Program-made: the position numbers and the translations under genes
Part shown: one piece after another, positions 1 to 64,000 of the stretch
Layout: every line of letters begins with the position of its first letter
Numbering within the stretch: the stretch's first letter is position 1
Origin: a bacterium
Lineage (GTDB): Bacteria > CLD3 > SB21
Direction of reading: 5' to 3'
NCBI GenBank assembly: GCA_013360215.1
Contig: JABWCP010000011.1
Span: 1-64,000 of the forward strand
DNA length: 64,000 nt
The notes under the pieces: model-generated
Told to the model about the DNA's origin: nothing
Databases searched by the model: none
The model's input: only the letters and a program-made list of their open reading frames with translations

Positions 1-42
1 CGCAAAGAGGCCGAGATCGAATACGGCGAAAGAATCAAATAA
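1..42 (+). CDS. 3' end of a partial ORF running off the window edge (…RKEAEIEYGERIK*)
   Basis: Frame +1 is open from base 1 to TAA at 40-42. Too short to identify. Confidence 0.35.
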   Translation, partial: RKEAEIEYGERIK

Positions 43-50
43 GCATAATC

Positions 51-198
51 ACATGTATGATACATCAGAGCAGGGTCTTAATCCCAGTTCCGTAGCAAGT
101 AACGGGTTTCACCTTGTCTCAGCAGACTTGGGCACAAGTCGGCGGGACGTCTTTCACTGCACTTCGTTAGCAAAAGGCAAGCCTCACGAATAAAAAAA
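51..198. repeat. Diverged intergenic direct repeat, copy 1
   Basis: Shares ordered blocks with 3656-3841: ACATGTAT, CTTAATCC.nGTTCCGTAGCAAG, CCTTG.CTC…CAAG and CTTTC..TG.ACTTCGTTAGCAAA(A)GGCAAGCCTCAC.AATAAAAAA. Confidence 0.85.
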
Positions 199-224
199 TC
201 GGCACAGGCGATGAACCTGTGCCG
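192..224 (-). terminator. Intrinsic terminator of the 251-2032 gene
   Basis: CGGCACAGG/CCTGTGCCG stem next to an A7 tract, which reads as a U-tract on the minus strand. Confidence 0.8.
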
Positions 225-250
225 GATGAATGAGTCGTTAGTTTCTTAAG

Positions 251-2032
251 CTATTTCATCAACGTGATCTTATGACTTTGTGAGAAATTCCCTGCCTGTA
301 AAAGTACGATATAAATCCCGCTCGGTTGTATATTTCCACTATCATTGGTCGCATCCCACTGCACGATATGTCGACCGGAGGACTTGACGCCACGATAAAG
401 TGTTTTCACTTTCTGCCCCAACGTGTTATATACCGTCAGCGTGACATACGCTTCTTCCGGCGCTTCAAAGGCAATCGTCGTACTGGGATTAAAAGGATTA
501 GGATAGTTGGCGGTGATTCTAAACTGTTCGGGTATGGAAGAAAGTGAGGATGAAGAAGAAGCTTTGGACAATAATGCCGGCTTGATCTCAGGCGTAGCGC
601 TTGGGGTTGTTTCCGGTATAGATTTTGCCCCCCCCATTGATTCCTCTTGATCCAATGCTTCTACATATGGGTCAAGTCCTTCCGTATAAGGATCGTTTTC
701 TGTCCAGCGGAAGTGATAACCTGAGGCGCGCACCATTTCTTTGATCGGACGAAGCCATTCTTTTTTCTCCACATCGCTCATCGTACTAAAGTCCGGGATG
801 GATTGAGAAGCAGTACCGGAGCTTTGCGCATAGTACTCTGAATTCTCGTCACGCTGTGCGATTTGGGGTCCGCCACCACCGCCTCCGCCCGCATAATCTA
901 CGGCATGATCTTCAGCAGAGTATTGAACAATCTGCTCGGACGAATCTCGGGTATAACAACGCAGTAAAAAACTGTAATCTGAAGAGGCATTGGGAGTAAC
1001 GTACGCTACGGTATCCGAGCCCAGCATCTGCCACACGTTAGAAAAATTCCACTTGACGTACCACCGGAATACAGCACGGAGCGTCGGTATGGCTAATTGC
1101 CGCCTAAAAGTCAGTGTCTGCTTCTGTGTAAATATCTCAGGCCCGGTGATCGTCGTTACCTGATTACTTTGTTTGTAGCTTGGTTGAAGATAATTACCAT
1201 CCAAGTTGGCGCTAACGCTGCGAATCGTATCAAAAAGCGCTCCGTTTTCCCACTGGCTAAAATAAATCGAACTCCCGGCACGATGCGGCACGATGATAGA
1301 CGTCGAACCGGTAGCCGCTACGAAGTACAACTGATCTTTGGCTAACGTGACATTGGCGCCATTGATATTGACTATCACTGGATTCATAGCCGCAGTTGAT
1401 GTGGGCTGAACATTCATATTCTTAAACGGCGCGGCATTCTGAGTGCGGTTACCAAGTCCCCATATCGTCCGCGTACCGCCACTAGCGCCAAACTCGATAC
1501 GCTCTGCTATATTGCCAAAACAAGTTACATAAGTATAGTAGTTCGTAGCCGGATCAGACACTTTCTGAAAGCCAACGGCATCGTAATACACCCTGAAGTC
1601 GTAGTCACATGAATAGCTATTACAATACGGCTGGGACGTATTATAATCCGCATCACGAAAATCCAGATACACAGGACTGCCGGGAAGGGGGTCATACCTT
1701 TGAGAAGAACTGTTCCATATTTGATAATTGATTTCATAGAGTCCGTAATACACCGTGCCGTTTATTTGTTCTGCGGATCCAGCCGGAGATCCATCCCCCA
1801 CGAAATTCCAAAGAACATTCTCCGGATCGGTGAATTCGTTGTAGGCAGCATGCCCGAGAGGTAAAGCGTTGTAATTTTGGTCGAACACTAAGGTATTCAA
1901 TTTAGGTTTGATAGAGATGCGCACCGTGCCGGTAGGTTTGGTTTTCCAGCGCACGTAGAGTTCCGAGGCGCCATCGGCTAATATCGCTTGCAGTAAGCAA
2001 GCCTGTAGTAATAAGAGATAAAATAAACGCAT
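251..2032 (-). CDS. Secreted protein with C-terminal FlgD-Ig / T9SS type A sorting domain; N-terminal region of unknown function
   Basis: N-terminal signal peptide, internal Gly7 linker, and C-terminal NYPNPFNPSTTIAF…VYNTLGQKV…WDATNDSG…SGIY…KITLMK. Confidence 0.85.
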   Translation of the reverse strand: MRLFYLLLLQACLLQAILADGASELYVRWKTKPTGTVRISIKPKLNTLVFDQNYNALPLGHAAYNEFTDPENVLWNFVGDGSPAGSAEQINGTVYYGLYEINYQIWNSSSQRYDPLPGSPVYLDFRDADYNTSQPYCNSYSCDYDFRVYYDAVGFQKVSDPATNYYTYVTCFGNIAERIEFGASGGTRTIWGLGNRTQNAAPFKNMNVQPTSTAAMNPVIVNINGANVTLAKDQLYFVAATGSTSIIVPHRAGSSIYFSQWENGALFDTIRSVSANLDGNYLQPSYKQSNQVTTITGPEIFTQKQTLTFRRQLAIPTLRAVFRWYVKWNFSNVWQMLGSDTVAYVTPNASSDYSFLLRCYTRDSSEQIVQYSAEDHAVDYAGGGGGGGPQIAQRDENSEYYAQSSGTASQSIPDFSTMSDVEKKEWLRPIKEMVRASGYHFRWTENDPYTEGLDPYVEALDQEESMGGAKSIPETTPSATPEIKPALLSKASSSSSLSSIPEQFRITANYPNPFNPSTTIAFEAPEEAYVTLTVYNTLGQKVKTLYRGVKSSGRHIVQWDATNDSGNIQPSGIYIVLLQAGNFSQSHKITLMK

Positions 2033-2055
2033 AATTCAAATTCCTTTTTTGTGTG

Positions 2056-3408
2056 TTAATTGATCGCATACAGATACCCCGTCTTTCCCGCACTCCCGTG
2101 CACCCAGCTTGCGATATACAGCACTCCATCGCGTCCCATCGCCAAATAACTTTCTAGAAGATTCCCATCTCCCTGAGGAATGTGCATATCCCAATGTTTG
2201 TTGATCAAAAAAGATGGACCGGTTTCAGTCCCCTCTGCTAAATACGCTGAAATACCTGCGCCGGGGAACGGCATATAAAGTGTACCGGCATCATCTATCA
2301 AGGGCGCGGTGTTTTCACTAATATATCTTGCTAATGGTACATAGCCAAATGTTACGGGATCAGTCCCGGTATCCTTATCAAGCCTAAACATAGAGGTAAA
2401 AGCCCCGAAATACAGATACTGTCCACGCAGTGCCAGATCGCTCATACCGCCGATGTTATTGACGCTGCCTACCCAGCGTAATACGCCATTACGATCTATC
2501 GAGCGAAGATTATTGGAACTCGTTTTGAAGTAGATATTCTCCTCCTCATCGGATACCATACTAAAATGAAGTGGGCTAAAAAAATCAACAGGATAAAACC
2601 ACTTTTTCTTACCAGTATAGGATAAAGCAAGTATTCCATCCGAAAAACCACAAATAACCATTGTTGGAGTCAGTACAATCTTCGTACAATACCCTATATA
2701 CTCATCCGGTATATACTGCCATTGCAATTTACCACTACCACTGTAACACCAAATCGTATCTGATCCAAAGTAAGCCCGATGAGAGACATCCACAGCAGGA
2801 CCAGCCGGCGCGTTTTTGCGCTTTGACCATTTTATACTACCGTCTTTACGAAGCGCATAGATTATCCTATCAAACAAGGTTAGATAGATTGTTCCATCAT
2901 CCGCTAAGGCAACGGACCGGCCATGCATAATCGCGCCACCGGGCAGAGTGGAATCAGGTCTGGAAAAATACCATTTCTGCGTACCATTGGGATTGATAGC
3001 AAAAAGCCCGACATCGCGGTAACCTCCGTTATCCGCTTGACCTGGTTTTTCGGCGACTAAGTAGATCGTGCCGTCATCGCCGATCACCGGAGGCGCGGCT
3101 GTGCCCGGGCCGCCGATCTCAAACTTCCACTTGACCGTCGGGGGCAGATACGGCGCTGAAGGCCCTAGATGCCGATATACACAGCCTTTGGTGCGAATAT
3201 CTGTAGCTCTTTTAGTATTTTGCAGATCGCCAAGGCCGTGCGACCACATCGCATCCGATGCCGAGAGCAGACTGTCGGAGCAGTATTGGGGTTCATACTT
3301 AGTCTCATGCTCCTTTGGGTCGCAGCCGGGTATCAGTAGCGCGACAGCCAAAAGCATGATTACAAGACCTCTCAAGCGTTTACGTTTCATCTTATTCCTT
3401 TTTATCAT
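2056..3408 (-). CDS. PQQ-like (BamB-type) beta-propeller repeat lipoprotein
   Basis: Lipobox-like LIPGC. Repeated LFAINPNGTQKW / IYALRKDGSIKW / LALSYTGKKKW propeller motifs. SD GGGGAGGTG upstream. Confidence 0.8.
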   Translation of the reverse strand: MIKRNKMKRKRLRGLVIMLLAVALLIPGCDPKEHETKYEPQYCSDSLLSASDAMWSHGLGDLQNTKRATDIRTKGCVYRHLGPSAPYLPPTVKWKFEIGGPGTAAPPVIGDDGTIYLVAEKPGQADNGGYRDVGLFAINPNGTQKWYFSRPDSTLPGGAIMHGRSVALADDGTIYLTLFDRIIYALRKDGSIKWSKRKNAPAGPAVDVSHRAYFGSDTIWCYSGSGKLQWQYIPDEYIGYCTKIVLTPTMVICGFSDGILALSYTGKKKWFYPVDFFSPLHFSMVSDEEENIYFKTSSNNLRSIDRNGVLRWVGSVNNIGGMSDLALRGQYLYFGAFTSMFRLDKDTGTDPVTFGYVPLARYISENTAPLIDDAGTLYMPFPGAGISAYLAEGTETGPSFLINKHWDMHIPQGDGNLLESYLAMGRDGVLYIASWVHGSAGKTGYLYAIN

Positions 3409-3422
3409 TTTAGATCACCTCC

Positions 3423-3490
3423 CTACAAGGAATGTTTGGTTACTTTAAGTTCACGGAATTCTCCCGTGAAACGACGTACATTCCTTGTAG
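3423..3490. promoter_or_regulatory. Nested inverted repeat in the leader of the beta-propeller gene
   Basis: Perfect 13-bp arms CTACAAGGAATGT (3423-3435) / ACATTCCTTGTAG (3478-3490) enclose TTCACGG/CCGTGAA and abut the SD. Confidence 0.55.
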
Positions 3491-3655
3491 TACAGATAGG
3501 CTTATAGATATTACAAAATATTTATAAAAATAATAAAATTTCTTTGTACGCTATATTCTGCATGACGATTCTAATCTATGGGATTGAGTTATTTGCTACT
3601 GCTATAAAAATGGGGAATAATGGAGAGCGAAGCAAGAGATAGAACGATTGGAATA

Positions 3656-3841
3656 ACATGTATCGTACCCCTCAGGGCACGCGCTTAATCCAGGTTCCGT
3701 AGCAAGCTGTAGAGTAATATACATTCCATCTTGCATCGCTCACGCCTTGCCTCGATACGCTCGGCGCAAGCGTGAGCAAAATTGTTCGACTAAACCTTTC
3801 GGTGTACTTCGTTAGCAAAGGCAAGCCTCACAAATAAAAAA
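3656..3841. repeat. Diverged intergenic direct repeat, copy 2, with an internal REP-like hairpin
   Basis: Same conserved blocks as 51-198. Internal hairpin GCTCACGCCTTGC…GCAAGCGTGAGC at about 3738-3777. Confidence 0.85.
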
Positions 3842-3867
3842 CCCCTTTCCATACGGAAAGGGGTTTT
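3836..3867 (-). terminator. Intrinsic terminator, possibly bidirectional, after the DUF5916 gene
   Basis: AAAACCCCTTTCC-ATAC-GGAAAGGGGTTTT perfect stem with A/T tails. Confidence 0.85.
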
Positions 3868-3887
3868 AAGTTGTTAAACGATAAATT

Positions 3888-6371
3888 CTATATCTGCATC
3901 AAATACTGAAATTTTAAAAAGAAGTTAGTGCGATTGAGGTTCGTTCCGTCATAATTCGGAAAATCTAAATTATTCCTGCCCATGAAATTGGCACCAAGAT
4001 AAAACACCGTAAACGGATTGATCTTGTAACTCATAAGCGGTGATATGGCGTAGAAAACATCATGCGTTTTATCGAGCACCTGCTGATTGTTTACATCAAG
4101 TACGATGTCATCGGTATTTTTATCGCGTTTTGCGCGGTGTGAATTGATAGCACCCATCTCTCCGATCAAGCGAAGAAATAGCCGCTTAGTGAATTGATAC
4201 TGCAATGTATTGCGATAAATCAATTGTTGATCAATGAGATCGCCACCAAAGTCTTTGCGGAAGCTTGCTGAATTAAATTCGAAATCATTACGCAAGCGGC
4301 TGATCGGTCGAATCGTAGCCCAAACCGTCAGCTTGACGCCTTTGATTTTGGATAACGGATTAAACGTGTCTTCTGCGTTTCCTGAGCGATTAATATAATT
4401 ACCGACTTCTCCATAGAGCCCGCCGGAAAGTTTTTGAAAAGCATCCGTACCCGATTCAAATGAAATACGATGAATGTTGTTAAACTGTTTGCCTGCAAAA
4501 TTTTCATTGTTGAGTGCTGCGACGCCTAACCAAAAGTAAGTTTGTTTTTTGAATTGTAAAAAAATCTGAGGATTGATCCACCAATCTTTGAGTTTACCGT
4601 CGTAATTATATTTACGATTAAATCGTACGCGCGGTTCAACGCGGGTCAATAACGGATGGTCGTCATTCATATAAAACGTGTAACGACTAAAGGCGCCCGC
4701 TTCACGAACATTATTGTTGGTGATAAAACCCTGTTCGGAACGAAATCCTGGCGAGCGGTCATTAAACCATGCAAAGAAACCCCACTCGCGAGCGGTTCTG
4801 TCCAAGGTAACGCGCGTTGCTATGCCCTTAAATTTTTCATTGTTAAATCCATACGTTAAGGAATCTCCAAACGCTACAAATCGGTCGGTGCTTCCATACA
4901 GCGACGTCGCATCCGGCTCATCCGTAGTACTAGCGGAGACAATACCGGAAAGAGTGTAGGTATCATTGATTCGTATTTTAGTATCTATCGTGCCGACGGT
5001 ATTCGAACCGTCGGACGTCCGGCGATCTGTTCCTAAAATGCCGACATAGGTGCCTTTGGCAAGTTCGTATTTGGCGCGAATTGTGTTGTTTGTTGTATTG
5101 TTAGTACTTAACAACGTGCGGCTGCCTTCTTCTTTGGGTACAATGTAAGGCGCATTTTCATCCAAGCCTAAAAGATATCCGTAACTTAGCCGGTCTGTTT
5201 TTCCGGACAATTTGCCAAGCAACAGGGGATCATTGATACTGCGCGTGTACATCAGATTAAGATCGTCGTCCACGAAAAAAACATCACGCCCCTCAAGGAA
5301 AAAAGGCCGTCTTTCGTTATAGTACAATGCAAAAGTATTGTTGACGCTGATCTGCGTTGCATCGGCTTCGATCTGGCTGAAATCGGGATTGTAAGCCAAA
5401 TCCAAAGTCATATCGGAGGTGATTCCATACTTCAAGTTGAAACCGAAGTTTTTATCGTAATTACTTTTACTCCATATCCCTTTGGTTGTATCGCCGTTAA
5501 ATTTGACAAAACGATCGCGCGAACCTAAAGCATAAGGTAGAAATTCAATCGGCTTGCTCGGCCGCTTTTCCATATTCATCGCAATTTGGCCGGCCTGTGC
5601 ATATTGGTTTCCTTTCCCGCGGTTAATCGGTATCCATGAATAGAGAAAGCGATTTTCACGAGGATAAACTCGCCAAAGGTGGATTAGCCAGTTTTGATCT
5701 TGTCTGTCGGGGAATCGTAAACTTTTGAACGGGATGGCGATTTCTACGGTCCAACGATCATCATAAATTTTAGCTGCGGATTCCCAAACGGCATCAAAAC
5801 TTTCATCCTCATTTTCGTTGACATCCACGGAAAGATCACCTTGGATACCGAGGGGATTTACGAAAAACTCAAAACCATTAGTTTGTGCGCCAAACGGATC
5901 AATGTTGACTCCGACGAAATCATCGCGAAATATGCGATCCCGGTCGCTCAAATTGGCGCGTAGCTTATGCATCTCCGGGTCATAAGCGATAAATGCAAAA
6001 TAAACATAGTCATTATCAAACAAAATATAACCTTGTGTTTCCGCTAAAGGCTGGCGCCCCTCGACCGGGCCGTTTTCAACAAAATTCCCAAATGACGCGC
6101 CTTGTAACCATGTATCTTCAATTTCACCGTCTATGATAAGCGCCGATTCGGCTTTCGGTACATTGAGAGTCATTTTAGTATTAGGTTGGAAGGTGCTTCC
6201 ACCTGAGCGATGCGCTTTTTTGTTTGCGGACTCGGCCAGTTGTGCAGATACATCCAAACCAAACTGCATCGGCAAAGTCATAAGCCAGGTGTGCATCAGT
6301 ATGCGTATCCAAGAGTTGCGTTGCATAAGATTCCTTCCGGTATGAAGAGAGTGACTGTTACGCCCTGTCAT
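3888..6371 (-). CDS. Carbohydrate-binding family 9-like (DOMON) plus DUF5916 outer-membrane protein
   Basis: IDGEIED.W…FIAYD…DRDRIFRDD, WTVEIAIPFKSLRF, LAYNPDFSQIEAD…YNERRPFFLEG and C-terminal FFLKFQY. The real start may be somewhat downstream. Confidence 0.8.
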   Translation of the reverse strand: MTGRNSHSLHTGRNLMQRNSWIRILMHTWLMTLPMQFGLDVSAQLAESANKKAHRSGGSTFQPNTKMTLNVPKAESALIIDGEIEDTWLQGASFGNFVENGPVEGRQPLAETQGYILFDNDYVYFAFIAYDPEMHKLRANLSDRDRIFRDDFVGVNIDPFGAQTNGFEFFVNPLGIQGDLSVDVNENEDESFDAVWESAAKIYDDRWTVEIAIPFKSLRFPDRQDQNWLIHLWRVYPRENRFLYSWIPINRGKGNQYAQAGQIAMNMEKRPSKPIEFLPYALGSRDRFVKFNGDTTKGIWSKSNYDKNFGFNLKYGITSDMTLDLAYNPDFSQIEADATQISVNNTFALYYNERRPFFLEGRDVFFVDDDLNLMYTRSINDPLLLGKLSGKTDRLSYGYLLGLDENAPYIVPKEEGSRTLLSTNNTTNNTIRAKYELAKGTYVGILGTDRRTSDGSNTVGTIDTKIRINDTYTLSGIVSASTTDEPDATSLYGSTDRFVAFGDSLTYGFNNEKFKGIATRVTLDRTAREWGFFAWFNDRSPGFRSEQGFITNNNVREAGAFSRYTFYMNDDHPLLTRVEPRVRFNRKYNYDGKLKDWWINPQIFLQFKKQTYFWLGVAALNNENFAGKQFNNIHRISFESGTDAFQKLSGGLYGEVGNYINRSGNAEDTFNPLSKIKGVKLTVWATIRPISRLRNDFEFNSASFRKDFGGDLIDQQLIYRNTLQYQFTKRLFLRLIGEMGAINSHRAKRDKNTDDIVLDVNNQQVLDKTHDVFYAISPLMSYKINPFTVFYLGANFMGRNNLDFPNYDGTNLNRTNFFLKFQYLMQI

Positions 6372-6403
6372 ACGATGAGATAAAAAAAAGGTTGCAGGAT
6401 TTT

Positions 6404-6994
6404 TTATAAATGAGGGCGTAGTTTTTCTAAAAATTCATACACGATAAACCCGGTAACACCCCAGACGGTGTGTTCTTGGTAATCGAAATAGTGGATTTCA
6501 TACGTACGATCTTGCCACATACGAAATCCCTTGCGATGATGGCGTTCATCCAAAAGATGGGACATCGGTATTTCGATGATGGATTCGGTTTCATACGGAT
6601 TGATTTTCCAATCAAACGGGTAGGGCACGATGCCGATAAAAGGAGTTACATGAAATTGTGTCGGCGTGACCATCGGGCTGGTTTCAGCTAAAATCTCGAC
6701 GGTATTTCCGGGTATGCCGATTTCTTCTTCTGTTTCGCGAAGTGCGGTATATTGTAAATCATTATCTTCCGCATCCCGCGCACCACCGGGGAAAGCGATC
6801 TGACCTTTATGGGTGCGTACAGTTTCGGTGCGTTTGGTAAATAAGACGTGAATTTTTTTTTCTTTGAGAAAGAGCGGGATTAAAACGGCGGCTTGCGTAT
6901 TCTGTCCGGCGGGCAATATGCGCTTTTCGTGACCCTCGTACACTTGACGAATCAGAGTGCGCAATGTATTCAAATCTTCAAGCGGATGGGGCAT
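6404..6994 (-). CDS. Nudix CoA pyrophosphatase (NudL/PCD1 family)
   Basis: AAVLIPL…LFTKR…HKGQIAFPGG…ALRETEEEIG Nudix box and the WGVT motif. Confidence 0.9.
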   Translation of the reverse strand: MPHPLEDLNTLRTLIRQVYEGHEKRILPAGQNTQAAVLIPLFLKEKKIHVLFTKRTETVRTHKGQIAFPGGARDAEDNDLQYTALRETEEEIGIPGNTVEILAETSPMVTPTQFHVTPFIGIVPYPFDWKINPYETESIIEIPMSHLLDERHHRKGFRMWQDRTYEIHYFDYQEHTVWGVTGFIVYEFLEKLRPHL

Positions 6995-8981
6995 CGTAGG
7001 ATTCTAACATGTGCATAATGCGCAATACTTCGGCGACGGACCAAGCCTGTGCGATGCAGCCTTTGGGTAAGTGCGGTGCATCCCCGTCGGCGATTTCCGA
7101 TAATGTACCTAAGCCGGCGTCGTGTATCAGCGGTTCGATCGTTTGCAATATCGCCCGGATATGTGTGCGTGCTTCCGCAGAAAAATGATGAACTCGCAAA
7201 TAAGCTTCCATGTAAGGGCCGATAAGCCACAGCCATGCCGTGCCTTGATGATACGCCGCATCACGATGATACGCATCGCCGGCGTAAACGCCCGTATATC
7301 CGCTATCGGAAGGCGCAAGACTGCGCAGGCCGGCGGGCGTTCTCAGCTGCGCATCAACGCAGCGTACCACAGCCAAAGCTTTATCATCAGATAACAACGC
7401 AAAAGGCAGGCTGATCGCAAATATCTGATTGGGGCGTATACTCCCGTCATTTCCTGATGAACTGATTACATCGTAGAGGCAGCGGCGCTCTTCATTCCAA
7501 TATGCGGATTCAAAAATATTTTTTATCCGATCGGCCATCGCTTCATATGCTTTAGCCGCGTCGTCATGGTGGAGCTGGTTTGCAAAGTAAGCCATGATCC
7601 GGAGTGCGTTATACCAAAGGGCATTGATTTCGACCGGTTTGCCGATGCGCGGAGTGACAACCCAATCTCCGATTTTGGCGTCCATCCATGTCAGCTGCAC
7701 ACCGTTGTCACCGGCATATAGCAGCCCGTCATCATCCATGTGAATGTTATAACGAGTGCCTTGCGTATGCGCCGTGATGATATCTTTGAGTGTATCAAAC
7801 AAGCGATGTTTCAGAAATTCTGTATCTTTGGTTTTTTCATAATACTGATAACAGGCCATCACAAACCACAACGTGCCGTCCACGTTATTGTATTCCGGTG
7901 CTTCGCCGGCATCCGGAAAACGATTGGGGATCATGCCTTGCGATACGAATGGAAGAAATGTCGAAATGATAGCCTTCGCGTCTTCGGTTTTTCCTGTGGC
8001 CAGCGTGAGGCCCGGTAAACTGATCATCGTGTCGCGTCCCCAATCGGTAAACCAGTGATAACCTGCGATAATGGTCTTACCGCTTTGTCCGGTCACCATA
8101 AATTGGTCGGCGGCCAACGCCAATCGCCGGGCAAGCGGATCTTTCAACGGAAAATCCGACAGTATTTTTATACGGCGATGAACTTCATGGGTCCACATTT
8201 CCCAAATCGCTTCAGAAGTGAGGCGGGTATCATACAAGGAAGCGGCGACATCGAGAGCCGATCCGGGTTCCAATGTCACCGAAAGAGTGCCGTGCGTAAA
8301 TAAATCTTCGCGAAATTCAAGCCCGCGTTCCTGTTCTTTACGGTACTCAGTGTTATTGTACCAATAAAATTTAGGATCAAAAAAAGCACCGGGTGCGGTG
8401 ATGTACAAAGGCGGTAAATGATCGTAGGGACGAATGGTCAACCGATGTTCGGAGAATTCGGCTTCTTTACGAATTTGCGATGTTTCGCGGGAAAGGCTAT
8501 GGTAATCGCGGAATGCGCATAAGGGGCGAAGAATCAGTGTGACGGGCTGACTGGATTCACGAAGGTGATACCAAACGATCACGGTATTACTTCCATGCGG
8601 CATGAGAATGGCTTTTTCGAGCAGTACACCGTCCAGATCGTAGATCATGCGCGGATAAAGATCGTATTCGAAGGACGCCATGCGCTTATGGCCGTCGGGA
8701 TGAATAATAAACGGATATTGATTGGTCGCGAGGTCATACAATTTGTCGCCGATACGTACTTGTTCGTCGTATTTGGATAAAAAAACAAAACGTTGAGCAG
8801 GCGGGCGTAGCGGGGCGCATAATAAACCGTGATATCGGCGTGTATGCGCGCCGATGATCGTTGACGAAGCAAAGCCACCAAGGCCGTTGGTTTCCAGCCA
8901 TTCTTTTTGCGTGGCATAATAATAATCACCACAGGTTTCGCGGTCTAATCGTATGGGCTCCGGAGGTGCCGGTTTTTGCAT
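6978..8981 (-). CDS. Glycogen debranching enzyme (amylo-alpha-1,6-glucosidase, archaeal type)
   Basis: EWLETNGLGGFAS…TRRYHGLL, IAGYHWFTDWGRDTMISLPGL, QLTWMDAK, GKPVEINALWYNAL and QAWSVAE. Confidence 0.93.
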   Translation of the reverse strand: MQKPAPPEPIRLDRETCGDYYYATQKEWLETNGLGGFASSTIIGAHTRRYHGLLCAPLRPPAQRFVFLSKYDEQVRIGDKLYDLATNQYPFIIHPDGHKRMASFEYDLYPRMIYDLDGVLLEKAILMPHGSNTVIVWYHLRESSQPVTLILRPLCAFRDYHSLSRETSQIRKEAEFSEHRLTIRPYDHLPPLYITAPGAFFDPKFYWYNNTEYRKEQERGLEFREDLFTHGTLSVTLEPGSALDVAASLYDTRLTSEAIWEMWTHEVHRRIKILSDFPLKDPLARRLALAADQFMVTGQSGKTIIAGYHWFTDWGRDTMISLPGLTLATGKTEDAKAIISTFLPFVSQGMIPNRFPDAGEAPEYNNVDGTLWFVMACYQYYEKTKDTEFLKHRLFDTLKDIITAHTQGTRYNIHMDDDGLLYAGDNGVQLTWMDAKIGDWVVTPRIGKPVEINALWYNALRIMAYFANQLHHDDAAKAYEAMADRIKNIFESAYWNEERRCLYDVISSSGNDGSIRPNQIFAISLPFALLSDDKALAVVRCVDAQLRTPAGLRSLAPSDSGYTGVYAGDAYHRDAAYHQGTAWLWLIGPYMEAYLRVHHFSAEARTHIRAILQTIEPLIHDAGLGTLSEIADGDAPHLPKGCIAQAWSVAEVLRIMHMLESYDAPSA

Positions 8982-9287
8982 GGTAAAATCCTGATAACTA
9001 ATCGGTAAACCGGAAAATGTAAGCCATGCGGCAAGTTATCGTTCTGATATGAATAGCATAAGTTAGAAGAAATTAGAAATAAAGCATTAGAAAATAATCA
9101 GTATGCTCAAATGAAAATTTGCATGGCAAAAGTTAATGATAATCTGCTGCAAATTATAAAGTGCATGACTTAGTTTGGAAATTTTAATGCTTTTAGGTTA
9201 ATAATAAAGCGCTAGCCTAGTCATACTTACGCACTTTTGATTGGCACTATGTGTATTCTAAAATAGATAGCGTCCCGGATATTTACG

Positions 9288-10514
9288 TTACCTGTTTTCG
9301 CCGAGGGATGATGCGGAGTGCACCACACGGCCTTTTTTGATGACGTGCGCGACATGATTTTGTCCGAAATTATAAGGGATGTACCTATACCCCGGTACAT
9401 CAAACAAAACCATATCCGCTTGCATACCCACGGCGATATTTCCGATATGTGCTTTATCCAGCGCACGCGCGGCATGCAGCGTCACGCCTTTGATCGCTTC
9501 GTCCGGCGTCATGCGCATTTGGGTGCAGGCGATGGACATGATGAGCTGTAGATTTTGCGTCGGACAAGAACCCGGATTAAAATCCGTAGCTAAAGCAACC
9601 GGGATGCCCATGTCGATCATTTTACGGGCCGGCGGATATTGCATACGCAGGTAAAATGAACAGCCGGGTAATAAACCGGCGACGACATTGGATTCGGCCA
9701 GTGCCGCAAGCCCTTTATCGGAAATGGTTTCAAGATGATCGGCGGAAATAGCGCCCATCTCCGCGCATAATTCGGCGCCTCCGGTATTGGTCAATTGATC
9801 CGCATGCAACTTTAACTTCATCCCGTATTTTTTGGCCGTTTCAAAAATGTGACGCGTTTCATCCGGTGTAAATACGTTGGTCTCGCAAAACGCATCACAG
9901 AATTCGGCCAGTCGGTGTTCCGTTACCATGGGAATCATGGTTTCGCAAACCAAACGAATATATGCTTCGCGTTGCTGGCTGTATTCCGGAGGAATGGTGT
10001 GCGCGCCGAGGAAAGTGGCGCAAATCTCAAGCGGTGTGTGTTGCCGCACATCGCGAATGGTTTCGAGTATTTTGATTTCCGCTTCGACCGACAAACCGTA
10101 CCCGCTTTTCATTTCCATCGTGGTGATGCCGAGTCCCAATGCCGACTGACAACGTCGGATACCGAGTTGCAGTAGTTCCTCTTTGGATGCCGCGCGGGTT
10201 TTGTGCATTGTACTTTTGATGCCGCCGCCTTTAGCCGCGATGTCTTGGTAGGTGGCACCGCGCAGTTTCATTTCAAATTCGTCTTCGCGGGAGCCGCCGA
10301 AAATCGTATGCGTGTGCGAATCAATCAATCCCGGAAGCGCGACATACGATGCGCCGTCTAAAATCGTTGCATGGGCCGGCGCTGAAGTGGTCCCGGTGGG
10401 AGTAATGTCTGCGATCATTCCGTTTTCGATACGTATGTCTACCGTGTTGGCTGTGCGGAACAAGTCTTTTTCAAAAAAAACGACTTCTTTGATGTTTTGG
10501 ATAAAAAGCGTCAT
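9288..10514 (-). CDS. hutI: Imidazolonepropionase
   Basis: PGLIDSHTH, GGGI..T, EMKSGYGL, TFLGAH, KLHADQ, SADHLE and ALATDFNPGS. Start trimmed to MTLFIQ (ATG at 10514). Confidence 0.95.
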   Translation of the reverse strand: MTLFIQNIKEVVFFEKDLFRTANTVDIRIENGMIADITPTGTTSAPAHATILDGASYVALPGLIDSHTHTIFGGSREDEFEMKLRGATYQDIAAKGGGIKSTMHKTRAASKEELLQLGIRRCQSALGLGITTMEMKSGYGLSVEAEIKILETIRDVRQHTPLEICATFLGAHTIPPEYSQQREAYIRLVCETMIPMVTEHRLAEFCDAFCETNVFTPDETRHIFETAKKYGMKLKLHADQLTNTGGAELCAEMGAISADHLETISDKGLAALAESNVVAGLLPGCSFYLRMQYPPARKMIDMGIPVALATDFNPGSCPTQNLQLIMSIACTQMRMTPDEAIKGVTLHAARALDKAHIGNIAVGMQADMVLFDVPGYRYIPYNFGQNHVAHVIKKGRVVHSASSLGENR

Positions 10515-10684
10515 GGGTGTATTTTTTTGCAAGTGAAATAATCGTGCAATGGTAATAAAAACACACCGCAAAAGAAACAGTGATGTATAACCAAAAAAAC
10601 AGAGGACGGTATACTGTCGAAGGCTTTGAAACAGCATGAAACAAGGTTGATTTTAAGCGTCAATTTCAATATCATTTTCGGCTT

Positions 10685-11647
10685 ATGATACAAATCCAAG
10701 ATATACTCAATGCCTATAAAACGGTTCAGCCGATTGTACATAAAACTCCGCTGATGCAGTCCCATGCGCTGGATGAAAAAACGGGGAACTCGGTTTTTTT
10801 TAAGTGCGAAAATTTTCAAAAAGTGGGCGCTTTCAAAATACGCGGGGCGTATAATAAAATTGCATCGCTTTCTGCGGAACAAAAAGACAAAGGTGTAGTA
10901 GCTTTTTCCTCCGGTAATCATGCACAAGGCGTGGCCTTGGCGTCGCGCTTGCTTGGTACGACGTCCAAAATTGTCATGCCGGACAATTCGCCGAAATCTA
11001 AAATGGAAGCGACCCGCGCGTATGGTGCTGAGGTGATTGTTTACGATTTTCTCAAGGAAGATCGTGAAGCGATCGGTAAACGGATTTCCGAATCGGAGGG
11101 ACGTACGTTGGTGCCGCCGTTTAACGATGAATACATCATGGCCGGTCAGGGTACGGTGAGCGTTGAATTGGCGGAGCAAATATCGGATTTGGACTATGCC
11201 TTTATTCCTTGCGGTGGCGGCGGGCTTTTATCGGGCAATGCCGTCGCACTCAAACATTTTTATCCGCACATCAAAGTGGTCGGCGTAGAGACAGACACCG
11301 CTAATGATGCGTACCAATCATTTAACAAAGGCGAAATTGTAAAAATAGCGCCGCCGCCGACGATCGCGGACGGCATGCGAACCCTCGCTCTCGGCGACAA
11401 AACCTTTCCTGTGATCCGGCGTTATGTGGATGCGATGCTCACTGTGTCGGATCACGCCGTGATTGAAGCGATGTATTGGATTTATTCACGACTCAAGATC
11501 GTTGTCGAGCCGACCGCTGCGGTACCTTTTGCTGCGGTCATGCAAAATACATTGCAATTGCGCGGAAAAAAAATCGCCGTGATACTTTCCGGCGGAAATA
11601 TAGACTTGGATGATTTTTTTGAACTTCTCAAACGACAGGCCGCTTAG
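10685..11647 (+). CDS. PLP-dependent threonine/serine dehydratase family (serine racemase / hydroxyaspartate ammonia-lyase-like, no ACT domain)
   Basis: FKCENFQKVGAFKIRGA (PLP lysine), SSGNHAQG, GGGGLLSG and VILSGGN. Confidence 0.9.
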   Translation: MIQIQDILNAYKTVQPIVHKTPLMQSHALDEKTGNSVFFKCENFQKVGAFKIRGAYNKIASLSAEQKDKGVVAFSSGNHAQGVALASRLLGTTSKIVMPDNSPKSKMEATRAYGAEVIVYDFLKEDREAIGKRISESEGRTLVPPFNDEYIMAGQGTVSVELAEQISDLDYAFIPCGGGGLLSGNAVALKHFYPHIKVVGVETDTANDAYQSFNKGEIVKIAPPPTIADGMRTLALGDKTFPVIRRYVDAMLTVSDHAVIEAMYWIYSRLKIVVEPTAAVPFAAVMQNTLQLRGKKIAVILSGGNIDLDDFFELLKRQAA

Positions 11648-11650
11648 ATT

Positions 11651-13270
11651 ATGAACTTAGCAACGCTCCGGCAAAAATTACTTGATTCCTCTCGCCCTAA
11701 GATACTGGTGGTCGGCGATATTATTTTAGACAAATTTATTTGGGGCAGCGTTGATCGCATTTCGCCCGAAGCGCCGGTGCAGGTCGTCAATATGCGCAGA
11801 GAGACTCTGGCGCTGGGTGGCGCAGCGAATGTCGCCCACAATCTTGCGGCGATTGCTTGTGATGTTACGATGTTGGGTGTGATCGGACAGGATGCGCACG
11901 GCGCGGCGCTGAAAGAAGCGCTTGGGCAGGCCGGTATTCATTCCAGTCACGTAGTTACCGATGCGACGCGTCCTACGACCACCAAAACCCGCGTTATGGC
12001 CGGAAGCCAGCACGTCGTCCGTATTGATAACGAAGTCGCGGATGCTGTTTCGCCCGACGTTGAAAATCAAATCATCGCTTCCGTTAAAAAAATTATCGGT
12101 AACGTTGATGCAGTGATTATTTCTGATTATCAAAAAGGCGTTTTGACCGATAAAGTCTTACTCAATACGATACAGTTGGCCCGTCAAGCCGGTGTTCCGA
12201 GTATCGTGGATCCTAAACGCCGTGAATTTTCAGCGTATTCGGGCGCTACGATCATCAAGCCTAATCTCAAAGAAGCTGAAGCGGCCACGGGAAAAAAATT
12301 GACCAATGCGGACGAAGTTTTAAAAGCAGGGCGGTCCTTGGTCAATCAATATCAAACCGATGCGGTGCTGATCACACGCGGCAAGGACGGCATGATGCTC
12401 GTCGAAGCGCGCACGCATACCTCGATTGCGGCTACGGCGCGTGAAGTTTTTGATGTTACGGGTGCCGGTGATACGGTGAGCGCTTTTTTGGGAATGATGT
12501 TGGCCTCAAAAGCTACGCTTGCGGAAGCGGCCGAAGTGGCCAATCTGGCTGCCGGTGTGGCGGTGAGTCGTATGGGCACGGTGACGGTGACGCGGGAAGA
12601 AGTGCTGCATCAGATGGAGCAATCCGCGAGCGGTTCACGAAAAATCCTGACGGCCGGTGAAGCGCGTGTACTCATCGCCGGTATGCGCGGAAAAAAGAAA
12701 ATCGTATTTACCAACGGTTGTTTTGACATTCTCCATGTCGGTCATATCACGTTGCTCAATCAGGCACGGGCACTCGGTGATGCGCTGGTCGTAGGACTTA
12801 ATAGCGATGCTTCCGTGCGGCGACTTAAGGGCGAAAAACGCCCGATCGTTTCGGAGCAGGAACGCGCGCATATCCTTGCGGCGCTGGCATCGGTAGATTA
12901 CGTCGTGTTGTTTGATGAAGATACGCCGTTGGAACTGATACGACAGATTCAGCCGGATATTTTAGTCAAAGGTTCGGACTACACCTTGGATCGCGTTGTC
13001 GGACGCGCGGAAGTGGAGTCGTATGGCGGACGGGTCGCGCTTGTTGATTTGGTCGTCGGGTTTAGTACGACCAATATTGTCGAATCTATTTTGCAGGCCT
13101 ACGGCGTAAAACAAGAAAATAAAACAACGGACGATAAAAATTTGGCCCATGCTGAAAATACCATGCAACGCATCACATCGTTGCAGGATCGGTATGAAGA
13201 AAAAATTGATCGCATTGAAAATAAAAACAAATCCGACGCGCTAAACGCATTGCACCCAAAAAAGAAATAA
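11651..13270 (+). CDS. hldE: Bifunctional heptose-7-phosphate kinase / heptose-1-phosphate adenylyltransferase
   Basis: RISPEAPV, GGAANVA and DVTGAGDT kinase motifs, then FTNGCFDILHVGH and VGLNSDASVRRLKG transferase motifs. Confidence 0.95.
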   Translation: MNLATLRQKLLDSSRPKILVVGDIILDKFIWGSVDRISPEAPVQVVNMRRETLALGGAANVAHNLAAIACDVTMLGVIGQDAHGAALKEALGQAGIHSSHVVTDATRPTTTKTRVMAGSQHVVRIDNEVADAVSPDVENQIIASVKKIIGNVDAVIISDYQKGVLTDKVLLNTIQLARQAGVPSIVDPKRREFSAYSGATIIKPNLKEAEAATGKKLTNADEVLKAGRSLVNQYQTDAVLITRGKDGMMLVEARTHTSIAATAREVFDVTGAGDTVSAFLGMMLASKATLAEAAEVANLAAGVAVSRMGTVTVTREEVLHQMEQSASGSRKILTAGEARVLIAGMRGKKKIVFTNGCFDILHVGHITLLNQARALGDALVVGLNSDASVRRLKGEKRPIVSEQERAHILAALASVDYVVLFDEDTPLELIRQIQPDILVKGSDYTLDRVVGRAEVESYGGRVALVDLVVGFSTTNIVESILQAYGVKQENKTTDDKNLAHAENTMQRITSLQDRYEEKIDRIENKNKSDALNALHPKKK

Positions 13271-13286
13271 TCAGATATTCTAATCT

Positions 13287-14384
13287 ATGAAGTACTCCGA
13301 AATCAAATTTGATTGCCGCTTTTTCCGCGGTGATATTCCGTGTAAACCTAATAAATTGCACGGCAAAATTTGTAATACCTGCGATCAGTATCAACCGATT
13401 TCGCGTCGCATACTTATCATCAAACTGGGCGCTATCGGTGATGTCATTCGTACGACGCCGCTTGTGGTGCGTTATCATAAAATGTTCCCCAATTGCCATG
13501 TATCTTGGATCACGCACACACCCGAGGTCGTACCCTCTTCGATCGTGGACAAAGTTTACAAATTTGATTTCAAATCCGTGTATGCGTTAAGTCATCAACA
13601 CTTTGACATCGCAATCAACTTAGATAAAGATATCGAAGCCTGCGCTTTGCTCAACGATGTGCACGCCAAAGAAAAATTCGGTTTTGGCCTGAAAGACGGG
13701 CATGCGGCGGCAGAAAATCCGCTGGCAGAACATAAGTTTATTACCGGCGCTTTTGACAGCATCTCGCGCGCCAATACTAAAAATTACCTCGAAGAGATTT
13801 TTGAAATATGCGGGCTTACGTTTGAACGTGAGCCCTATATTTTAGATGTGGATAACAAATATCTTTCTGTAGCCGATCCGGTTTTACGTGCCGCGCAGGG
13901 CAAAAAAATCATCGGACTCAATACCGGTTGTGGAGACCGATGGCTCACGCGATTGTGGCCGGAGGCGTATTGGGTCGAATTGATCCAGATTCTTCAGATG
14001 AATGGTTTTTTTCCTCTGCTTCTGGGCGGGCCTGCAGAAGATGCGATGAACAAAAACTACGCTAAAATGACCGGTGCGTATTATCCGGGAACATTTACAT
14101 TGCAGGAATTTATCGCGTTGTCTTCTCGCTGTGATGTAGTGCTGACAGCGGTTTCCATGATGATGCACATTGCGATCGCAACGCGGGTACCGCTGGTACT
14201 TTTTAATAATATTTTTAATCCGCATGAATTCGAATTGTACGATAACGGTATCATGGTTCAGCCGGCTACCGGGTGCGATTGTTATTTCGGCAATACCTGT
14301 TCCCGCACGCATCACTGCATGCTTGATATTCCTGTAGATTCGGTATATCAGGCGATTGTTCGACTGAAAGACCGCAAAGCATGA
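13287..14384 (+). CDS. Glycosyltransferase family 9 (LPS heptosyltransferase-like)
   Basis: ILIIKLGAIGDV, RLWP..YW and MHIAIA; adjacent to hldE. Confidence 0.88.
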   Translation: MKYSEIKFDCRFFRGDIPCKPNKLHGKICNTCDQYQPISRRILIIKLGAIGDVIRTTPLVVRYHKMFPNCHVSWITHTPEVVPSSIVDKVYKFDFKSVYALSHQHFDIAINLDKDIEACALLNDVHAKEKFGFGLKDGHAAAENPLAEHKFITGAFDSISRANTKNYLEEIFEICGLTFEREPYILDVDNKYLSVADPVLRAAQGKKIIGLNTGCGDRWLTRLWPEAYWVELIQILQMNGFFPLLLGGPAEDAMNKNYAKMTGAYYPGTFTLQEFIALSSRCDVVLTAVSMMMHIAIATRVPLVLFNNIFNPHEFELYDNGIMVQPATGCDCYFGNTCSRTHHCMLDIPVDSVYQAIVRLKDRKA

Positions 14385-15508
14385 AAATTGCTTATCTGTC
14401 CACGTTTTATCCCTTTCGCGGCGGGATTGCTCAGTTTAATGCATCGCTGTACCGCACGTTTGAAAAACAACACACTGTTCAGGCTTTTACCTTTACGCGT
14501 CAATATCCCGATCTTCTTTTTCCCGGCAAAAGCCAATACGTAACTCCCGATGATCACGCCGATCCGATACCGTCCCGTGCGCTATTGGATACCGTCAATC
14601 CACTCTCGTATCGTCGCACGGCATTAGAATTAGCCGCGTTTGCTCCGGATATGCTGGTGATGAAGTTTTGGATGCCATTTTTTGCACCATCGTTAGGTTA
14701 TGTGGCGGGTTATCTTCGCCGACGCGGCACCAAAGTGATAACCGTGCTTGATAATGTTATCCCGCATGAAAAGCGACCGGGGGACATGGCATTGATTCGT
14801 TATTTTCTCCGTCGCAATAGCGGCTTCGTTGCGATGAGCAAAACGGTCGAACAGGATTTATTGGCATTGATGCCTGACGCACGATACACGCTCAAAGCGC
14901 ACCCGCTGTACGATCATTACGGTCCGGCTATCGCCCGTGATGAAGCGTGTGCGAAGCTGGGTATTCCGAAAAACAAAAAAACTATTCTTTTTTTTGGTTT
15001 TATCCGCGATTACAAAGGACTAGATCTTTTGATCCGTTCCGTTGCGCGATTGAGTGAATCGCATCATCTGATCATAGCCGGCGAAGTGTATGGAAGCTTC
15101 GATAAATATCAGGCTTTGATCAATGAATTAGGGTTACAAAATCGCATTTCACTGTTTACCCGTTATGTTGACGATGCCGAAGTGCCGTTGTTTTTTTCCG
15201 CGGCACAGTGCTGTGTATTGCCTTACCGTTCCGCAACTCAGAGCGGCATTGTGCAAATCGCGTATCATTATCACCTGCCCGTATTAGTTACCGATGTCGG
15301 TGGTTTATCGGAAATGGTGTCCGGCGGTCAGACAGGTGCGATCATTCCGCAAGCAGAACCGGAATCCATAGCAGCAGCAATTTCAGACTATTTTGATAAG
15401 GGATATTATGAAGCCATGTCACAAGCGATAGCTGGTCGGCGTGCGGAGTATTCATGGCAAGGATTTGCAGTCGCGATAGAAAAGCTATATGCGCAGGTTT
15501 CCGGATAG
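14381..15508 (+). CDS. Glycosyltransferase family 4
   Basis: FFGFIRDYKGLD, LPYRSATQSG and VTDVGGLSE; ATGA overlap with the GT9 gene. Confidence 0.9.
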   Translation: MKIAYLSTFYPFRGGIAQFNASLYRTFEKQHTVQAFTFTRQYPDLLFPGKSQYVTPDDHADPIPSRALLDTVNPLSYRRTALELAAFAPDMLVMKFWMPFFAPSLGYVAGYLRRRGTKVITVLDNVIPHEKRPGDMALIRYFLRRNSGFVAMSKTVEQDLLALMPDARYTLKAHPLYDHYGPAIARDEACAKLGIPKNKKTILFFGFIRDYKGLDLLIRSVARLSESHHLIIAGEVYGSFDKYQALINELGLQNRISLFTRYVDDAEVPLFFSAAQCCVLPYRSATQSGIVQIAYHYHLPVLVTDVGGLSEMVSGGQTGAIIPQAEPESIAAAISDYFDKGYYEAMSQAIAGRRAEYSWQGFAVAIEKLYAQVSG

Positions 15509-15616
15509 CGTGAACTTAAAATAGAAATTGAAAAATCAAATTATATAAGTTACTTTTCACTCCGTTCTGAAATTAAGATTTAGAATATACCCCTTAATCT
15601 AATCGGTTCGATCCAT

Positions 15617-18472
15617 ATGTATACTTTTTCAAAGAATTTCGCTTTTCTTTGGATTTTTCTATTTCTGGTGCAGTCCGCGGTTTATTCGCAGTCGGCGGCT
15701 TCTCTTAGCGGTATTGTGCGGGATAGCGATACGCGCGAACCGATGATCGGCGCGTATTTGAAATTGGCAGGTACTTCTTTGGGTGCCGTATCCGATAGGG
15801 AGGGACGTTTTCGTATCAGCGGTATTGCATCGGGGTCATACACACTCAAAGTTTCATATCTCGGCTATACAACTTACGAAAAAGAAATCACTGTAGCTGC
15901 CGGTGATCATACTAAGATGGAAATTTTGCTTAAGGCCGGCAGTATCGAATTGTCCGGTAGTGAAGTGTATGGTATGCGCGAAGGTCAAGCGAAAGCATTA
16001 AATCTTCAAAAAAATGCAGACAATCAGCAAGTTGTTACTTCGTCGGAGATTATCAAACTTTTTCCGGACCCCAATATTTCCGAGGCTTTGCAACGCATGC
16101 CGGGCGTAGCCGTACTGCGTGATCAAGGCGAAGGGCGTTATGTTTTTTTACGCGGATTAGAACCTAAATATTCGTCTGTCAAAATTAACGGTCAACCGGT
16201 GCCTTCGCCGGAGGGCGATATTCGCCAGGTTAGTTTGGATGTAATTTCTTCGAGCATGGTATCCCGTATTGAAGTTTCCAAAACGCTCACGCCGGACATG
16301 GATGCCGATGCCGTCGCCGGTGCGATCAATCTGGTTACAAAAAATGCGTTGGATTTTGATCAACAAATGTGGCAAGTGTCCGCCGGAACAGGTCGTAATA
16401 TGCTTGAAGGCAAACCTCTGGCCAATTTTGATATAACCTACGGCAACCGTTTCGGGGAAGAAAAAAGGTTGGGCGTGTTTGTCAATGCGATGGGTTATTA
16501 CACGCATCGCAATTCCGATGACATGGAACGCGTTTGGGGTGAACGCGCTTTCAATGGTAAAAATCACTACTTCATGAATGAATTTGAACTCAGAGACTAT
16601 AATGCAATACGGAAAAGGTTAAGCTTCAATGCCGCGACCGATTATCGTTTTTCGGAAACGAGCGATATACACTTTGGGGCCGTACATAATTATTTTAGAG
16701 ATGACGAGATACGTCGTCGTTTGCGAATTAAACTGAGCGAAGGTTCTGCTGCCGTTCGTGCACGACGTTTTAAATTTGTGTCGGATTCATCGGTAACTAT
16801 GGATTCGGCCGTCGTAGAGAGAGAGACCAAAGATTGGGCGTTGACCCGAAGCCTTACGAGTTTTCAGATGAGTGGTCACGCACAGTGGGCAGATATGGAC
16901 TGGACATACAGTGCCGCTTTATCGCGCGCAACAGAAGCGATTCCGGATCGCTTTGATTTCACCACCCGTCAGACGGATGTCAATCTTAAATACGACATGA
17001 CGAACCGTCAATTTCCAAAGTTCGCGTTTCTTTCCGGCGATCCTTATGACCCGGCCCTTTTCAAACTTAAGAACTTTGAAGTGCAAGAATACGACATTAC
17101 GGAATGGGATCGTATTGCTGAGCTGAATATTCGCAAGTCTTTGAGAATATTGTCGAACGGCGATTATGTCCAGTCCGGTGCAAAAGTGAGGTCCAAGGCA
17201 AAAGAACGGAATGATGAACACAATCGTGCAACGATAGCGAATCCCAATGCTCCACCATTCATGAATTTTTTTGCGGAATCGGATGAAGACATAAATTTTC
17301 TTTATTCGCGATACCGATTCGGCACGTCAGCGGATCCTTCGCTCATTCGGCGTTGGGCCGACACAGTCAACTTGCAGAATAGCGCAGCGTATTCGGCCGA
17401 TAATAATTTTATTACAAACTACAAAGCGGCTGAAAAAATTGTCGCCGTTTATGGACTGTCAAAAATATATTCCGGTTCTTGGGAATTTTTAGCAGGCGTG
17501 CGTATGGAAAAAACCTACATTGATTACGACGGTATAAAGGTGGTGCAAAACGGAAACAGGATTCGATCTACACAACAAGGGTATCCTGACACACTTCATC
17601 CTGCCGGTTATCCGATCGATACGATAAGCCTAAACGGTAAACATGAATATTATCAATTGTTTCCGTCGGTCAACATAAAGTATTCGATGTCGGATAGGTT
17701 TGTTATGCGCGGTGCGATCAGTCGGGCTATTTTTAGAGCTGATTATTTTGATCTTATTCCCTACGAAGTCTTTGATTATCAAAATTTAACTATCGCAAGG
17801 GGCAATACATACCTCCGCCCCACGACTTCATGGAATTTTGATTTGTCTGCCGATTACTATTTTCAGAATGCGGGAATTATAGCCGGCGGAGTATACTATA
17901 AATATATCGATGACTTCATTTATCAACGGCAATATATTGATAGCACGAATATTCAAGACGGTGTCCCGTGGATCGTGAATCAAAAACAAAATGGTAAAGC
18001 GGCTAAACTTTTTGGCGCTGAATTTAATTGGCAGCAAACATTTACTTTTTTACCTCCCAATTTTGACGGGCTTGGCATTTATTTGAACTATGCCTATACG
18101 CATTCGCAAGCCTACTATCCGCAAAGGCCGGGTAATAAAAATACGTTGCCGGGTCAGCCTAATCATGTGGGCAATTTTGCTTTGACTTACGAGAAAAAAG
18201 GATTTGCCGCGCGCGTAGCGTGGAATTATAGCGGGCCTTATGTGTTAACGGTTTCCGATTCGGTAGATACGGATTTTGATACGTACGTGGATCGGCATTT
18301 GCAGTTGGATATTTCCGCTTCCCAGAAATTGACCAAACATATTCGTATTTACCTTGAGCTCAACAACCTGACCAATGAACCGTATCGTGAGTACGTCGGT
18401 TCCCGTAAACGGTTACGCCAGCAGGAATATTATTCGTGGTGGGGCAAATTGGGTGCGGAATATACTTTTTAA
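15617..18472 (+). CDS. TonB-dependent receptor with N-terminal carboxypeptidase-regulatory-like domain
   Basis: Signal peptide, plug motif NISEALQRMPGV…DQGEGRYV..RG, IEVSKTLTPDMDAD and C-terminal aromatic YTF. Confidence 0.92.
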   Translation: MYTFSKNFAFLWIFLFLVQSAVYSQSAASLSGIVRDSDTREPMIGAYLKLAGTSLGAVSDREGRFRISGIASGSYTLKVSYLGYTTYEKEITVAAGDHTKMEILLKAGSIELSGSEVYGMREGQAKALNLQKNADNQQVVTSSEIIKLFPDPNISEALQRMPGVAVLRDQGEGRYVFLRGLEPKYSSVKINGQPVPSPEGDIRQVSLDVISSSMVSRIEVSKTLTPDMDADAVAGAINLVTKNALDFDQQMWQVSAGTGRNMLEGKPLANFDITYGNRFGEEKRLGVFVNAMGYYTHRNSDDMERVWGERAFNGKNHYFMNEFELRDYNAIRKRLSFNAATDYRFSETSDIHFGAVHNYFRDDEIRRRLRIKLSEGSAAVRARRFKFVSDSSVTMDSAVVERETKDWALTRSLTSFQMSGHAQWADMDWTYSAALSRATEAIPDRFDFTTRQTDVNLKYDMTNRQFPKFAFLSGDPYDPALFKLKNFEVQEYDITEWDRIAELNIRKSLRILSNGDYVQSGAKVRSKAKERNDEHNRATIANPNAPPFMNFFAESDEDINFLYSRYRFGTSADPSLIRRWADTVNLQNSAAYSADNNFITNYKAAEKIVAVYGLSKIYSGSWEFLAGVRMEKTYIDYDGIKVVQNGNRIRSTQQGYPDTLHPAGYPIDTISLNGKHEYYQLFPSVNIKYSMSDRFVMRGAISRAIFRADYFDLIPYEVFDYQNLTIARGNTYLRPTTSWNFDLSADYYFQNAGIIAGGVYYKYIDDFIYQRQYIDSTNIQDGVPWIVNQKQNGKAAKLFGAEFNWQQTFTFLPPNFDGLGIYLNYAYTHSQAYYPQRPGNKNTLPGQPNHVGNFALTYEKKGFAARVAWNYSGPYVLTVSDSVDTDFDTYVDRHLQLDISASQKLTKHIRIYLELNNLTNEPYREYVGSRKRLRQQEYYSWWGKLGAEYTF

Positions 18473-18492
18473 TTTACGGATTCCAGTGGCTC

Positions 18493-18529
18493 AAAAAAAA
18501 GACTATCTGATATCTGTCAGACAGTCTTT
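18493..18529. terminator. Hairpin terminator between the convergent TBDR and msrA genes
   Basis: AAAGACTATCTGA…TCAGACAGTCTTT with an A8 tract. Confidence 0.7.
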
Positions 18530-18554
18530 ATAGCAGATTTTCTTTTGTAATTGG

Positions 18555-19211
18555 CTATTCCGATTTCAACTTATCTTTAAAAACCTTCCTGAATTTTTCC
18601 AGTTTTGGTTTGATCACGTACGCGCAGTACGGCGCATTGCCGTTATCATTGAAATAATTTTGATGATAATCTTCCGCGGAATAAAATTTCTTAAACGCCG
18701 AAATTTCGGTTACGATGGGGCTTTTGAATGCGCCGGATGCATCTAATTTTTGTTTGATGTCCTCGGCGAAACGGCGCTGATCATCACTGTGATAAAAAAT
18801 AGCAGAGCGATACTGCGTTCCTTCATCCGCGCCTTGACGGTTGAGCGTGGTCGGATCGTGGGTGCCGAAAAAAACTTCAAGCAATTCGACAAACGAAACG
18901 GTTTTAGGATCAAATGTCAATTGGATGACTTCCGCATGGCCGGTATTACCGTTGCAGACTTGTTGATATGTCGGGTTGTCCACATGCCCTCCGCTATAAC
19001 CGGACTTGACGGACAATACACCTTTGGTTCGCTGAAATACTGCTTCCACGCACCAAAAGCAACCGGCGCCAAATGTCGCAGTATCTACCGCCGCTTGATT
19101 AGTTATCATAGGTTCCTTCCTCATGGTTGAACGTAAAATTTCGGTTGAATTATCATGTTCTTTACTGCAACCGATGATAAACAACATACTCAATAAAGAG
19201 TATAAACTCAT
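18555..19211 (-). CDS. msrA: Peptide-methionine (S)-S-oxide reductase, probably a lipoprotein
   Basis: GCFWC, GYSGG, GHAEV, DPTTLNRQG.D.GTQYRS and AEDYHQNY; N-terminal FIIGC lipobox. Confidence 0.95.
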   Translation of the reverse strand: MSLYSLLSMLFIIGCSKEHDNSTEILRSTMRKEPMITNQAAVDTATFGAGCFWCVEAVFQRTKGVLSVKSGYSGGHVDNPTYQQVCNGNTGHAEVIQLTFDPKTVSFVELLEVFFGTHDPTTLNRQGADEGTQYRSAIFYHSDDQRRFAEDIKQKLDASGAFKSPIVTEISAFKKFYSAEDYHQNYFNDNGNAPYCAYVIKPKLEKFRKVFKDKLKSE

Positions 19212-19294
19212 AGATTTCCTTTCATGTTATTGCCGTGTAATACAACGGTGACAATCGTCATCTATTCCCTCATGGCGTCAAAATAACACAAAAT

Positions 19295-19326
19295 AAAAAA
19301 GGTTTGTGATCGTCGTCACAAACCTT
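19295..19326 (-). terminator. Intrinsic terminator
   Basis: AAGGTTTGTGA…TCACAAACCTT with an A6 tract. Confidence 0.75.
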
Positions 19327-19351
19327 GAAGTGAAATTATTTATCAAATCGT

Positions 19352-19606
19352 TTAAGAAGACCAATCTTCCGCAGATTTGATCCATTTTTCGACCGTAAGA
19401 TAAGCCGGCATGCGACCGGTGCTGATGATGTGCCCATTGATGAGCAAGCCCGGCGTCGCAAAAACGCCAAGGCGGCTGTAGTCCTGCCTCTCGGTAATGC
19501 GTTCGATCTGAGCATCCACGTGATAAGCGTGTATCGCTTCACGGCACATATCTTCGAGTTTGGTGCAGTTGATACATCCCGGTCCGGCAATCTGAATGCG
19601 CATCAT
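19352..19606 (-). CDS. Small redox-active disulfide protein (thioredoxin-like, MTH895/Thioredoxin_3 type)
   Basis: IQIAGPGCINC (CxxC) and GVFATPGLLING…GRMP. AGGAGG SD sits 7 nt before ATG 19606. Confidence 0.85.
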   Translation of the reverse strand: MMRIQIAGPGCINCTKLEDMCREAIHAYHVDAQIERITERQDYSRLGVFATPGLLINGHIISTGRMPAYLTVEKWIKSAEDWSS

Positions 19607-19710
19607 GATGAGACCTCCTTCGTCTATTAAAAAATAATACGACGAATAGCATCGTGATGGCAATGCGGAGAGTCAGGATGGCGATTGACCGAAGTCAGGT
19701 GTTTTAAATT

Positions 19711-20040
19711 CTATTTTGAACCGATGATATCGTTGACCCAGCTCATCGCCGCCATCATACCGGGAAATCCGATGGTGGGAAGCGTAAGCATGATTACGTG
19801 ACGCATTTCCTCCGGTGAAGCGCCGGCTGTAAGGGCTTTGCGCACATGCGAATGGACGGCGCCTTCTTGGCGACTGGCTGCGGAAATAGCCAATTTGATC
19901 AGTGCACGTGTTTTGGTATCCAGAGGTCCGGCATGATGCACGGCATCGCCAAGTTCCTCATACGCTTTAGCTACACGCGGATAGTCTTTGACAAAATTCT
20001 GATAATTTTTCGGGATCTGCTTTTTTTTATTCGTTTTCAT
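19711..20040 (-). CDS. Carboxymuconolactone decarboxylase (CMD/AhpD-like) family protein
   Basis: GPLDTKTRALIKLA…GAVHSHVRKAL.AGAS.EE…TIGFP. Confidence 0.88.
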   Translation of the reverse strand: MKTNKKKQIPKNYQNFVKDYPRVAKAYEELGDAVHHAGPLDTKTRALIKLAISAASRQEGAVHSHVRKALTAGASPEEMRHVIMLTLPTIGFPGMMAAMSWVNDIIGSK

Positions 20041-20106
20041 GGGTACTTACTTTCAAATATGGATCACAGATTATTCACGCCATGAGTTTACTCAAAAAAA
20101 ATTAAT

Positions 20107-20153
20107 AAAAAAAGGGATGTCCCAAATTGATTTCGCAATCCGGGACATCCCTT
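20107..20153 (-). terminator. Intrinsic terminator of the porin gene
   Basis: AAGGGATGTCCC…GGGACATCCCTT with an A7 tract. Confidence 0.8.
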
Positions 20154-20173
20154 CATAAGGGCGTTATAAAAAA

Positions 20174-21253
20174 CTATTTATACACATAAAAAAATGTCAA
20201 ACGCGCTACCACATCGGCGTCACGGGAACTGCCTTTTTTGGCCGAGAAACCGTTGATCCAAATATTGGGCATGAAGTGAACATTTTTGATCGGCATATAA
20301 TCCAAACCTGCAGTAAAGAAATATTCATTGAACCCGGTTTTGGATATTTCGGTGTTTGGATTATATGAATCATAGCGTACAAATGTGTTGAGCTTTTCTT
20401 TGATCACCGGAGCAGAAGCAAATATGGAAAAACCGAACGGTTTTACATCCGTTGTGTCTGTCAATTTCTGTGTTTGCTGAATAACTTCCAAGCCGGCTGT
20501 AGCCATTTCGCTCTGATAAGCAACAAGTCCTTTTAGAGTATTACGGCTATCCACTTTGTTGTATTTTTTCGGATCGGTGATGGATCCTTCATAATCGGCA
20601 TAAATTTCTGTTATAACAGATTTGATGGGTTTAACGCTTAATGATCCGATATACTTTCTGGATTTATTATTTTCCGGTTTTTGACCGTTTCCATTGACGA
20701 CAGATAATGTATAGCCGAGCATTCCGTCATCAAGAAATTTTCCTCTCGCTACAATACCAATATCGGATGCGCCACCCAATCCACGATAGTCTGTAATAGT
20801 TTTTTCGATTGCTCGGTAACCCCAATATTTTTCAGATAACGACCATGTTGCTGTTGGGATCAAACCGATCGCGATGGAGTGATCTTTAATATAATCTTTC
20901 CATTCTAAGTTAGCGAGTTTGATAAAAACAGAATGGCGCCCAGGCACTTGAGCTTTTGATGTGTCTTCGGCCCACTCCATGGCTTTATCGTTTCCTTCAA
21001 GTAAAAATGTGGCGTGGAAATTAGAACTTAAATCATGTTCATAATACAGATACATACGACGTAATTGAAAAGCGCTTTTTTTTCGTAACGCCGGGTCGGA
21101 GTACTGTGTATTGCTTTGAGCTTTTGCTTTGTCGCCGCCCATCTTATAATAATAATCGCCAAATACATAACCGTGGACTTTGCCGGCGGGTTGGTCCTGT
21201 GCAATCGAGGCCGTCGCTACGCACAAGGCGAGCAGTAAAAACATTTTTTTCAT
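20174..21253 (-). CDS. Putative outer-membrane porin, probably phosphate-selective
   Basis: Signal peptide MKKMFLLLALCVATASIA after an AGGAG SD. Beta-strand-rich with FQLRRMYL and NGNGQ motifs. Divergent from pstS. Confidence 0.7.
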   Translation of the reverse strand: MKKMFLLLALCVATASIAQDQPAGKVHGYVFGDYYYKMGGDKAKAQSNTQYSDPALRKKSAFQLRRMYLYYEHDLSSNFHATFLLEGNDKAMEWAEDTSKAQVPGRHSVFIKLANLEWKDYIKDHSIAIGLIPTATWSLSEKYWGYRAIEKTITDYRGLGGASDIGIVARGKFLDDGMLGYTLSVVNGNGQKPENNKSRKYIGSLSVKPIKSVITEIYADYEGSITDPKKYNKVDSRNTLKGLVAYQSEMATAGLEVIQQTQKLTDTTDVKPFGFSIFASAPVIKEKLNTFVRYDSYNPNTEISKTGFNEYFFTAGLDYMPIKNVHFMPNIWINGFSAKKGSSRDADVVARLTFFYVYK

Positions 21254-21339
21254 CTCTTTCTTTCTCCTGATTAAATAGCAGTTGATTGAAAACTGCGGGT
21301 TCAAAATACATGCAAATTTTCGATAAAATAATTCCAATA

Positions 21340-21378
21340 CATTACCCCGATATGATACAAATATTATGGATTTGTTAA
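21340..21378 (-). promoter_or_regulatory. Putative Pho box array for the porin
   Basis: Minus-strand hexamers TTAACA, ATAATA, ATCATA and GTAATG at exact 11-bp spacing. Confidence 0.5.
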
Positions 21379-21473
21379 GCTTATAATATGACAAAAATCC
21401 TATTTCAGATAAATAAATCTGAAATAAATATATGCTACTTATTAATATAAGTATAGAAAAAACAATATTATTT

Positions 21474-21523
21474 ATATCTTTTATATAACAATTTCATAAC
21501 AATTGAATAATCTTTAGAAAACA
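21474..21523 (+). promoter_or_regulatory. Putative Pho box array upstream of pstS
   Basis: ATATCT (21474), ATAACA (21485), ATAACA (21496), ATAATC (21507) and AAAACA (21518) at an 11-bp period. Confidence 0.65.
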
Positions 21524-21594
21524 AGCCAACTATAGATTGCTGCATTATTATATCGAAACAGAAACATGAATTTAATAAACGATCAGGAGAAAGT

Positions 21595-22647
21595 ATGAAA
21601 CACATGCAGCAGTTATTAGCCTCCGCTGTTTTTGCCGGGATGATGATGCTCGGTGCGTGCGGTGATAAGAAAAAAGAAATCAAAAACGAAACGGTGGATC
21701 CTTCCAAAACAACAACAGCTGTTGCCGCTTCGACAGCCGTCAAAGTGGATGAAGGTATTGCGGCTTATGCCAAAACATCCGGTGTTTCAGGCAACGTGAA
21801 TAGTATCGGTTCCGATACGATGAATAACCTCATGACGTTTTGGGCGGAAGCGTTTAAGAAATTTTATCCTAGCGTCAATGTGCAGATCGAAGGCAAGGGC
21901 TCCAGCACGGCGCCTCCGGCTTTGATCGAAGGCACGGCCCAACTTGGTCCGATGTCGCGCCCGATGAAAAAAGAAGAAGAAGATAAGTTTGAAAAAAAAT
22001 ACGGTTACAAACCTACAGGTATCGCAACGTCGTATGACGGCTTAGCGGTGTATGTTCACAAAGACAACCCTATCAAAGGTCTGACGCTGCAACAGGTGGA
22101 TGCGATTTTTTCAAAAACACGTAAAGGCGGCGCCAAAGAAGATGTCGTGACCTGGGGTCAACTCGGCCTTGAAGGGGAATGGAAAGATAAACCGATCAGT
22201 TTGTATGGCCGTAATTCGGCTTCCGGTACTTACGGATATTTTAAAGATCATGCGCTTTTCAAAGGCGATTTCAAAGATCAAGTCAAAGAGCAGCCGGGTT
22301 CGGCTTCGGTCGTGCAAGGTGTGGGAAGCGATAAATACGCGATCGGTTACAGCGGCATCGGTTATACTACCAGCGAAGTGCGCGCCATTCCCGTGGCCAA
22401 AGATGATAAATCGGAATTTGTCGGCGAATCCTACGACAATGTGAAATCCGGAAAATATCCGCTCAGCCGTTATCTGTATGTATATGTTGCCAAACATCCC
22501 ACGAAGGATATGGATCCGCTGACGAAAGAATTTTTGAAATTTATTCTTAGCAAAGAAGGTCAAGAAGTGGTAGTCAAGGACGGTTATATGCCGTTAACCG
22601 CCGATGTAGTCAAACAACAACTGGAATTAGTTGAAAAGAAAAAATAA
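21595..22647 (+). CDS. pstS: Phosphate ABC transporter substrate-binding lipoprotein
   Basis: LGAC lipobox, [33 protein letters not shown] and YPLSRYLY. Confidence 0.95.
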
Positions 22648-22662
22648 TCGCACCTAATTTTC

Positions 22663-22699
22663 CCGACGGAAGTCTGCCCGCATGTCAGATTTCCGTCGG
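22663..22699 (+). other. Intercistronic hairpin after pstS (mRNA stabiliser or attenuator)
   Basis: CCGACGGAAGTCTG…CAGATTTCCGTCGG with no U-tract. Confidence 0.6.
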
Positions 22700-22732
22700 T
22701 ATGTTATAACCTAACCGAAAGCTCGTACTACA

Positions 22733-23662
22733 ATGTCAAACGAAGTGTTGATGTGGATCGGTTTCAATGTGTTTGTTCTGCTCATGTTGGCGCTTGATCT
22801 CGGGATATTTCATAAAAAATCCCATTCCGTCGGCATGAAAGAAGCGCTGATTTGGAGCGGTGTGTGGATCACGCTGGCGATGGTTTTTAATATCGGCGTG
22901 TATCACTACATGGGTTCTGAAGCCGCGATGCAGTTTTTGACGGGTTACGTCATCGAAAAATCGCTGAGCGTGGATAATATTTTCGTTTTTGTACTGATTT
23001 TTTCATACTTCGCGGTGCCCGCCGAATATCAACATAAAGTGCTGTTCTGGGGCATCATCGGTGCGCTTATTATGCGCGCCATTCTGATCGCTGTCGGCGC
23101 GGCCTTGATCTCCGAATTCCATTGGATCATATACATTTTCGGAGGTTTTCTGATCATCACAGGTATCAAAATGCTTGTGCAGAAAGAAATGGAAATTCAC
23201 CCGGAATCCAATCCGGTTGTACGGTTTTTTAAAAAATTCATGTCCGTAACACCGAGTTTTGAAGGCGATCGTTTTTTTGTAAAAAAAGATGCCAAAACAT
23301 GGGCCACGCCGCTTTTTGTCGTGTTGTTGATTGTCGAATTCACCGATTTGATTTTTGCCGTGGATTCGATTCCCGCGATTTTTGCGATCACCACCGACCC
23401 TTTCATCGTGTACACGTCCAATGTGTTTGCGATTTTGGGTTTACGCTCGCTGTATTTCGCCCTTGCCAGTGTGATTGAAAAATTTCACTTACTCAAGCTC
23501 GGTTTGGCGTTAGTACTCATTTTTGTCGGCGTGAAAATGACCATCGTTGATTTTTACAAGATACCGGTCGTCATCGCCTTAGCGGTGGTCGCTTCTATAC
23601 TTTCGGTTTCCGTAATATTGTCACTGCTGATTCCCGCAAAATCTAAAACGGAAAAATCATGA
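22733..23662 (+). CDS. TerC/Alx family membrane protein (metal homeostasis)
   Basis: EKSLSVDNIFVF, QHKVLFWGI.GAL..R, DLIFAVDSIPAIFAIT and FAILGLRSLYF. Confidence 0.93.
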   Translation: MSNEVLMWIGFNVFVLLMLALDLGIFHKKSHSVGMKEALIWSGVWITLAMVFNIGVYHYMGSEAAMQFLTGYVIEKSLSVDNIFVFVLIFSYFAVPAEYQHKVLFWGIIGALIMRAILIAVGAALISEFHWIIYIFGGFLIITGIKMLVQKEMEIHPESNPVVRFFKKFMSVTPSFEGDRFFVKKDAKTWATPLFVVLLIVEFTDLIFAVDSIPAIFAITTDPFIVYTSNVFAILGLRSLYFALASVIEKFHLLKLGLALVLIFVGVKMTIVDFYKIPVVIALAVVASILSVSVILSLLIPAKSKTEKS

Positions 23663-25833
23663 ATTTTTTGAACCGGCGACATATTTATGATCGCTTAGCA
23701 AGCGGCATCATTGCCGCGGGCGGATTTGCGCTGATCGTGATCATTTTAGGTATGATGGGTTTTATCATCAAACAGGCGTTGCCGCTTTGGTCCGGCGCTG
23801 AATTGTCAACAGTGTCGGCGATCGAATTAGCCCAAGATACCAATGATAAAAGTGCAATCAAGCTGATCGGTCAGGAGGAGCAGCGCGAAATTCTATTTGC
23901 TCTCACCGATAGCGGTGCCGTGCGTTTCATGCGTACCTCTGATCAAAAAGAACTGCAAACGTTTCACATCCCATTGCATAAGGATGAACACATAATCCAT
24001 GCGATGGAAGCTTTTGCATCGCATCGTATCGCCTGTGTGACGGATCAAGGTCGTATCATCGAAGCGGAGATAAAATTTTCTTCGCAGTTCACCGGTGATC
24101 ATCGTTCCATCATTCCCGAACTTCATATCCTCTCCGTACGAACGTCTTCAAAAACCAAAACGCCGGTCCGTGGTATTTCCTACGCCGTAACGGCTTCGGA
24201 TGCGTATGTTGCCGTGGCGAAAGAGAATACGGCTTATTACTACAAATCATCAGACACGGTGCCGTCACTCGTCGTGACCGATGCGGTGATCCGCTCAATG
24301 GCTATCAATCCATTGCGCGAAGAAATCGTATTGGGATTGGAAGACGGGCACATGGAACGTTGGGATATACGCGAAACCAATGCGCCGACGCGGATCGAAT
24401 CCGTGGCGGCTACCGCTCAAAACGGAATTGCGGTGACAGCGCTGGCGTATCTGATCGGCGATATCAGTTTGATCGTCGGAGATGAAGAAGGGCGTGTCTC
24501 GGGATGGATGGAAGTCAAGCATACCGACGGCAGCAAAAATTTTGCACGCATCCGTGATTTTGATCGGCACGAATCTTCGATACAAGCCATCACGGCTTCC
24601 TGGCGCAATAAATGTTTTGTAACCGCCGATGGCCGCGGTGTATTCAAACTGTTTCATTCAACCAGCAATCGGTTGCTGGTAGAACATAAGTTATCGTACG
24701 CGCCGTCGCAGTTGAGTTATGCACCCAAGGCCGACGGGTTAGTTTTCCTGAGCGGCGAAGGCAGAGTTGAAAATTTTGCATTGCATAATCCGCATCCGGA
24801 AAGCAATTGGCAAACGCTCTTCGGCGAAGTATGGTACGAGAGTTATGATGCGCCGGGTTATACTTGGCAATCTACCGGCGGCACGGATGATTTTGAACCC
24901 AAATTCAGTCTGATACCGTTGATTTTTGGTACACTCAAGGCAACCTTGTATGCGATGCTTTTTGCGGCGCCATTGGCTATCCTGGGCGCGTTGTATACCT
25001 CGCAATTTGCTCATCCTCGCATTCGTACGATCGTCAAACCGACCGTGGAAATTATGGCGGCATTGCCTAGTGTCGTCATCGGCTTTATCGCAGGTTTATG
25101 GCTTGCGCCGTTGCTCAAAAATGTGCTGATCGAATTTATCGCCGTGATAACGCTTCTGCCATTGTTGATCATTCTGTTTGTATTGTTGTTTGATAAGCTG
25201 CCCAAAAAATGGACGAATCCGTTTCGTCACGGCTATGAAGTATTTTTGATGTTGCCTGTCTTGGCGATTTCCATTTGGATCGGCTACATGGTCGGTTATT
25301 GGATTGAAACCAACATGCTTGGCGGTGATGTGCAAAACTGGCTTTATCAAACGCTCGGTATCCGCTACGATCAACGTAATTCGATCATTATCGGCATAGC
25401 GATGGCGTTTGCGGTGATGCCGATTATTTTTACGATTACCGAAGATGCACTCTCCAGCGTACCTAAACATTTGACCAGCGCTTCATTGGCATTGGGTGCG
25501 ACGCGTTGGCAGACGGCGATCAAAGTGGTGTTACCCGCGGCCAGTGCGGCCATTTTTTCCGCCGTGATGATCGGTTTTGGTCGTGCGGTCGGTGAAACGA
25601 TGATCGTACTCATGGCGACCGGCAATACCCCCATTATGGACTGGAGCATTTTTAACGGGATGCGTACGCTTTCCGCCAATATCGCCGTTGAAATCCCAGA
25701 AGCGCCTGAGGGTGGAACACTGTACCGCGTACTCTTTTTATCCGGTTTGTTGTTATTTGTGATCACGTTTGTGGTCAATACGCTGGCGGAAATAGTGCGT
25801 CAGCGTTTGCGAAAAAAATATGCATCCATGTAA
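23659..25833 (+). CDS. pstC: Phosphate ABC transporter permease PstC with large periplasmic beta-propeller insertion
   Basis: VWYESY..P.YTWQSTGG, PKFSLIPLIFGTLKA, KPTVEIMAALPSVV and GFGRAVGETMIVLM. Confidence 0.93.
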   Translation: MNFLNRRHIYDRLASGIIAAGGFALIVIILGMMGFIIKQALPLWSGAELSTVSAIELAQDTNDKSAIKLIGQEEQREILFALTDSGAVRFMRTSDQKELQTFHIPLHKDEHIIHAMEAFASHRIACVTDQGRIIEAEIKFSSQFTGDHRSIIPELHILSVRTSSKTKTPVRGISYAVTASDAYVAVAKENTAYYYKSSDTVPSLVVTDAVIRSMAINPLREEIVLGLEDGHMERWDIRETNAPTRIESVAATAQNGIAVTALAYLIGDISLIVGDEEGRVSGWMEVKHTDGSKNFARIRDFDRHESSIQAITASWRNKCFVTADGRGVFKLFHSTSNRLLVEHKLSYAPSQLSYAPKADGLVFLSGEGRVENFALHNPHPESNWQTLFGEVWYESYDAPGYTWQSTGGTDDFEPKFSLIPLIFGTLKATLYAMLFAAPLAILGALYTSQFAHPRIRTIVKPTVEIMAALPSVVIGFIAGLWLAPLLKNVLIEFIAVITLLPLLIILFVLLFDKLPKKWTNPFRHGYEVFLMLPVLAISIWIGYMVGYWIETNMLGGDVQNWLYQTLGIRYDQRNSIIIGIAMAFAVMPIIFTITEDALSSVPKHLTSASLALGATRWQTAIKVVLPAASAAIFSAVMIGFGRAVGETMIVLMATGNTPIMDWSIFNGMRTLSANIAVEIPEAPEGGTLYRVLFLSGLLLFVITFVVNTLAEIVRQRLRKKYASM

Positions 25834-25845
25834 CGGAATAATGAC

Positions 25846-27471
25846 GTGAAAAATCTTTTTAAAAGCGGCGATATTTTTTTGTGGTTCACCGGTGCCGTAC
25901 TCGGTATGATCATGTTTCTCGTTGCGGGCTTGCTGCTCATCGTAAGCTTGCAAGGTGTGGGCGTTTTTTGGCCGGGCAGTGTGGCGGAAGTCGAACTCAA
26001 AGATGGACGACGTTTTGCCGGCGAAATCATGCAGGAGGAAAATATCCCGCTGACCAATGTGCCGGATGCATATAAAGAAGAAGTGCAAACGCGCATTCAA
26101 ATCAAAACCGGTAATCGCGATATTTATGGGTTGGATTTCAAATGGCTAAACACATACGATATCGCGTCATTGCAGTATCCGGATGACTTCGTAATTATCG
26201 AACGGCGTGAATTCGGTAATTTCTACGGACGCGTGGCTTCGATTTCAGAAAACGGAACAATCATCGCCAGCGGAGCACAGGCGACCGAAACGTTGGATCA
26301 GTTTCTCCGCAAAGCCTTGGACGTGCATGATGAACAACTGCACCTCGAAAAAGGGGAAGGCGGTCGCATCAACCGGGCGATCGAGGATACGCGACTTGAA
26401 ATCAAACGTCTGAAATTTTATAAAGAAGATACGCCGGAATTATTGTCGTCGCTTGAGGCGGAGATTCATCGTTTGCAAGAAGCGTATCAGGGCATTCAAA
26501 AACAATTGGAAACGTTGCATCTGAAAACGAGCGGCATGTATGTCAGCGTGATCACTACCGACGGTCAAACCCGCGATTTACCGGTGTCCAAAATCGTGCG
26601 TTTTTATCAACCCAATACGATGAATACGTTTGAGAAATCCGGTTTTTATATAAGCAAAATATTTGAGTATCTGACGGATGAACCGCGCGAGTCGAATACG
26701 GAAGGCGGCGTTTTCCCGGCTATATTCGGTACGGTGTTGATGGTGTTTTTGATGAATCTGGTCGTAGTTCCATTTGGCGTCGTGGCCGCGCTGTACCTGC
26801 GCGAATACGCGAAACAGGGAATCGCTGTACGATTGATTCGCATCGCGGTCAATAATCTTGCGGGCGTACCGTCGATCGTTTTCGGAATTTTCGGATTAGG
26901 TTTTTTTGTGTACTTCTGCGGCGGCACGATAGATCAACTTTTTTATCCGGATCGCCTTCCGACGCCGACATGGGGCACCGGCGGTATTTTGTGGGCATCG
27001 CTGACACTTTCTTTATTGACGGTGCCGGTCGTGATCGTTGCAACGGAAGAAGCCCTGACTACCGTTCCTAAAGGCGTACGGGATGCGTCGCTGGCGCTGG
27101 GTGCGACAAAGTGGCAAACCACATGGCGCGTGGTCATACCGGCTTCTACACCGGGTATTTTGACGGGTGTGATTTTGGCTATGGCGCGCGGTGCAGGCGA
27201 AGTGGCGCCGCTGATGATCACGGGTGTCGTTAAGCTGGCTCCCAATCTGCCGTTGGACGGATCGTTTCCCTTCTTTCATTTGGATCGCAAATTCATGCAT
27301 CTCGGATTTCATATTTACGACGTGGGTTTCCAATCGCCCAATGTAGAAGCGGCCAAACCCATGGTGTTTATGACGGCGTTGCTTTTGATCACGATAGTGC
27401 TTTTGCTCAATCTGACGGCGATCATCGTGCGTGCGCGTTTACGAAAAAAATATCAAGGTTCGGCATTTTAA
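25846..27471 (+). CDS. pstA: Phosphate ABC transporter permease PstA (long form)
   Basis: [28 protein letters not shown] and [10 protein letters not shown]. Confidence 0.93.
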
Positions 27472-28313
27472 TGTATATTCATAAAGAGAACACTATGGAC
27501 ATTCGTATCAGTATGGACAATTCCGCGCCGGGTGAATCAACACCGGAGCAAGTTTCACATCGTGTGAAAATCGTTTCGCGCGATATCAATATGTATTACG
27601 GCGCACACCATGCGCTCAAAAACATTTCGGTGGATATTCATGCCAACGAAGTCACCGCGTTGATCGGTCCGTCGGGTTGCGGTAAATCAACATACCTGCG
27701 CTTATTTAACCGGATGAACGATCTGATCGAAAACGTACGTATCGACGGTCAGATTCTCATGGAAGGGCAAAACATCTATGATAAAGATACGGACGTGGTG
27801 GAGCTTCGAAAAAAAGTCGGCATGATTTTTCAGAAGTCCAATCCGTTTCCTAAATCCATCTATGAAAATGTGGCATACGGTCCGCGCGTCAATGGTGAAA
27901 ATAACAAAACCAAATTAGACGGCATCGTCGAACGGTGTTTACGAAAGTCGGCCTTGTGGGACGAAGTAAAAGATCGTCTTCACGCTTCGGCGTACGGATT
28001 GTCCGGCGGTCAACAGCAACGTTTATGTATAGCCCGTGCGTTGGCCGTGGATCCCGAAGTCTTATTGATGGATGAACCATGTTCCGCTCTGGATCCGATC
28101 GCCACACAAAAAATCGAAGATCTTATCGAAGAATTGAAGCGTGATTATACCATCGTCATCGTCACGCACAATATGCAACAAGCGGCCCGCGTGTCGGATA
28201 AAACGGCATTTATGTGGATGGGCGAGTTGATCGAATTTAACGCCACTAAAAAAATATTTACCTCGCCGGAGAAAAAAATGACCGAAGATTATATCACGGG
28301 TCGCTTCGGATAG
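27471..28313 (+). CDS. pstB: Phosphate ABC transporter ATP-binding protein
   Basis: [38 protein letters not shown] and YITGRFG. Confidence 0.97.
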
Positions 28314-28364
28314 AAAGACATAAACCTAACCATGAAAAGTTTTGAGAATAAAGGATTATAATAC

Positions 28365-29036
28365 ATGAAAGCTCAGTTTACGGAACAGCTCGGCCAACTT
28401 GAAAAACTTGTTATCGAAATGGGCAGCGTCGTTGAATCGCAGGTCAATAACGTCGTGACCGCGCTGCTGACGCACAATTCGGAATTAGCCCAGACCGTGA
28501 TCAAACAGGACGAAACAGTCGATGCGTTGGAAATGCAAATTGACGAAGCCGTGCTTAATCTGCTTGCTTTGCATCAGCCTGTAGCGATGGATTTACGCGA
28601 CATCATCGGTATTTCTAAGATCAACGGTGATCTTGAACGTATCGGCGATCATGCGCTCAATATCGCGCAGTCCGTGCTGGTGATCAATGAACGCAATTAC
28701 CGCGGCATCCACGCACAGATATCCAAAATGGCCGATATTACGCGGGAAATGCTCAAAGATGCGATTGACAGTTTTATTCACAAAGACGCCGATCAGGCTA
28801 TCGCGGTATGCCGACGTGATGATACGATTGACGATATCAATAAGTTCATGTTTGCGGATGTATTGGCCGGAATGATCAAAGACCCGCAGAGTATTCCGAT
28901 TTCGATGGAGATCATTCGCATCAGTAAAAATTTCGAACGCATGGCTGATCTTTGTACCAATATTGCCGAGGACGTTGTGTTTATTCGTAATGCGAAGTCT
29001 ATCAAACATCAGAAAGAACTACTACAACCAAAGTAA
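28365..29036 (+). CDS. phoU: Phosphate signalling complex protein PhoU
   Basis: Two PhoU repeats: QPVAMDLR…LERIGDHA.NIA and ERMADLCTNIAE. Confidence 0.95.
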   Translation: MKAQFTEQLGQLEKLVIEMGSVVESQVNNVVTALLTHNSELAQTVIKQDETVDALEMQIDEAVLNLLALHQPVAMDLRDIIGISKINGDLERIGDHALNIAQSVLVINERNYRGIHAQISKMADITREMLKDAIDSFIHKDADQAIAVCRRDDTIDDINKFMFADVLAGMIKDPQSIPISMEIIRISKNFERMADLCTNIAEDVVFIRNAKSIKHQKELLQPK

Positions 29037-29041
29037 AGCGT

Positions 29042-29749
29042 ATGTCTAAAAAACCAAAAACCATCCTGTGCGTTGACGACGAACACGATATCCTGGATAT
29101 TCTAACGTACAATCTCAAAAAAGAAGGATACCAGGTATATACCGCGGACAATGGCGATAAAGCGATCACCATGGCGGAGAAAATTCGACCCGATATGGTT
29201 TTACTGGACATCATGATGCCGGGCAAAGACGGATTGGAAGTGTGTAAAGCGCTGAGAGCGAATCCGCACCTTAAAGATGCGCACGTTATTTTTCTGACCG
29301 CCAAAGCCGATGAAGTGGATGAAATCATCGGGCTTGAATTTGGTGCCGATGACTATGTAACCAAACCATTCAGCCCTCGCAAAATCGTAGCCCGCGTGAA
29401 AGCGCTGTTTCGCCGTGTCGAAGTCCAAAAAGAACTTACGGACGACAAAAAAAGCATCATTAAAATCGGCGGTATCGAAATCAACCGGATCAACTATACC
29501 GTACAAGTGGACGGCCAGGAAGTAAAATTTCTCCACAAAGAATTTGAATTGTTGTATTTTCTGATGAATCGGCCCAATATGGTGTTTTCCAGAAACAATC
29601 TTCTTTATCATGTGTGGGGCGAAGATGCATTTTTTGTGGATCGCACCGTGGATGTCCATATAACAAAAATTAGAAAAAAATTAGGCCCGTACGGCGATTG
29701 GATCGAAACCATTCGCGGTGTGGGTTATAAATTCATACAAAACGCCTGA
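29042..29749 (+). CDS. phoB: OmpR-family response regulator (PhoB/PhoP)
   Basis: Receiver domain (LDIMMP, GADDYVTKPF) plus winged helix (EFELL, RTVDVHI..IR.KL, TIRGVGY); pst context. Confidence 0.88.
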   Translation: MSKKPKTILCVDDEHDILDILTYNLKKEGYQVYTADNGDKAITMAEKIRPDMVLLDIMMPGKDGLEVCKALRANPHLKDAHVIFLTAKADEVDEIIGLEFGADDYVTKPFSPRKIVARVKALFRRVEVQKELTDDKKSIIKIGGIEINRINYTVQVDGQEVKFLHKEFELLYFLMNRPNMVFSRNNLLYHVWGEDAFFVDRTVDVHITKIRKKLGPYGDWIETIRGVGYKFIQNA

Positions 29750-29751
29750 TC

Positions 29752-31155
29752 ATGAAAAAAATCAGTTCGCAGATTTCATATGCGACGATCGCACTTTTCC
29801 TGGTAGGAATCGTAGCCCTTCTTTTCGTTGTAGATAATCTTCTTCGCAAAAATCTCCAACACGAACTGATCGAAAACCTTAAAGTTCATTGCTTACTGAT
29901 TGATGAACTATTGCCGGTACAGCCGGATTCGCTGGAGCGGGAAATCCCTATGTATTCGCGTATGGCCGGCGTGCGTATCACCGTGATGGATATCCAGGGT
30001 CGTGTATGGGCTGATTTTGACGGTACGCGTTTTACACGCACCATCGAAAATCACATCATGCGTCCCGAGATACAAATGGCGCTGAGCGATGTGGCGGGAT
30101 TCGGTTATGCGATACGGCATTCCGGTACCGTGGATCAGGATTTGGTTTATACGGTGTATAAGTCGCCTAAACAGCGTTTTGTGCGCGTCGCTCAAAATCA
30201 ATCGTTCATTGACGGCATTACATCACAAGTCCGATTTACGTTTTATTTGGCGTCCGTATTGGTCGTCGGATTGATGCTGTTTCTTACCGTTCGTATAGCC
30301 AAACGCATCACGCGTCCTTTGACTGAGATCATACAGGCTTCGTCGGAAATCAAATCCGGAAATTATGATAAAGAGATCATTGTCCGTGAAGACAATGAAC
30401 TCGGCGAATTGGGTCGTACACTCAATGCCATGTCGGCCAAATTGAAAGACGATATCAAACAGCTCAATAAAGTACAGGAAATCAGAAAAGATTTTGTGGC
30501 CAATGCTTCGCATGAATTGCGCACTCCGATCAGTTCGGTACGCGGGTATATCGAAACATTGCTGGACGGTGCGTATCATGACGAAGAAGTGAGCAAAAAA
30601 TTTCTTGAACGCGCGCATTCTAATATTTTGCGTCTTGAAAATATCGTCAATGATATGCTGGACCTTTCCCGTTTGGAGTCCCGCGATCAATCGCTGAGTC
30701 TGCGCTATTTTAATGTCGAACAAAGTCTGCGTAATATTGTTGCTGATTTTGAAGAGGTGGCACGGCGTAAAAATCTGGATTTGGCATGTACGGTCAATTT
30801 GCCCTCGGATTTCAAATTTATCGCGGACCCGTATCAGTTTGATAAGGCCGTATTGAATCTCGTAGAAAACGCCGTCAAATATACGGAAAAAGGGCGCGTG
30901 GATGTGCGCGCAAAGTTTGAGAATAAGAAACTAGTGGTCGAAGTTGAGGATACCGGCAACGGTATCAAACAAGAAGATACGGAGCGTATTTTCGAACGTT
31001 TTTATCGTGTGGACCGTGGTCGTTCACGGGAACAAGGCGGGAGCGGTCTGGGGCTTGCTATTGTCAAACATGTTATGGAAATTCATAAGGGAACTGTACG
31101 TCTCGAAAGTGAAGTCGGGAAAGGTTCCCGCTTTATTCTCACTTTTCCTGTGTGA
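29752..31155 (+). CDS. phoR: Sensor histidine kinase PhoR-like (HAMP, HisKA, HATPase)
   Basis: ENH..RPEI, DFVANASHELRTP, FERFYRVD.GRSR..GGSGLGLAIVKH. Confidence 0.88.
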   Translation: MKKISSQISYATIALFLVGIVALLFVVDNLLRKNLQHELIENLKVHCLLIDELLPVQPDSLEREIPMYSRMAGVRITVMDIQGRVWADFDGTRFTRTIENHIMRPEIQMALSDVAGFGYAIRHSGTVDQDLVYTVYKSPKQRFVRVAQNQSFIDGITSQVRFTFYLASVLVVGLMLFLTVRIAKRITRPLTEIIQASSEIKSGNYDKEIIVREDNELGELGRTLNAMSAKLKDDIKQLNKVQEIRKDFVANASHELRTPISSVRGYIETLLDGAYHDEEVSKKFLERAHSNILRLENIVNDMLDLSRLESRDQSLSLRYFNVEQSLRNIVADFEEVARRKNLDLACTVNLPSDFKFIADPYQFDKAVLNLVENAVKYTEKGRVDVRAKFENKKLVVEVEDTGNGIKQEDTERIFERFYRVDRGRSREQGGSGLGLAIVKHVMEIHKGTVRLESEVGKGSRFILTFPV

Positions 31156-31682
31156 GTCGTATGAAATCAATACAATTACTCTCGCAGCTTGAGCTTACCT
31201 GCATCAAACCCGATGACCATCAAAAACGATTTCAGATCATGGATGGAGCCGACGTGGTCGGTGAGCTGAGCTATGCCAAATCGGCGGGCACACTTGCCCG
31301 CGCCGAGTCCGGCGATGCGATTTGGACGTTCAAACGATGCGGTCTTTGGAAGCCGTACATCTCAATCCGTAAAGAGGGCACGCACACCAATCTGGCGCGC
31401 ATCGTTCTCGGTTGGCACAATGTGCTGATGTCGGAGCCGCCACTCCGGCGCGTACATTTTCGCAATTCGAGCTTTTGGCACAACGAATGGTCGTGGGTGA
31501 CCGATGAAGATGAAACGATCATGAAATTCAAACCGACGCATGATCATCATATGCGCGGGAAAATTGTGATTCATGAAAAATTTCGTCAGGACGGATGGCT
31601 CATGATGATGGCATTGCTGGGCTGGTATATGCTGGTTTCGCTTGAAGATGAAGCCGGCGATACGATGGTCGTGATGTCCTGA
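31152..31682 (+). CDS. Hypothetical protein
   Basis: 176-aa ORF overlapping the phoR stop (GTGA); contains WTFKR.G.WKP.I; no family recognised. Confidence 0.7.
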   Translation: MSRMKSIQLLSQLELTCIKPDDHQKRFQIMDGADVVGELSYAKSAGTLARAESGDAIWTFKRCGLWKPYISIRKEGTHTNLARIVLGWHNVLMSEPPLRRVHFRNSSFWHNEWSWVTDEDETIMKFKPTHDHHMRGKIVIHEKFRQDGWLMMMALLGWYMLVSLEDEAGDTMVVMS

Positions 31683-31683
31683 T

Positions 31684-32343
31684 TCAGTTGGGTGCGTCGG
31701 TGATTTTGCCGCCTTCGACACGGATAATGCGTTTGGGAAGCGCCTTCACGATGTTATAATCGTGGGTGGCCATAACGATGGCTGTGCCTTCCGCGTTTAT
31801 TTTGGTCAGCAGCTGCATGATCTCCATCGAAGTATCCGGATCAAGATTACCGGTCGGTTCGTCAGCGAGGATCACCATCGGTTCGTTGACAAGTGCGCGT
31901 GCGATGACGACGCGCTGTTGTTCGCCGCCGGATAATTCGTACGGCATGCTGTTCTTTTTGGTGGAAAGCCCTACTTGGGCCAGTGCACGCATCACTTTTT
32001 TCGGAATTTCGCTTTTGGGCGTCTCCGTGACGAGCAACGTAAACGCTATATTATCGTAAACCGAACGATCCCGTAATAACCGAAAATCCTGAAATACAAT
32101 ACCCAGCTGTCGGCGCAGGTAAGGGATTTCCTTTTTTTTGACATTCGATGATTCAAATTCACCGATGCGCACCTGACCTTCTTCAGGTATGATATCCATA
32201 TATAATAATTTAAGCAGTGTGCTTTTGCCGGCACCGCTAGGTCCCAACAAATATACGAACTCACCCGGAGCGATGCGTAGCGAAGCGTTTTCCAAGCTGG
32301 TGCGATTGCGATAACGTACGGTTACGTTTGAAAGTTCGATCAT
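31684..32343 (-). CDS. ftsE: Cell division ATP-binding protein FtsE
   Basis: [43 protein letters not shown] and [10 protein letters not shown]. Confidence 0.92.
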
Positions 32344-32346
32344 CGG

Positions 32347-33072
32347 TTACTCCGCGTCTTTTACGACAAACGCTTTGGGAAACGTTTTTTTCAATTCATC
32401 GGCTTTCGCGCGGTCCTCAAACCCGCCGATCCATACCTTGTACATACCGTCGGTATGGGAAATTTTAGAGCGTACTGATTGTTTGGATTCGGCTTCCGTT
32501 TTTGCTTTTTGCGCTGCCGCTTCAGTAGAAAAAGATCCGATTTGAAGCCAGAAAAGTTCTTTACCGGAAATCTTCGGCGTAGCCATATCTTTCATTTCAT
32601 GGATCCACGCATCGGGATAACCGTTTTGTATTAGTTTCTGTTTGGCGGCATCGGCTTCTTCCCGTGTCATAAAATCGCCGACCCAGACGCGCCACTTGCC
32701 GTCGGTTTTGTCATCCAAAACATACACGGCTTTTTTCCATGTGGTATCGGCGGAGAGCGATGTATAATTTTTCTGTGCGTTGGAGGGACTGCCTGCAAAC
32801 ACCTGTACGCGGAAACGCGCCTGGATCGTGGGCTCGTAAGTTTTATAAGTGATCGAATCGGGCGCAGGCGTCATCGGGCTTACCGTATCCGGGGGAGTGA
32901 TCATATCATTGGGTAGTTTTTCATCGGCCAAAAAATCTAATTTTTCTGATTTATTTTTTTCCGACGTCTCAAGCGCTTTGGCAAAGTCGGCATCGGATTT
33001 AGCCGCAGGCTGCGTGGTTTTACAAGAAACTACCGTAAGCACAGCCGCAATGGTCACAATCATCAAACGCAT
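32347..33072 (-). CDS. SPOR-domain lipoprotein (two SPOR repeats)
   Basis: VVSC lipobox; FRVQVFA…WRVWVGDF.TREEA and LQIGSFS…YKVWIGGF.DR..A. Confidence 0.85.
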   Translation of the reverse strand: MRLMIVTIAAVLTVVSCKTTQPAAKSDADFAKALETSEKNKSEKLDFLADEKLPNDMITPPDTVSPMTPAPDSITYKTYEPTIQARFRVQVFAGSPSNAQKNYTSLSADTTWKKAVYVLDDKTDGKWRVWVGDFMTREEADAAKQKLIQNGYPDAWIHEMKDMATPKISGKELFWLQIGSFSTEAAAQKAKTEAESKQSVRSKISHTDGMYKVWIGGFEDRAKADELKKTFPKAFVVKDAE

Positions 33073-33093
33073 ACATTTTCTCCGATAGGTGTA

Positions 33094-33405
33094 TTAAAAC
33101 AAATTACTTTTTTCGCGCAAATAGCTGTATGAATATATACCCGTATCATGTCCGTCCGACCAGGTAAAACGCAGAGCATAGCGCCCGACTTCCTGCACGT
33201 CCGACATCGTAATATCCGCAAATTGCTCCGGATACAGTGGGTTGGCTTCTCCGCCGTGTTTGGTCGTGTCACAATTGGCGCAGGGGCATGCTGCGCGCAG
33301 ATAGGCGTACGGTAACTCGCTGAGTTTTCCGTCGGCCCATTGGATCGTGACTAATTTTTTACCGCGGTCTATCGTGACGTCCGTAGCGGTTTCGTGATTC
33401 AGCAT
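33094..33405 (-). CDS. DUF971 / GBBH-like N-terminal domain protein
   Basis: YLRAACPCANC, VGRYAL and WSDGHDTGIYSY.YL. Confidence 0.9.
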   Translation of the reverse strand: MLNHETATDVTIDRGKKLVTIQWADGKLSELPYAYLRAACPCANCDTTKHGGEANPLYPEQFADITMSDVQEVGRYALRFTWSDGHDTGIYSYSYLREKSNLF

Positions 33406-34163
33406 AATGATTTCAAAAAATTTATGGTTTCGTTTTGTACTATCGTTTTATCAAAATCCAACGTGGCTAAATGATACGTGTTTTCGAGAACAACTTTTTT
33501 CTTTTGGGTCGAAGCGACGCGGCGATAAATCATGTCCTGGTTGCGAAAATCAAACGTATGATCTTCACGTCCGTGTATCGTAAGCAACGGGCAAGCTACA
33601 TTGCCGATCTCGGCCCGCAGCGATTTCAACAGTTTGAGCAACTCATGAATACTGGCATACGGCATGCGTGTGTAATGCACTTCCGTTTGTTTGACGCGTT
33701 CATCTTTGACATCCGGCCCGTACAATTTTGGTTTGTGTTTTATGAAATGTTTGACTAACGGCACCAACCCAATGCCGGTATTATAGATTTTTAATCCCGA
33801 TGCGATGGTAACTACACCGTCTACAGCACGGTTTCGCGCCGCGAGCAATAAAGCGAGGCATCCGCCCATAGATTGTCCGGCGATAAAAACTTTGTTGTAA
33901 TTTTTTTTCATTTCTAAAAAAGCAATATTAACCGCTTCATACCATTCCGACCAATAACGTGTAGCGAGGTCGTCGGGTGTAGTACCGTGTCCCGGAAGCA
34001 GTATGCCGCGTGCATCCATGCCGTTTTCATAAATTCTCTTTCCGAGTTCGCGCATCGAGTGGCAACTGGAAGTGAAACCGTGGACTAATAGTACGGCGTT
34101 ACGTGCCGGGGTTTCCGAAGTGTAAAAGAACGGTTCGGCGCCGGGCATGAGCTCCGGGGTCAT
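33399..34163 (-). CDS. Carboxylesterase / monoacylglycerol lipase-like alpha/beta hydrolase
   Basis: GAEPFF, VHGFT, LPGHGT, GQSMGG nucleophile elbow and EDH. Start trimmed to MTPELM. Confidence 0.9.
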   Translation of the reverse strand: MTPELMPGAEPFFYTSETPARNAVLLVHGFTSSCHSMRELGKRIYENGMDARGILLPGHGTTPDDLATRYWSEWYEAVNIAFLEMKKNYNKVFIAGQSMGGCLALLLAARNRAVDGVVTIASGLKIYNTGIGLVPLVKHFIKHKPKLYGPDVKDERVKQTEVHYTRMPYASIHELLKLLKSLRAEIGNVACPLLTIHGREDHTFDFRNQDMIYRRVASTQKKKVVLENTYHLATLDFDKTIVQNETINFLKSLC

Positions 34164-34164
34164 A

Positions 34165-34557
34165 TCACTTAAACGCCGCGAGGCGCTGCATAATACCGCT
34201 GATATCAAAGCCGTCAGTAGTGCCTTCATTGGCCAATTTATCAATGAGTTGCGCCATACCAAGGACGGCAACATTCACGTTTTCGATCATATCGGGCGTC
34301 AGGAGTGGTTTCCCGTCTTTGACGACTTTGAATCCGTCTTCCAGCGCACGCCCGATCTCTTCGATAGGGGTCAGACCGAGCATACGTGCTGCGCCTTTCA
34401 TGCTGTGGGAAGTGCGGTGAAGCTGCTCAATCGCTGCAGGATTGGAAGGGTTCGCAGCAATTTCTTTCATCTTATCGTTAAGTATCTGAAGATTTTCGGC
34501 GCTCTCGGCTTTGAAAACGGCCATAATCTCCATCATTTCTTCTTTGGAAAATTCCAT
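34165..34557 (-). CDS. Stand-alone Hpt (CheA P1-like) phosphotransfer protein
   Basis: F.AES.ENLQ.L…LHRTSHSMKGAARMLG…LED. GAGGTG SD precedes ATG 34557. Confidence 0.85.
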   Translation of the reverse strand: MEFSKEEMMEIMAVFKAESAENLQILNDKMKEIAANPSNPAAIEQLHRTSHSMKGAARMLGLTPIEEIGRALEDGFKVVKDGKPLLTPDMIENVNVAVLGMAQLIDKLANEGTTDGFDISGIMQRLAAFK

Positions 34558-34689
34558 ACACACCTCGGAATGTTTCAGGTCGGTGAATGTAGGCGATTTC
34601 TCTAAAAACTTCAATTTGTTTTCCGCACGAATAATTCCTTTAGCCTTTGCTCTTTTTTTATGACATTGGTGAATACAACGGAGCACACG

Positions 34690-35301
34690 ATGGAAATTGT
34701 TTTAGCAACAAGTAATCCCAAAAAAGTAAAAGAAATGAATGCTATTATGAGCGGGATGCAAGTCCGGTTCAGACGGCTGAATGAATTTTCTGATGTACCG
34801 GAAATCATTGAGGACGGATTGACGTTTAAGGCCAATGCATTAAAAAAAGCGCACGTGATATTTGAGCATACGGGGATAATGGCGCTCGCGGATGACTCGG
34901 GTATCGAAGTGGATGCGCTGGGCGGAAAACCCGGTGTTTTTTCGGCACGGTATGCCGGCCCGTCACAAGACGATCGTGCTAATCTGGAAAAATTGTTACG
35001 GGATACAGAGCATGTGCCGGATGAAAAGCGTACCGCGCGCTTTCATTGCGTCATCGCGCTGGTGTGGGGTCAAGCCGGTAATGCGATGGAAAAAACATTT
35101 CACGGTGTGATGGAAGGCGCGCTTCTGCGTGCGCCGCGCGGAACACATGGTTTTGGCTATGATCCTATTTTTATGGTGCCTCAATACGATGGAAAAGCCG
35201 CCGCGGAATTAGATCCTGATCTTAAAAATAAAATCAGTCATCGCGGTCGAGCGTTGGAACAGTTTAAAACATTTTTTGAAAAAGAATTTTCTATACGATG
35301 A
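34690..35301 (+). CDS. rdgB: Non-canonical purine NTP pyrophosphatase (RdgB/HAM1)
   Basis: ATSN..K..E, ADDSG, GVFSARY, GFGYDPIF and KNKISHR. Confidence 0.95.
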   Translation: MEIVLATSNPKKVKEMNAIMSGMQVRFRRLNEFSDVPEIIEDGLTFKANALKKAHVIFEHTGIMALADDSGIEVDALGGKPGVFSARYAGPSQDDRANLEKLLRDTEHVPDEKRTARFHCVIALVWGQAGNAMEKTFHGVMEGALLRAPRGTHGFGYDPIFMVPQYDGKAAAELDPDLKNKISHRGRALEQFKTFFEKEFSIR

Positions 35302-36077
35302 AAAATAACCTTTTTAAAATTACATCCGTTCTAGCGGTGACGCTCATCGGTATCGTGGTGAGCTGCAAAAATGATCAAACAAAAAATTCGGTCAACCTAT
35401 CGGCCGATTCAAACATCGTAAAAAACGATACAATGTTGCTATCCAAAGTAATGCCTAAAGGGATTATTACACGATTGCCGGGTTCAGATTCGGTTGTAGC
35501 GCTGACATTGGATGCCTGTGAGTCACTGATCCCTTCTTATTTTGACACTACGATTTTAAACTATTTGTTGCTTGAGCGTATTCCGTTTACTCTGTTTATG
35601 ACGGGCAATTTTGCCGTACGAAATCGGGAGACATTACGTATGTTGGCGGGTTATGAATGGATAGATATTCAAAATCATTCCTACCATCATCACCTGCACA
35701 TGGAGTCGCTGAGTGACAGTGCGGTTGTAGCCGAAGTGAGATCGGCGGAAGATACTATTTTTTCGATCACGGGCCGACGAACAAAGTTGTTTCGTTTTCC
35801 GGGCGGAAATTACGATACGCTGACATTAAATCGTGTCGAACACTTGGGCTATCGCGTCGTCCACTGGAGTTTCGAAAGTGGGGATCCGGACAAAAAAATT
35901 ACGCCACAAAAGATGATTCCGTGGGTTACATCCAAAACACGACCGGGGGGTATTTTGATTTTTCATATCAACGGCCGCGGGTATGCTACAGGCAAGGCTT
36001 TACCGGAAATCGTCACGCATCTGCGTAACACCGGTTATCACTTTGCGAAGCTTAATGACTACACCTTCGCCGAATAA
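35298..36077 (+). CDS. Polysaccharide deacetylase (NodB/CE4) lipoprotein
   Basis: VVSC lipobox, ALTLDAC, NHSYHH, FRFPGG, SGDPD and LIFHING. Confidence 0.85.
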   Translation: MKNNLFKITSVLAVTLIGIVVSCKNDQTKNSVNLSADSNIVKNDTMLLSKVMPKGIITRLPGSDSVVALTLDACESLIPSYFDTTILNYLLLERIPFTLFMTGNFAVRNRETLRMLAGYEWIDIQNHSYHHHLHMESLSDSAVVAEVRSAEDTIFSITGRRTKLFRFPGGNYDTLTLNRVEHLGYRVVHWSFESGDPDKKITPQKMIPWVTSKTRPGGILIFHINGRGYATGKALPEIVTHLRNTGYHFAKLNDYTFAE

Positions 36078-36084
36078 GTGATTT

Positions 36085-37560
36085 TTATTCCTCTTCCTCT
36101 TTTTCCCAATTGATTTTACCGAGCATCGTACCCATGATGTCTTTGTAGCTTACATGCGATTCGATCCAGTCTTTGCTTAACGACGAATTTTGATGAAGGC
36201 CTTCCAAAACAAACTCCATCGCTGTTGCCAAGGTCATCGCGTCTTTGTTTTCTGTTTTCATGTATTTGGCGGCGACATCGCGTAAGCCGGGAATGGATAA
36301 TAATTTGGCGTTGTACGATGCAAAAGATTCTTCGTTAGAAAGCTCCAGTTTGTTGCCGGTGGAAAACCAACTAAGGATGGATTGGTACGTCGGGAGATTT
36401 TTTTTGTTGAGCGGGTCGGGAAAGTATTGTTTAAATGTCGCTTTGACGGCGCGCCCGATCAATACTTTAGCGACAGAGGCCATACCTTGTTGTTCGCCTT
36501 CATAGACGAGTTCGATTTTTCCGGTGATCGAAGGGATGAGATAAAACAAATCGCAGATACGCGGAAAAGATGTTTCTTCGTGCAATAGTATCATGCGTCG
36601 CTCGATGGTGCTCAGAAGGTTTTCCATGCACGAAATCGTAAGCCGGGCGCTTACTCCGGATTTTTGATCAATGAATTCACTGCCGCGCGCTTGAAAGGCG
36701 ATATTTTCGACAATCTCACGGAAATAATCGGGTATGGCGATCGTAGCCGGATTTCGATCTTCCCACGCTTCCTGACGTGTGATACGAATGCCGTCCTCTA
36801 TTTGTGTGGGGTAATGGGTCAGGATTTGCGAGTCAATACGATCTTTGAGCGGCGTGATAATGCTGCCGCGATTGGTATAATCTTCGGGATTTGCCGAAAA
36901 GACAATCATGATGTCCAGCGGGATACGAATATTGAACCCGCGAATCTGAAAATCTTTTTCTTCCAAAATATTAAACAAACTAACCTGAATGCGCGGTTGG
37001 AGATCGGGTAATTCATTGATGGCAAAAATGCCGCGGTTGCTGCGAGGGATAACACCAAAGTGCATGACGCGTTCATCGGCGTAGTGAAGTTTTTGGGTAG
37101 CCGCTTTGATCGGGTCGATATCGCCGATCAGATCGGCGACGGTTACATCGGGTGTGGCCAATTTTTCACCGTAGCGCTCATGGCGCGGCCACCATGTGAT
37201 CGGTGTGGCATCACCGTATTTTTCCACGGCATCTTTGGCCGCTCGTGAAACCGGATCAAATGGATTGTCGTTGAGCGGTGCCTCTTCGATGACGGGGATT
37301 TCTTCGTCTAAAAGATTGGTAAGGCTGCGCAGAATACGTGTCTTAGCTTGTCCGCGTAATCCCAATAGGATAATATCGTGTTTGGATAAAATAGCATGAA
37401 TGAGTTCAGGTATAACGGTTTTATCATAGCCGATGATATTGGGAAAAATTGTTTCGCCCTGTTTCAGTTTGCGCATCAGATTGCGCCGCATTTCATCTTT
37501 GACCGATAAAGCTTGATAGCCTGAAGATTTGAGTTCGCCGAGCGTCCGCGGTTTTGCCAT
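36085..37560 (-). CDS. ChlI/MoxR-like AAA+ ATPase (commonly annotated 'magnesium chelatase')
   Basis: GLRGQAKT, EKLATPD, DLIGDIDPIK, NELPDL and SANPEDYTNRG.IITPLKDR. Confidence 0.85.
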   Translation of the reverse strand: MAKPRTLGELKSSGYQALSVKDEMRRNLMRKLKQGETIFPNIIGYDKTVIPELIHAILSKHDIILLGLRGQAKTRILRSLTNLLDEEIPVIEEAPLNDNPFDPVSRAAKDAVEKYGDATPITWWPRHERYGEKLATPDVTVADLIGDIDPIKAATQKLHYADERVMHFGVIPRSNRGIFAINELPDLQPRIQVSLFNILEEKDFQIRGFNIRIPLDIMIVFSANPEDYTNRGSIITPLKDRIDSQILTHYPTQIEDGIRITRQEAWEDRNPATIAIPDYFREIVENIAFQARGSEFIDQKSGVSARLTISCMENLLSTIERRMILLHEETSFPRICDLFYLIPSITGKIELVYEGEQQGMASVAKVLIGRAVKATFKQYFPDPLNKKNLPTYQSILSWFSTGNKLELSNEESFASYNAKLLSIPGLRDVAAKYMKTENKDAMTLATAMEFVLEGLHQNSSLSKDWIESHVSYKDIMGTMLGKINWEKEEEE

Positions 37561-37642
37561 ATATATCCTCTATTGTAAAGTGGTCTTAATCTAATACGAT
37601 TATAGGTGATCTTCAACGCTCAGGTTTGAGAATTGTGCTGAT

Positions 37643-37676
37643 AAAAAAAAGCCGCTTCGGTTTAACGAAGCGGCTT
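37643..37676 (-). terminator. Intrinsic terminator of skp
   Basis: AAGCCGCTTCG…CGAAGCGGCTT with an A8 tract. Confidence 0.85.
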
Positions 37677-37697
37677 ATGTCGACAATGTAAATCAAA

Positions 37698-38315
37698 TTA
37701 TTTTTTCGTCGTGTCTTTACCGCTGAAAGGTACCGGCATAGACGGAGGTACTTTGGAGTTGAGTTCGTTGAGCAGTGTTTCCGTCAGGTCGTGGCCGGTT
37801 TCGCCGTATACGATCAATCCTTCGACGGGCGTGCCAAGGATAACGGTATATCCGTTATCTTTACCGTATTTTTGAATAAACGTGCTGATGTCCTGGAAAA
37901 TAGGTTCCATCAGTTGGGATTGTTTTTGATTGACCTGTTGCTGCAGTGATTGCTGCAATTGGTAAAATTCGGATTGTTTACGTTGAAAGGATTCCATCTG
38001 CGGTGCCATAGCGGCCGAACTTAAGACTTTAGATTTTTTTTCAAGGTCTTCGCCGATGGTTTGCAGCTCCGCATAACGCTTTTGCAAGTCAGCTTGGAAA
38101 GGCGCTGTTTCTTCTTGCAGTTTTTGCTGAATTGCGAGCGCGGGTTTGTACTGTGCAAGCAACGCATCCGATTTGATGAAGCCGACTTTGGAACCGCCTT
38201 TTTCGAGCGAAGTTACTTTGACGAATAAAATGATCATACCGATCAGAAGCAAAGCGCCGAGCGCCACGCCGGCGTAAAGCAGGTTCTTAGAATTATTTCC
38301 GGATTCTTGAGACAT
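37698..38315 (-). CDS. skp: OmpH/Skp family outer-membrane chaperone
   Basis: KVGFI..D.LL, Gln-rich coiled coil and I.KYGK.NGY..IL…DLT. Confidence 0.82.
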   Translation of the reverse strand: MSQESGNNSKNLLYAGVALGALLLIGMIILFVKVTSLEKGGSKVGFIKSDALLAQYKPALAIQQKLQEETAPFQADLQKRYAELQTIGEDLEKKSKVLSSAAMAPQMESFQRKQSEFYQLQQSLQQQVNQKQSQLMEPIFQDISTFIQKYGKDNGYTVILGTPVEGLIVYGETGHDLTETLLNELNSKVPPSMPVPFSGKDTTKK

Positions 38316-38333
38316 GGGATTCTCCTTGTTATT

Positions 38334-39152
38334 TTATGATAATGTAGGAATTTGTTTGTGTTGATCGGCGGCGATCAAGGTGCTGATATTCATCAGCACG
38401 GGAAACATCTCCGTATCACGCGCCAAATTTTCGACCGTTGCGGACTTGACAGCGATGGCGTGACGTTCATTGAATACCGCAAATTTGAATCGGCATTTTT
38501 CAAATAATTCGATCAATTCCGTCTGAATAAAAGGATTTTCAAACGTATGTTGAATCGTTTCTTTATCATAATTGGAAAAAACGATCCCGTGGCGTTGGTA
38601 CGCATACCGGCGCGCATTGAGCACCATCGGTGCATAAAATTCTACGTCCAAAGATTCGCGAATATCCACGCGCGGATTGACAATAACCATCTGAAACGGC
38701 TGGGGTACCCGTACAGCGATGGTGATAAGCCCTTGCTCACCGATAATCGTTTTTTGATCCGCGGTTTCTTTCCCCAAAAAAGTTAATGAAATGCGTATAT
38801 CCGTCTGGCCGTCGCGAATACTATAGCTGCAACCGCGTTCGCTGATCAATCCCCGGGATGTCGCATGCTCCCGGTGAAAATGCCTGAGCTGTACATGGTT
38901 ATGCGTAGCCGTTATGGCAAACACTTCCATCACGTCGCGATCATCCAAAATATAAGACCAGTAACGTCTGATCAAAAAGACCACGCATGTGAGAACGGAA
39001 ACAAACCCTAGGATCAAAAGAAAGGCCTCGTATTCGCCGTCGATAGCGCGGCGGAGATCTTTGATGAGCCAACCCGCTCCGACAACGATGGTAAGGGCCA
39101 GCACGGCGTACCAAAAAAACCGATAACGGAGGACTGCGTAAATCGCCTGCAC
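38334..39152 (-). CDS. Hypothetical membrane protein (two N-terminal TM helices)
   Basis: 272-aa ORF packed between plsY and skp. Confidence 0.7.
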   Translation of the reverse strand: MQAIYAVLRYRFFWYAVLALTIVVGAGWLIKDLRRAIDGEYEAFLLILGFVSVLTCVVFLIRRYWSYILDDRDVMEVFAITATHNHVQLRHFHREHATSRGLISERGCSYSIRDGQTDIRISLTFLGKETADQKTIIGEQGLITIAVRVPQPFQMVIVNPRVDIRESLDVEFYAPMVLNARRYAYQRHGIVFSNYDKETIQHTFENPFIQTELIELFEKCRFKFAVFNERHAIAVKSATVENLARDTEMFPVLMNISTLIAADQHKQIPTLS

Positions 39153-39153
39153 G

Positions 39154-39816
39154 TCAGACAGCCTGATTGGGGGTAACGGGTTTTGCAGCGCCGAATTTTT
39201 TTTCTTCGCCTCGCATCAAACGCCGTATATTTTCGCGGTGAGTAAAAGTGATGAGCGCCATGACAAAGAGACTAAAACCCAACAAGTAATCGGAAACAGG
39301 TAGTTGTAACACAAAACGCTGGATAAAAACAACGATTGGAAAAACCCATGAACCGATGATTGAGCCCAGGGAAACATAGCGTGTGAGCGCAAAAATCAGA
39401 ATAAATGTTGCGAAACAAATACCGACAGGTAACGGTGCTACACCCAATACTGCGCCGGCCATGGTTAAAACGCCTTTTCCGCCTTTGAATCCGAAAAATA
39501 TGGTCCATATATGCCCGGCAACAGCGGCGATAGCCGCTAAGATTCGTACCAGAGTGATCTCCAACGGTGTCGCATCAAATGCAGAGTATAAGGCATCAGT
39601 AAGCCACAACGATGAGATCAGACCTTTGAGAATATCAATAATGGCGACGACAGCTCCCCAGCGTCCCCCGAGCAATCGGATCGCATTGGTCATACCTGCA
39701 TTGCCGCTACCGTAGGTGCGAATATCCACACCTTTTATCCAACGGGATATTAGAATACTCGGACTGATTGAGCCTAGGAGATAAGCTATTATAAGTATTG
39801 CTAAGAGTGAAATCAT
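39154..39816 (-). CDS. plsY: Glycerol-3-phosphate 1-O-acyltransferase
   Basis: AYLLGSI, DIR.YGSGNAG.TN, DILKG, GH…FKGGKGV, YVSLGS and HRENI.RL..GEE. Start trimmed to MISLL. Confidence 0.95.
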   Translation of the reverse strand: MISLLAILIIAYLLGSISPSILISRWIKGVDIRTYGSGNAGMTNAIRLLGGRWGAVVAIIDILKGLISSLWLTDALYSAFDATPLEITLVRILAAIAAVAGHIWTIFFGFKGGKGVLTMAGAVLGVAPLPVGICFATFILIFALTRYVSLGSIIGSWVFPIVVFIQRFVLQLPVSDYLLGFSLFVMALITFTHRENIRRLMRGEEKKFGAAKPVTPNQAV

Positions 39817-39980
39817 GATGTTCTCTATGTTACTGAACGGCGCATGATACGTAATAATGTAAGAAAATTCAATGTTATATTTGAAATGTGTGAGATACTC
39901 TAAATACATCAAACCCTCATGCTGACCAAACATGAGGGTTTGTTATTAAGAAAAGGAGGAGGATTCAAAACGGGTACAGT

Positions 39981-40400
39981 CTAAATCTGTGTATGCCGAA
40001 AGCCGCCGGGCGAATCACTGATACGACCATTCAAGCGTTGAGTTTTTCCCAGATTCACAATGATTGCAGGGATTTGATCCATGTCCGTAGATTTATCAAG
40101 AAAAAAATCGGCACCATAAAATATGCATCGGCTTTTAAATTGAGGATACGGATGTTGCGTAAACATGATAACAATCGGGGGTGAAGACAGGTTTTTGATC
40201 TGAGTCAAAACACCGACGCCGCTGCCATCCCGCATTTTGATGTCCAGTATGACAACGTCAGGACGTATTGTGCTTACGGATTCTAACGCTTGTGCGGCAC
40301 GGGCTTCAGTTTCTATAAAAACATCCCGGCATTCCTCCGTAATCAACGTTTTTAAACGCTCTCGTATAAGCTCCGAATCATCTATGATCAGTATGCGCAT
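39981..40400 (-). CDS. Stand-alone response regulator receiver (paralog A)
   Basis: MRILIIDDS…PDVVILDIKM…IMFTQHPYPQF..RC..YGADFFLDK. Start trimmed to ATG 40400. Confidence 0.88.
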   Translation of the reverse strand: MRILIIDDSELIRERLKTLITEECRDVFIETEARAAQALESVSTIRPDVVILDIKMRDGSGVGVLTQIKNLSSPPIVIMFTQHPYPQFKSRCIFYGADFFLDKSTDMDQIPAIIVNLGKTQRLNGRISDSPGGFRHTQI

Positions 40401-40564
40401 ATACTTATTCCGTAAAAAATAAAAATTTAGTGTTCGAACGATCGTGCAAGAAAATATATAAAACCGAGCAGAATGAATATAATACATCACGTGATCATAC
40501 TAGAACACAATGTCTGATTAGATATTGATGCCTACATAAGATAATCAAAATTAAGTTATTTGTC

Positions 40565-40606
40565 TGTAGGTAAATGGCTGAAAATCGTGTAGGTAATTTA
40601 CCTACA
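40565..40606. promoter_or_regulatory. Palindromic operator plus extra half-site upstream of receiver A
   Basis: TGTAGGTA (40565), then the perfect palindrome TGTAGGTAA-T-TTACCTACA (40588-40606). Confidence 0.8.
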
Positions 40607-40656
40607 AATCTTGATGAGGCAGGATTAAGTTTAAATTAATCAAAGCAAGGTAAAAC

Positions 40657-40688
40657 AAAACAACCTGCGATGAGTTCGCAGGTTGTTT
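40657..40688 (-). terminator. Intrinsic terminator of receiver B
   Basis: AAACAACCTGCGA…TCGCAGGTTGTTT. Confidence 0.75.
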
Positions 40689-40708
40689 ATGTTAAAATCA
40701 AAATGGGA

Positions 40709-41074
40709 TCAATTCATCGCGATTTTTTCGAGGACATCACCGATACGATCAAATTCGCTGGTTTTGTCAAAAAAATAGTCGGCTCCATATTGGAGGCAAC
40801 GATCCCTAAACTGTGGATAAGGGTACTGTGTAAACATAATAATAACCGGCGGTTTTGGCTCGGATTTTAGTTGTTTAAGGACTTCGATGCCGTTCCCTCC
40901 GGGCATCTTAATGTCCAAAATTACTACATCCGGTTTTTGCATGATAGCCTGTCGAATTGTATCAGGCGCCGTTTCCGCATGACCGACTAATTCCAGATTT
41001 TTATGCAACTCATGTATTAATGATGAAAGGCGATCATACACTAGCGCTGAATCATCTGCAATCAGTATTCGCAC
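40709..41074 (-). CDS. Stand-alone response regulator receiver (paralog B)
   Basis: RILIADDS…PDVVILDIKMPGGNG…IMFTQYPYPQF..RC..YGADYFFDK; GTG start. Confidence 0.9.
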   Translation of the reverse strand: MRILIADDSALVYDRLSSLIHELHKNLELVGHAETAPDTIRQAIMQKPDVVILDIKMPGGNGIEVLKQLKSEPKPPVIIMFTQYPYPQFRDRCLQYGADYFFDKTSEFDRIGDVLEKIAMN

Positions 41075-41175
41075 AATACCCCTTTTCTCTTTTGTCCCCT
41101 AAAAGAGACTCTTATTATTTTACGATAATAGACCCAAGTAACATTTGAAATATAATGTTCGAAATCACGAAAGTA

Positions 41176-41217
41176 TGTAGGTATTTTTCTGAAAATATTG
41201 TAGGTAAATTACCTACA
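41176..41217. promoter_or_regulatory. Palindromic operator plus extra half-site upstream of receiver B
   Basis: TGTAGGTA (41176), then the perfect palindrome TGTAGGTAA-A-TTACCTACA (41199-41217). Same 23-bp offset and same CTGAAAAT spacer as the copy at 40565. Confidence 0.8.
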
Positions 41218-41434
41218 AGATTTATTTAAACTAAACATTTACAATATAAACATATAACTGTTTAAATTTATTTTAAGGGTTATATAAAACTGCTTTGATC
41301 CAATCCACTCAGGTGTTCGATCATTAGGAAATGAAATGTGAATCAAGGAGAATGAAAAAAATTAGTTGGTATTCAGAGGATCAGCGGAGGCAAACAAGAT
41401 TCAATACACAAAAAATAAAAACACAAAGTAGAAT

Positions 41435-42079
41435 TTACTCGACTAATTTTTTTTGAATGGCGTAGCGGATAATTTCGGCATTAGATGTTAGATTCATTTT
41501 TTCAAGAATACGGTCTCGCATCGAATTAACCGTTTTGGGGCTGATGCTGAGTGCTTCACCGATCTCTTTGGGTGACAATCCTTGTGCGATCAAGCGCATA
41601 ACCTCGTATTCACGATCCGATAGATTGGTATGGGGTTCATCCGCTCCGGTATCTTTTTCAGCTAGGATCATGGCTACAGCTTTGGTGATAAATTTTTTTC
41701 CGGCCTTTACTGTACGAATTGCTTCGACCAGCTCGTCCGATGCGACGGATTTATTGATATATCCCATAGCGCCTAGGCGAATCGCACGTTCGGCGTATTG
41801 GCTTTCCGGATAAGCCGTTAGTATCAGAACCGGTAATTGAGGTCTTATCATACGCACCTGTTTGAGTGCTTCTAATCCCGTGACACCTGGCATCGAAATG
41901 TCCATCAACGCGACATCAAATATTTCCGTCTGAATGCAGCCAATTAATTCGTCGGCATTCGACGCGTGTGTGATGTGGCAACGCGGATAACGTTCTAGTA
42001 CCGTTTCGGCAAGGCCTTTGCGTACGATAGCGTGATCATCAGCAATAAGAATGCAAGCTATGGGAGCGGGCTGTTCCAT
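41435..42079 (-). CDS. NarL/FixJ (LuxR-HTH) family DNA-binding response regulator, UvrY/GacA-like
   Basis: IADDHAIVRKGL, DISMPG..GL, GA.GYINK and LSDREYEV..LIAQG…IS.KTV. Confidence 0.92.
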   Translation of the reverse strand: MEQPAPIACILIADDHAIVRKGLAETVLERYPRCHITHASNADELIGCIQTEIFDVALMDISMPGVTGLEALKQVRMIRPQLPVLILTAYPESQYAERAIRLGAMGYINKSVASDELVEAIRTVKAGKKFITKAVAMILAEKDTGADEPHTNLSDREYEVMRLIAQGLSPKEIGEALSISPKTVNSMRDRILEKMNLTSNAEIIRYAIQKKLVE

Positions 42080-42087
42080 AATGTGGT

Positions 42088-45000
42088 TTACGAAATGGGG
42101 TTAATAATTGGCAGAGATACATGTACTACGGTACCTTTACCTTGTTCGCCGGAGATTGTGATTTCGCCTTGTAAATGTTGAATACGTTCACGCATGCCCA
42201 CAAGACCCAATGAATGGGGGCTGTTGAGTTGTACTTTGGTAATACCTTTTCCGTTGTCGCGAATAATGAGATGAAGATGTTCATGTTCGGCGAAAAACTC
42301 AATAACGACTTCCGTAGCTTCGGCATGGCGCATCACGTTCGTCAGTGTTTCCTGAAAAATACGAAACAGCGCAGTGCCTTGCTCATTGGTGACCGGTGTA
42401 TCGCCTTGTTCCAGATAACAACGGCACTGAAGGCCCGTACGCTTTTCAAATTCCGATGCTTGCCATTCGATGGCGGCCGAAACACCGAGATCGTCCAGAA
42501 GTCCCGGACGCAATTCGCTGGCAATTCGCTGGACACTTTTAACGGTGGCGTCGATGAGTGAACTCATCGTGTTAGATTTTTCTTTGAGGGAAGGGTCTTC
42601 AGGGAGGCGTTTTTGTATCCAGGAAAGATCCATTTTCAGTGCGGTCAGTTGTTGACCCAGTTCATCATGCACTTCGCGCGAAATCCGCGTACGCTCTTCT
42701 TCACGGACCCGAACCAAGTGATCGGAGAGATCGCGCAGCTGTTTAGTGCGCTCTTCGACCCTCTTTTCCAATTCGTCATGCGCATGCTGCAATTCATCTT
42801 TCTTCTGATTTAAAGCTGCCGTGCGTTCGATTACGATACCTTCAAGTCTGCGGTTCATCGCTTCAATATTGCGTACACGAGCGGAATAAGCAAATAGTAA
42901 AATTCCAATCAGCGCGGCAAATAAGATCGTTCGGAACCACCACGTTTCCCAATACGGCGGGCGGATCACAATCGGAAAACGAAGACCGTCGCTATTCCAA
43001 ATCTGATCGTGATTGGAAGCGCGGACCAGGAGCGTGTAATTTCCCGGATCAATGTCCGTATATTTTACGATGCGATTTTTTCCTGTTACAAAATTCCAAT
43101 TTTCATCAATACCATCCAGTTTGTAGGCGTATTGATTTTTTTCGGGGACATAAAAATTGAGTGCGGAAAAGGAAAAGCTAAAAAAATTCTGATCATAATC
43201 TAAATGAAGATCGTGTTTGTAAGGAATGCTTGTATCCAATTTAGTGGGTTTGTCAAAAAGCCTGAAATCCGTAAGCGCTAGTCGCGGTGCTTGTTCGTGA
43301 GGTACGATAGCGCGCGGATGAAAGATATTAAATCCATTAACACCGCCAAATAGAAATTCGCCTTCACGCGTGCGAAGGCAAGCATTCGGTTCAAATTGAT
43401 CAGCTTGTAAACCGTCATCGGATGTATAAACAGTAAAAACGCGGGAAGTATCGGATTTTGTTTGCATCCGAATAATACCGCGATTACTGCTCAGCCACAG
43501 ATTGTCATTTTCATCGCCGATAATACCGTAAATGACATTGTTAGGCAAACCGTCTTTACGGGTGATGCGTTGAAATTTCTGTGTAAGTGGATCAAAGCGA
43601 TTTAACCCGTTAGCCGTGCCGATCCATAGATAACCTGACTTATCCTGATAGATGCTATATACGTGGTTATCTGAAATCGTGAAGGCATCCGCCGTGTTTT
43701 TGGAAAACGTCATAAATTGTTCGGTTTGTCGATCAAAACACATCAAGCCCCGCAGTTGTGTGCCAATCCATAGTTTTCCTCTGTTGTCCATATAGAGTAT
43801 TGTTAACATCTCATGTCGGATATTCTGATCTCCTAATTTGGTTACTCCATAGGTTTTAAATTGCTCATTTTTTGGGTCATATCGCACAAGTCCGTTGCGA
43901 TAAGTTGCAATCCAGATGAACCCTTCGTTGTCTTCGACAATGTCATATACGCGGTTGGCAGTAAATTGACCTTGCGTCGTCGAACGGCGATAGGATTTCA
44001 TTGTCCTACGTGCAGGATCATAACATTGCAGCCCACTCTGATGCGTACCGATCCATATTTTACCGGAGCGATCTTCGAAAACGCGGTGTATTTGACGATC
44101 TCTCAGTGCATCGGAACTATCGGGACTATATCGCAAATGTTCAAAACGATCCGTAGTGCGGTCCCACCGCGAAATGCCGTCATCCGTACTGATCCAGATT
44201 GAACCATCGTCGCTTTCGGTGAAGCTGCGTACTACATTATGGATCAGACTGTGCGGATCCAACGGGTTTTTTTTGTAGTGAACAAAACGCGGCTCCATTC
44301 CGCTGATTTGTGTTACACCATTGGAATACGTACAAACCCAGACGATGCCGTCGGTAGATTGGTAAATATCATAAATATACTCATCGGTAAAAATGGCCGG
44401 CTGATTAGGCGTGTTGCGGAAATTAAGAAATGTGTCGCCGGTCATCAAGTTAATGCCGCCTTCGGTGGTACCTATCCACAATCGGCCATAGGCGTCGCGT
44501 AGAATCCGGCGAACACGGTTGTGGCTTATAGTGTTTGGGTTCTTATTTTCAAACGTAAAAAATTCCCATTGTTTCGTTGTGCGGTCAATTTTCCCCAGCC
44601 CTTGCGGTGTACAAACCCATAAGGTATTACCTCTGTCTATCGGATCTTCATACACATCCCAAATCGTACTAAAATTGAAATGAGGGGGCACAACCAGATC
44701 GTCATATATCTTTGAAAATTTATTGGTCTCCGTATCCATTACGCAGAGACCGCCGGCAGTTGTTCCGATCCAAAGTTTTTTTTCTGCCGTGCCACCTGCG
44801 TTATGAACTTGGCAAATTGCTCGAATCAAATTGGATGATACACTTTTGCTATCGTTGGGGTTGTGTAAGAATGACTCGAAATCCGTTGGATTGGTTTGCC
44901 GTAACTTATTGAGCCCTACGTGCGTGCCGATCCACAATGTGCCGTAACTGTCTTGATATAATACATTGATATTATTATTGCTGATAGATGTCGGCTGCAT

Positions 45001-45390
45001 CGGGTCATGAAAAAACTTTTCGAAGCGGCCTGTGATGGGATCAAAACGGTTGAGTCCGTCTTCCGTTCCGACCCAAATACGTCCGTCTCGATCTTCGAGC
45101 AATGCCGTTACATAATTGTGAGAAATGGAAAAACTGTCGTTTTCGTCGTGCTGAAAGACAAGGAATTCATACCCGTCAAAGCGGTTGAGGCCTTCGCGTG
45201 TACCAAACCACATAAATCCGTCCCTGGTCTGAAGCGCGCATGTTACCAGATTTTGAGATAATCCATCTTCGAGCGTATAGGATCGCACCTGGAAATGGCG
45301 TTGTGGTTTAGCGTCTCCGCCTTGGACGGCGTAACCACAAACCATGATCCATATGCACAATACCGTTGCAAAACGACGCCGTGGGGACAT
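42088..45390 (-). CDS. Sensor histidine kinase: periplasmic Reg_prop beta-propellers + Y_Y_Y + TM + HisKA_3 + HATPase
   Basis: Many (I/L)WIGT..GL..F repeats, YAYKL.G.D..W…YT..DPG.Y, ERTRISREVHDELGQQL, QETLTNV.RHA and DNGKG. Confidence 0.92.
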   Translation of the reverse strand: MSPRRRFATVLCIWIMVCGYAVQGGDAKPQRHFQVRSYTLEDGLSQNLVTCALQTRDGFMWFGTREGLNRFDGYEFLVFQHDENDSFSISHNYVTALLEDRDGRIWVGTEDGLNRFDPITGRFEKFFHDPMQPTSISNNNINVLYQDSYGTLWIGTHVGLNKLRQTNPTDFESFLHNPNDSKSVSSNLIRAICQVHNAGGTAEKKLWIGTTAGGLCVMDTETNKFSKIYDDLVVPPHFNFSTIWDVYEDPIDRGNTLWVCTPQGLGKIDRTTKQWEFFTFENKNPNTISHNRVRRILRDAYGRLWIGTTEGGINLMTGDTFLNFRNTPNQPAIFTDEYIYDIYQSTDGIVWVCTYSNGVTQISGMEPRFVHYKKNPLDPHSLIHNVVRSFTESDDGSIWISTDDGISRWDRTTDRFEHLRYSPDSSDALRDRQIHRVFEDRSGKIWIGTHQSGLQCYDPARRTMKSYRRSTTQGQFTANRVYDIVEDNEGFIWIATYRNGLVRYDPKNEQFKTYGVTKLGDQNIRHEMLTILYMDNRGKLWIGTQLRGLMCFDRQTEQFMTFSKNTADAFTISDNHVYSIYQDKSGYLWIGTANGLNRFDPLTQKFQRITRKDGLPNNVIYGIIGDENDNLWLSSNRGIIRMQTKSDTSRVFTVYTSDDGLQADQFEPNACLRTREGEFLFGGVNGFNIFHPRAIVPHEQAPRLALTDFRLFDKPTKLDTSIPYKHDLHLDYDQNFFSFSFSALNFYVPEKNQYAYKLDGIDENWNFVTGKNRIVKYTDIDPGNYTLLVRASNHDQIWNSDGLRFPIVIRPPYWETWWFRTILFAALIGILLFAYSARVRNIEAMNRRLEGIVIERTAALNQKKDELQHAHDELEKRVEERTKQLRDLSDHLVRVREEERTRISREVHDELGQQLTALKMDLSWIQKRLPEDPSLKEKSNTMSSLIDATVKSVQRIASELRPGLLDDLGVSAAIEWQASEFEKRTGLQCRCYLEQGDTPVTNEQGTALFRIFQETLTNVMRHAEATEVVIEFFAEHEHLHLIIRDNGKGITKVQLNSPHSLGLVGMRERIQHLQGEITISGEQGKGTVVHVSLPIINPIS

Positions 45391-45502
45391 TTGAAAAAAG
45401 ATTAATGAATTGAGATCGGTGTAGTGAAAACTAATCGAAAAGAGTCGAAAAAAAAAGTGAAAAAATATTATTTAATCCGTGCCTGATTTGTAACGTCAAA
45501 AT

Positions 45503-45976
45503 CTATTTTTTAGGACCGATGCGCGTAAGTAATAAACCGGTGGCTACGGTGTCTCCGTCTTGGTCACGGATATCAACCCGTACGGAGATGTCGCGCGTTT
45601 CGGCTGTCGCCACGATCTCGGTTTGGCATTCTCCAACAAGTGTACCCCGTGCCTTTTTTTGATAATCCACCGCGATATTTTTTACGATAAAACGCGCATC
45701 CTCCGGTAATCCGCATACCAACGCAAGATTGCCGGTGTATTCCGCGAGGTTAGCAAGAGCAATGGCATGTATCGAACGCAGATGGTTGCGCACTTTACGC
45801 CGATCCCGTAATAAAACACGCGCATAACCGGGTTTGAGTTCTAAAACGCGGGCTGATATGCTCCCGGTGTAGGGTATGTAGCGGTTGACAAAACAACTGA
45901 ATATCAAGGCACCCAATGGAAGTTTATTCAAAAATAACCATTGACGGTGTATAGCGTTGCGTCCTTCAGTTTGCAT
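45503..45976 (-). CDS. Hotdog-fold thioesterase-like protein (DUF4442/PaaI-like)
   Basis: PYTGSI, RNHL.SIHAIALANLAE and DYQKKARG. Confidence 0.85.
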   Translation of the reverse strand: MQTEGRNAIHRQWLFLNKLPLGALIFSCFVNRYIPYTGSISARVLELKPGYARVLLRDRRKVRNHLRSIHAIALANLAEYTGNLALVCGLPEDARFIVKNIAVDYQKKARGTLVGECQTEIVATAETRDISVRVDIRDQDGDTVATGLLLTRIGPKK

Positions 45977-46113
45977 AAATCGTTATCGGGGTTTAGATGA
46001 AATACAATTCCATTCAGTTCATATACTTATTGTAAAGGAAATCCGACTAAATTCCAATTGAATTGTGTCTGTGAAAAGACTACTTTACGCGCGAATTTAA
46101 AGAAAATGTTAAT

Positions 46114-47703
46114 ATGAAGAAAATCGATTTTTTAGATTGGTCACTTGACGCTTGGTTTTTAGCGTTATGTTTGATGTTGTGTTTAACATGTATGGCCTTC
46201 AGTTGTTCATTGAACGCACAGGAAAAAGACACGGTTATTTTGCGCGACTCCGCTGTAACCGAGGGCGACAGCGTGGACACGTTTAATGCCACAGTACAGA
46301 ATGTGGTGAATGAAACTCGACGTATCGTCAAACGACGCGCCCAAGCCGCATCGCGTTTTCTGAACGAACGCTACATCATCGTCATTGACCCAGGCCATGG
46401 CGGCACAAAGTACATAGACAAAGGGAATTCGGCCAAATTGGATGGCATCGAATACCACGAAAAAGACATGATGTTTGAATATGCACAGCTAGTGGAGAAA
46501 AAATTAGCCGCGGCAGGATATGAAGGACTGCGAAAAACGAAAGAAGCGGCGGATGATTCGTCGCTATCCATTTACACGCGTGCCGGTCGTGCGGCCAAAT
46601 TCGGAAAAGATGCAGGCAAAAAAGTTCTTTTTGTCAGCCTCCACTGGAATAATTTTGAAGATCCTTCGGTCGGCGGTACGGAGATATATATCAAAGAAAG
46701 TCAAAATTACAAAAGTCGTAAATTGGCGGAATTTCTGCGCGGTTCGATGAGTCATATTTTACAAATGCACGGTGCCGGTCAAAATATTACGGGTATCGTC
46801 GAACGCGATTATCGTGTGCTGCGCGAAATGGATACCGGTGTTTTGATCGAAATCGGGTACGCAAGCAACCCCGGCGACCTCCGAAAGATGCTGTCACAAA
46901 AAGACGAGATTGCCACCGCTATTGTCAATGGCATTGATGCGTTTGCGGAATATATGCAGGAACAAGAGGCGCAAAAACAAATGCCCAATGATGATCCCAA
47001 AAAAGCGGCTGAGGATGCCAAGTTAGCCGAAATCCCGAGCATCCCGTTTGGATGGTCCTGGCGCAAAAAAGATATTAGCGCCGATGTGGATCATCTGATG
47101 AAACGTTACGACGGGATGTACGAAAAGGTCACCACTGAAAAAGAAATTTACCTGACGTTTGACTGCGGTTGGGAAAACGGCTATACGCCGAAAATATTAG
47201 ATGTGCTGAAAGCCAACGAAGTCAAGGCCGCGTTTTTCATTACCGGCGGATATTTGAAGTCGGCAGAGGATGTCGTGGCGCGTATGGTGCAGGAAGGTCA
47301 TATCGTCGGCAATCATTCTGTCAACCACCTCAGCATGCCGCAGCTCAAAGTGCGGGAGATGAAGCGGGAGATTCTTGGTTTAGAGCAGGATTTTTATGAT
47401 CTTTTTGAAATGAAAATGAATTATTTCCGTCCGCCCAGCGGCGAATGGAGTCGTCGTTCGCTGGCCGTGACCCAGGCGCTGGGATATAAGACCGTATTTT
47501 GGTCGTTTGCGTACGATGATTGGGATGTGCAGGCACAACATGGGCGGGATTATGCATACAAAAAAATCACCCAAAATGTTCGCCCCGGCGTCATTATTCT
47601 GTTGCATGCGGTATCAAAGGATAATTTTGAAGCATTAGACGCCGTGATCAAAGATCTGCGCAAAGACGGTTATGTATTTAAGAGTTTGGATGAAATCAAA
47701 TAA
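46114..47703 (+). CDS. Fusion of N-acetylmuramoyl-L-alanine amidase (Amidase_3) and PdaA-type peptidoglycan MurNAc deacetylase
   Basis: Amidase Zn/catalytic motifs IDPGHGG, EKD, VSLHWN and VLIEIGY. C-terminal domain KEIYLTFDCGWENGYTPKILDVLK…GHIVGNHS..H…RPP.G…GYKTVFWS…LLHAVSKDN.EALD..I.DL.K.GY.FKS. Confidence 0.88.
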   Translation: MKKIDFLDWSLDAWFLALCLMLCLTCMAFSCSLNAQEKDTVILRDSAVTEGDSVDTFNATVQNVVNETRRIVKRRAQAASRFLNERYIIVIDPGHGGTKYIDKGNSAKLDGIEYHEKDMMFEYAQLVEKKLAAAGYEGLRKTKEAADDSSLSIYTRAGRAAKFGKDAGKKVLFVSLHWNNFEDPSVGGTEIYIKESQNYKSRKLAEFLRGSMSHILQMHGAGQNITGIVERDYRVLREMDTGVLIEIGYASNPGDLRKMLSQKDEIATAIVNGIDAFAEYMQEQEAQKQMPNDDPKKAAEDAKLAEIPSIPFGWSWRKKDISADVDHLMKRYDGMYEKVTTEKEIYLTFDCGWENGYTPKILDVLKANEVKAAFFITGGYLKSAEDVVARMVQEGHIVGNHSVNHLSMPQLKVREMKREILGLEQDFYDLFEMKMNYFRPPSGEWSRRSLAVTQALGYKTVFWSFAYDDWDVQAQHGRDYAYKKITQNVRPGVIILLHAVSKDNFEALDAVIKDLRKDGYVFKSLDEIK

Positions 47704-47719
47704 AGAACGATGAGAGCGA

Positions 47720-48460
47720 ATGGGTACACATGATCAAACGGCGGATGCCGTACTCCCCAAACCGGAAGAAAAAAAACAATACGTACGCGCCATGTTTGAC
47801 GGCGTGGCGTCAAAGTATGACTTTCTCAATCATTTATTGAGTCTCGGTATTGATATTTATTGGCGCCGTCGTGCCCTGAAACTGATCAATTTTTCGATGA
47901 ATCCGAAATTGCTGGATTTAGCCACCGGCACGGGCGATGTGGCGATCATGGCTATACGTATGGGTGCGCAACATGTGTACGGTGTGGATTTATCGGAAGG
48001 GATGTTGGCCTACGGGCGAAAAAAAATCGAAAAAGAAAAAATGACGGATGCGATCGATATGATCTGTGGTGAGGGCGAACGCATACCGATGGAAGATGCG
48101 TGTGTGGACGCTTCGACGATCGCTTTCGGCATTCGTAATGTCGTGGATATCCCGCAAACGCTGCGCGAAATGGCGCGTGTGACCAAAACATCGGGCATGA
48201 TCGTGGTGCTCGAGTTTTCCCAACCGCAATGGCCGGTGATGAAGCAGTTGTACCAATTCTACTTTACGCAAGTTCTTCCGCGCATTGGTTCTCTCTTTTC
48301 CAAAGATAAAAAGGCGTATCATTATTTGCCGGCGTCGGTGATGCGTTTCCCGGCACGTGACGAGTTTGCTCACATGATGGAACAAGCCGGCTATACCAAC
48401 GTTCGTCATTTTGATATGACGCTGGGTATCGTGACAGTTTATTCCGGCATCAAATTGTAA
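47720..48460 (+). CDS. ubiE: Demethylmenaquinone methyltransferase (UbiE/MenG)
   Basis: MFD.VA.KYD.LNH.LS.GID..WR, LDLATGTGD, AFGIRNV, VLEFS and AY.YLP.SV. Confidence 0.93.
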   Translation: MGTHDQTADAVLPKPEEKKQYVRAMFDGVASKYDFLNHLLSLGIDIYWRRRALKLINFSMNPKLLDLATGTGDVAIMAIRMGAQHVYGVDLSEGMLAYGRKKIEKEKMTDAIDMICGEGERIPMEDACVDASTIAFGIRNVVDIPQTLREMARVTKTSGMIVVLEFSQPQWPVMKQLYQFYFTQVLPRIGSLFSKDKKAYHYLPASVMRFPARDEFAHMMEQAGYTNVRHFDMTLGIVTVYSGIKL

Positions 48461-48480
48461 ACGTTTTTTTGGAGAACACT

Positions 48481-49110
48481 ATGCTGATCGAAAAAAAAGT
48501 AACAGAATTTTTAGATGAATTGGCCTCGTCGGCGCCTGCGCCCGGGGGAGGCAGTGTAGCCGCGTTGGCCGCGGCTCTGGGGACGGCACTCACAGCGATG
48601 GTCGCGCAGCTTACGATCGGAAAAAAGAAATATGCCGATGTCGAACCTATCATGCAGGAGATCAGCCGTAAAGCGGAAACCCTGCGCCGTGATGCAACAG
48701 CCCTGATTGATAAAGATACGATTGCATTTAATGCCGTGATGGCCGCATTTGCCATGCCCAAAGAAACCGACGAACAAAAACAAGCGCGCGCGTCGGCCAT
48801 CGAAAGTGCGACACAAAACGCAACGCGTATTCCTCTGGATGTTATGAAGTTGTGCGCAGCCGCAATCGGGTTGACCCATACGGTCGTTACGCGCGGCAAT
48901 ACTAACGCCCTCAGCGACGGCGGCGTCGGTGCGCTGATGCTGCAGGCCGCTTGCCGCGGTGCTTATTATAATGTGATGATCAATTTGGGCGGACTCAAGG
49001 ATGCGGCATTTGTATCGGCGACCCAATCGGAAGCGCAAATTACCATGAAAACCGTGGATGATGCGGCGCTTGCGATCAGTCAACACGTAGGCAATCAGTT
49101 CGGCGTATGA
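48481..49110 (+). CDS. Cyclodeaminase/cyclohydrolase family protein (FTCD C-terminal domain)
   Basis: FLDELAS.APAPGGGSVAAL, LTIGKKKY, ID.D..AF..VM.A..MPK and GN.NA.SD. GGAG SD precedes ATG 48481. Confidence 0.92.
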   Translation: MLIEKKVTEFLDELASSAPAPGGGSVAALAAALGTALTAMVAQLTIGKKKYADVEPIMQEISRKAETLRRDATALIDKDTIAFNAVMAAFAMPKETDEQKQARASAIESATQNATRIPLDVMKLCAAAIGLTHTVVTRGNTNALSDGGVGALMLQAACRGAYYNVMINLGGLKDAAFVSATQSEAQITMKTVDDAALAISQHVGNQFGV

Positions 49111-49256
49111 ATTTAGATACGATACTTTTTTTTATTGTCGTTGTCGGACTGTTGTCGTTTACGTTTTTGATTTATATCGGTCGTAAAAGAAAAAAAAGTA
49201 TAGGCGCGCGTAAAGAACGCATCAAAAACCAATGGCGTAACCGCCTTGAGGAATGA
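49107..49256 (+). CDS. Small single-pass membrane protein, 49 aa (MNLDTILFFIVVVGLLSFTFLIYIGRKRKKSIGARKERIKNQWRNRLEE)
   Basis: Translated by hand. Fills the intergenic gap exactly with ATGA overlaps at both ends. TM helix followed by a basic tail. Confidence 0.75.
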   Translation: MNLDTILFFIVVVGLLSFTFLIYIGRKRKKSIGARKERIKNQWRNRLEE

Positions 49257-51019
49257 GTATGGAACCGATGGACAAGCCGCTGGATAAACAATCCCTCATC
49301 AAAGGCGAGGTGCAGGATGACGTGGATCGCAAACTGCTGGAACTGTCTGCGCTTTTTGAAATAAGTCAGTTGCTCAATTCTTCCCTCAATCTGACTTCGA
49401 TCGTAGATAATATCTTGCTCTCACCGATGGGCCGCATGATGATCAATAAAGGTCTTTTTTTGCTGCATCGCGGTGATCATCAGTATGAAATATTTACCCT
49501 CAAAGGTTTATCCCGCGATCTGATCGGAAAAAAAATAAGCATCACCGAGATACCGCAAAAATCTTTTCTCCTCGATGAGGTTTCCGACGCGCCGTATCCG
49601 TGGCTTTCGTTTTTTACGCAGTACGACATGAAGCTGATCGTGCCGATCGTTTTGCGCAACGATATGCTTGGGTTGGTCGCTTTCGGAAAAAAATTGATCG
49701 GTGGTCCGTACATCGAAAGCGAGATCGAATTTTTATCGTCCATCGCCAATATTGCCGCCACCAGCATTCAAAACGGTATTGTGTTCGAAGAGTTACGATC
49801 GGTCAATGCGCGCTTAGATAAAAAAATACAAGAACTGCACACCCTTTTTGACATCGGCAAGGAACTCAACGCCACGTTAGATGCGCAGAAGGTCGTCAAA
49901 TTGCTTTCCTACGGGCTTATGGGTGAAATGATGGTTAATCGTTTCGCGATTTTGGTGCGTCGCCATGACGGTGTCGAATATGCCGAAAAACGGGGCCTTG
50001 CCCGATTGCAGCTCGATGACACCCAGACGTCGCTGGTATTCAATTATTCGCAACCGGCGGTGGTGACGGATGACGAGCACAGCGAACTGCAGCACGCTCT
50101 TCAAAATCAGGATATTATCGCAATTGTTCCGATGCGAAGCCAGGATCGCACAAAAGGTGTTCTGCTTCTTGGCCCTAAAATTTCCGGAAAAGGATTTACT
50201 AAAGAAGAATTAGATTTTGTTTTTACGCTGGGTAATCAGGCGATGATTTCGCTTGAAAACGCATGGCTTTTCGAAGATTCACTGGAGCGTAAACGACTGG
50301 AAGAGGAACTCGAACTTGCACGCAAAATTCAGATGGGCTTGTTACCTAAAGATTTTCCAAAACTGAACAATTTTGAAGTGTACGGTTTGAATATTTCATC
50401 CAAACAAGTCGGTGGCGATTACTTTGATGTGCTCAAAATCGATGAAACGCATTATATCATAGCGATCGCGGATGTGAGCGGTAAAGGCGTACCGGCTTCG
50501 CTTTTGATGAGCAATGTGCAGGCCAGTTTGCTGGCGCTCAGTACCGAAGTCAGTGATTTTAGCAAGCTTGTCTATAAGGTAAATAATATCATTTACGCGA
50601 ATACCGATTCCGAAAAATTTATCACGTTTTTTGGCGGTGTACTGGATATCGAAAAACGTACGTTTACATATGTCAATGCAGGGCACAATCCGCCGTATTG
50701 GCGGAAAACGGATGGGACGTTACATACACTGGATAAAGGCGGTTTACTTTTGGGTATGTTGCCCGACATGCCGTATGAACAAGAAACGATCACGCTTTCA
50801 CCCGGTGAAGGCATCGTCATGTTTACCGATGGCGTGACGGAAGCGATGAACGAAAAGTTGGATCAATATGACGAATCGCGCCTTGAAGCATTGATCAAGA
50901 CGCATCCGAAGATAACGGCCAAAGAATGTACGGAAAAAATTGCCGCTGAAGTCAAAGCCTTTGCCGGTGCGGCGCCGCAGTCAGACGATATCACCGTTGT
51001 TATCCTCCATGCTATTTAA
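49253..51019 (+). CDS. PP2C/SpoIIE Ser/Thr phosphatase with two GAF domains (RsbU-like)
   Basis: EELELARKIQ, VGGDYFD, IADVSGKG.PA, NAGHNPP, FTDGVTEA and QSDDIT. Confidence 0.92.
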   Translation: MSMEPMDKPLDKQSLIKGEVQDDVDRKLLELSALFEISQLLNSSLNLTSIVDNILLSPMGRMMINKGLFLLHRGDHQYEIFTLKGLSRDLIGKKISITEIPQKSFLLDEVSDAPYPWLSFFTQYDMKLIVPIVLRNDMLGLVAFGKKLIGGPYIESEIEFLSSIANIAATSIQNGIVFEELRSVNARLDKKIQELHTLFDIGKELNATLDAQKVVKLLSYGLMGEMMVNRFAILVRRHDGVEYAEKRGLARLQLDDTQTSLVFNYSQPAVVTDDEHSELQHALQNQDIIAIVPMRSQDRTKGVLLLGPKISGKGFTKEELDFVFTLGNQAMISLENAWLFEDSLERKRLEEELELARKIQMGLLPKDFPKLNNFEVYGLNISSKQVGGDYFDVLKIDETHYIIAIADVSGKGVPASLLMSNVQASLLALSTEVSDFSKLVYKVNNIIYANTDSEKFITFFGGVLDIEKRTFTYVNAGHNPPYWRKTDGTLHTLDKGGLLLGMLPDMPYEQETITLSPGEGIVMFTDGVTEAMNEKLDQYDESRLEALIKTHPKITAKECTEKIAAEVKAFAGAAPQSDDITVVILHAI

Positions 51020-51089
51020 GAGCCTACCTTTATTTTGGAAACATAGCGGCGTGATGTAAAACATCCGCCGTTTTTGATATGAAAGTGAT

Positions 51090-53435
51090 ATGTATAAAAT
51101 GTTAGTAAAGAATTTAATTTTTTTAGCGTTGTTTGTTACCGTCGCTGTAGTCACTGGCCAAGAAACCGGTGTGATCACGGGCGTGGTCATTGACGCGAAA
51201 ACCAAAGAGTATCTTGCCGGAGTGAATGTGCAGATACTGGGCACAACGCGCGGAACGGTAGCCGATATCAACGGGCAGTACCGGTTGGATAAATTGGCCG
51301 GTGGGACATACCGCCTGCAATTTTCACTGATCGGATATGCGCCGCTCATCAAGACCGATGTCATTGTCACGGGGAACAAGCCGTTTCGGCTCAATGTTGC
51401 AATGGAAGCGGAAAGTATCGAAGGCGACGAAGTGATCGTAACGGCGGGATATTTTGAAGAGCAAAATCAAACTAAGACGAGCACGGCTAATCTATCCCGT
51501 GAAGAAATACGGCGATTTCCCGGCGGTTTTGAAGACGTCGTGCAAACAGTGGCTACACTGCCCGGTGTGGCGGTCAATGGCGGCGGTGGACGCAATGATT
51601 TACTGGTGCGCGGCGGCGGTCCGTCAGAAAATTTGTATATCGTCAACGGGTTGGAAATTCCCAATATCAATCACTTTGGCACGCAGGGAAACAACGGCGG
51701 TTCGCTGAGTTTCATTAACCTGGATTTCGTGGATAATGTTGATTTTTCGACAGGCGGTTTTTCGGCACGGTACGGTGACAAGATGTCATCCGTCACACAA
51801 CTTACATTGCGAAGCGGACGCGATGATCGTATCGGCGGTAAAGGGCTGATCTCGGCGACGCAATTTGGCGTCAACACCGAAGGACCATTGGGAAAAAGCG
51901 GAAACTTTATCATGTCGGCCCGACGGAGTTATCTGGATTTTATTTTCAAAGCCGCCGGATTTGCTTTCGTGCCGAGGTACACGGATTTTAATGTGATCGG
52001 TCAATACGAACCATCGCCGCGTGATAAATTCACTTTTCTCGCATTGACGGCACTTGATGATGTGAGTAAAAATAATGAAAAACGGAAAGATCGTATTTTT
52101 AATTCCGGGCTTCTTGATAATGAACAATTCATACAAGTCGTCGGTGCCAGTTACCAGCACAACCTTGAAAAAGGATTTTGGCAGGCTACAGCCAATGTCA
52201 ATTTTTCAGGATATCGTTTTTCACAAAAAGATACGACGCTGCGCGAATATTATAACAGCCGTGCCAACGAAGTGGAAACGAATGCTTCCGTTCAGCGGTA
52301 TTTTGTGATTAATAAATCCATGGGTATTTTGACCGGATTGAGTATGAAATCCGTCAATAATCGCAATGAAACCGTATTTGGTGATACGATCGTGGATCGC
52401 AACGGTAATCGTATACCCGCGGATTCGCTGGGCCTAGCGGGATTGGATGAAACACGTGCGTCAGCGTATAAATACGGCGGGTTTACGGAAATGGATTGGG
52501 TCGTGTCGCCGCGCCTCAATGCTAATGCAGGTTTACGCGTAGATCGGTACTCGGCTTTGGAAAAAACAACGTATGTTGCTCCGCGTTTGGCATTCAAATA
52601 TAAAATATCGGACAAATCCAATCTTAAATTGAGCGGCGGAACCTATTATCAATCGCCATCGTACGTATGGTTAGTCAATCCGGCTAATAAAAAACTCAAA
52701 GCATTGCGCAACGACATGGTCGTAGCGGGTGCGGACCGTTTATTGCGTCCGGATGTGAAGTTATCCATTGAGACATATTACAAAAAGTACAGTCATCTGC
52801 CGACCGGAACACAACAAGGTATCAATGATTATATCGTCATTACAAGCACCGGCACCGGGTTTGGTGGGCGCGAAGATAATTTTCAATCCTTCGGATATAC
52901 GACGTTGGTTTCGCGTGCAACTGGAAAAGCGTTTGGTGTCGAAATGTTACTTCAAAAGAAATTTTCTGACATACCATGTTACGGTCAAATCAGTATTACG
53001 GTGGGTAAAAGTACAGTGGTAGCGGGTAACGGTAAAACCTATCCCAATCCGTTTGATCAGCGCTTTATTTTAAATGTTTCCGGCGGTTATAAATTGAATA
53101 CCAAATGGGAATTCAGCGGTAAGTTTCGCTATTTTACCGGCGCTCCGTATACACCGGTTTATCGTCCTCAGGATAATCCCGTGCAACCGGGTGTCGTTCA
53201 AAATCTTCCGGATGAGTACCTTTCCAAACGTCTGGGAGCGAGCCATCATCTGGACTTACGCGCGGATCGGTATTTTAATTATGAACATTGGCGGCTTATT
53301 ATTTTTATGGACGTACAAAATGTATATAACTACAAAGTCAAAACGCCGCCGTCGTACGATTTCGCGGAGGATAAAGTGACCCGTGGTGATCGCATAGGGA
53401 TACTGCCTACGATCGGTATCAGTGCTGAATTTTAA
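51090..53435 (+). CDS. TonB-dependent receptor
   Basis: Signal peptide, carboxypeptidase-like N-domain, VRGGGPSENL, NINHF, GGFSARYGD..SSV and C-terminal F. Confidence 0.9.
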   Translation: MYKMLVKNLIFLALFVTVAVVTGQETGVITGVVIDAKTKEYLAGVNVQILGTTRGTVADINGQYRLDKLAGGTYRLQFSLIGYAPLIKTDVIVTGNKPFRLNVAMEAESIEGDEVIVTAGYFEEQNQTKTSTANLSREEIRRFPGGFEDVVQTVATLPGVAVNGGGGRNDLLVRGGGPSENLYIVNGLEIPNINHFGTQGNNGGSLSFINLDFVDNVDFSTGGFSARYGDKMSSVTQLTLRSGRDDRIGGKGLISATQFGVNTEGPLGKSGNFIMSARRSYLDFIFKAAGFAFVPRYTDFNVIGQYEPSPRDKFTFLALTALDDVSKNNEKRKDRIFNSGLLDNEQFIQVVGASYQHNLEKGFWQATANVNFSGYRFSQKDTTLREYYNSRANEVETNASVQRYFVINKSMGILTGLSMKSVNNRNETVFGDTIVDRNGNRIPADSLGLAGLDETRASAYKYGGFTEMDWVVSPRLNANAGLRVDRYSALEKTTYVAPRLAFKYKISDKSNLKLSGGTYYQSPSYVWLVNPANKKLKALRNDMVVAGADRLLRPDVKLSIETYYKKYSHLPTGTQQGINDYIVITSTGTGFGGREDNFQSFGYTTLVSRATGKAFGVEMLLQKKFSDIPCYGQISITVGKSTVVAGNGKTYPNPFDQRFILNVSGGYKLNTKWEFSGKFRYFTGAPYTPVYRPQDNPVQPGVVQNLPDEYLSKRLGASHHLDLRADRYFNYEHWRLIIFMDVQNVYNYKVKTPPSYDFAEDKVTRGDRIGILPTIGISAEF

Positions 53436-53451
53436 TCTAATGGAGAAGGAT

Positions 53452-55050
53452 ATGCCGAAAATATTGATTTGCGTAGTCGTCCTGAACCTAACCGGTTGTG
53501 GTTTTTTTATCACGCCCCGCTCTTCAGACCAGGCATCCATTCGCGAGGAAAATTTAGTGGCTCATTTGACGTATCTTGCATCGGACGAATTAGAAGGACG
53601 GGAGGCGGGTACACGCGGAGAAAAATTAGCTGCCGGTTATATCGCCTCACAGTTAAGACAAAACGGTGTTAAACCTTTTGCGCTCGCCCGAACGGCGGAC
53701 GGCCGAGACAGTCTGTCGTATTTTCAGGAATTTTCTTCGACCAAAATTGCGATCGGCAAACATTCATCCGTGATTTTTTATGACAGCGCAAGCGGGAATT
53801 CGTACACCATGCCTTATGCCGAAACATTTAGTAATTTTCATGAATATGTAGATAATTGTAATACTTCTGCACCGCTCGTTTTTGCCGGGTTTGGTATCAC
53901 GGCGCCGGAATACGGATACGATGATTATGCAGGTCTGGATGTACGCGGTAAAGTCGTATTAGTGCTTGATGGTGAACCGACATCGGATGATGATCAGTTT
54001 TTCGACGGGAAAATAGTAAGTTCGTATAGTAGCGCTTTATTTTATAAGAGGCATCGGGCAAAGGAATTGGGTGCGGCTGTGTTGTTTGTGTTATCATACC
54101 AAGCGCTTTTGGAAAAATGGGATGACTATGTGGATTTCTTCGGATCCAGCCGCATGATTTTTGATCCATCGGTTTTACCAAAATCGGAGGGCGAACGGGT
54201 TCCTTTTTATTATTGCCATATGGCATTTGCCAAACGTGCATTGGCATCCGCTGAGACGAATTTTGAACAAATTCAATCTAAGGCGCAGTCGGGTGCGATG
54301 GTGCCGCGGTTTACTGTGAAAAATATACGTTGCGATGTACGTGTCGAACGCACGGTTACAGAAGTGAAAGCGATGAATATTATCGGTAAAATCGAAGGCC
54401 ATGATCCGGTATTGAAAAATGAATATGTGGCTATCGGGGCACATTTCGATCATTTGGGAGTCAATGCGTCGGCCGCCATATTTAATGGGGCGGATGATGA
54501 CGGTTCCGGCACGGCCGCAGTTTTGGAAACGGTTCGTTCGGTATTTGTTTCACAACAAAATAAACGTTCGGTATTAGTTGTATTTCACGGAGCGGAAGAA
54601 AAAGGGCTGATTGGTTCAAAGTATCTGACCGATCCGGCCACCGTCAACGCGTGGGCATGGAAAGACGTCACTGCACAAATTAATATGGATATGGTAGGAA
54701 GGGAAAGTGTAGATAGTATTTATGTGATCGGCTCGGGCCGCCTTAGTTCACAACTCAAATCAACCAATGAATCCATTAATCGCGGAACGGGCTACTTTCA
54801 TTTTGATTACACATTTGATCGCGACGATGATCCTAATCAATATTACTACCGAAGCGATCACTATAATTATGCCAAATTAGGTATTCCCATCGTTTTTTTC
54901 TTTGACGGCATGACGTCCGATTATCACAAACCCAGCGATGATGTTGCTAAGATCAATTTCAAAAAATTATACAAAATCACCGATCATACGCGCCGGCTAT
55001 TGATGAATCTGACCAATAGGCCGGAGCGACTTGTCGTGGATAAACGCTAA
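53452..55050 (+). CDS. M28 family metallopeptidase lipoprotein with PA domain
   Basis: LTGC lipobox, YLASDELEGR, AHFDHLG, NGADDDGSG, AEEKGL.GS, NMDMVGR, RSDH and DYHKPSD. Confidence 0.92.
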   Translation: MPKILICVVVLNLTGCGFFITPRSSDQASIREENLVAHLTYLASDELEGREAGTRGEKLAAGYIASQLRQNGVKPFALARTADGRDSLSYFQEFSSTKIAIGKHSSVIFYDSASGNSYTMPYAETFSNFHEYVDNCNTSAPLVFAGFGITAPEYGYDDYAGLDVRGKVVLVLDGEPTSDDDQFFDGKIVSSYSSALFYKRHRAKELGAAVLFVLSYQALLEKWDDYVDFFGSSRMIFDPSVLPKSEGERVPFYYCHMAFAKRALASAETNFEQIQSKAQSGAMVPRFTVKNIRCDVRVERTVTEVKAMNIIGKIEGHDPVLKNEYVAIGAHFDHLGVNASAAIFNGADDDGSGTAAVLETVRSVFVSQQNKRSVLVVFHGAEEKGLIGSKYLTDPATVNAWAWKDVTAQINMDMVGRESVDSIYVIGSGRLSSQLKSTNESINRGTGYFHFDYTFDRDDDPNQYYYRSDHYNYAKLGIPIVFFFDGMTSDYHKPSDDVAKINFKKLYKITDHTRRLLMNLTNRPERLVVDKR

Positions 55051-55053
55051 ACG

Positions 55054-55647
55054 ATGTTTCTCCGTCGTAAGGAAATAAATATAGACGAATTTCTGCGCCC
55101 CGGATCGCGCGGGCACGGCTATGTTGTTAATTTTCATCGTAAATACTTCGATGTGTTCCGCGGTACAGATTTGGAAAATCAGGACGCATTCATCAATGAG
55201 GTATATATCGGGTTATCGTCTATTCGCGAAGAGAGCATTCGCGAAAAAGCCGATCATTATCTGATGAAAGCCGTTTATTTTCGTTGCTGGCGTTTATTTG
55301 AAGATAGTAAAGTATACAAACAGTCCGAAGTACCGGCGAGCCGTGCGCAACGCGACAATGAAGATGATGATGCCGTAACGCGTGCGCCCTCGACGACCCC
55401 GCTACCTGATTCACCTCTTTTAGCTCAAGATTTGCTTGAACATATCCATCGTTTTCGTATGACATTGAATTCGCGAGAGATCGTGATACTCAATGGGCTG
55501 ATTGATGAACTGACTGTTGCTGAAATTGCTCGAAAAGCCGGAATCACAATAAATTATGCAGGCGTACTGATACACAGAGTACGTGAAGCGTTACATGTTT
55601 ATTTAGAAGTTATCGGGTATTTCAAAAAAAATAAAAAAAAGTTGTAA
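55054..55647 (+). CDS. ECF-type sigma-70-like factor (divergent region 2, clear region 4 HTH)
   Basis: D…EVYI.L…YL..AV..RC resembles region 2. LNSRE..IL…LT.AEIA…GIT…V.I.R.R..L matches region 4. 197 aa. Confidence 0.72.
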   Translation: MFLRRKEINIDEFLRPGSRGHGYVVNFHRKYFDVFRGTDLENQDAFINEVYIGLSSIREESIREKADHYLMKAVYFRCWRLFEDSKVYKQSEVPASRAQRDNEDDDAVTRAPSTTPLPDSPLLAQDLLEHIHRFRMTLNSREIVILNGLIDELTVAEIARKAGITINYAGVLIHRVREALHVYLEVIGYFKKNKKKL

Positions 55648-55713
55648 GTATTTTATTGCTATCCGTACTTACTGTTTGTGAGGAGTTAGTTTAGTGCAAA
55701 AAAAGGCCGTATT

Positions 55714-56763
55714 ATGACAGATGATGAGAAAAAAATAAATCTAGATTTCTTGGACCCGTTACGTCAGATTCCGTCCGTGATATGGAATGCCGAGAAGATG
55801 AGCCGTTGTATTCACGGGTACTCCGTTATGAGTAAATATGAACGGGATTGGTTTGATACGCAGATTCGTGAAGAAGATTCCGCCCGTAATCTTTTTGAAC
55901 AAGTATTTGATGATGATATTCTTTTGGATCCGTCCTATCGCACAGAATCTCCGCTCATACAAAAAATGAGCAAAGGAATCCAAATACGCTGTGCGACGGG
56001 ACTGACATTGCAAATAGATCAATCCACGGCGTTGATTTCTGAAGCGGGTCCGACGTGGATCGGCCAAAGCGCATTAATTACGTCGGTAGGGTGGTCCTTA
56101 CGGATTCTTGAAGTACAAACAGGGTTAAGGTTACCATGCGCATCGCTATCTGAACAATTTTTTAGCGAACTTAAAGTTTGTAGTGTTTCGCTTGCCGATA
56201 AAGAAAATTTAGTTCGCACAGATAGGCCTGTATGGTATATTTGGTCGGCCGCTGCAACGATTGTCGTGATGATCATGGCCGGTATATGGTGGCTGCAGAA
56301 GCCGACTGAAGTTTTAACGACGGATACGAAGCCTGATATTTCCAAAGATACACTCGTGGTGCCTCAACATCACCTCACGGAACAACCCCAAGTCGCATTG
56401 CCTCTGCAGCAAACACCAAAGCCGAACAAAGAAAAATTATTGGCAGCGCATTTCGAACCGAATGCCGTTCTTGAAAATTTTATCGGACGTACATACCGCG
56501 CGGAGGTACGTATAGAAATAATCCAGCCCTCTTCTGGGGATACGCTTCGCGGGCCTTTGGTTTTTACTTGGAAAAAATCGGATCCTAATGTAAATGTTAC
56601 GGTAAATATTTTAAACAATCGTAATGCTTCGGTATGGGAAGCTAATACGAAAGAAGATCAATTGTCGTATAACGGTGTATTGACACCGGGATTGTATTAT
56701 TGGATTATCAAGTCCGGTGATGTGCGTCTTGATGTACGAAAATTTTATATTCCTGTTCAGTAA
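55714..56763 (+). CDS. Putative anti-sigma-like single-pass membrane protein with small C-terminal beta-sandwich
   Basis: Directly downstream of the sigma gene. TM WYIWSAAATIVVMIMAGIWWL, P/Q/T-rich linker, then FEPN..LE…YR…F.WK…LTPGLYYW. Confidence 0.6.
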   Translation: MTDDEKKINLDFLDPLRQIPSVIWNAEKMSRCIHGYSVMSKYERDWFDTQIREEDSARNLFEQVFDDDILLDPSYRTESPLIQKMSKGIQIRCATGLTLQIDQSTALISEAGPTWIGQSALITSVGWSLRILEVQTGLRLPCASLSEQFFSELKVCSVSLADKENLVRTDRPVWYIWSAAATIVVMIMAGIWWLQKPTEVLTTDTKPDISKDTLVVPQHHLTEQPQVALPLQQTPKPNKEKLLAAHFEPNAVLENFIGRTYRAEVRIEIIQPSSGDTLRGPLVFTWKKSDPNVNVTVNILNNRNASVWEANTKEDQLSYNGVLTPGLYYWIIKSGDVRLDVRKFYIPVQ

Positions 56764-59700
56764 CCGATCAAAACAAACGCGCCCCAATCGCCGGGGTAGG
56801 ATGTGTGTTGTTGTGCTATCCATCGTTTTTGTGTTTTTTGCAGCGCCAGGCTCAGGTTTTTTTCAGTAAAGACATTACGATAAAACTCTGTCATAAATTC
56901 GGCCGTCAAACGGTCATCTACCGGCCAGAGTGACACAAGCACGTGTCTTGCTCCGGCGTAAATGAAGCCCCGTGTTAATCCGATCACCCCTTCGCCTTTT
57001 TCGATTTTTCCCAGCGCCGTTTTGCAGGCACTGAGTGTTACCAAGTGGGCTTTGAGACGGAGGTTGTATATTTCTCCGGCATATAATATATCTTCTTTCA
57101 CGTCAACCGAGTCGTCGGAGTAAAGAGCAATGCCTGATAATTTCGGATTCACTTCATTTATAAAACCGTGACTGGCCACGTGGATATAACCGTAATGGAT
57201 CAAGGTGTCATTTAATACTTGTTTTTTTGTTGCCGCACGGTGGACTATGATTTTAGAATCCAATTTTCTTTGGGAAAAGAGCGATTTAATTTGTTTTACC
57301 TCTTGAATACTGTAGGGTAAAGTCGGAAAACCTTCCCCCTTTTGCTGGATTTGTCGTGAAGAGGTTTTTGTTGAGTCGTAAAATTTATATGATTGAATAT
57401 CGCCGCTCGTTACGCTGTCATCAAATACCGGTGCAATGCCATAGAATGAATTGGGTGCGATTGTAGAATGGGATGATAATAGCATATCTGCTGACATTAA
57501 ATACTGTATCGAATAATCCTCAGATAGATAACGAGCACGCGTATTTTGTTTATCACCTTCGGTAAGCTTTGCTTTCATTAATAATGTTTCAAACGGTAAA
57601 TAATATAACATGCCGTCCGGAATAATAATTAGTGGGGTTCCTATGGCTATTGATTCCAACGAAGGTTTAACCCATTGATTATAAAATGCTATTGAATACC
57701 TCTCATACGAAGAAATATCAAGATCAGTAAGTCCTTGACGTATATGTCTAATAGTGTATTCAAAGGTACTGTCTTTGCTTTGAGCAATCATGGTTTTAGT
57801 TTTATCCGTCAATCGGATAATCATAATCAAGGAATCACCGACAAAATAATCCAAAACGACACCCGGCCTGATTTTCAGATGATTTTGAATATCTGAAATA
57901 TTCGGCACGGTGATATCATATTTTAACTGATAGTAAGCAGGGTTTGTTTTTTCAATCGACTGCTGCAGAGTTTCGTATCTGCTTTTTAGGTCGAAAAGTA
58001 TTTTAGCTGTGTATGATTGTTCGTCTGAATTATTGAATTTACTGCTCTGTGGCGATGGTGTGTATTTTGTTTCATAGAAAGCAATTTGAGTTTTTAACTC
58101 GCGTTCTAAGCGGAGAATCGAATCGGAAATTGTAGCAAAATTCCGAACCTGGAGTTCATGTAGAGCTTCACGTAATGTCCCGGCTTTACTGCGTTGTGAC
58201 ATAACAAATGCGCGATCAATCCATTTATTGTCGGAAGTAATATAATAGGCTTCAGAGATAGTTTTTAATGCCGATTCATAGATTATTTTGGCTTTGGAAC
58301 CTAAAAAGATTTTGGATCCTTCAAGGCGGTAACCTTGACGGAGAATATCTATCCATGATGCCGTAAGGTTATAAACATTATAGGATTCTTCTAAGTACAA
58401 CAATTTCTTTGTTCGATCGTATTGCTTTTTAAGAAGCCGTGCTTTTTGAGCGAGGATAACAATTGTACCGGTTTCAGGGCGGATCAATTGCAGAGGAGGA
58501 TTTTCACTAATTGAGGAGTCAGAAAATGCTGGTAATTGTGTTATGAGAGCATTCTGAGTGTAACGTAATGCAACTTCTACATTGTTATTTTGCTCAGCGA
58601 TTTCAGCGCGATGCATCCACATCTCAGCTATTTCAGGATTTTTTGAACCAAAGGCCTTGTTTGCCATTTCGATTGCTGCAGAAAAAAGTGAGTCAGACAG
58701 GAAAAATTCTTTTCTTTTCCCATGGATAATCGCTAGGTAAGTCATGTTTTTAGCGACTTCGCCGTGAATTTTATATTTTTTTTTATTGACTGCAAAAGCT
58801 GAATCATAATAAAATAGTGCTGAATCATTATCTCCCAGTTCGCGATAAATATTTCCAATATTACCAAGGCTCGCGGCAGCGGCAATAGAATTTATCCCGA
58901 ATATATTTTGGCGAACTTGTAATGCTCTTGACTGATAGTCCAGCGCTGAACGATAGTTTTGGCGATTGTAGTTGAGGATGGCCAAATCTACATAACTCCC
59001 AGCCACATCCGGATGATTTGTCCCAAAAGCTCGGATACGAGACGATAGCGCTTTGGCATGATAATCTGCAGATTTTTCGACATCTCCCATAATGTCATAA
59101 CAGATGCCGAGATTGTCGTATATTAAGGCGGTACGTGGATGCTCATCACCCAGTGTTTTGATGCGAATGGTCAAAGCTTTTTTATAGTACTCTTCTGCCG
59201 ATGTATAATCTCCAAGCCTCCTATAGATGACACCAATGTTGATATAGCTTGAGGCTACCGAATTGTGAAATGGGCCAGAAGTAGATATTCGTATTCGCAG
59301 CGCCTCTTTAGAGTAAAATAACGCACTATCAAATTTGGATTTGTCGGAGTATATAATACCAATCATATTATAAATAGCGGCAACATCAAAATGGTCATAA
59401 CCAAGTTTCGCAATGCGAATTTGTAAAACAGAACGATTTGCCTCTAATGATGAATCTAAATCACCTTTACTCCACAAAGTAATAGTTATAGCACTCAAAA
59501 CTTTGGCGTACGACAAGTTATCTGAGCCTAGGTTTTGTTTAATTTGCTCTAAAGCCATATAGCCTTTTGTGAGAGCTAAATCATATCTGGCCACTGTGCG
59601 GTGTGTTTCAATTATTTCTGAAGCGATGTCGGCAATACGCTCCCAACATTGATGTGATTTATATGCCTCATAAGATTGGTTTAAGTAAATGAGAGCACTG

Positions 59701-59852
59701 TCATATTTCAGAACTTTCAAAAACTGTTGTGCTGTAGTGTAGTCGCGTTGAGCCTGAAGCGTATCTTTAAGGGTTTGTGAAAACGAATAGTCTGTAGGAC
59801 AATGTAAAAACAATATTGACCATGATAGAAATAATAATGGTAGCTTATTCAT
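56757..59852 (-). CDS. TPR-repeat CHAT-domain (caspase-clan) protease with N-terminal signal/TM segment
   Basis: Kinesin-light-chain-type TPRs (HP.VA.SY.N.G..Y). CHAT motifs IIPDG.LYYLPFE.L, HVASHG (catalytic His), VTLSACKT (catalytic Cys), GEG..GL.RGF.YAGA, SLWPVDD and W.AFVLIG. Start trimmed to MNKLPL. Confidence 0.93.
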   Translation of the reverse strand: MNKLPLLFLSWSILFLHCPTDYSFSQTLKDTLQAQRDYTTAQQFLKVLKYDSALIYLNQSYEAYKSHQCWERIADIASEIIETHRTVARYDLALTKGYMALEQIKQNLGSDNLSYAKVLSAITITLWSKGDLDSSLEANRSVLQIRIAKLGYDHFDVAAIYNMIGIIYSDKSKFDSALFYSKEALRIRISTSGPFHNSVASSYINIGVIYRRLGDYTSAEEYYKKALTIRIKTLGDEHPRTALIYDNLGICYDIMGDVEKSADYHAKALSSRIRAFGTNHPDVAGSYVDLAILNYNRQNYRSALDYQSRALQVRQNIFGINSIAAAASLGNIGNIYRELGDNDSALFYYDSAFAVNKKKYKIHGEVAKNMTYLAIIHGKRKEFFLSDSLFSAAIEMANKAFGSKNPEIAEMWMHRAEIAEQNNNVEVALRYTQNALITQLPAFSDSSISENPPLQLIRPETGTIVILAQKARLLKKQYDRTKKLLYLEESYNVYNLTASWIDILRQGYRLEGSKIFLGSKAKIIYESALKTISEAYYITSDNKWIDRAFVMSQRSKAGTLREALHELQVRNFATISDSILRLERELKTQIAFYETKYTPSPQSSKFNNSDEQSYTAKILFDLKSRYETLQQSIEKTNPAYYQLKYDITVPNISDIQNHLKIRPGVVLDYFVGDSLIMIIRLTDKTKTMIAQSKDSTFEYTIRHIRQGLTDLDISSYERYSIAFYNQWVKPSLESIAIGTPLIIIPDGMLYYLPFETLLMKAKLTEGDKQNTRARYLSEDYSIQYLMSADMLLSSHSTIAPNSFYGIAPVFDDSVTSGDIQSYKFYDSTKTSSRQIQQKGEGFPTLPYSIQEVKQIKSLFSQRKLDSKIIVHRAATKKQVLNDTLIHYGYIHVASHGFINEVNPKLSGIALYSDDSVDVKEDILYAGEIYNLRLKAHLVTLSACKTALGKIEKGEGVIGLTRGFIYAGARHVLVSLWPVDDRLTAEFMTEFYRNVFTEKNLSLALQKTQKRWIAQQHTSYPGDWGAFVLIGY

Positions 59853-60817
59853 GCGTTCCCCTTTACAAATGCTATAGCCCTCTCTTCCGACCAATAATAA
59901 CCTTTTTTAGAAGATGCAGGAAAACCGACATGTCCTCCGTCCCGAGGCATTTCTAAAGTAATGTGAGTATGGTGTTGTATCTGTGCGATCGGAAAACACG
60001 ATGGGCCTAAAAACGGATCGTTTTGTGCATTGACCAGTAATGTCGGTATCGCAATGTTATCCAAAAACGTCACGGCACTGCACCGGGACCAATAATCTTC
60101 AGCGTCGCGAAAACCATGTATCGGTGCCGTATAGCGGTCATCAAATTGGCGAAATGTTTTAATTTCTGAAAATCCTGTGTCACTGATTTGTCCGGGAAAC
60201 ATCGTTGATTTCAATTTTATTTTTTCATGAAGCATGCGCAAAAAACGACGCATGTAGATGCGGCAGGCAGGAGACTCCATTGTTAATGCCGATGACTTGA
60301 GGTCCACAGGAACTGAAAATGTGACCGCTTTACGGATAGCCGGATGGACTTGATTTCCCTTGTCACCGAGATATTTGAGGGTCATGTTTCCACCCAAACT
60401 AAATCCGATCAATACAATTTCCGTATATCCTCGGCTGAGTCCATGATGTATGACGACTTCTAAGTCTTCGGTGGCTCCGCTGTGGTATGAACGCAGCAAA
60501 CGATTCGATTCACCGCTGCATCCGCGATAATTCCAGGCGAGAACATTCCAACCTTCTTCATGAAATCGTTTGGCCATGCCGCGCACGTAAGTGCGCGAGG
60601 TATTCCCCTCAAGACCATGCGATAGGATTGCCAGTTTGGTTGATGTGTGCGTAGCGAGCCAATCCAAATCCAGAAAATCATCATCCGGTGTCGTTATGCG
60701 TTCACGCGTAAATGAAACGTCATGTACTTTCCGAAATAACGTCGGAAAAATCGTTTGCACATGGCCGTTAAAAAGAAGTAATGGCGCCCGGTATGTTGAT
60801 GCTTCGATTAAAGGCAT
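59849..60817 (-). CDS. YheT-like alpha/beta hydrolase
   Basis: NGH.QTI, D.DFLDLDW, HGLEG, RGCSGE.N, GFSLGGN, FDD.YTAP.HGF and GGHVGF. Confidence 0.92.
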   Translation of the reverse strand: MPLIEASTYRAPLLLFNGHVQTIFPTLFRKVHDVSFTRERITTPDDDFLDLDWLATHTSTKLAILSHGLEGNTSRTYVRGMAKRFHEEGWNVLAWNYRGCSGESNRLLRSYHSGATEDLEVVIHHGLSRGYTEIVLIGFSLGGNMTLKYLGDKGNQVHPAIRKAVTFSVPVDLKSSALTMESPACRIYMRRFLRMLHEKIKLKSTMFPGQISDTGFSEIKTFRQFDDRYTAPIHGFRDAEDYWSRCSAVTFLDNIAIPTLLVNAQNDPFLGPSCFPIAQIQHHTHITLEMPRDGGHVGFPASSKKGYYWSEERAIAFVKGNA

Positions 60818-60824
60818 AGTCCTT

Positions 60825-63020
60825 CTATAAATTACGTTTCCAAAATTCAATCATGGTTTTGCATAGATGCAGTTTGGCCGCTGTATCCGTAAACGTATGT
60901 TTGCGCATGGGGTACATCATCATTTCAAAACGTTTATCCGCGCGAATCAGCTCGTCAACAAAGTGCCATGTATTTTGCGGATGGACATTATCGTCATACG
61001 TGCCATGCACTAGGAGTAATCTTCCGCTCAGGTTTTTCGCATACCGGTTGAGATCTGTTTTAAGATAACCATCCGGATTTTCCTGAGGGGTCTTCATTGT
61101 AGCTTCACCATATTTGGTATCATAATAATGCCAACTAGTGAGCGGAGCGACGGCGACACCGGCTTTAAAAAGCGAAGTTCGTGTCATGGCCAGTAGAGTA
61201 AAGGTTCCGCCACCACTGCGACCCCATATGCCAATACGTTCGGGGTTAACGAATGATCGCGTTTTAATCCAAGCCACGGCATCCTCTAGATCGCGTAATT
61301 CACCGTCGCTGGCTTGCATGCGGACAACGGTATTTTCCAGTATTTTGCTGATTCCGGTAGCGCTTCTATTATCCACGGTGATGACGATATATCCGTCGCG
61401 CACCCATAACTGATGCGGCATGATGGTTTCTTTCGGCCAACGGTGATTGACTTGCGGTGCGCTCGGGCCACCGTACACATGGAGAATGACGGGGTATTTT
61501 TTGGTCGAATCAAAATCGGCAGGACGCAGCATCATTGCGGGCATCGGAAAACTGTCACGCGTGGCGATCGTAAAAAAACGGTATGGTACGAATCCCAAAG
61601 TACGCGCATACGTTGTATCCGCCGCGGCGATCACTTGTTTGATGGAGCCGTCCGGTTTGTGCAACGTAAGGGAAGGTGGTGTATCGGCGGATGAATGATG
61701 GTACATTAGAAACCGTCCGTCCGGACTTAGTGTCGCATCATACGTACCATCTTTGATCGAAAGTCTTTTTTTATTTTTTCCGTCAAAACGAATGCTGTAA
61801 ATGTGGCGTTCAATCGAAGATTTTTCCAGTGACTGATAATATAAGGTCTGCGTTTTTTCATCTATACCGACCACACCGCCTTTGCTGTACAGCGTTGTCA
61901 TTTGTACAGACCATGTTCCAGACGTAACGGGACGTATCAAGCGCCCGTCACTTTGATAATGATACAGATGCGTGTATCCGCTGCGTTGAGACGACCAGAT
62001 AAATTCGCTGCCACCTTTTAAAAAATACAAATCGTTGTGTTCGCGGACAAATCCGGAGTTGGTTTCTGAAAGTATCCGTGTAGGTTTTCCGGAAGCCGCA
62101 TCTACAAAATAAAGATTCAATTCGGTTTGCGAACGGTTCATCGTCTGCATGGCCAATCGCTTGTTGTCGGGAAGCCATTTTACCCGCACGATGTATTCAT
62201 ACGTCAGGCCGGTCATATCCACAGCCACCGTTTTTCCGGTATTCATGTTTCTGCAGTGCAGGGTAGCGATAGGATTGACGCTTCCGGTTTTAGGATAACG
62301 TTGGTGTATCAATGCCGGAACGGCGGGTTTATAATCCTGAAAAACCACATCGTCAACTTGCGATTCATCAAATTTATAAAACGCAAGTAGCGAACCGTCG
62401 TCTGACCAAAAGCTGCCAAGCTCTTCGCGATCGTAGATTTCTTCCCAATAAACCCAGGACAAACGACCGTTTAGTAATGTCGAACTTCCGTCGGAGGTGA
62501 TCCGTGTTTCTTTTTGCGAAACAAGATCGTAACTAAACAAATCATTGTGGCGGACGTAAACGACTTTTTTTCCGTCCGGAGCAAGCCGGGGCGCCATTTC
62601 TTCGTCCGATGTCGCGGTTACGCGCGTCCATTGTGATGTTTTAAAGTGAAAGATAAATACGTCGCCTTCAAAAGAAAATAAGGCCAGCGATCCAGATGCA
62701 TCCAAACCCTCCGGCCAAGGCAATGCGGGGGGAGCGGAGGAGATATGTTTTTGTAAACCCGCGATAGCCGTACGCATATCAAAGAGTGTAAAGCGTTCCC
62801 CGCTTTGGGGATTCAACATTTGATAAGAACGTTCGGACCATGCGACGCGTGTGTCGTAAAGTATAATGGTATTCTGCGAAGTCCAAAAATAAGAAGGCGC
62901 TTCGGTGCGTTGTTTAATTTCACCGTTGTACAGATATTCAGGTGTGAGTGTTACGTTCGTTTGAGCGTAAACGGGCGCGGTTATCATCGCCGCTATGATC
63001 CATAATAATCTTTTTTTCAT
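60825..63020 (-). CDS. Dipeptidyl peptidase IV (S9B) family peptidase
   Basis: DPPIV N-domain (WVYWEEI, YPK.G..NP), VYGGP, GIWGRSGGG nucleophile motif, HGT.DDNVH and YP.RKH. Confidence 0.92.
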   Translation of the reverse strand: MKKRLLWIIAAMITAPVYAQTNVTLTPEYLYNGEIKQRTEAPSYFWTSQNTIILYDTRVAWSERSYQMLNPQSGERFTLFDMRTAIAGLQKHISSAPPALPWPEGLDASGSLALFSFEGDVFIFHFKTSQWTRVTATSDEEMAPRLAPDGKKVVYVRHNDLFSYDLVSQKETRITSDGSSTLLNGRLSWVYWEEIYDREELGSFWSDDGSLLAFYKFDESQVDDVVFQDYKPAVPALIHQRYPKTGSVNPIATLHCRNMNTGKTVAVDMTGLTYEYIVRVKWLPDNKRLAMQTMNRSQTELNLYFVDAASGKPTRILSETNSGFVREHNDLYFLKGGSEFIWSSQRSGYTHLYHYQSDGRLIRPVTSGTWSVQMTTLYSKGGVVGIDEKTQTLYYQSLEKSSIERHIYSIRFDGKNKKRLSIKDGTYDATLSPDGRFLMYHHSSADTPPSLTLHKPDGSIKQVIAAADTTYARTLGFVPYRFFTIATRDSFPMPAMMLRPADFDSTKKYPVILHVYGGPSAPQVNHRWPKETIMPHQLWVRDGYIVITVDNRSATGISKILENTVVRMQASDGELRDLEDAVAWIKTRSFVNPERIGIWGRSGGGTFTLLAMTRTSLFKAGVAVAPLTSWHYYDTKYGEATMKTPQENPDGYLKTDLNRYAKNLSGRLLLVHGTYDDNVHPQNTWHFVDELIRADKRFEMMMYPMRKHTFTDTAAKLHLCKTMIEFWKRNL

Positions 63021-63047
63021 ACATCACTTTGCCGGTATTATGGGTTG

Positions 63048-63767
63048 TTATGCATTGTTGGGATTCATTCGAAGCTGGATTGCGTGCAATTTTTTTCCGG
63101 TACGATACCCGTGAATTCCCATAGCCGGTCCGATCATCCAATACGTTAAGCCGGCCCAATTGGCCATAGCGGAGCCGCCGTATAAAAGTAAAGAGGTTGA
63201 AAAAAGCGCAATACCGATATTGATGATATATGAACGCCGTTCGGAACGGGCAATGAAAATCTCTGCTTCATTAAGTTCAAATCGCGCGCGAAGACGGTAC
63301 GCATGGTGGTACAGCAAGGCATAGATACCGCACACGGCGATGTATCCTGCATTGTAGATGTACATCATGTCGTCGCCTTGACCCGCCGCGATCGGCGGTT
63401 GTTCATAAGCAACACCCAACATCATATTGACGACGAGGGTCATGACAAATTTGAGCGGATAAACAAAGAATAACACTACAAAAAGGAGCGCGGCATTCCA
63501 AACAATTGTAAAACGGTCTTGTAAACCGAAACGTCTGAAAAATTTATAATGCCAATACCATAACATCACCAAGATCGTAAAACACGTGGCAAATGCCGGG
63601 AAACCGCGCATGGTTTCCAAAAGCTGGGAAAGGTTTTTGGGTACTTCAAGTGAAACGACCAGCAAAGTCATTGCAAAAGCAAATACCGCATCGCTGAAAG
63701 CTTCCACACGGGTGACTTCATGCCCGCGCCAGCGAAAATGAGGGTCAAGCGCTTGATTACTCAGCAT
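63048..63767 (-). CDS. TMEM175/DUF1211 family membrane protein (putative K+ channel)
   Basis: RVEAFSDAVFAFAMTLLV signature and W..H..FF. Confidence 0.88.
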   Translation of the reverse strand: MLSNQALDPHFRWRGHEVTRVEAFSDAVFAFAMTLLVVSLEVPKNLSQLLETMRGFPAFATCFTILVMLWYWHYKFFRRFGLQDRFTIVWNAALLFVVLFFVYPLKFVMTLVVNMMLGVAYEQPPIAAGQGDDMMYIYNAGYIAVCGIYALLYHHAYRLRARFELNEAEIFIARSERRSYIINIGIALFSTSLLLYGGSAMANWAGLTYWMIGPAMGIHGYRTGKKLHAIQLRMNPNNA

Positions 63768-63812
63768 AACGACCTCGCTAATTTCGAAGTTAGTCTGGAA
63801 AAAGAAGAAACG

Positions 63813-64000
63813 TTAAAGATTGTTTTGCATTACGGCAGTTTTTCGCGCCATACGGAGTACGGATTCTTCTGTTGTATAATCGGCAATGCGATTCAACGCA
63901 ATCCAAGCTAAATCTTTGGACTCGGAAGAAATGCGCAGCGGTATGGCATCATCTATTTCGATCAGAAACCGCACGTCGTAATGAAGATGCGCCGCGTCCG
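63813..64000 (-). CDS. Partial (3' end) Nudix hydrolase
   Basis: Hand translation …DAAHLHYDVRFL…ISSESKDLAW…SVLRMARKT…*. H.HYD.RF and ES.DL.W are typical of Nudix C-termini. Confidence 0.65.
   Translation of the reverse strand, partial: DAAHLHYDVRFLIEIDDAIPLRISSESKDLAWIALNRIADYTTEESVLRMARKTAVMQNNL

What the first reader, a model, noticed from the sequence alone, without database searches (positions are those of the whole stretch)
46114..47703. Amidase + PdaA-type deacetylase fused in one protein: a candidate muramic-delta-lactam synthase in a diderm bacterium
Seen: an exported protein with a complete Amidase_3 domain (DPGHGG, E, SLH, IEIGY) joined to a CE4 domain. By eye, the CE4 domain follows Bacillus PdaA closely rather than generic NodB: IYLTFD.G.ENGYTPK.LDVLK, GH..GNHS..H, LGY.TVFWS.A..DW, Q.G..YAY, LLH.VS.DN.EALD..I.DL.K.GY.FKS. 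Motif 1 lacks the second Asp (TFDC here, TFDN in PdaA). Established: in endospore cortex the amidase CwlD removes the stem peptide, then PdaA deacetylates and cyclises MurNAc to muramic-delta-lactam, and PdaA needs peptide-free MurNAc. Inference: this fusion channels both steps. It occurs in an LPS/TBDR-bearing organism with no sporulation genes in view, which suggests lactam or deacetylated-MurNAc peptidoglycan editing outside Firmicute spores. Possible roles include division-site marking, lysozyme resistance, dormancy or processing of foreign peptidoglycan.
Basis: partly seen in the sequence, partly recalled or inferred. Interest (0 to 1): 0.8.

Follow-up and report, generated by a model that had tools for sequence, protein, structure and literature searches.

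The report
Amidase fused to spore-type PdaA deacetylase
A non-sporulating, outer-membrane-bearing bacterium from wastewater sludge carries one exported protein that joins a cell-wall amidase to a deacetylase of the type that makes the spore-specific sugar muramic-delta-lactam, so this modification may also exist outside spores.

Summary
ORF 46114-47703 (+) encodes a 529-aa exported protein with an Amidase_3 domain and a CE4 domain.

- **CE4 domain:** it is PdaA-type. It scores 282 bits on the PdaA model, against 160 for PdaB and about 100 for PgdA. B. subtilis PdaA is the best solved relative. In a tree it nests inside the clostridial PdaA clade.
- **Amidase domain:** its catalytic residues are intact, but it is not a CwlD orthologue and its origin is unresolved.
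- **Distribution:** the fusion is in 13 of the 20 species genomes held for this small phylum, all in one family. Synteny is conserved and both domains are under strong purifying selection.
- **Host:** the genome has BamA, LPS-core genes and TonB-dependent receptors. Spo0A, SpoIVA and SleB/CwlJ were not found.
- **Not a chimera:** independent assemblies carry the domain junction.

Most likely it is a periplasmic one-protein route: stem-peptide removal, then MurNAc deacetylation and lactam cyclisation. The product is untested. This is a new variant of a known pathway. I found no paper describing it.

The parts
46114..47703 (+). Whole gene: exported Amidase_3 + PdaA-type CE4 fusion, 529 aa plus stop
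   Evidence: ORF list and translation; two Pfam domains.
46114..46218 (+). Residues 1-35: probable signal peptide (MKK, hydrophobic core, ...SLNA|Q). The cleavage site is inferred, not predicted by a tool.
   Evidence: Helix 11-32 in the model. Hydrophobic N-termini followed by Q-D/E-S in most of the 18 homologues. dN/dS here is relaxed at 0.37-0.62.
46219..46371 (+). Residues 36-86: variable Ser/Asp/Thr-rich segment (pLDDT below 50 to residue 76), then a conserved helix (E-T/A-R-R ... F-I/L-N) leading into the amidase domain
   Evidence: Model; alignment A1.
46372..46947 (+). Residues 87-278: Amidase_3 (N-acetylmuramoyl-L-alanine amidase) domain. H95, E116, H177 and E246 are invariant.
   Evidence: Pfam E 8e-29; invariant columns in 18 of 18 fusions; dN/dS 0.02-0.06. 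Foldseek matches to Rv3717, 4rn7 and CwlD 7rag with TM(target) 0.69-0.80.
46948..47067 (+). Residues 279-318: helical, charged linker ending in the conserved PFGWSWRK segment, which aligns with the N-terminal part of mature B. subtilis PdaA
   Evidence: Model helices 263-289 and 295-305; alignment to 1w1a from residue 303; W314 and W316 invariant; dN/dS about 0.03.
47068..47700 (+). Residues 319-529: PdaA-type CE4 domain. D350, H401, H405, R439, D469 and H498 are invariant. Motif 1 is TFDC.
   Evidence: TIGR02884 281.9 bits, covering profile positions 13-223 of 224. B. subtilis PdaA E 1.5e-59. Foldseek 1w17 TM(target) 0.90, 43% identity. PdaA clade in the tree. dN/dS 0.04-0.08.
47720..48460 (+). 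Downstream ubiE/menG-type methyltransferase, 16 bases after the stop. Probably co-transcribed (inferred); a context gene, not part of the enzyme.
   Evidence: Pfam Ubie_methyltran E 6e-66. The order fusion-ubiE is kept in 6 of the 11 related loci examined.

Best explanation
The gene encodes a Sec-exported, probably periplasmic, bifunctional peptidoglycan-editing enzyme of a non-sporulating diderm.

The N-terminal zinc amidase removes the stem peptide from MurNAc in the cell's own glycan strands. The C-terminal PdaA-type CE4 domain, tethered by a linker of about 40 residues, then de-N-acetylates the peptide-free MurNAc and cyclises it to muramic-delta-lactam. This is the same two-step chemistry as CwlD plus PdaA in the endospore cortex, carried out by one polypeptide.

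The CE4 half came from a Clostridia-type spore PdaA by horizontal transfer at or near the base of one family. The amidase half has a separate, unresolved origin.

**Shown:** the architecture, intact catalytic residues, PdaA-clade placement, vertical inheritance, purifying selection, and a diderm host in which no sporulation genes were found.

**Inferred:** periplasmic location, own sacculus as substrate, the order of the two steps, the lactam product, and any physiological role. Possible roles are editing denuded strands at the septum, hardening strands against muramidases or lytic transglycosylases, or a resting stage.
For: **Both domains look active.**
- Both are complete, and their catalytic residues are invariant in 18 of 18 fusion proteins.
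- D350 aligns with B. subtilis PdaA D73, the catalytic base (paper 10.1101/2023.03.12.532300, whole text read).

**The CE4 domain is PdaA-type.**
- TIGR02884 scores 281.9 bits, against PdaB 160.4, NodB 113.5 and PgdA 85-100.
- PDB sequence hits are PdaA at 205 bits, PgdA at 83 and PdaC at 61.
- Foldseek's top hit is B. subtilis PdaA with TM(target) 0.90.
- In the tree of 133 CE4 domains, the 24 fusion rows form one clade (SH-aLRT 99). It lies inside a 115-row clade (SH-aLRT 100) that holds Clostridia proteins scoring 301-312 bits on TIGR02884. PdaB-like paralogues fall outside.
- 60 of the 75 columns that are at least 90% conserved in 91 stand-alone PdaA-clade proteins are kept in the fusions. 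Of the 33 PdaA-specific columns, 23 are kept.

**The chemistry has precedent.** CwlD plus PdaA are sufficient for lactam formation in vitro. The same paper cites work showing that co-expression in the E. coli periplasm gives lactam. PdaA does not act until the peptide is removed (review PMC5855634, passages read). A fused amidase therefore supplies exactly the substrate PdaA needs.

**The gene is maintained.**
- It is in 12 of 14 other genomes of the family. It was not found in the 3 + 2 other genomes of the phylum or in 41 unrelated genomes.
- The order DUF4442 / fusion / ubiE / FTCD_C is kept across genera.
- dN/dS is 0.02-0.08 in both domains and in the linker.

**The host is a diderm with no sporulation genes found.** BamA is above its cut-off. 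LPS-core genes, TonB-dependent receptors and OmpH lie in the window. Spo0A, SpoIVA and Hydrolase_2 were not found in a 100%-complete genome.

**Export.** There is an N-terminal hydrophobic helix. The protein ends with the CE4 fold and has no extra C-terminal sorting domain.

**Possible expression.** RNA-library contigs from three studies lie on parts of the ORF. This is a weak hint only.
Against: - No product was measured.
- The PdaA score (281.9 bits, 284.3) is below the curated cut-off of 298.
- Ten of the 33 PdaA-specific conserved columns differ in the fusions. These include P406 to L and H490 to R/T, where H is in all 91 stand-alone PdaA-clade rows. A shift in activity after the transfer cannot be excluded.
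- The amidase half is not CwlD. It scores 66 bits against a cut-off of 221.55 and is not sister to CwlD in the tree.
- The known readers of delta-lactam (SleB/CwlJ, Hydrolase_2) were not found, so no known use for the lactam is visible in this genome.
- In B. subtilis a separate cyclase, SwsB, also contributes (PMC12444981, abstract read). No SwsB-like gene was identified here: TIGR02873 reached only 107 bits on the fusion itself, and it did not appear at E <= 1e-25 for the window's second CE4.
- The tree holds no Bacillus PdaA or C. difficile PdaA1 sequence. Its stand-alone rows were picked from the best hits to this query.
- Two complete family genomes, G002 and G006, lack the gene, so it is dispensable.
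- The interdomain geometry is uncertain (pTM 0.59).
Confidence: 0.55

Rival explanations
1. The enzyme is a denuded-strand editor that stops at deacetylation. The amidase makes peptide-free strands, for example at the septum, and the CE4 domain only converts MurNAc to MurN with little or no lactam. The effect would be to modulate SPOR-protein binding, amidase activation or glycan-strand breakdown. This is functionally like E. coli SddA, but acts on the other sugar.
For: - E. coli SddA deacetylates GlcNAc specifically in amidase-made denuded strands. It is genetically tied to the amidase activator EnvC (10.1101/2025.02.18.638797, passages read).
- The own genome has no PF04748 (SddA-type) gene, but it does have SPOR-domain proteins, one of them in the window.
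- Deacetylation by PdaA is fast and cyclisation is slow in vitro.
- Changes at PdaA-invariant positions P406 and H490 could have affected the cyclase step.
- The genomic context is housekeeping.
Against: - Both characterised PdaA enzymes cyclise as well as deacetylate.
- The cited E. coli periplasm experiment gave lactam with only CwlD and PdaA.
- The D73N result shows that cyclisation is a separate property of the PdaA fold. Most PdaA-specific columns are kept here.
Confidence: 0.22
2. The enzyme works on foreign or released peptidoglycan. It would process wall fragments for nutrient scavenging, or damage the walls of neighbouring bacteria in sludge, rather than edit the producer's own sacculus.
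For: - The protein is exported.
- The organism lives in dense activated-sludge communities.
- The genome is rich in TonB-dependent receptors.
- The gene is dispensable in two family members.
Against: - No secretion-system tag or extra C-terminal domain is present, so a diderm would be expected to keep it in the periplasm.
- No toxin-immunity or polysaccharide-utilisation neighbours are present. The conserved neighbours are DUF4442, ubiE and FTCD_C.
- Lactam formation is not a degradative step.
Confidence: 0.08
3. One half is only a targeting module. Either the CE4 domain binds peptide-free glycan without catalysis, or the amidase domain binds peptidoglycan without cleaving it, so the protein has a single activity.
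For: CE4 pseudoenzymes exist; for example BA3943 appears among the structural matches. The motif-1 metal-binding Asp is replaced by Cys.
Against: - All other catalytic residues of both domains are invariant in 18 of 18 proteins.
- dN/dS is 0.02-0.08 in both domains.
- The non-Asp at motif 1 is normal for the PdaA clade: E in 87 of 91 rows here and N in B. subtilis PdaA.
Confidence: 0.04
4. The fusion is an assembly chimera or contamination from a Firmicute.
For: The nearest relatives of the CE4 half are all Clostridia.
Against: - The same fusion is present in 12 other species-level genomes of the family, at 53-71% identity and with shared neighbours.
- An independent DNA assembly from another study has one contig spanning 46840-48500. 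This covers the amidase end, the linker, the CE4 domain and ubiE.
- GC content matches the flanks.
- Genome contamination is 0.53%.
Confidence: 0.01

Closest known systems
CwlD + PdaA, the two-enzyme muramic-delta-lactam pathway of endospore cortex (B. subtilis, C. difficile)
   Same: - The same two catalytic folds are expected to act in the same order: an Amidase_3 amidase, then a PdaA-type CE4.
- The CE4 half lies inside the PdaA clade. It is 43% identical to B. subtilis PdaA and 55-63% identical to clostridial PdaA-clade proteins.
- The catalytic base D73 is conserved as D350.
   Different: - Here the two activities are in one polypeptide rather than two proteins.
- The host is a diderm in which Spo0A, SpoIVA and SleB/CwlJ were not found.
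- The amidase is not a CwlD orthologue.
- The PdaA model score is 16 bits under its cut-off.
- Motif 1 is TFDC, against TFDE or TFDN in PdaA.
SwsB (YlxY), the monofunctional muramic-delta-lactam cyclase of B. subtilis (PMC12444981, abstract read)
   Same: It is a CE4-fold enzyme acting on peptide-free muramic residues of the same pathway.
   Different: SwsB lacks a catalytic residue and does not deacetylate. The protein here keeps all deacetylase residues and scores 107 bits on the YlxY model, whose cut-off is 391.5.
E. coli SddA (YibQ) with EnvC and the septal amidases (10.1101/2025.02.18.638797, passages read)
   Same: It is a periplasmic deacetylase in a diderm that acts only on strands already stripped of peptides by an amidase. 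Amidase function and deacetylase are functionally coupled.
   Different: - SddA belongs to a different family (PF04748). That family was not among the Pfam hits of this protein and was not found in the genome.
- SddA deacetylates GlcNAc, not MurNAc, and forms no lactam.
- Its coupling to the amidase is through an operon and protein binding, not through fusion.
PdaC and PgdA, the MurNAc/GlcNAc peptidoglycan deacetylases of vegetative Firmicute walls
   Same: They share the CE4 fold and the metal-dependent deacetylase motifs.
   Different: They are far more distant. PdaC (6h8l) scores 61 bits and PgdA (2c1g) 83 bits, against 205 bits for PdaA. They act on peptide-bearing peptidoglycan, so they need no amidase.

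Membership tests
PdaA, delta-lactam-biosynthetic de-N-acetylase (NCBIfam TIGR02884, equivalog) | Whole-protein score at or above the curated cut-off (298 bits) | tested here: not met
   281.9 bits and 284.3 bits in the six-frame search. Profile positions 13-223 of 224 are matched. Clostridial PdaA in the same clade score 301-312 bits.
PdaA, delta-lactam-biosynthetic de-N-acetylase (NCBIfam TIGR02884, equivalog) | PdaA is the best-scoring CE4 family by a wide margin | tested here: met
   PdaA 281.9, PdaB 160.4, NodB 113.5, YlxY 106.8, PgdA 85-100 bits. PDB: PdaA 205 bits, next non-PdaA chain 106 bits.
PdaA, delta-lactam-biosynthetic de-N-acetylase (NCBIfam TIGR02884, equivalog) | Phylogenetic placement inside the PdaA clade, apart from PdaB-like and other CE4 paralogues of spore formers | tested here: met
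   The 24 fusion rows lie inside a 115-row clade (SH-aLRT 100) together with proteins that pass the PdaA cut-off. The 17 other spore-former CE4 paralogues and the one own-genome paralogue fall outside. Caveat: the tree has no Bacillus or C. difficile PdaA row.
PdaA, delta-lactam-biosynthetic de-N-acetylase (NCBIfam TIGR02884, equivalog) | CE4 catalytic set: catalytic Asp (D73 in B. subtilis PdaA), His-His metal site, Arg, second Asp, His of motif 5, and a non-Asp at the fourth place of motif 1 | tested here: met
   D350, H401, H405, R439, D469 and H498 are invariant in 18 of 18 proteins. The fourth residue of motif 1 is C in 18 and N in 6 of 24 fusions, E in 87 of 91 stand-alone PdaA-clade rows, and N in B. 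subtilis PdaA.
PdaA, delta-lactam-biosynthetic de-N-acetylase (NCBIfam TIGR02884, equivalog) | Deacetylates only peptide-free MurNAc and cyclises MurN to the lactam | not testable with these tools
   This needs biochemistry. The properties are defined in 10.1101/2023.03.12.532300.
PdaA, delta-lactam-biosynthetic de-N-acetylase (NCBIfam TIGR02884, equivalog) | Belongs to an endospore-forming organism with cortex-lytic readers of the lactam | tested here: not met
   No Spo0A above cut-off (only receiver-domain matches, best 76 bits against 200), no SpoIVA and no Hydrolase_2 in a 100%-complete genome. BamA is present.
CwlD, spore cortex amidase (NCBIfam TIGR02883, equivalog) | Score at or above the cut-off (221.55 bits) | tested here: not met
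   66.2 bits. It is the highest of the amidase families but far below the cut-off.
CwlD, spore cortex amidase (NCBIfam TIGR02883, equivalog) | Groups with CwlD in a tree or as reciprocal best hit | tested here: not met
   - In 5 Clostridia genomes the best hit was a CwlD or near-CwlD in 3 and another amidase in 2, all at only 33-46 bits.
- In the 178-row tree the fusions pair with P0140, a LysM-amidase (SH-aLRT 97).
- The nodes that link them to CwlD have support of 31-72.
- Path lengths to CwlD and to the genome's own amidases are alike, 2.1-2.5.
Amidase_3 (Pfam PF01520) | Domain above the gathering score, with zinc ligands (His, Glu, His) and the catalytic Glu | tested here: met
   101.3 bits against a cut-off of 27. 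H95, E116, H177 and E246 are invariant. The assignment of these four residues to zinc binding and catalysis is recalled from the family's structures, not computed here.
SddA-type denuded-strand deacetylase (Pfam PF04748) | Polysacc_deac_2 domain | tested here: not met
   It is not among the Pfam hits of the protein, and no match was found in the genome. The resemblance is in logic, not in family.

The most novel reading that the evidence does not exclude
Muramic-delta-lactam may not be an endospore-only mark. Under this reading, a family of uncultured diderm bacteria from a 20-species phylum captured a clostridial PdaA and welded it to an amidase. These bacteria would then install lactam residues in periplasmic peptidoglycan as part of normal growth, division or a non-endospore resting stage, with an as-yet unknown reader or benefit.
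Probability: 0.4. Interest if true: 0.8.

Novelty: new variant of a known kind. Interest (0 to 1): 0.66.

Why it matters
Muramic-delta-lactam is treated as the chemical signature of endospore cortex and as the recognition mark for germination-specific lytic enzymes. A conserved, selected, one-protein version of its biosynthetic route in a non-sporulating diderm matters in three ways.

- It would extend the known range of this peptidoglycan modification.
- It would give a compact single-gene tool for installing lactam, or peptide-free MurN, in Gram-negative sacculi.
- With E. coli SddA, it would be a second and independent case of diderms chemically editing amidase-made denuded strands.

It also shows how a pathway can be rebuilt after horizontal transfer. 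Only the deacetylase came from Clostridia, and the substrate-supplying step was provided by fusing on a different amidase.

Tried and rejected
**Origin of the amidase half. No donor could be named.**
- A word-index search of short proteins gave only 3 hits.
- A full HMMER search of 1.84 billion representatives gave 2 hits below 1e-30. One stands for the fusions. The other is P0140, a LysM-amidase on a 2.5-kb contig labelled Woesearchaeota.
- An NCBIfam tally of 73 short hits was uninformative, because all 73 match the CwlD model at some level.
- phmmer gave no hit to the genome's own amidase loci, but blastp did, at 37.7 and 31.6 bits. I therefore withdraw the idea that the domain is closer to clostridial amidases than to native ones.

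**Native-amidase origin at the locus: rejected.** G019 has an amidase two genes upstream of ubiE, but it is the orthologue of the own genome's L094 (45% identity) and only 25% identical to the fusion.

**Chimera or contamination: rejected**.

**A 'SpoIIE' sporulation gene nearby: rejected.** The hit at 49253-51019 is the generic PP2C phosphatase domain fused to GAF.

**Transcription.** Only contigs from RNA libraries were available. Parts of the ORF are covered in three studies at depth 2-4.6. This does not prove transcription, and the uncovered parts say nothing.

**Literature.** I ran five searches: muramic + lactam + Bacteroidetes; CwlD + PdaA + muramic; muramic + lactam + non-spore-forming; PdaA + Bacteroidota; amidase + polysaccharide deacetylase + fusion + delta-lactam. 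No listed title or abstract described this fusion or delta-lactam in a non-Firmicute. I read only listings for most hits. Supplementary files were not consulted.

**Not done.**
- No coordinates of the model were available, so the distance between the two active sites was not measured.
- No signal-peptide predictor was available.
Full report
**What is there.** The window has an ATG-started ORF at 46114..47703 on the + strand, encoding 529 aa. Pfam finds a complete Amidase_3 domain at residues 89-275 (E 8e-29) and a Polysacc_deac_1 (CE4) domain at residues 339-461 (E 8e-35). The residue-by-residue alignment with B. subtilis PdaA (PDB 1w1a) runs from residue 303 to 528 at E 1.5e-59.

**Is the CE4 half PdaA-type?** Yes, by four independent measures.
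- NCBIfam scores are 281.9 bits for spore_pdaA (TIGR02884), 160.4 for PdaB, 113.5 for NodB, 106.8 for YlxY/SwsB and 85-100 for the three PgdA models. The PdaA score is 16 bits under the curated cut-off of 298. Profile positions 13-223 of 224 are matched.
- Among solved structures, the four best sequence matches are B. subtilis PdaA and the B. anthracis PdaA-like esterase at 200-205 bits. The next chain scores 106 bits, PgdA 83 and PdaC 61.
- An AlphaFold2 model built on an 18-sequence alignment has mean pLDDT 79.7 and pTM 0.59. Foldseek places B. subtilis PdaA first, with TM(target) 0.90, rmsd 2.0 and 43% identity.
- I built a maximum-likelihood tree of 133 CE4 domains with the IQ-TREE quick search under LG+G4. 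All 24 fusion rows form one clade (SH-aLRT 99) inside a 115-row clade (SH-aLRT 100). That larger clade contains named Clostridia proteins that pass the PdaA cut-off at 301-312 bits. PdaB-like paralogues (226-235 bits on the PdaB model) and other CE4 paralogues of the same spore formers fall outside.

**Limits of the tree.**
- The stand-alone rows are 85 sampled from the 222 best hits listed. I took the top 30 plus 15 random from one list, and the top 25 plus 15 random from the other.
- P0002 was left out because it is 98% identical to the query.
- Identical domains were collapsed, from 144 rows to 133.
- Matches shorter than 120 profile positions were dropped.
- No Bacillus or C. difficile PdaA sequence was available from a tool, so the tree does not contain the two biochemically characterised enzymes.

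**How much of the PdaA signature is kept.** Of the 75 columns at least 90% conserved in 91 stand-alone PdaA-clade rows, 60 keep the same residue in at least 90% of the fusions. Of the 33 columns that are PdaA-specific, 23 are kept. The changed positions include E351 to C/N, P406 to L and H490 to R/T. Motif 1 is never the canonical TFDD in this clade. It is TFDE in 87 of 91 stand-alone rows, TFDN in B. subtilis PdaA, and TFDC (18 rows) or TFDN (6 rows) in the fusions.

**The amidase half.**
- The presumed zinc ligands and catalytic Glu (H95, E116, H177, E246) are invariant in all 18 fusion proteins aligned. The assignment of these roles is recalled from family structures.
- The domain is an outlier within Amidase_3. 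CwlD is its best NCBIfam family, but at 66 bits against a cut-off of 221.55.
- A full HMMER search of 1.84 billion representatives found 4970 relatives at E <= 0.001 but only 2 below 1e-30. One is the representative of the fusions themselves. The other is P0140, a LysM-Amidase_3 protein at 41% identity.
- In five Clostridia spore-former genomes the best match was a CwlD or near-CwlD in three and another amidase in two. All scored only 33-46 bits.
- In a 178-row tree the fusions (SH-aLRT 95) pair with P0140 (SH-aLRT 97). Deeper nodes have support of 31-72.
- Path lengths to CwlDs (2.16-2.26) and to the genome's own amidases (2.14-2.50) are alike.

The amidase is therefore intact and strongly constrained, but it is not a CwlD orthologue and its origin is unresolved. 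The pathway was reassembled rather than imported as a cwlD-pdaA pair.

**Who has it.**
- In the 5.8-billion-protein collection, 18 of the 120 best clusters carry both domains, at 98% down to 52% identity. From rank 19 onward the hits are stand-alone PdaA-type proteins, those that carry a name being labelled Clostridia or Firmicutes/Bacillota, at about 55-60% identity over the CE4 part.
- A scan of one genome per species for 185,579 species kept 80 loci. Two carry the fusion: one is titled only 'bacterium' and the other 'uncultured Bacteroidota bacterium'. The other 78 are labelled Clostridia or Bacillota and match the CE4 part only.
- Whole-genome searches show that the held phylum of the window's genome has only 20 species genomes. 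The fusion is in 13 of them: the own genome plus 12 of 14 others in its family, across 7 of the family's 9 genera. It is in none of the 3 + 2 genomes of the two other families. None of 41 unrelated genomes had it.
- The order DUF4442 (-) / fusion / ubiE / FTCD_C recurs across genera.
- The two family genomes without the gene (100% and 98% complete) keep ubiE-FTCD_C-GAF-phosphatase but have other genes upstream.

The simplest history is one acquisition and fusion near the base of the family, then vertical descent with two losses. The direction is inferred from the nesting in the tree, whose root is set by outgroup paralogues.

**Selection.** I computed Nei-Gojobori dN/dS on unsaturated pairs within one genus, where dS is 0.14-0.82. 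The values are 0.021-0.062 for the amidase domain, 0.029-0.034 for the linker, 0.039-0.082 for the CE4 domain and 0.37-0.62 for the N-terminal 86 residues. Both catalytic halves and their tether are under strong purifying selection.

**The host.**
- The genome is 3.72 Mb, 100% complete and 0.53% contaminated.
- It has BamA at 461 bits (cut-off 297) and an LpxC-like frame at 119 + 36 bits, below the cut-off of 187.
- The window holds an HldE-like kinase/cytidylyltransferase, a family-9 heptosyltransferase, two TonB-dependent receptors with carboxypeptidase-regulatory-like domains, and OmpH.
- Spo0A was not found above its cut-off. There were 84 receiver-domain matches, the best at 76 bits against 200. 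SpoIVA and the SleB/CwlJ Hydrolase_2 domain gave no match.
- The 'SpoIIE' Pfam hit next door (49253-51019) is the generic PP2C phosphatase domain behind a GAF domain.
- The genome has three other Amidase_3 loci and SPOR-domain proteins, but no SddA-type PF04748 deacetylase.

**Not an artefact.**
- GC content across the gene matches its flanks.
- The stretch occurs in activated-sludge, sludge and bioreactor metagenomes. Fourteen runs hold at least half of its sampled words, and the 20 holding runs come from 10 studies, some of which may be the source sample.
- In a DNA run of another study, one contig spans 46840-48500. This covers the end of the amidase domain, the linker, the CE4 domain and ubiE.
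- Contigs from RNA libraries of three studies lie on 46210-46392, 46305-46528, 46425-46575, 46840-47128 and 47439-47610 at depth 2-4.6. This is a hint of expression, not proof.

**Mechanism proposed.**
- The N-terminus has a basic start, a hydrophobic helix at residues 11-32 and an Ala-X-Ala-like site followed by Gln. Most homologues likewise continue with Q-D/E-S after the hydrophobic stretch. I recall, from no call here, that Gln at +1 is typical of signal-peptidase-I substrates in Bacteroidota.
- The protein ends with the CE4 fold, without a further sorting domain. The periplasm is therefore the likely site (inferred).
- Established biochemistry says three things. PdaA does nothing to peptidoglycan until an amidase has removed the stem peptide. 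CwlD plus PdaA are sufficient for lactam formation in vitro. The two together gave lactam in the E. coli periplasm, according to work cited in 10.1101/2023.03.12.532300 (whole text read) and in the review PMC5855634 (passages read).
- A PdaA tethered to an amidase by a conserved linker of about 40 residues thus has its substrate made next to it.

I put 0.55 on lactam (with MurN as intermediate) being made in the cell's own sacculus.

**Rivals.**
- The main rival, at 0.22, is that the enzyme stops at MurN and serves to edit denuded strands. This would parallel E. coli SddA, which deacetylates GlcNAc only in amidase-made denuded strands and is tied to EnvC (10.1101/2025.02.18.638797, passages read).
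- Action on foreign peptidoglycan gets 0.08.
- A non-catalytic half gets 0.04.
- An artefact gets 0.01.

**What remains open.**
- The product.
- The physiological role. No known reader of the lactam is encoded in the genome.
- Whether a separate cyclase like SwsB is needed (PMC12444981, abstract read).
- The donor of the amidase half.
- The geometry between the two active sites.

**Novelty.** Five literature searches listed no paper that describes this architecture or muramic-delta-lactam in a non-Firmicute. For most hits I read only listings, and supplements were not seen. Database sources name the homologues 'polysaccharide deacetylase family protein' or 'peptidoglycan-N-acetylmuramic acid deacetylase'. 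I rate it a new variant of a known kind: known chemistry and folds, in a new fused form and a new biological setting.

Noticed in passing
window 49253-51019 (+): A 588-aa protein with GAF domains and a Pfam 'SpoIIE' domain (E 1.8e-48). This is the PP2C-type phosphatase fold, not evidence of sporulation. Together with ubiE and FTCD_C it stays downstream of the fusion site even in the two family genomes that lack the fusion.
   Followed up: partly
window 35298-36077 (+): A second, stand-alone CE4 deacetylase of 259 aa. It is generic: 116 bits on the PdaB model (cut-off 237) and 80 bits on the PdaA model. In the CE4 tree it is a very long branch (1.98) outside the PdaA clade.
   Followed up: partly
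window 32347-33072 (-): A 241-aa protein with two SPOR repeats (53 and 37 bits). SPOR domains bind peptide-free glycan strands, which are the substrate class that the fusion's amidase would create and its CE4 half would modify.
   Followed up: no
whole genome G000: The held phylum of this genome contains only 20 species-level genomes in three families. NCBI titles of relatives say 'bacterium' or 'Bacteroidota bacterium'. The 3.7-Mb genome gave 84 matches to a response-regulator receiver domain.
   Followed up: partly
protein P0291: A stand-alone PdaA-type protein (56% identical to the CE4 half) is labelled as coming from a Hyphomonadaceae (Alphaproteobacteria) MAG on a 6.7-kb contig. It could be another non-Firmicute PdaA or a mis-binned contig. 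It sits among clostridial PdaA in the tree on a longish branch (0.37).
   Followed up: no
protein P0140: The nearest non-fusion relative of the amidase half is a LysM + Amidase_3 protein (41% identity). It lies on a 2.5-kb contig labelled Candidatus Woesearchaeota archaeon. The label may be a binning error.
   Followed up: partly
window 21595-31155 (+): A phosphate-uptake cluster: PstS-like binding protein, TerC, two unusually long permease genes of 724 and 541 aa, an ABC ATPase, PhoU, and a PhoB/PhoR-like two-component pair.
   Followed up: no
G000:C19:84659-85525: The LpxC match is split into two pieces (119 and 36 bits) within one 338-aa frame, and it stays below the family cut-off of 187. 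This is a divergent LpxC.
   Followed up: no
L164 (G019:C59), 6042-7532 (-): In the most distant family of the phylum, a native 497-aa amidase lies two genes upstream of ubiE. It is the orthologue of the own genome's amidase on contig C41 (45% identity), not of the fusion's amidase (25% identity).
   Followed up: yes

Follow-up and report, generated by a model that had tools for sequence, protein, structure and literature searches.

A conserved sigma factor, anti-sigma factor and TPR-CHAT gene unit in uncultured bacteria: a possible split counterpart of DdvA

The canonical ECF sigma pair controlled by regulated intramembrane proteolysis is RseA/sigma-E, with its proteases DegS and RseP. A different route is represented by the type III-E Craspase, a cytoplasmic, RNA-guided system that comprises Cas7-11, the TPR-CHAT protein Csx29, Csx30 and an RpoE-like sigma factor. 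In DdvA/DdvS of Myxococcus xanthus, a periplasmic TPR-CHAT region is fused to the anti-sigma factor (PMC11506125; PDB 8rot, 8rw5). According to the retrieved parts of that report, self-cleavage of the linker by the CHAT domain, followed by RseP, has already been proposed as the site-1 step, while the cleavage itself is unproven, and mutation of the catalytic pair is noted to have no effect in unperturbed cells (PMC11506125). The same parts state that DdvA and DdvS govern a CBASS/CRISPR island, and they report DdvA-like proteins narrowly, only from Myxococcota and one Comamonas (PMC11506125). In addition, the retrieved account of the actinobacterial group ECF54 notes genes for CHAT proteins, carboxypeptidases and subtilases nearby and proposes proteolytic control (PMC8999054).

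Here we describe a locus from the window (the whole 64,000-nucleotide stretch of DNA that was analyzed) with genes for a sigma-like protein, a membrane anti-sigma-like protein and a TPR-CHAT protease that is predicted to be exported. The resulting module looks like a two-protein version of DdvA-type sigma switching.

Layout of the locus and its three proteins

The features of the locus are as follows.

55054-55647, plus strand: sigma gene, 197 aa, divergent ECF-type sigma-70 family
55714-56763, plus strand: anti-sigma-like gene, 349 aa, single-pass
55714-55926, plus strand: putative anti-sigma domain, residues 1-71, four helices (3-71) in the model
55939-56187, plus strand: extra cytoplasmic beta domain, residues 76-158, model pLDDT 84-92
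56233-56295, plus strand: single TM helix, residues 174-194, hydrophobic WYIWSAAATIVVMIMAGIWWL, helix in the model
56299-56439, plus strand: disordered periplasmic linker, residues 196-242, P/Q/T/K-rich, pLDDT 28-33
56443-56502, plus strand: pre-domain motif A-x2-F-x5-LE-x7-RS, residues 244-263, kept across 91 family sequences
56512-56751, plus strand: C-terminal periplasmic Ig/FN3-like beta sandwich with PGLYYW signature, model residues 267-346, pLDDT 85-93
56757-59894, minus strand: TPR-CHAT ORF, 1045 aa counted from TTG
59778-59852, minus strand: predicted signal peptide of the TPR-CHAT protein, N-terminus MNKLPLLFLSWSILFLHCPTDYSFS, signal-peptide-like
58533-59783, minus strand: TPR array, residues ~24-440, about ten repeats, Pfam TPR_12, model pLDDT ~90
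57870-58475, minus strand: long-helix middle region, residues 460-661, between TPR array and CHAT in the model
56763-57680, minus strand: CHAT caspase-like protease domain, Pfam CHAT, His895 and Cys943

The sigma gene begins 3 nt past the stop codon of an M28 peptidase gene and is followed on the same strand, after 66 nt, by the gene for the 349-aa protein, whose 3' end converges with that of the CHAT gene in a 7-nt overlap (56757-56763). The true start of the CHAT gene is likely the ATG at 59852, giving 1031 aa. At this start, ATGA shares bases with the TGA that ends the preceding alpha/beta-hydrolase gene. No intergenic region separates the CHAT gene from this upstream neighbour, and its translation is coupled to that of peptidase-type genes (DPP-IV, alpha/beta hydrolase). 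The flanking peptidase genes of the window are not kept in relatives. No CRISPR array was found in the window (0 tandem repeats), and none of the 52 window ORFs compared with PADLOC matched Cas or CBASS components. These results bear out the sequence-only reading of this DNA, which had described an ECF-like sigma gene followed by a single-pass protein (confirmed by ORF coordinates and family-level matches), the 7-nt convergent overlap, and a window without cas genes or an array. The sole PADLOC matches in the window are generic ATPase-type and weak, and lie at a distance from the module.

The assignment of the window sigma is weak for the single protein and supported at the family level. Alone, the protein matches Pfam Sigma70_r4_2 below the cut-off (E 0.024) and NCBIfam TIGR02937 over residues 25-183 (E 1.5e-4, 21 bits versus a cut-off of 42.9), and gives no match to Pfam Sigma70_r2 at E up to 0.1. 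Pfam recovered the CHAT and TPR domains called earlier, whereas the sigma-70 regions were below the cut-off or absent. TIGR02937 is matched by 9 of the 13 members of the window sigma's group (best E 2.6e-9), and the group profile reaches sigma-H 3mzy (E 7.5e-6) and SigW 5wuq (E 1e-3) over the C-terminal ~100 residues, pointing to a region 4 helix-turn-helix in the window protein. Using hhalign, this group was aligned with the sigma group of the other loci, which carries Pfam r2/r4 matches (85.8%, E 5.4e-6, 167 columns). The analysis identified no target promoter for the sigma.

The AlphaFold2 model of the 349-aa protein (mean pLDDT 74) agrees with the earlier description of a cytoplasmic N-half, a TM helix, a P/Q/T linker and a small beta domain. 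The protein has a ZAS architecture, with an N-terminal helical bundle, one TM helix and a gene directly 3' of the sigma gene, and the same sigma to anti-sigma gene order was found in 12 in-phylum loci. It belongs to a large, unannotated family with 1706 cluster representatives. One of these, the 525-aa P0047, joins sigma and anti-sigma in a single chain, an indirect hint that the two may bind each other. The C-terminal Ig-like periplasmic domain is common to all relatives. In contrast, the beta domain at residues 76-158 is confined to the family's ~350-aa 'long form', and short forms of 230-270 aa without it make up the majority of the best 150 of the 1706 representatives. The zinc motif H...HxxxCxxC is present in at least 90% of the relatives (35 aligned), and Pfam zf-HC2 gives a weak match in two relatives; the window copy has W24, Q50, E54 and A57 at the ligand columns and does not contain HxxxCxxC. 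Family-level comparison supports the 349-aa protein as a genuine member of the anti-sigma family.

Across the 91 family sequences, the TM helix retains A179 in 81% and A180 in 77%, the pre-domain motif retains F247 in 82%, L253 in 87%, E254 in 85% and R262 in 99%, and the Ig-like domain retains P272, F284, W286 and N302 in 98-100%. The latter domain has no match in Pfam or NCBIfam, and its Foldseek matches are generic Ig/FN3 folds only. The linker at residues 196-242, which we propose as the candidate cleavage region, is poorly conserved in the family alignments, so that no cleavage motif can be named.

The TPR-CHAT protein matches Pfam CHAT (PF12770) with an E-value of 1.5e-60 and 205.6 bits (cut-off 24) over profile positions 9-288 of 289, and Pfam TPR_12 in six stretches (E 4.7e-53). 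The HVASHG and LSAC motifs are both found, and the catalytic residues are His895 (57168-57170) and Cys943 (57024-57026). Neither residue varies among the 8 close orthologs, and the catalytic pair is retained in 67 of the 68 wider CHAT copies. Of 64 orthologous CHAT ORFs, 56 carry a hydrophobic N-terminal signal or a lipobox-like GC, versus 9 of 320 control windows. By its predicted signal segment, the protein is probably exported and periplasmic and, with the catalytic pair intact, thus shares a predicted compartment with the linker and C-terminal domain of the anti-sigma protein. The Pfam matches, the dyad and the N-terminus agree with the ~1030-aa TPR-CHAT protein with intact dyad and signal-like start that had been read from the sequence, and the signal segment with the common compartment that such a reading demands.

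Gene linkage across related loci

A search keyed on the anti-sigma C-terminal motif alone recovered 80 loci, spanning Bacteroidota (Chitinophagaceae, Saprospiraceae, Lewinellaceae), Ignavibacteriales, KSB1, Aminicenantes, Calditrichia and others. In 62 of these loci a CHAT ORF of at least 500 aa lies within 1 kb downstream of the anti-sigma gene (49 convergent and 13 on the same strand, with a median gap of less than 10 nt). In three further loci the CHAT gene is split in two, lies at a distance of 2.1 kb, or sits 1 kb upstream, while six loci with at least 3 kb of flank have no CHAT gene and one has a 79-aa fragment. With eight loci too short to judge, a CHAT gene accompanies the anti-sigma gene in 65 of the 72 evaluable loci; this co-occurrence had been named beforehand as one of the points on which the sequence-only reading could fail, and the survey does not refute it there. 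Among the in-phylum loci (n=14), eight have an adjacent CHAT gene, one has a fragment, three have none and two are cut by contig ends. The absence of CHAT genes from 6 of 72 wider and 3 of 12 in-phylum loci indicates that the anti-sigma can exist without the protease, and the location of the CHAT gene on the opposite strand in 49 of 62 loci means that it is not co-transcribed there with the sigma operon.

Pfam sigma regions were found in 24 of the 68 ORFs located upstream of the anti-sigma gene in the other loci, and 62 of the 68 fall into one phmmer cluster with the Pfam-matching ones; by this clustering, the upstream gene is sigma-like across loci. All other flanking genes vary across the phylum-level groups while the adjacency of anti-sigma and CHAT genes holds. 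The survey supports the view that the sigma, anti-sigma and TPR-CHAT genes represent a real conserved unit in many uncultured bacteria.

Comparison with the described systems

In a Foldseek search with the TPR-CHAT model, DdvA (8rot_A) was the top match (E 4.1e-13), followed by Csx29 (third) and separase. VIA aligned the model with DdvA across TPR plus CHAT (Z 19.5-19.8), and DdvA was the only match, among the VIA matches listed, to cover both parts; the TPR array by itself matched APPBP2, KLC and Rap/NprR TPRs (Z 22-27). Since DdvA is the best structural match to the protease, we view the locus as a possible split DdvA-like module and not as a Craspase relative. Against the latter, the NCBIfam CAS_csx29_CRASP profile gave 22 bits versus a cut-off of 300, and neither Cas7-11 nor a CRISPR array of type III-E was found within the window. 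Thus, the conserved unit, the anti-sigma family and the exported, intact protease of the proposed trans-envelope sigma/CHAT system stood, whereas its choice of Craspase as the nearest system gave way to DdvA/DdvS.

As in DdvA/DdvS, so far as the retrieved parts of its report describe it, the window combines a putative ECF-type sigma with a single-pass anti-sigma that has a disordered periplasmic linker, and a TPR-CHAT region bearing a His-Cys pair is placed in the periplasm, here by a predicted signal-like segment only. The same parts indicate several differences. The TPR-CHAT region of DdvA is fused to the anti-sigma, whereas two genes are present in the window and in 62 of the 80 related loci, the protease being a separate, putatively exported protein and the anti-sigma having its own Ig-like domain instead. 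The DdvA CHAT domain is described as lacking three helices, whereas the Pfam CHAT profile was covered from 9 to 288 of 289 in the window; DdvA has a CHCC zinc centre, in contrast to zero zinc ligands in the window anti-sigma. DdvA/DdvS are associated with a CBASS/CRISPR island, whereas no defence genes were found among the 52 window ORFs using PADLOC, and their reported range of Myxococcota and one Comamonas differs from that of the split family (Bacteroidota-related groups, KSB1, Aminicenantes and others). The earlier statement that no mechanistic description was known holds for the split anti-sigma/TPR-CHAT form, which was not found in the literature searched, but not for the fused form, which is in print (PMC11506125).

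The window resembles Craspase in the genetic association of a TPR-CHAT protease with a sigma factor and a sigma-binding protein, and Csx29 is structurally akin to the window protease. However, Craspase acts in the cytoplasm under RNA guidance, whereas the window protease has a predicted signal peptide, with no Cas7-11 and no array in the window, and the Csx30 partner contrasts with a membrane protein of the ZAS family. Like RseA/sigma-E, the window has a single-pass anti-sigma, and the mechanism proposed for it likewise calls for a trigger in the periplasm and a site-2 protease; the same genome encodes an RseP-like M50 protease. The site-1 protease of RseA/sigma-E is a PDZ serine protease encoded elsewhere, whereas the window's candidate joins a caspase-fold cysteine protease to a TPR sensor and is encoded beside the pair. 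ECF54 likewise provides a catalogued genomic association of an ECF sigma with a CHAT-domain protein; it is actinobacterial and, in the retrieved account, said to be without an anti-sigma, whereas the partner linked here belongs to a dedicated anti-sigma family.

Proposed mechanism and rival explanations

A split DdvA-like trans-envelope signalling module is the best explanation of the locus, and we hold it with slightly less than even confidence. The 349-aa protein would use its N-terminal helical domain, which in this lineage is zinc-free, to hold the 197-aa sigma in the cytoplasm, with its disordered linker and family-specific Ig-like domain exposed on the periplasmic side. Exported via the Sec pathway, the TPR-CHAT protein would dock on the periplasmic part of the anti-sigma. 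A periplasmic cue read by the TPR array would activate the CHAT domain, which as the site-1 protease would cut the periplasmic region of the anti-sigma; an RseP-type site-2 protease would then cut within the membrane, and the sigma factor would be set free. The analysis itself establishes the identities of the genes, their strong linkage across phyla, the intact catalytic residues and the predicted common compartment; we infer the cleavage of the anti-sigma by the CHAT protease, as well as the docking, cue and regulon of the module. Against the split-module reading stand the loss of all zinc ligands in the window anti-sigma, a sigma too divergent for a Pfam call, the unconserved linker, the opposite-strand CHAT genes, the loci that keep the anti-sigma without CHAT, and the failure to find a promoter dyad common to sigma and CHAT genes in the Bacteroidota loci compared.

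Modelling of the CHAT protein (residues 152-1031) with the periplasmic part of the anti-sigma (residues 230-349) gave a weakly supported contact, scoring 0.47 versus 0.00 for the best control, in a range where the calls of the tool are more often wrong than right unless the pairing is likely beforehand. Of 157 solved complexes, 116 reach the pass mark, as do 2 of 215 mismatched pairs; passing scores of 0.60 or less comprise only 18 of the 157 solved complexes and both passing mismatches. Contact agreement between runs was at least 74%, with a partner pLDDT of at least 78.

More tentatively, the PGLYYW anti-sigma and the exported TPR-CHAT protein may form a widespread two-protein pathway (more than 1000 sequence clusters in Bacteroidota-related phyla, KSB1, Aminicenantes and others), with a caspase-like protease carrying Rap/NprR-like peptide-binding TPRs as its dedicated cutting trigger. 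To our knowledge, most bacterial CHAT proteases have no known role, and DdvA is the single studied case where such a protease has been proposed to turn a sigma factor on. With the putative protease and its putative substrate encoded apart, each can be produced and mutated on its own and the two then mixed; the split pair, if real, would offer a separable enzyme and substrate for proving a mechanism so far proposed for DdvA only. If the cleavage occurs, a caspase-fold cysteine protease would join the known site-1 proteases of regulated intramembrane proteolysis, and bacterial CHAT proteases would be tied to transcriptional signalling. Caspase-fold proteolysis could then be a general, CRISPR-independent switch of ECF sigma factors; the recurrence of the pairing in many phyla argues that it is no single-lineage curiosity. 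In addition, an unannotated periplasmic domain family is now defined, a marker of such anti-sigma factors.

The TPR-CHAT protein might instead be a shield or co-receptor that binds the Ig-like domain uncut and guards the anti-sigma from a separate site-1 protease, or that relays ligand binding through conformational change, with the CHAT activity directed at other periplasmic substrates or at itself; jointly, we judge these variants unlikely. RseB protects RseA from its site-1 protease. The family-specific folded domain, with its near-invariant surface motifs, looks like a docking module rather than a substrate, the predicted complex points weakly to binding, the linker is unconserved, and the bulky TPR-CHAT region of DdvA is described in the retrieved parts of its report as sterically blocking RseP (PMC11506125). 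However, the catalytic His and Cys are kept in 67 of 68 partners, which suggests that proteolysis matters to the module, and no second protease gene is conserved beside it.

Compared with the split-module reading, in which the protease is the trigger, the order of events would be reversed if the TPR-CHAT protein were an effector controlled or monitored by the sigma factor and active in envelope remodelling, self-destruction or defence, with the periplasmic domain of the anti-sigma sensing its products or sequestering it. We consider this improbable but worth weighing, as genes that are closely linked yet not co-transcribed (convergent in 49 of 62 loci) would also suit a regulator and its target, and the coupling of the window CHAT gene to DPP-IV and alpha/beta-hydrolase genes is in line with an effector. 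Regulator and target are likewise indistinguishable for the CHAT neighbours of ECF54 in the retrieved account (PMC8999054), and a general caveat of this kind appears in the retrieved part of Casas-Pastor 2021 (PMC7826278). On the other hand, no promoter dyad common to the sigma and CHAT upstream regions was found in 27 and 24 Bacteroidota loci, respectively; the window CHAT gene lacks an upstream intergenic region, and the peptidase neighbours are not kept in relatives. A functionally unrelated sigma pair and TPR-CHAT gene, adjacent through shared locus ancestry, would fit the common gene order of kin and the loci with no CHAT gene (6 of 72, and 3 of 12 in-phylum), yet we regard this as very improbable, because the adjacency persists across several phylum-level groups in which the other flanking genes are all different and survives a changed relative orientation in the 13 same-strand loci.

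Gene layout and linkage of the anti-sigma and CHAT genes

The main result of this analysis is the linkage between the genes for the anti-sigma protein and the CHAT protease. ORF calling confirmed the positions of the three ORFs that the sequence-only reading had claimed between 55054 and 59852 of the window.

Genes of the module in the window
55054-55647 (+), sigma-like gene, 197 aa, starting 3 nt beyond the stop codon of the M28 peptidase
55714-56763 (+), anti-sigma gene, 349 aa, 66 nt after the sigma-like gene
start ATG at 59852, 3' end overlapping the 349-aa gene (-), TPR-CHAT gene, 1031 aa from that ATG

The TPR-CHAT gene and the 349-aa gene lie on opposite strands and share 7 nt at their 3' ends. 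The most plausible start of the former is the ATG at 59852, which forms an ATGA overlap with the TGA of the upstream alpha/beta-hydrolase gene.

We scanned genomes solely with a motif of the anti-sigma domain, [PAQ]G[LI]YYWK[LI][EQL], and obtained 80 loci from named MAGs of Chitinophagaceae, Saprospiraceae, Lewinellaceae, Ignavibacteriales, KSB1, Aminicenantes, Calditrichia, and others. CHAT was detected with a profile built from orthologs of the window's protease. In 62 of the 80 loci, a CHAT ORF no shorter than 500 aa lies no more than 1 kb downstream of the anti-sigma gene (49 convergent and 13 on the same strand as the anti-sigma gene), mostly with gaps of -19 to +50 nt; this neighbourhood survey did not refute the expected co-occurrence of homologs of the 349-aa protein with CHAT genes. 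Among the remaining loci, there were single cases of CHAT split in two ORFs, located 2.1 kb downstream, located 1 kb upstream, and reduced to a 79-aa fragment; six loci had no CHAT despite at least 3 kb of flank, and eight had too little flank for judgement. In the window's own phylum (14 loci), CHAT is adjacent in eight, with one or two intervening genes in three of these; in one locus a fragment of CHAT lies next to a remnant of the anti-sigma, two are cut by contig ends, and three have no CHAT.

The intervening genes, all from one genus (L022:7117-7914 (-), L023:5188-5784 (+), and L025:9061-10898 (+), in coordinates local to each locus), include one with a CarboxypepD_reg-like domain, the rest having no Pfam match. 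Two in-phylum sigma/anti-sigma pairs occur without CHAT, at L027:8874-11909 (-) and L029:5132-7734 (-). In the place of CHAT, one of them has LanC-like and lanthipeptide dehydratase genes, and the other a FlgD_ig/CHU_C-tailed (T9SS-tail) protein and a PorV-like protein. The flanks beyond the module vary from genome to genome (Na/Ca exchangers, DAHP synthase, PFK, GH57, and others). Since all other flanking genes vary, the unit consists of three genes, and the window's M28 and DPP-IV peptidases, alpha/beta hydrolase, and TonB receptor are not counted in it.

The window's genome has a second, different sigma/anti-sigma/CHAT cluster (locus L116, contig C14:148000-157000).

Genes of the second cluster (coordinates local to the locus)
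2562-3176, 3154-3945, and 3942-4727 (+), three overlapping genes
5058-7517 (-), convergent TPR gene, 819 aa, with only the first ~70 CHAT positions

The plus-strand products are an ECF sigma of canonical type, an anti-sigma-like protein with zf-HC2 and TPR, and a short CHAT protein. This last covers profile positions 93-289 only and carries a signal peptide as well as a TM helix at its C-terminus. The CHAT domain looks as if it were divided between two genes.

Sequence and structure of the three proteins

Of the Pfam domains sought in the three ORFs, CHAT (E 1.5e-60, nearly full profile) and TPR (six TPR_12 stretches) were found in the protease, the 197-aa protein gave only a sub-threshold sigma region-4 match, and the 349-aa protein had no match. 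The 197-aa protein also falls below the cut-off of NCBIfam TIGR02937 (E 1.5e-4), a weak call by itself. When the window protein is grouped with 12 orthologs from its own small phylum (20 species genomes), TIGR02937 is matched by 9 of the 13 members (best E 2.6e-9), and the profile of the group aligns with sigma-H (3mzy, E 7.5e-6) and SigW in their region-4 half. Profile-profile comparison aligns this group over its full length with the sigma-like proteins of remoter loci (85.8% probability, E 5.4e-6), several of which pass Pfam r2/r4/ECF models. From these sequence comparisons, we read the 197-aa protein as a putative, strongly divergent ECF-type sigma.

The AlphaFold2 model of the anti-sigma protein (mean pLDDT 74) has the following parts.

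Parts of the 349-aa protein in the AlphaFold2 model
residues 3-71, four N-terminal helices
residues 76-158, window 55939-56187 (+), confident extra beta domain of ~80 residues on the cytoplasmic side
residues 174-194, single membrane helix
residues 196-242, disordered linker
residues 267-346, confident beta sandwich

The extra beta domain, which separates the anti-sigma helices from the membrane helix, is found in the long form of the family (~350 aa) only and is missing from the short forms. An alignment of relatives of the 349-aa protein shows the zinc anti-sigma signature HxxxCxxC with a further His before it; the ligands are all replaced in the window copy (W24, Q50, E54, and A57) and likewise in its nearest database relative. 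Foldseek with the model returned generic Ig/FN3 matches only, and the ESM Atlas returned only unnamed clusters with scores below 0.9 for residues 236-349. Neither Pfam nor NCBIfam has a model for the C-terminal domain, and the only match of the family profile among PDB sequences was RslA (3hug_B), which is not significant (E 2).

Relatives of the 349-aa protein are present in 11 of the 14 genomes of its family and one of three genomes of the sister family. A word-indexed homolog search gave only three close relatives, and the wider family needed an exhaustive profile search, which yielded 1706 cluster representatives at E <= 1e-3 (949 at E <= 1e-10). The majority of the best 150 of these 1706 are short forms of 230-270 aa. 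In the C-terminal region, R262, P272, F284, W286, and N302 are near-invariant, as is the PGLYYW strand, whose conservation figure is inflated because most sequences were picked via that motif. One 525-aa representative (P0047) is a single ORF in which a sigma-like N-terminal half is joined to a long-form anti-sigma; the join is either natural or a read-through of gene calling.

In the protease, the intact His-Cys dyad reported from the sequence (HVASHG and LSAC) was upheld by checking the codons, and the catalytic His and Cys are retained in 67 of 68 linked CHAT ORFs. An N-terminal hydrophobic segment is present in 56 of 64 full-length CHAT ORFs, versus 9 of 320 internal control windows. These segments end in ...AQ or ...SQ in many linked ORFs, in keeping with the 'Q-rule' that describes signal peptidase I sites in Bacteroidetes, and the Aminicenantes copies have a lipobox-like ...GC. 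On account of these export-type segments, the protease is predicted to share a compartment with the anti-sigma linker and Ig-like domain.

In the TPR-CHAT model (pLDDT 79), ten TPR repeats form an array, next to a middle part of long helices and the CHAT fold. Foldseek ranks DdvA first (8rot_A, E 4.1e-13), ahead of Csx29 and separase, and in VIA-align it is the DdvA match that extends over TPR and CHAT alike (Z 19.5-19.8 over 475-482 aligned residues, rmsd ~11). Taken by itself, the TPR part is similar to numerous TPR proteins, among them the peptide-binding Rap/NprR receptors (VIA-align, Z ~22), a likeness of little weight for helical repeats. In the profile search against PDB sequences, TPR proteins swamped the matches.

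Predicted contact, readings of the module and known systems

The complex was predicted from CHAT protein residues 152-1031 and anti-sigma residues 230-349, each with its own alignment, leaving out TPR residues 24-151 and linker residues 195-229. The score was 0.47 (runs 0.30, 0.48, and 0.47) versus 0.00 for the best control, with contact agreement among runs of at least 74% and partner pLDDT of at least 78. In the benchmark, 116 of the 157 solved complexes attained this mark, as did 2 of the 215 mismatches; scores up to 0.60 comprised 18 of the 157 solved complexes plus both mismatches that passed. The prediction lends weak support to a contact and nudges the odds of physical contact upward, no more.

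Our tentative reading, which we consider quite possible, is that the exported TPR-CHAT protein would dock on the anti-sigma and then cut it. It appears unlikely that TPR-CHAT is instead a non-cleaving shield or co-receptor; the retained catalytic residues of the linked ORFs count against this alternative, and the predicted contact for it. Mere synteny of the sigma/anti-sigma pair and the CHAT gene is very unlikely.

That the protease is the output, or the monitored object, of the sigma also seems improbable. No 5+4-mer dyad was common to the upstream regions of the sigma and CHAT genes (27 and 24 Bacteroidota loci). A TTGC-N18-GTATA dyad lies ~200 nt ahead of 13 of the 27 Bacteroidota sigma genes of the module (loci L036-L071) and could be the promoter of the sigma operon; it was not found upstream of the CHAT genes. 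Near the window's module there is no such dyad, with one match elsewhere versus 1.84 expected, and a consensus promoter/terminator scan stayed at chance level (31 versus 26.3 and 12 versus 10.3 expected).

Of the systems described so far, DdvA/DdvS of Myxococcus xanthus is the closest. According to PMC11506125, the ZAS anti-sigma DdvA has TPR-CHAT as its own periplasmic part, and the authors' proposal is that the linker is cut in trans by CHAT, serving as site-1 protease, with RseP acting afterwards. The logic is common to both, whereas the window divides the parts between two proteins and its anti-sigma has a dedicated Ig-like domain. An RseP-like M50 protease is present in the window's genome. 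In the portions of the literature covered, CHAT is associated with a sigma factor only in DdvA, Craspase, and ECF54; CHAT genes occur near actinobacterial ECF54, which has no anti-sigma (PMC8999054). The re-classification of ECF sigmas (PMC7826278) does not use the word 'CHAT' in its main text. The sequence-only reading knew of no mechanistic description of the exported form; fused DdvA already has a proposed mechanism, and the split form was not found in the literature covered. We read the module as a probable DdvA-like system in a split, two-protein form.

Craspase membership of the module was rejected, as the window contains neither a tandem array nor Cas proteins (0 matches among 52 ORFs), in agreement with the initial description; the NCBIfam Csx29 model gave the protease 22 bits, far under its cut-off of 300.

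Surroundings and occurrence in metagenomes

Peptide-utilisation-type genes lie on both sides of the module (49253-55050 (+) and 59849-63020 (-)), and its neighbours include a GAF-SpoIIE phosphatase, TonB-dependent receptor, M28 peptidase, alpha/beta hydrolase, and DPP-IV. Tight or overlapping spacing on both flanks makes read-through co-transcription with the flanking genes likely, in the window's genome only. PADLOC gave a weak match to a CARF-type model in a 214-aa ORF (41435-42079 (-), E 4.4e-9), and matches to mad3/AriA-type models in two ATPase ORFs (27471-28313 and 31684-32343), which are probably generic ABC ATPases.

Short pieces of all three module genes are covered, at a depth of 2-5, by contigs of RNA-labelled libraries (X18 and X19, which share one sample; X20; and X17, for which the RNA label is a guess); DNA carry-over is possible, uncovered parts are uninformative, and such contigs cannot reveal transcription, strand or level. 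DNA near-identical to 55054-59852 occurs in activated-sludge and sludge metagenome runs: at least half of the sampled words were found in 14 runs, and the 20 runs that contain it belong to 11 studies. Three runs are possibly the source of this DNA.
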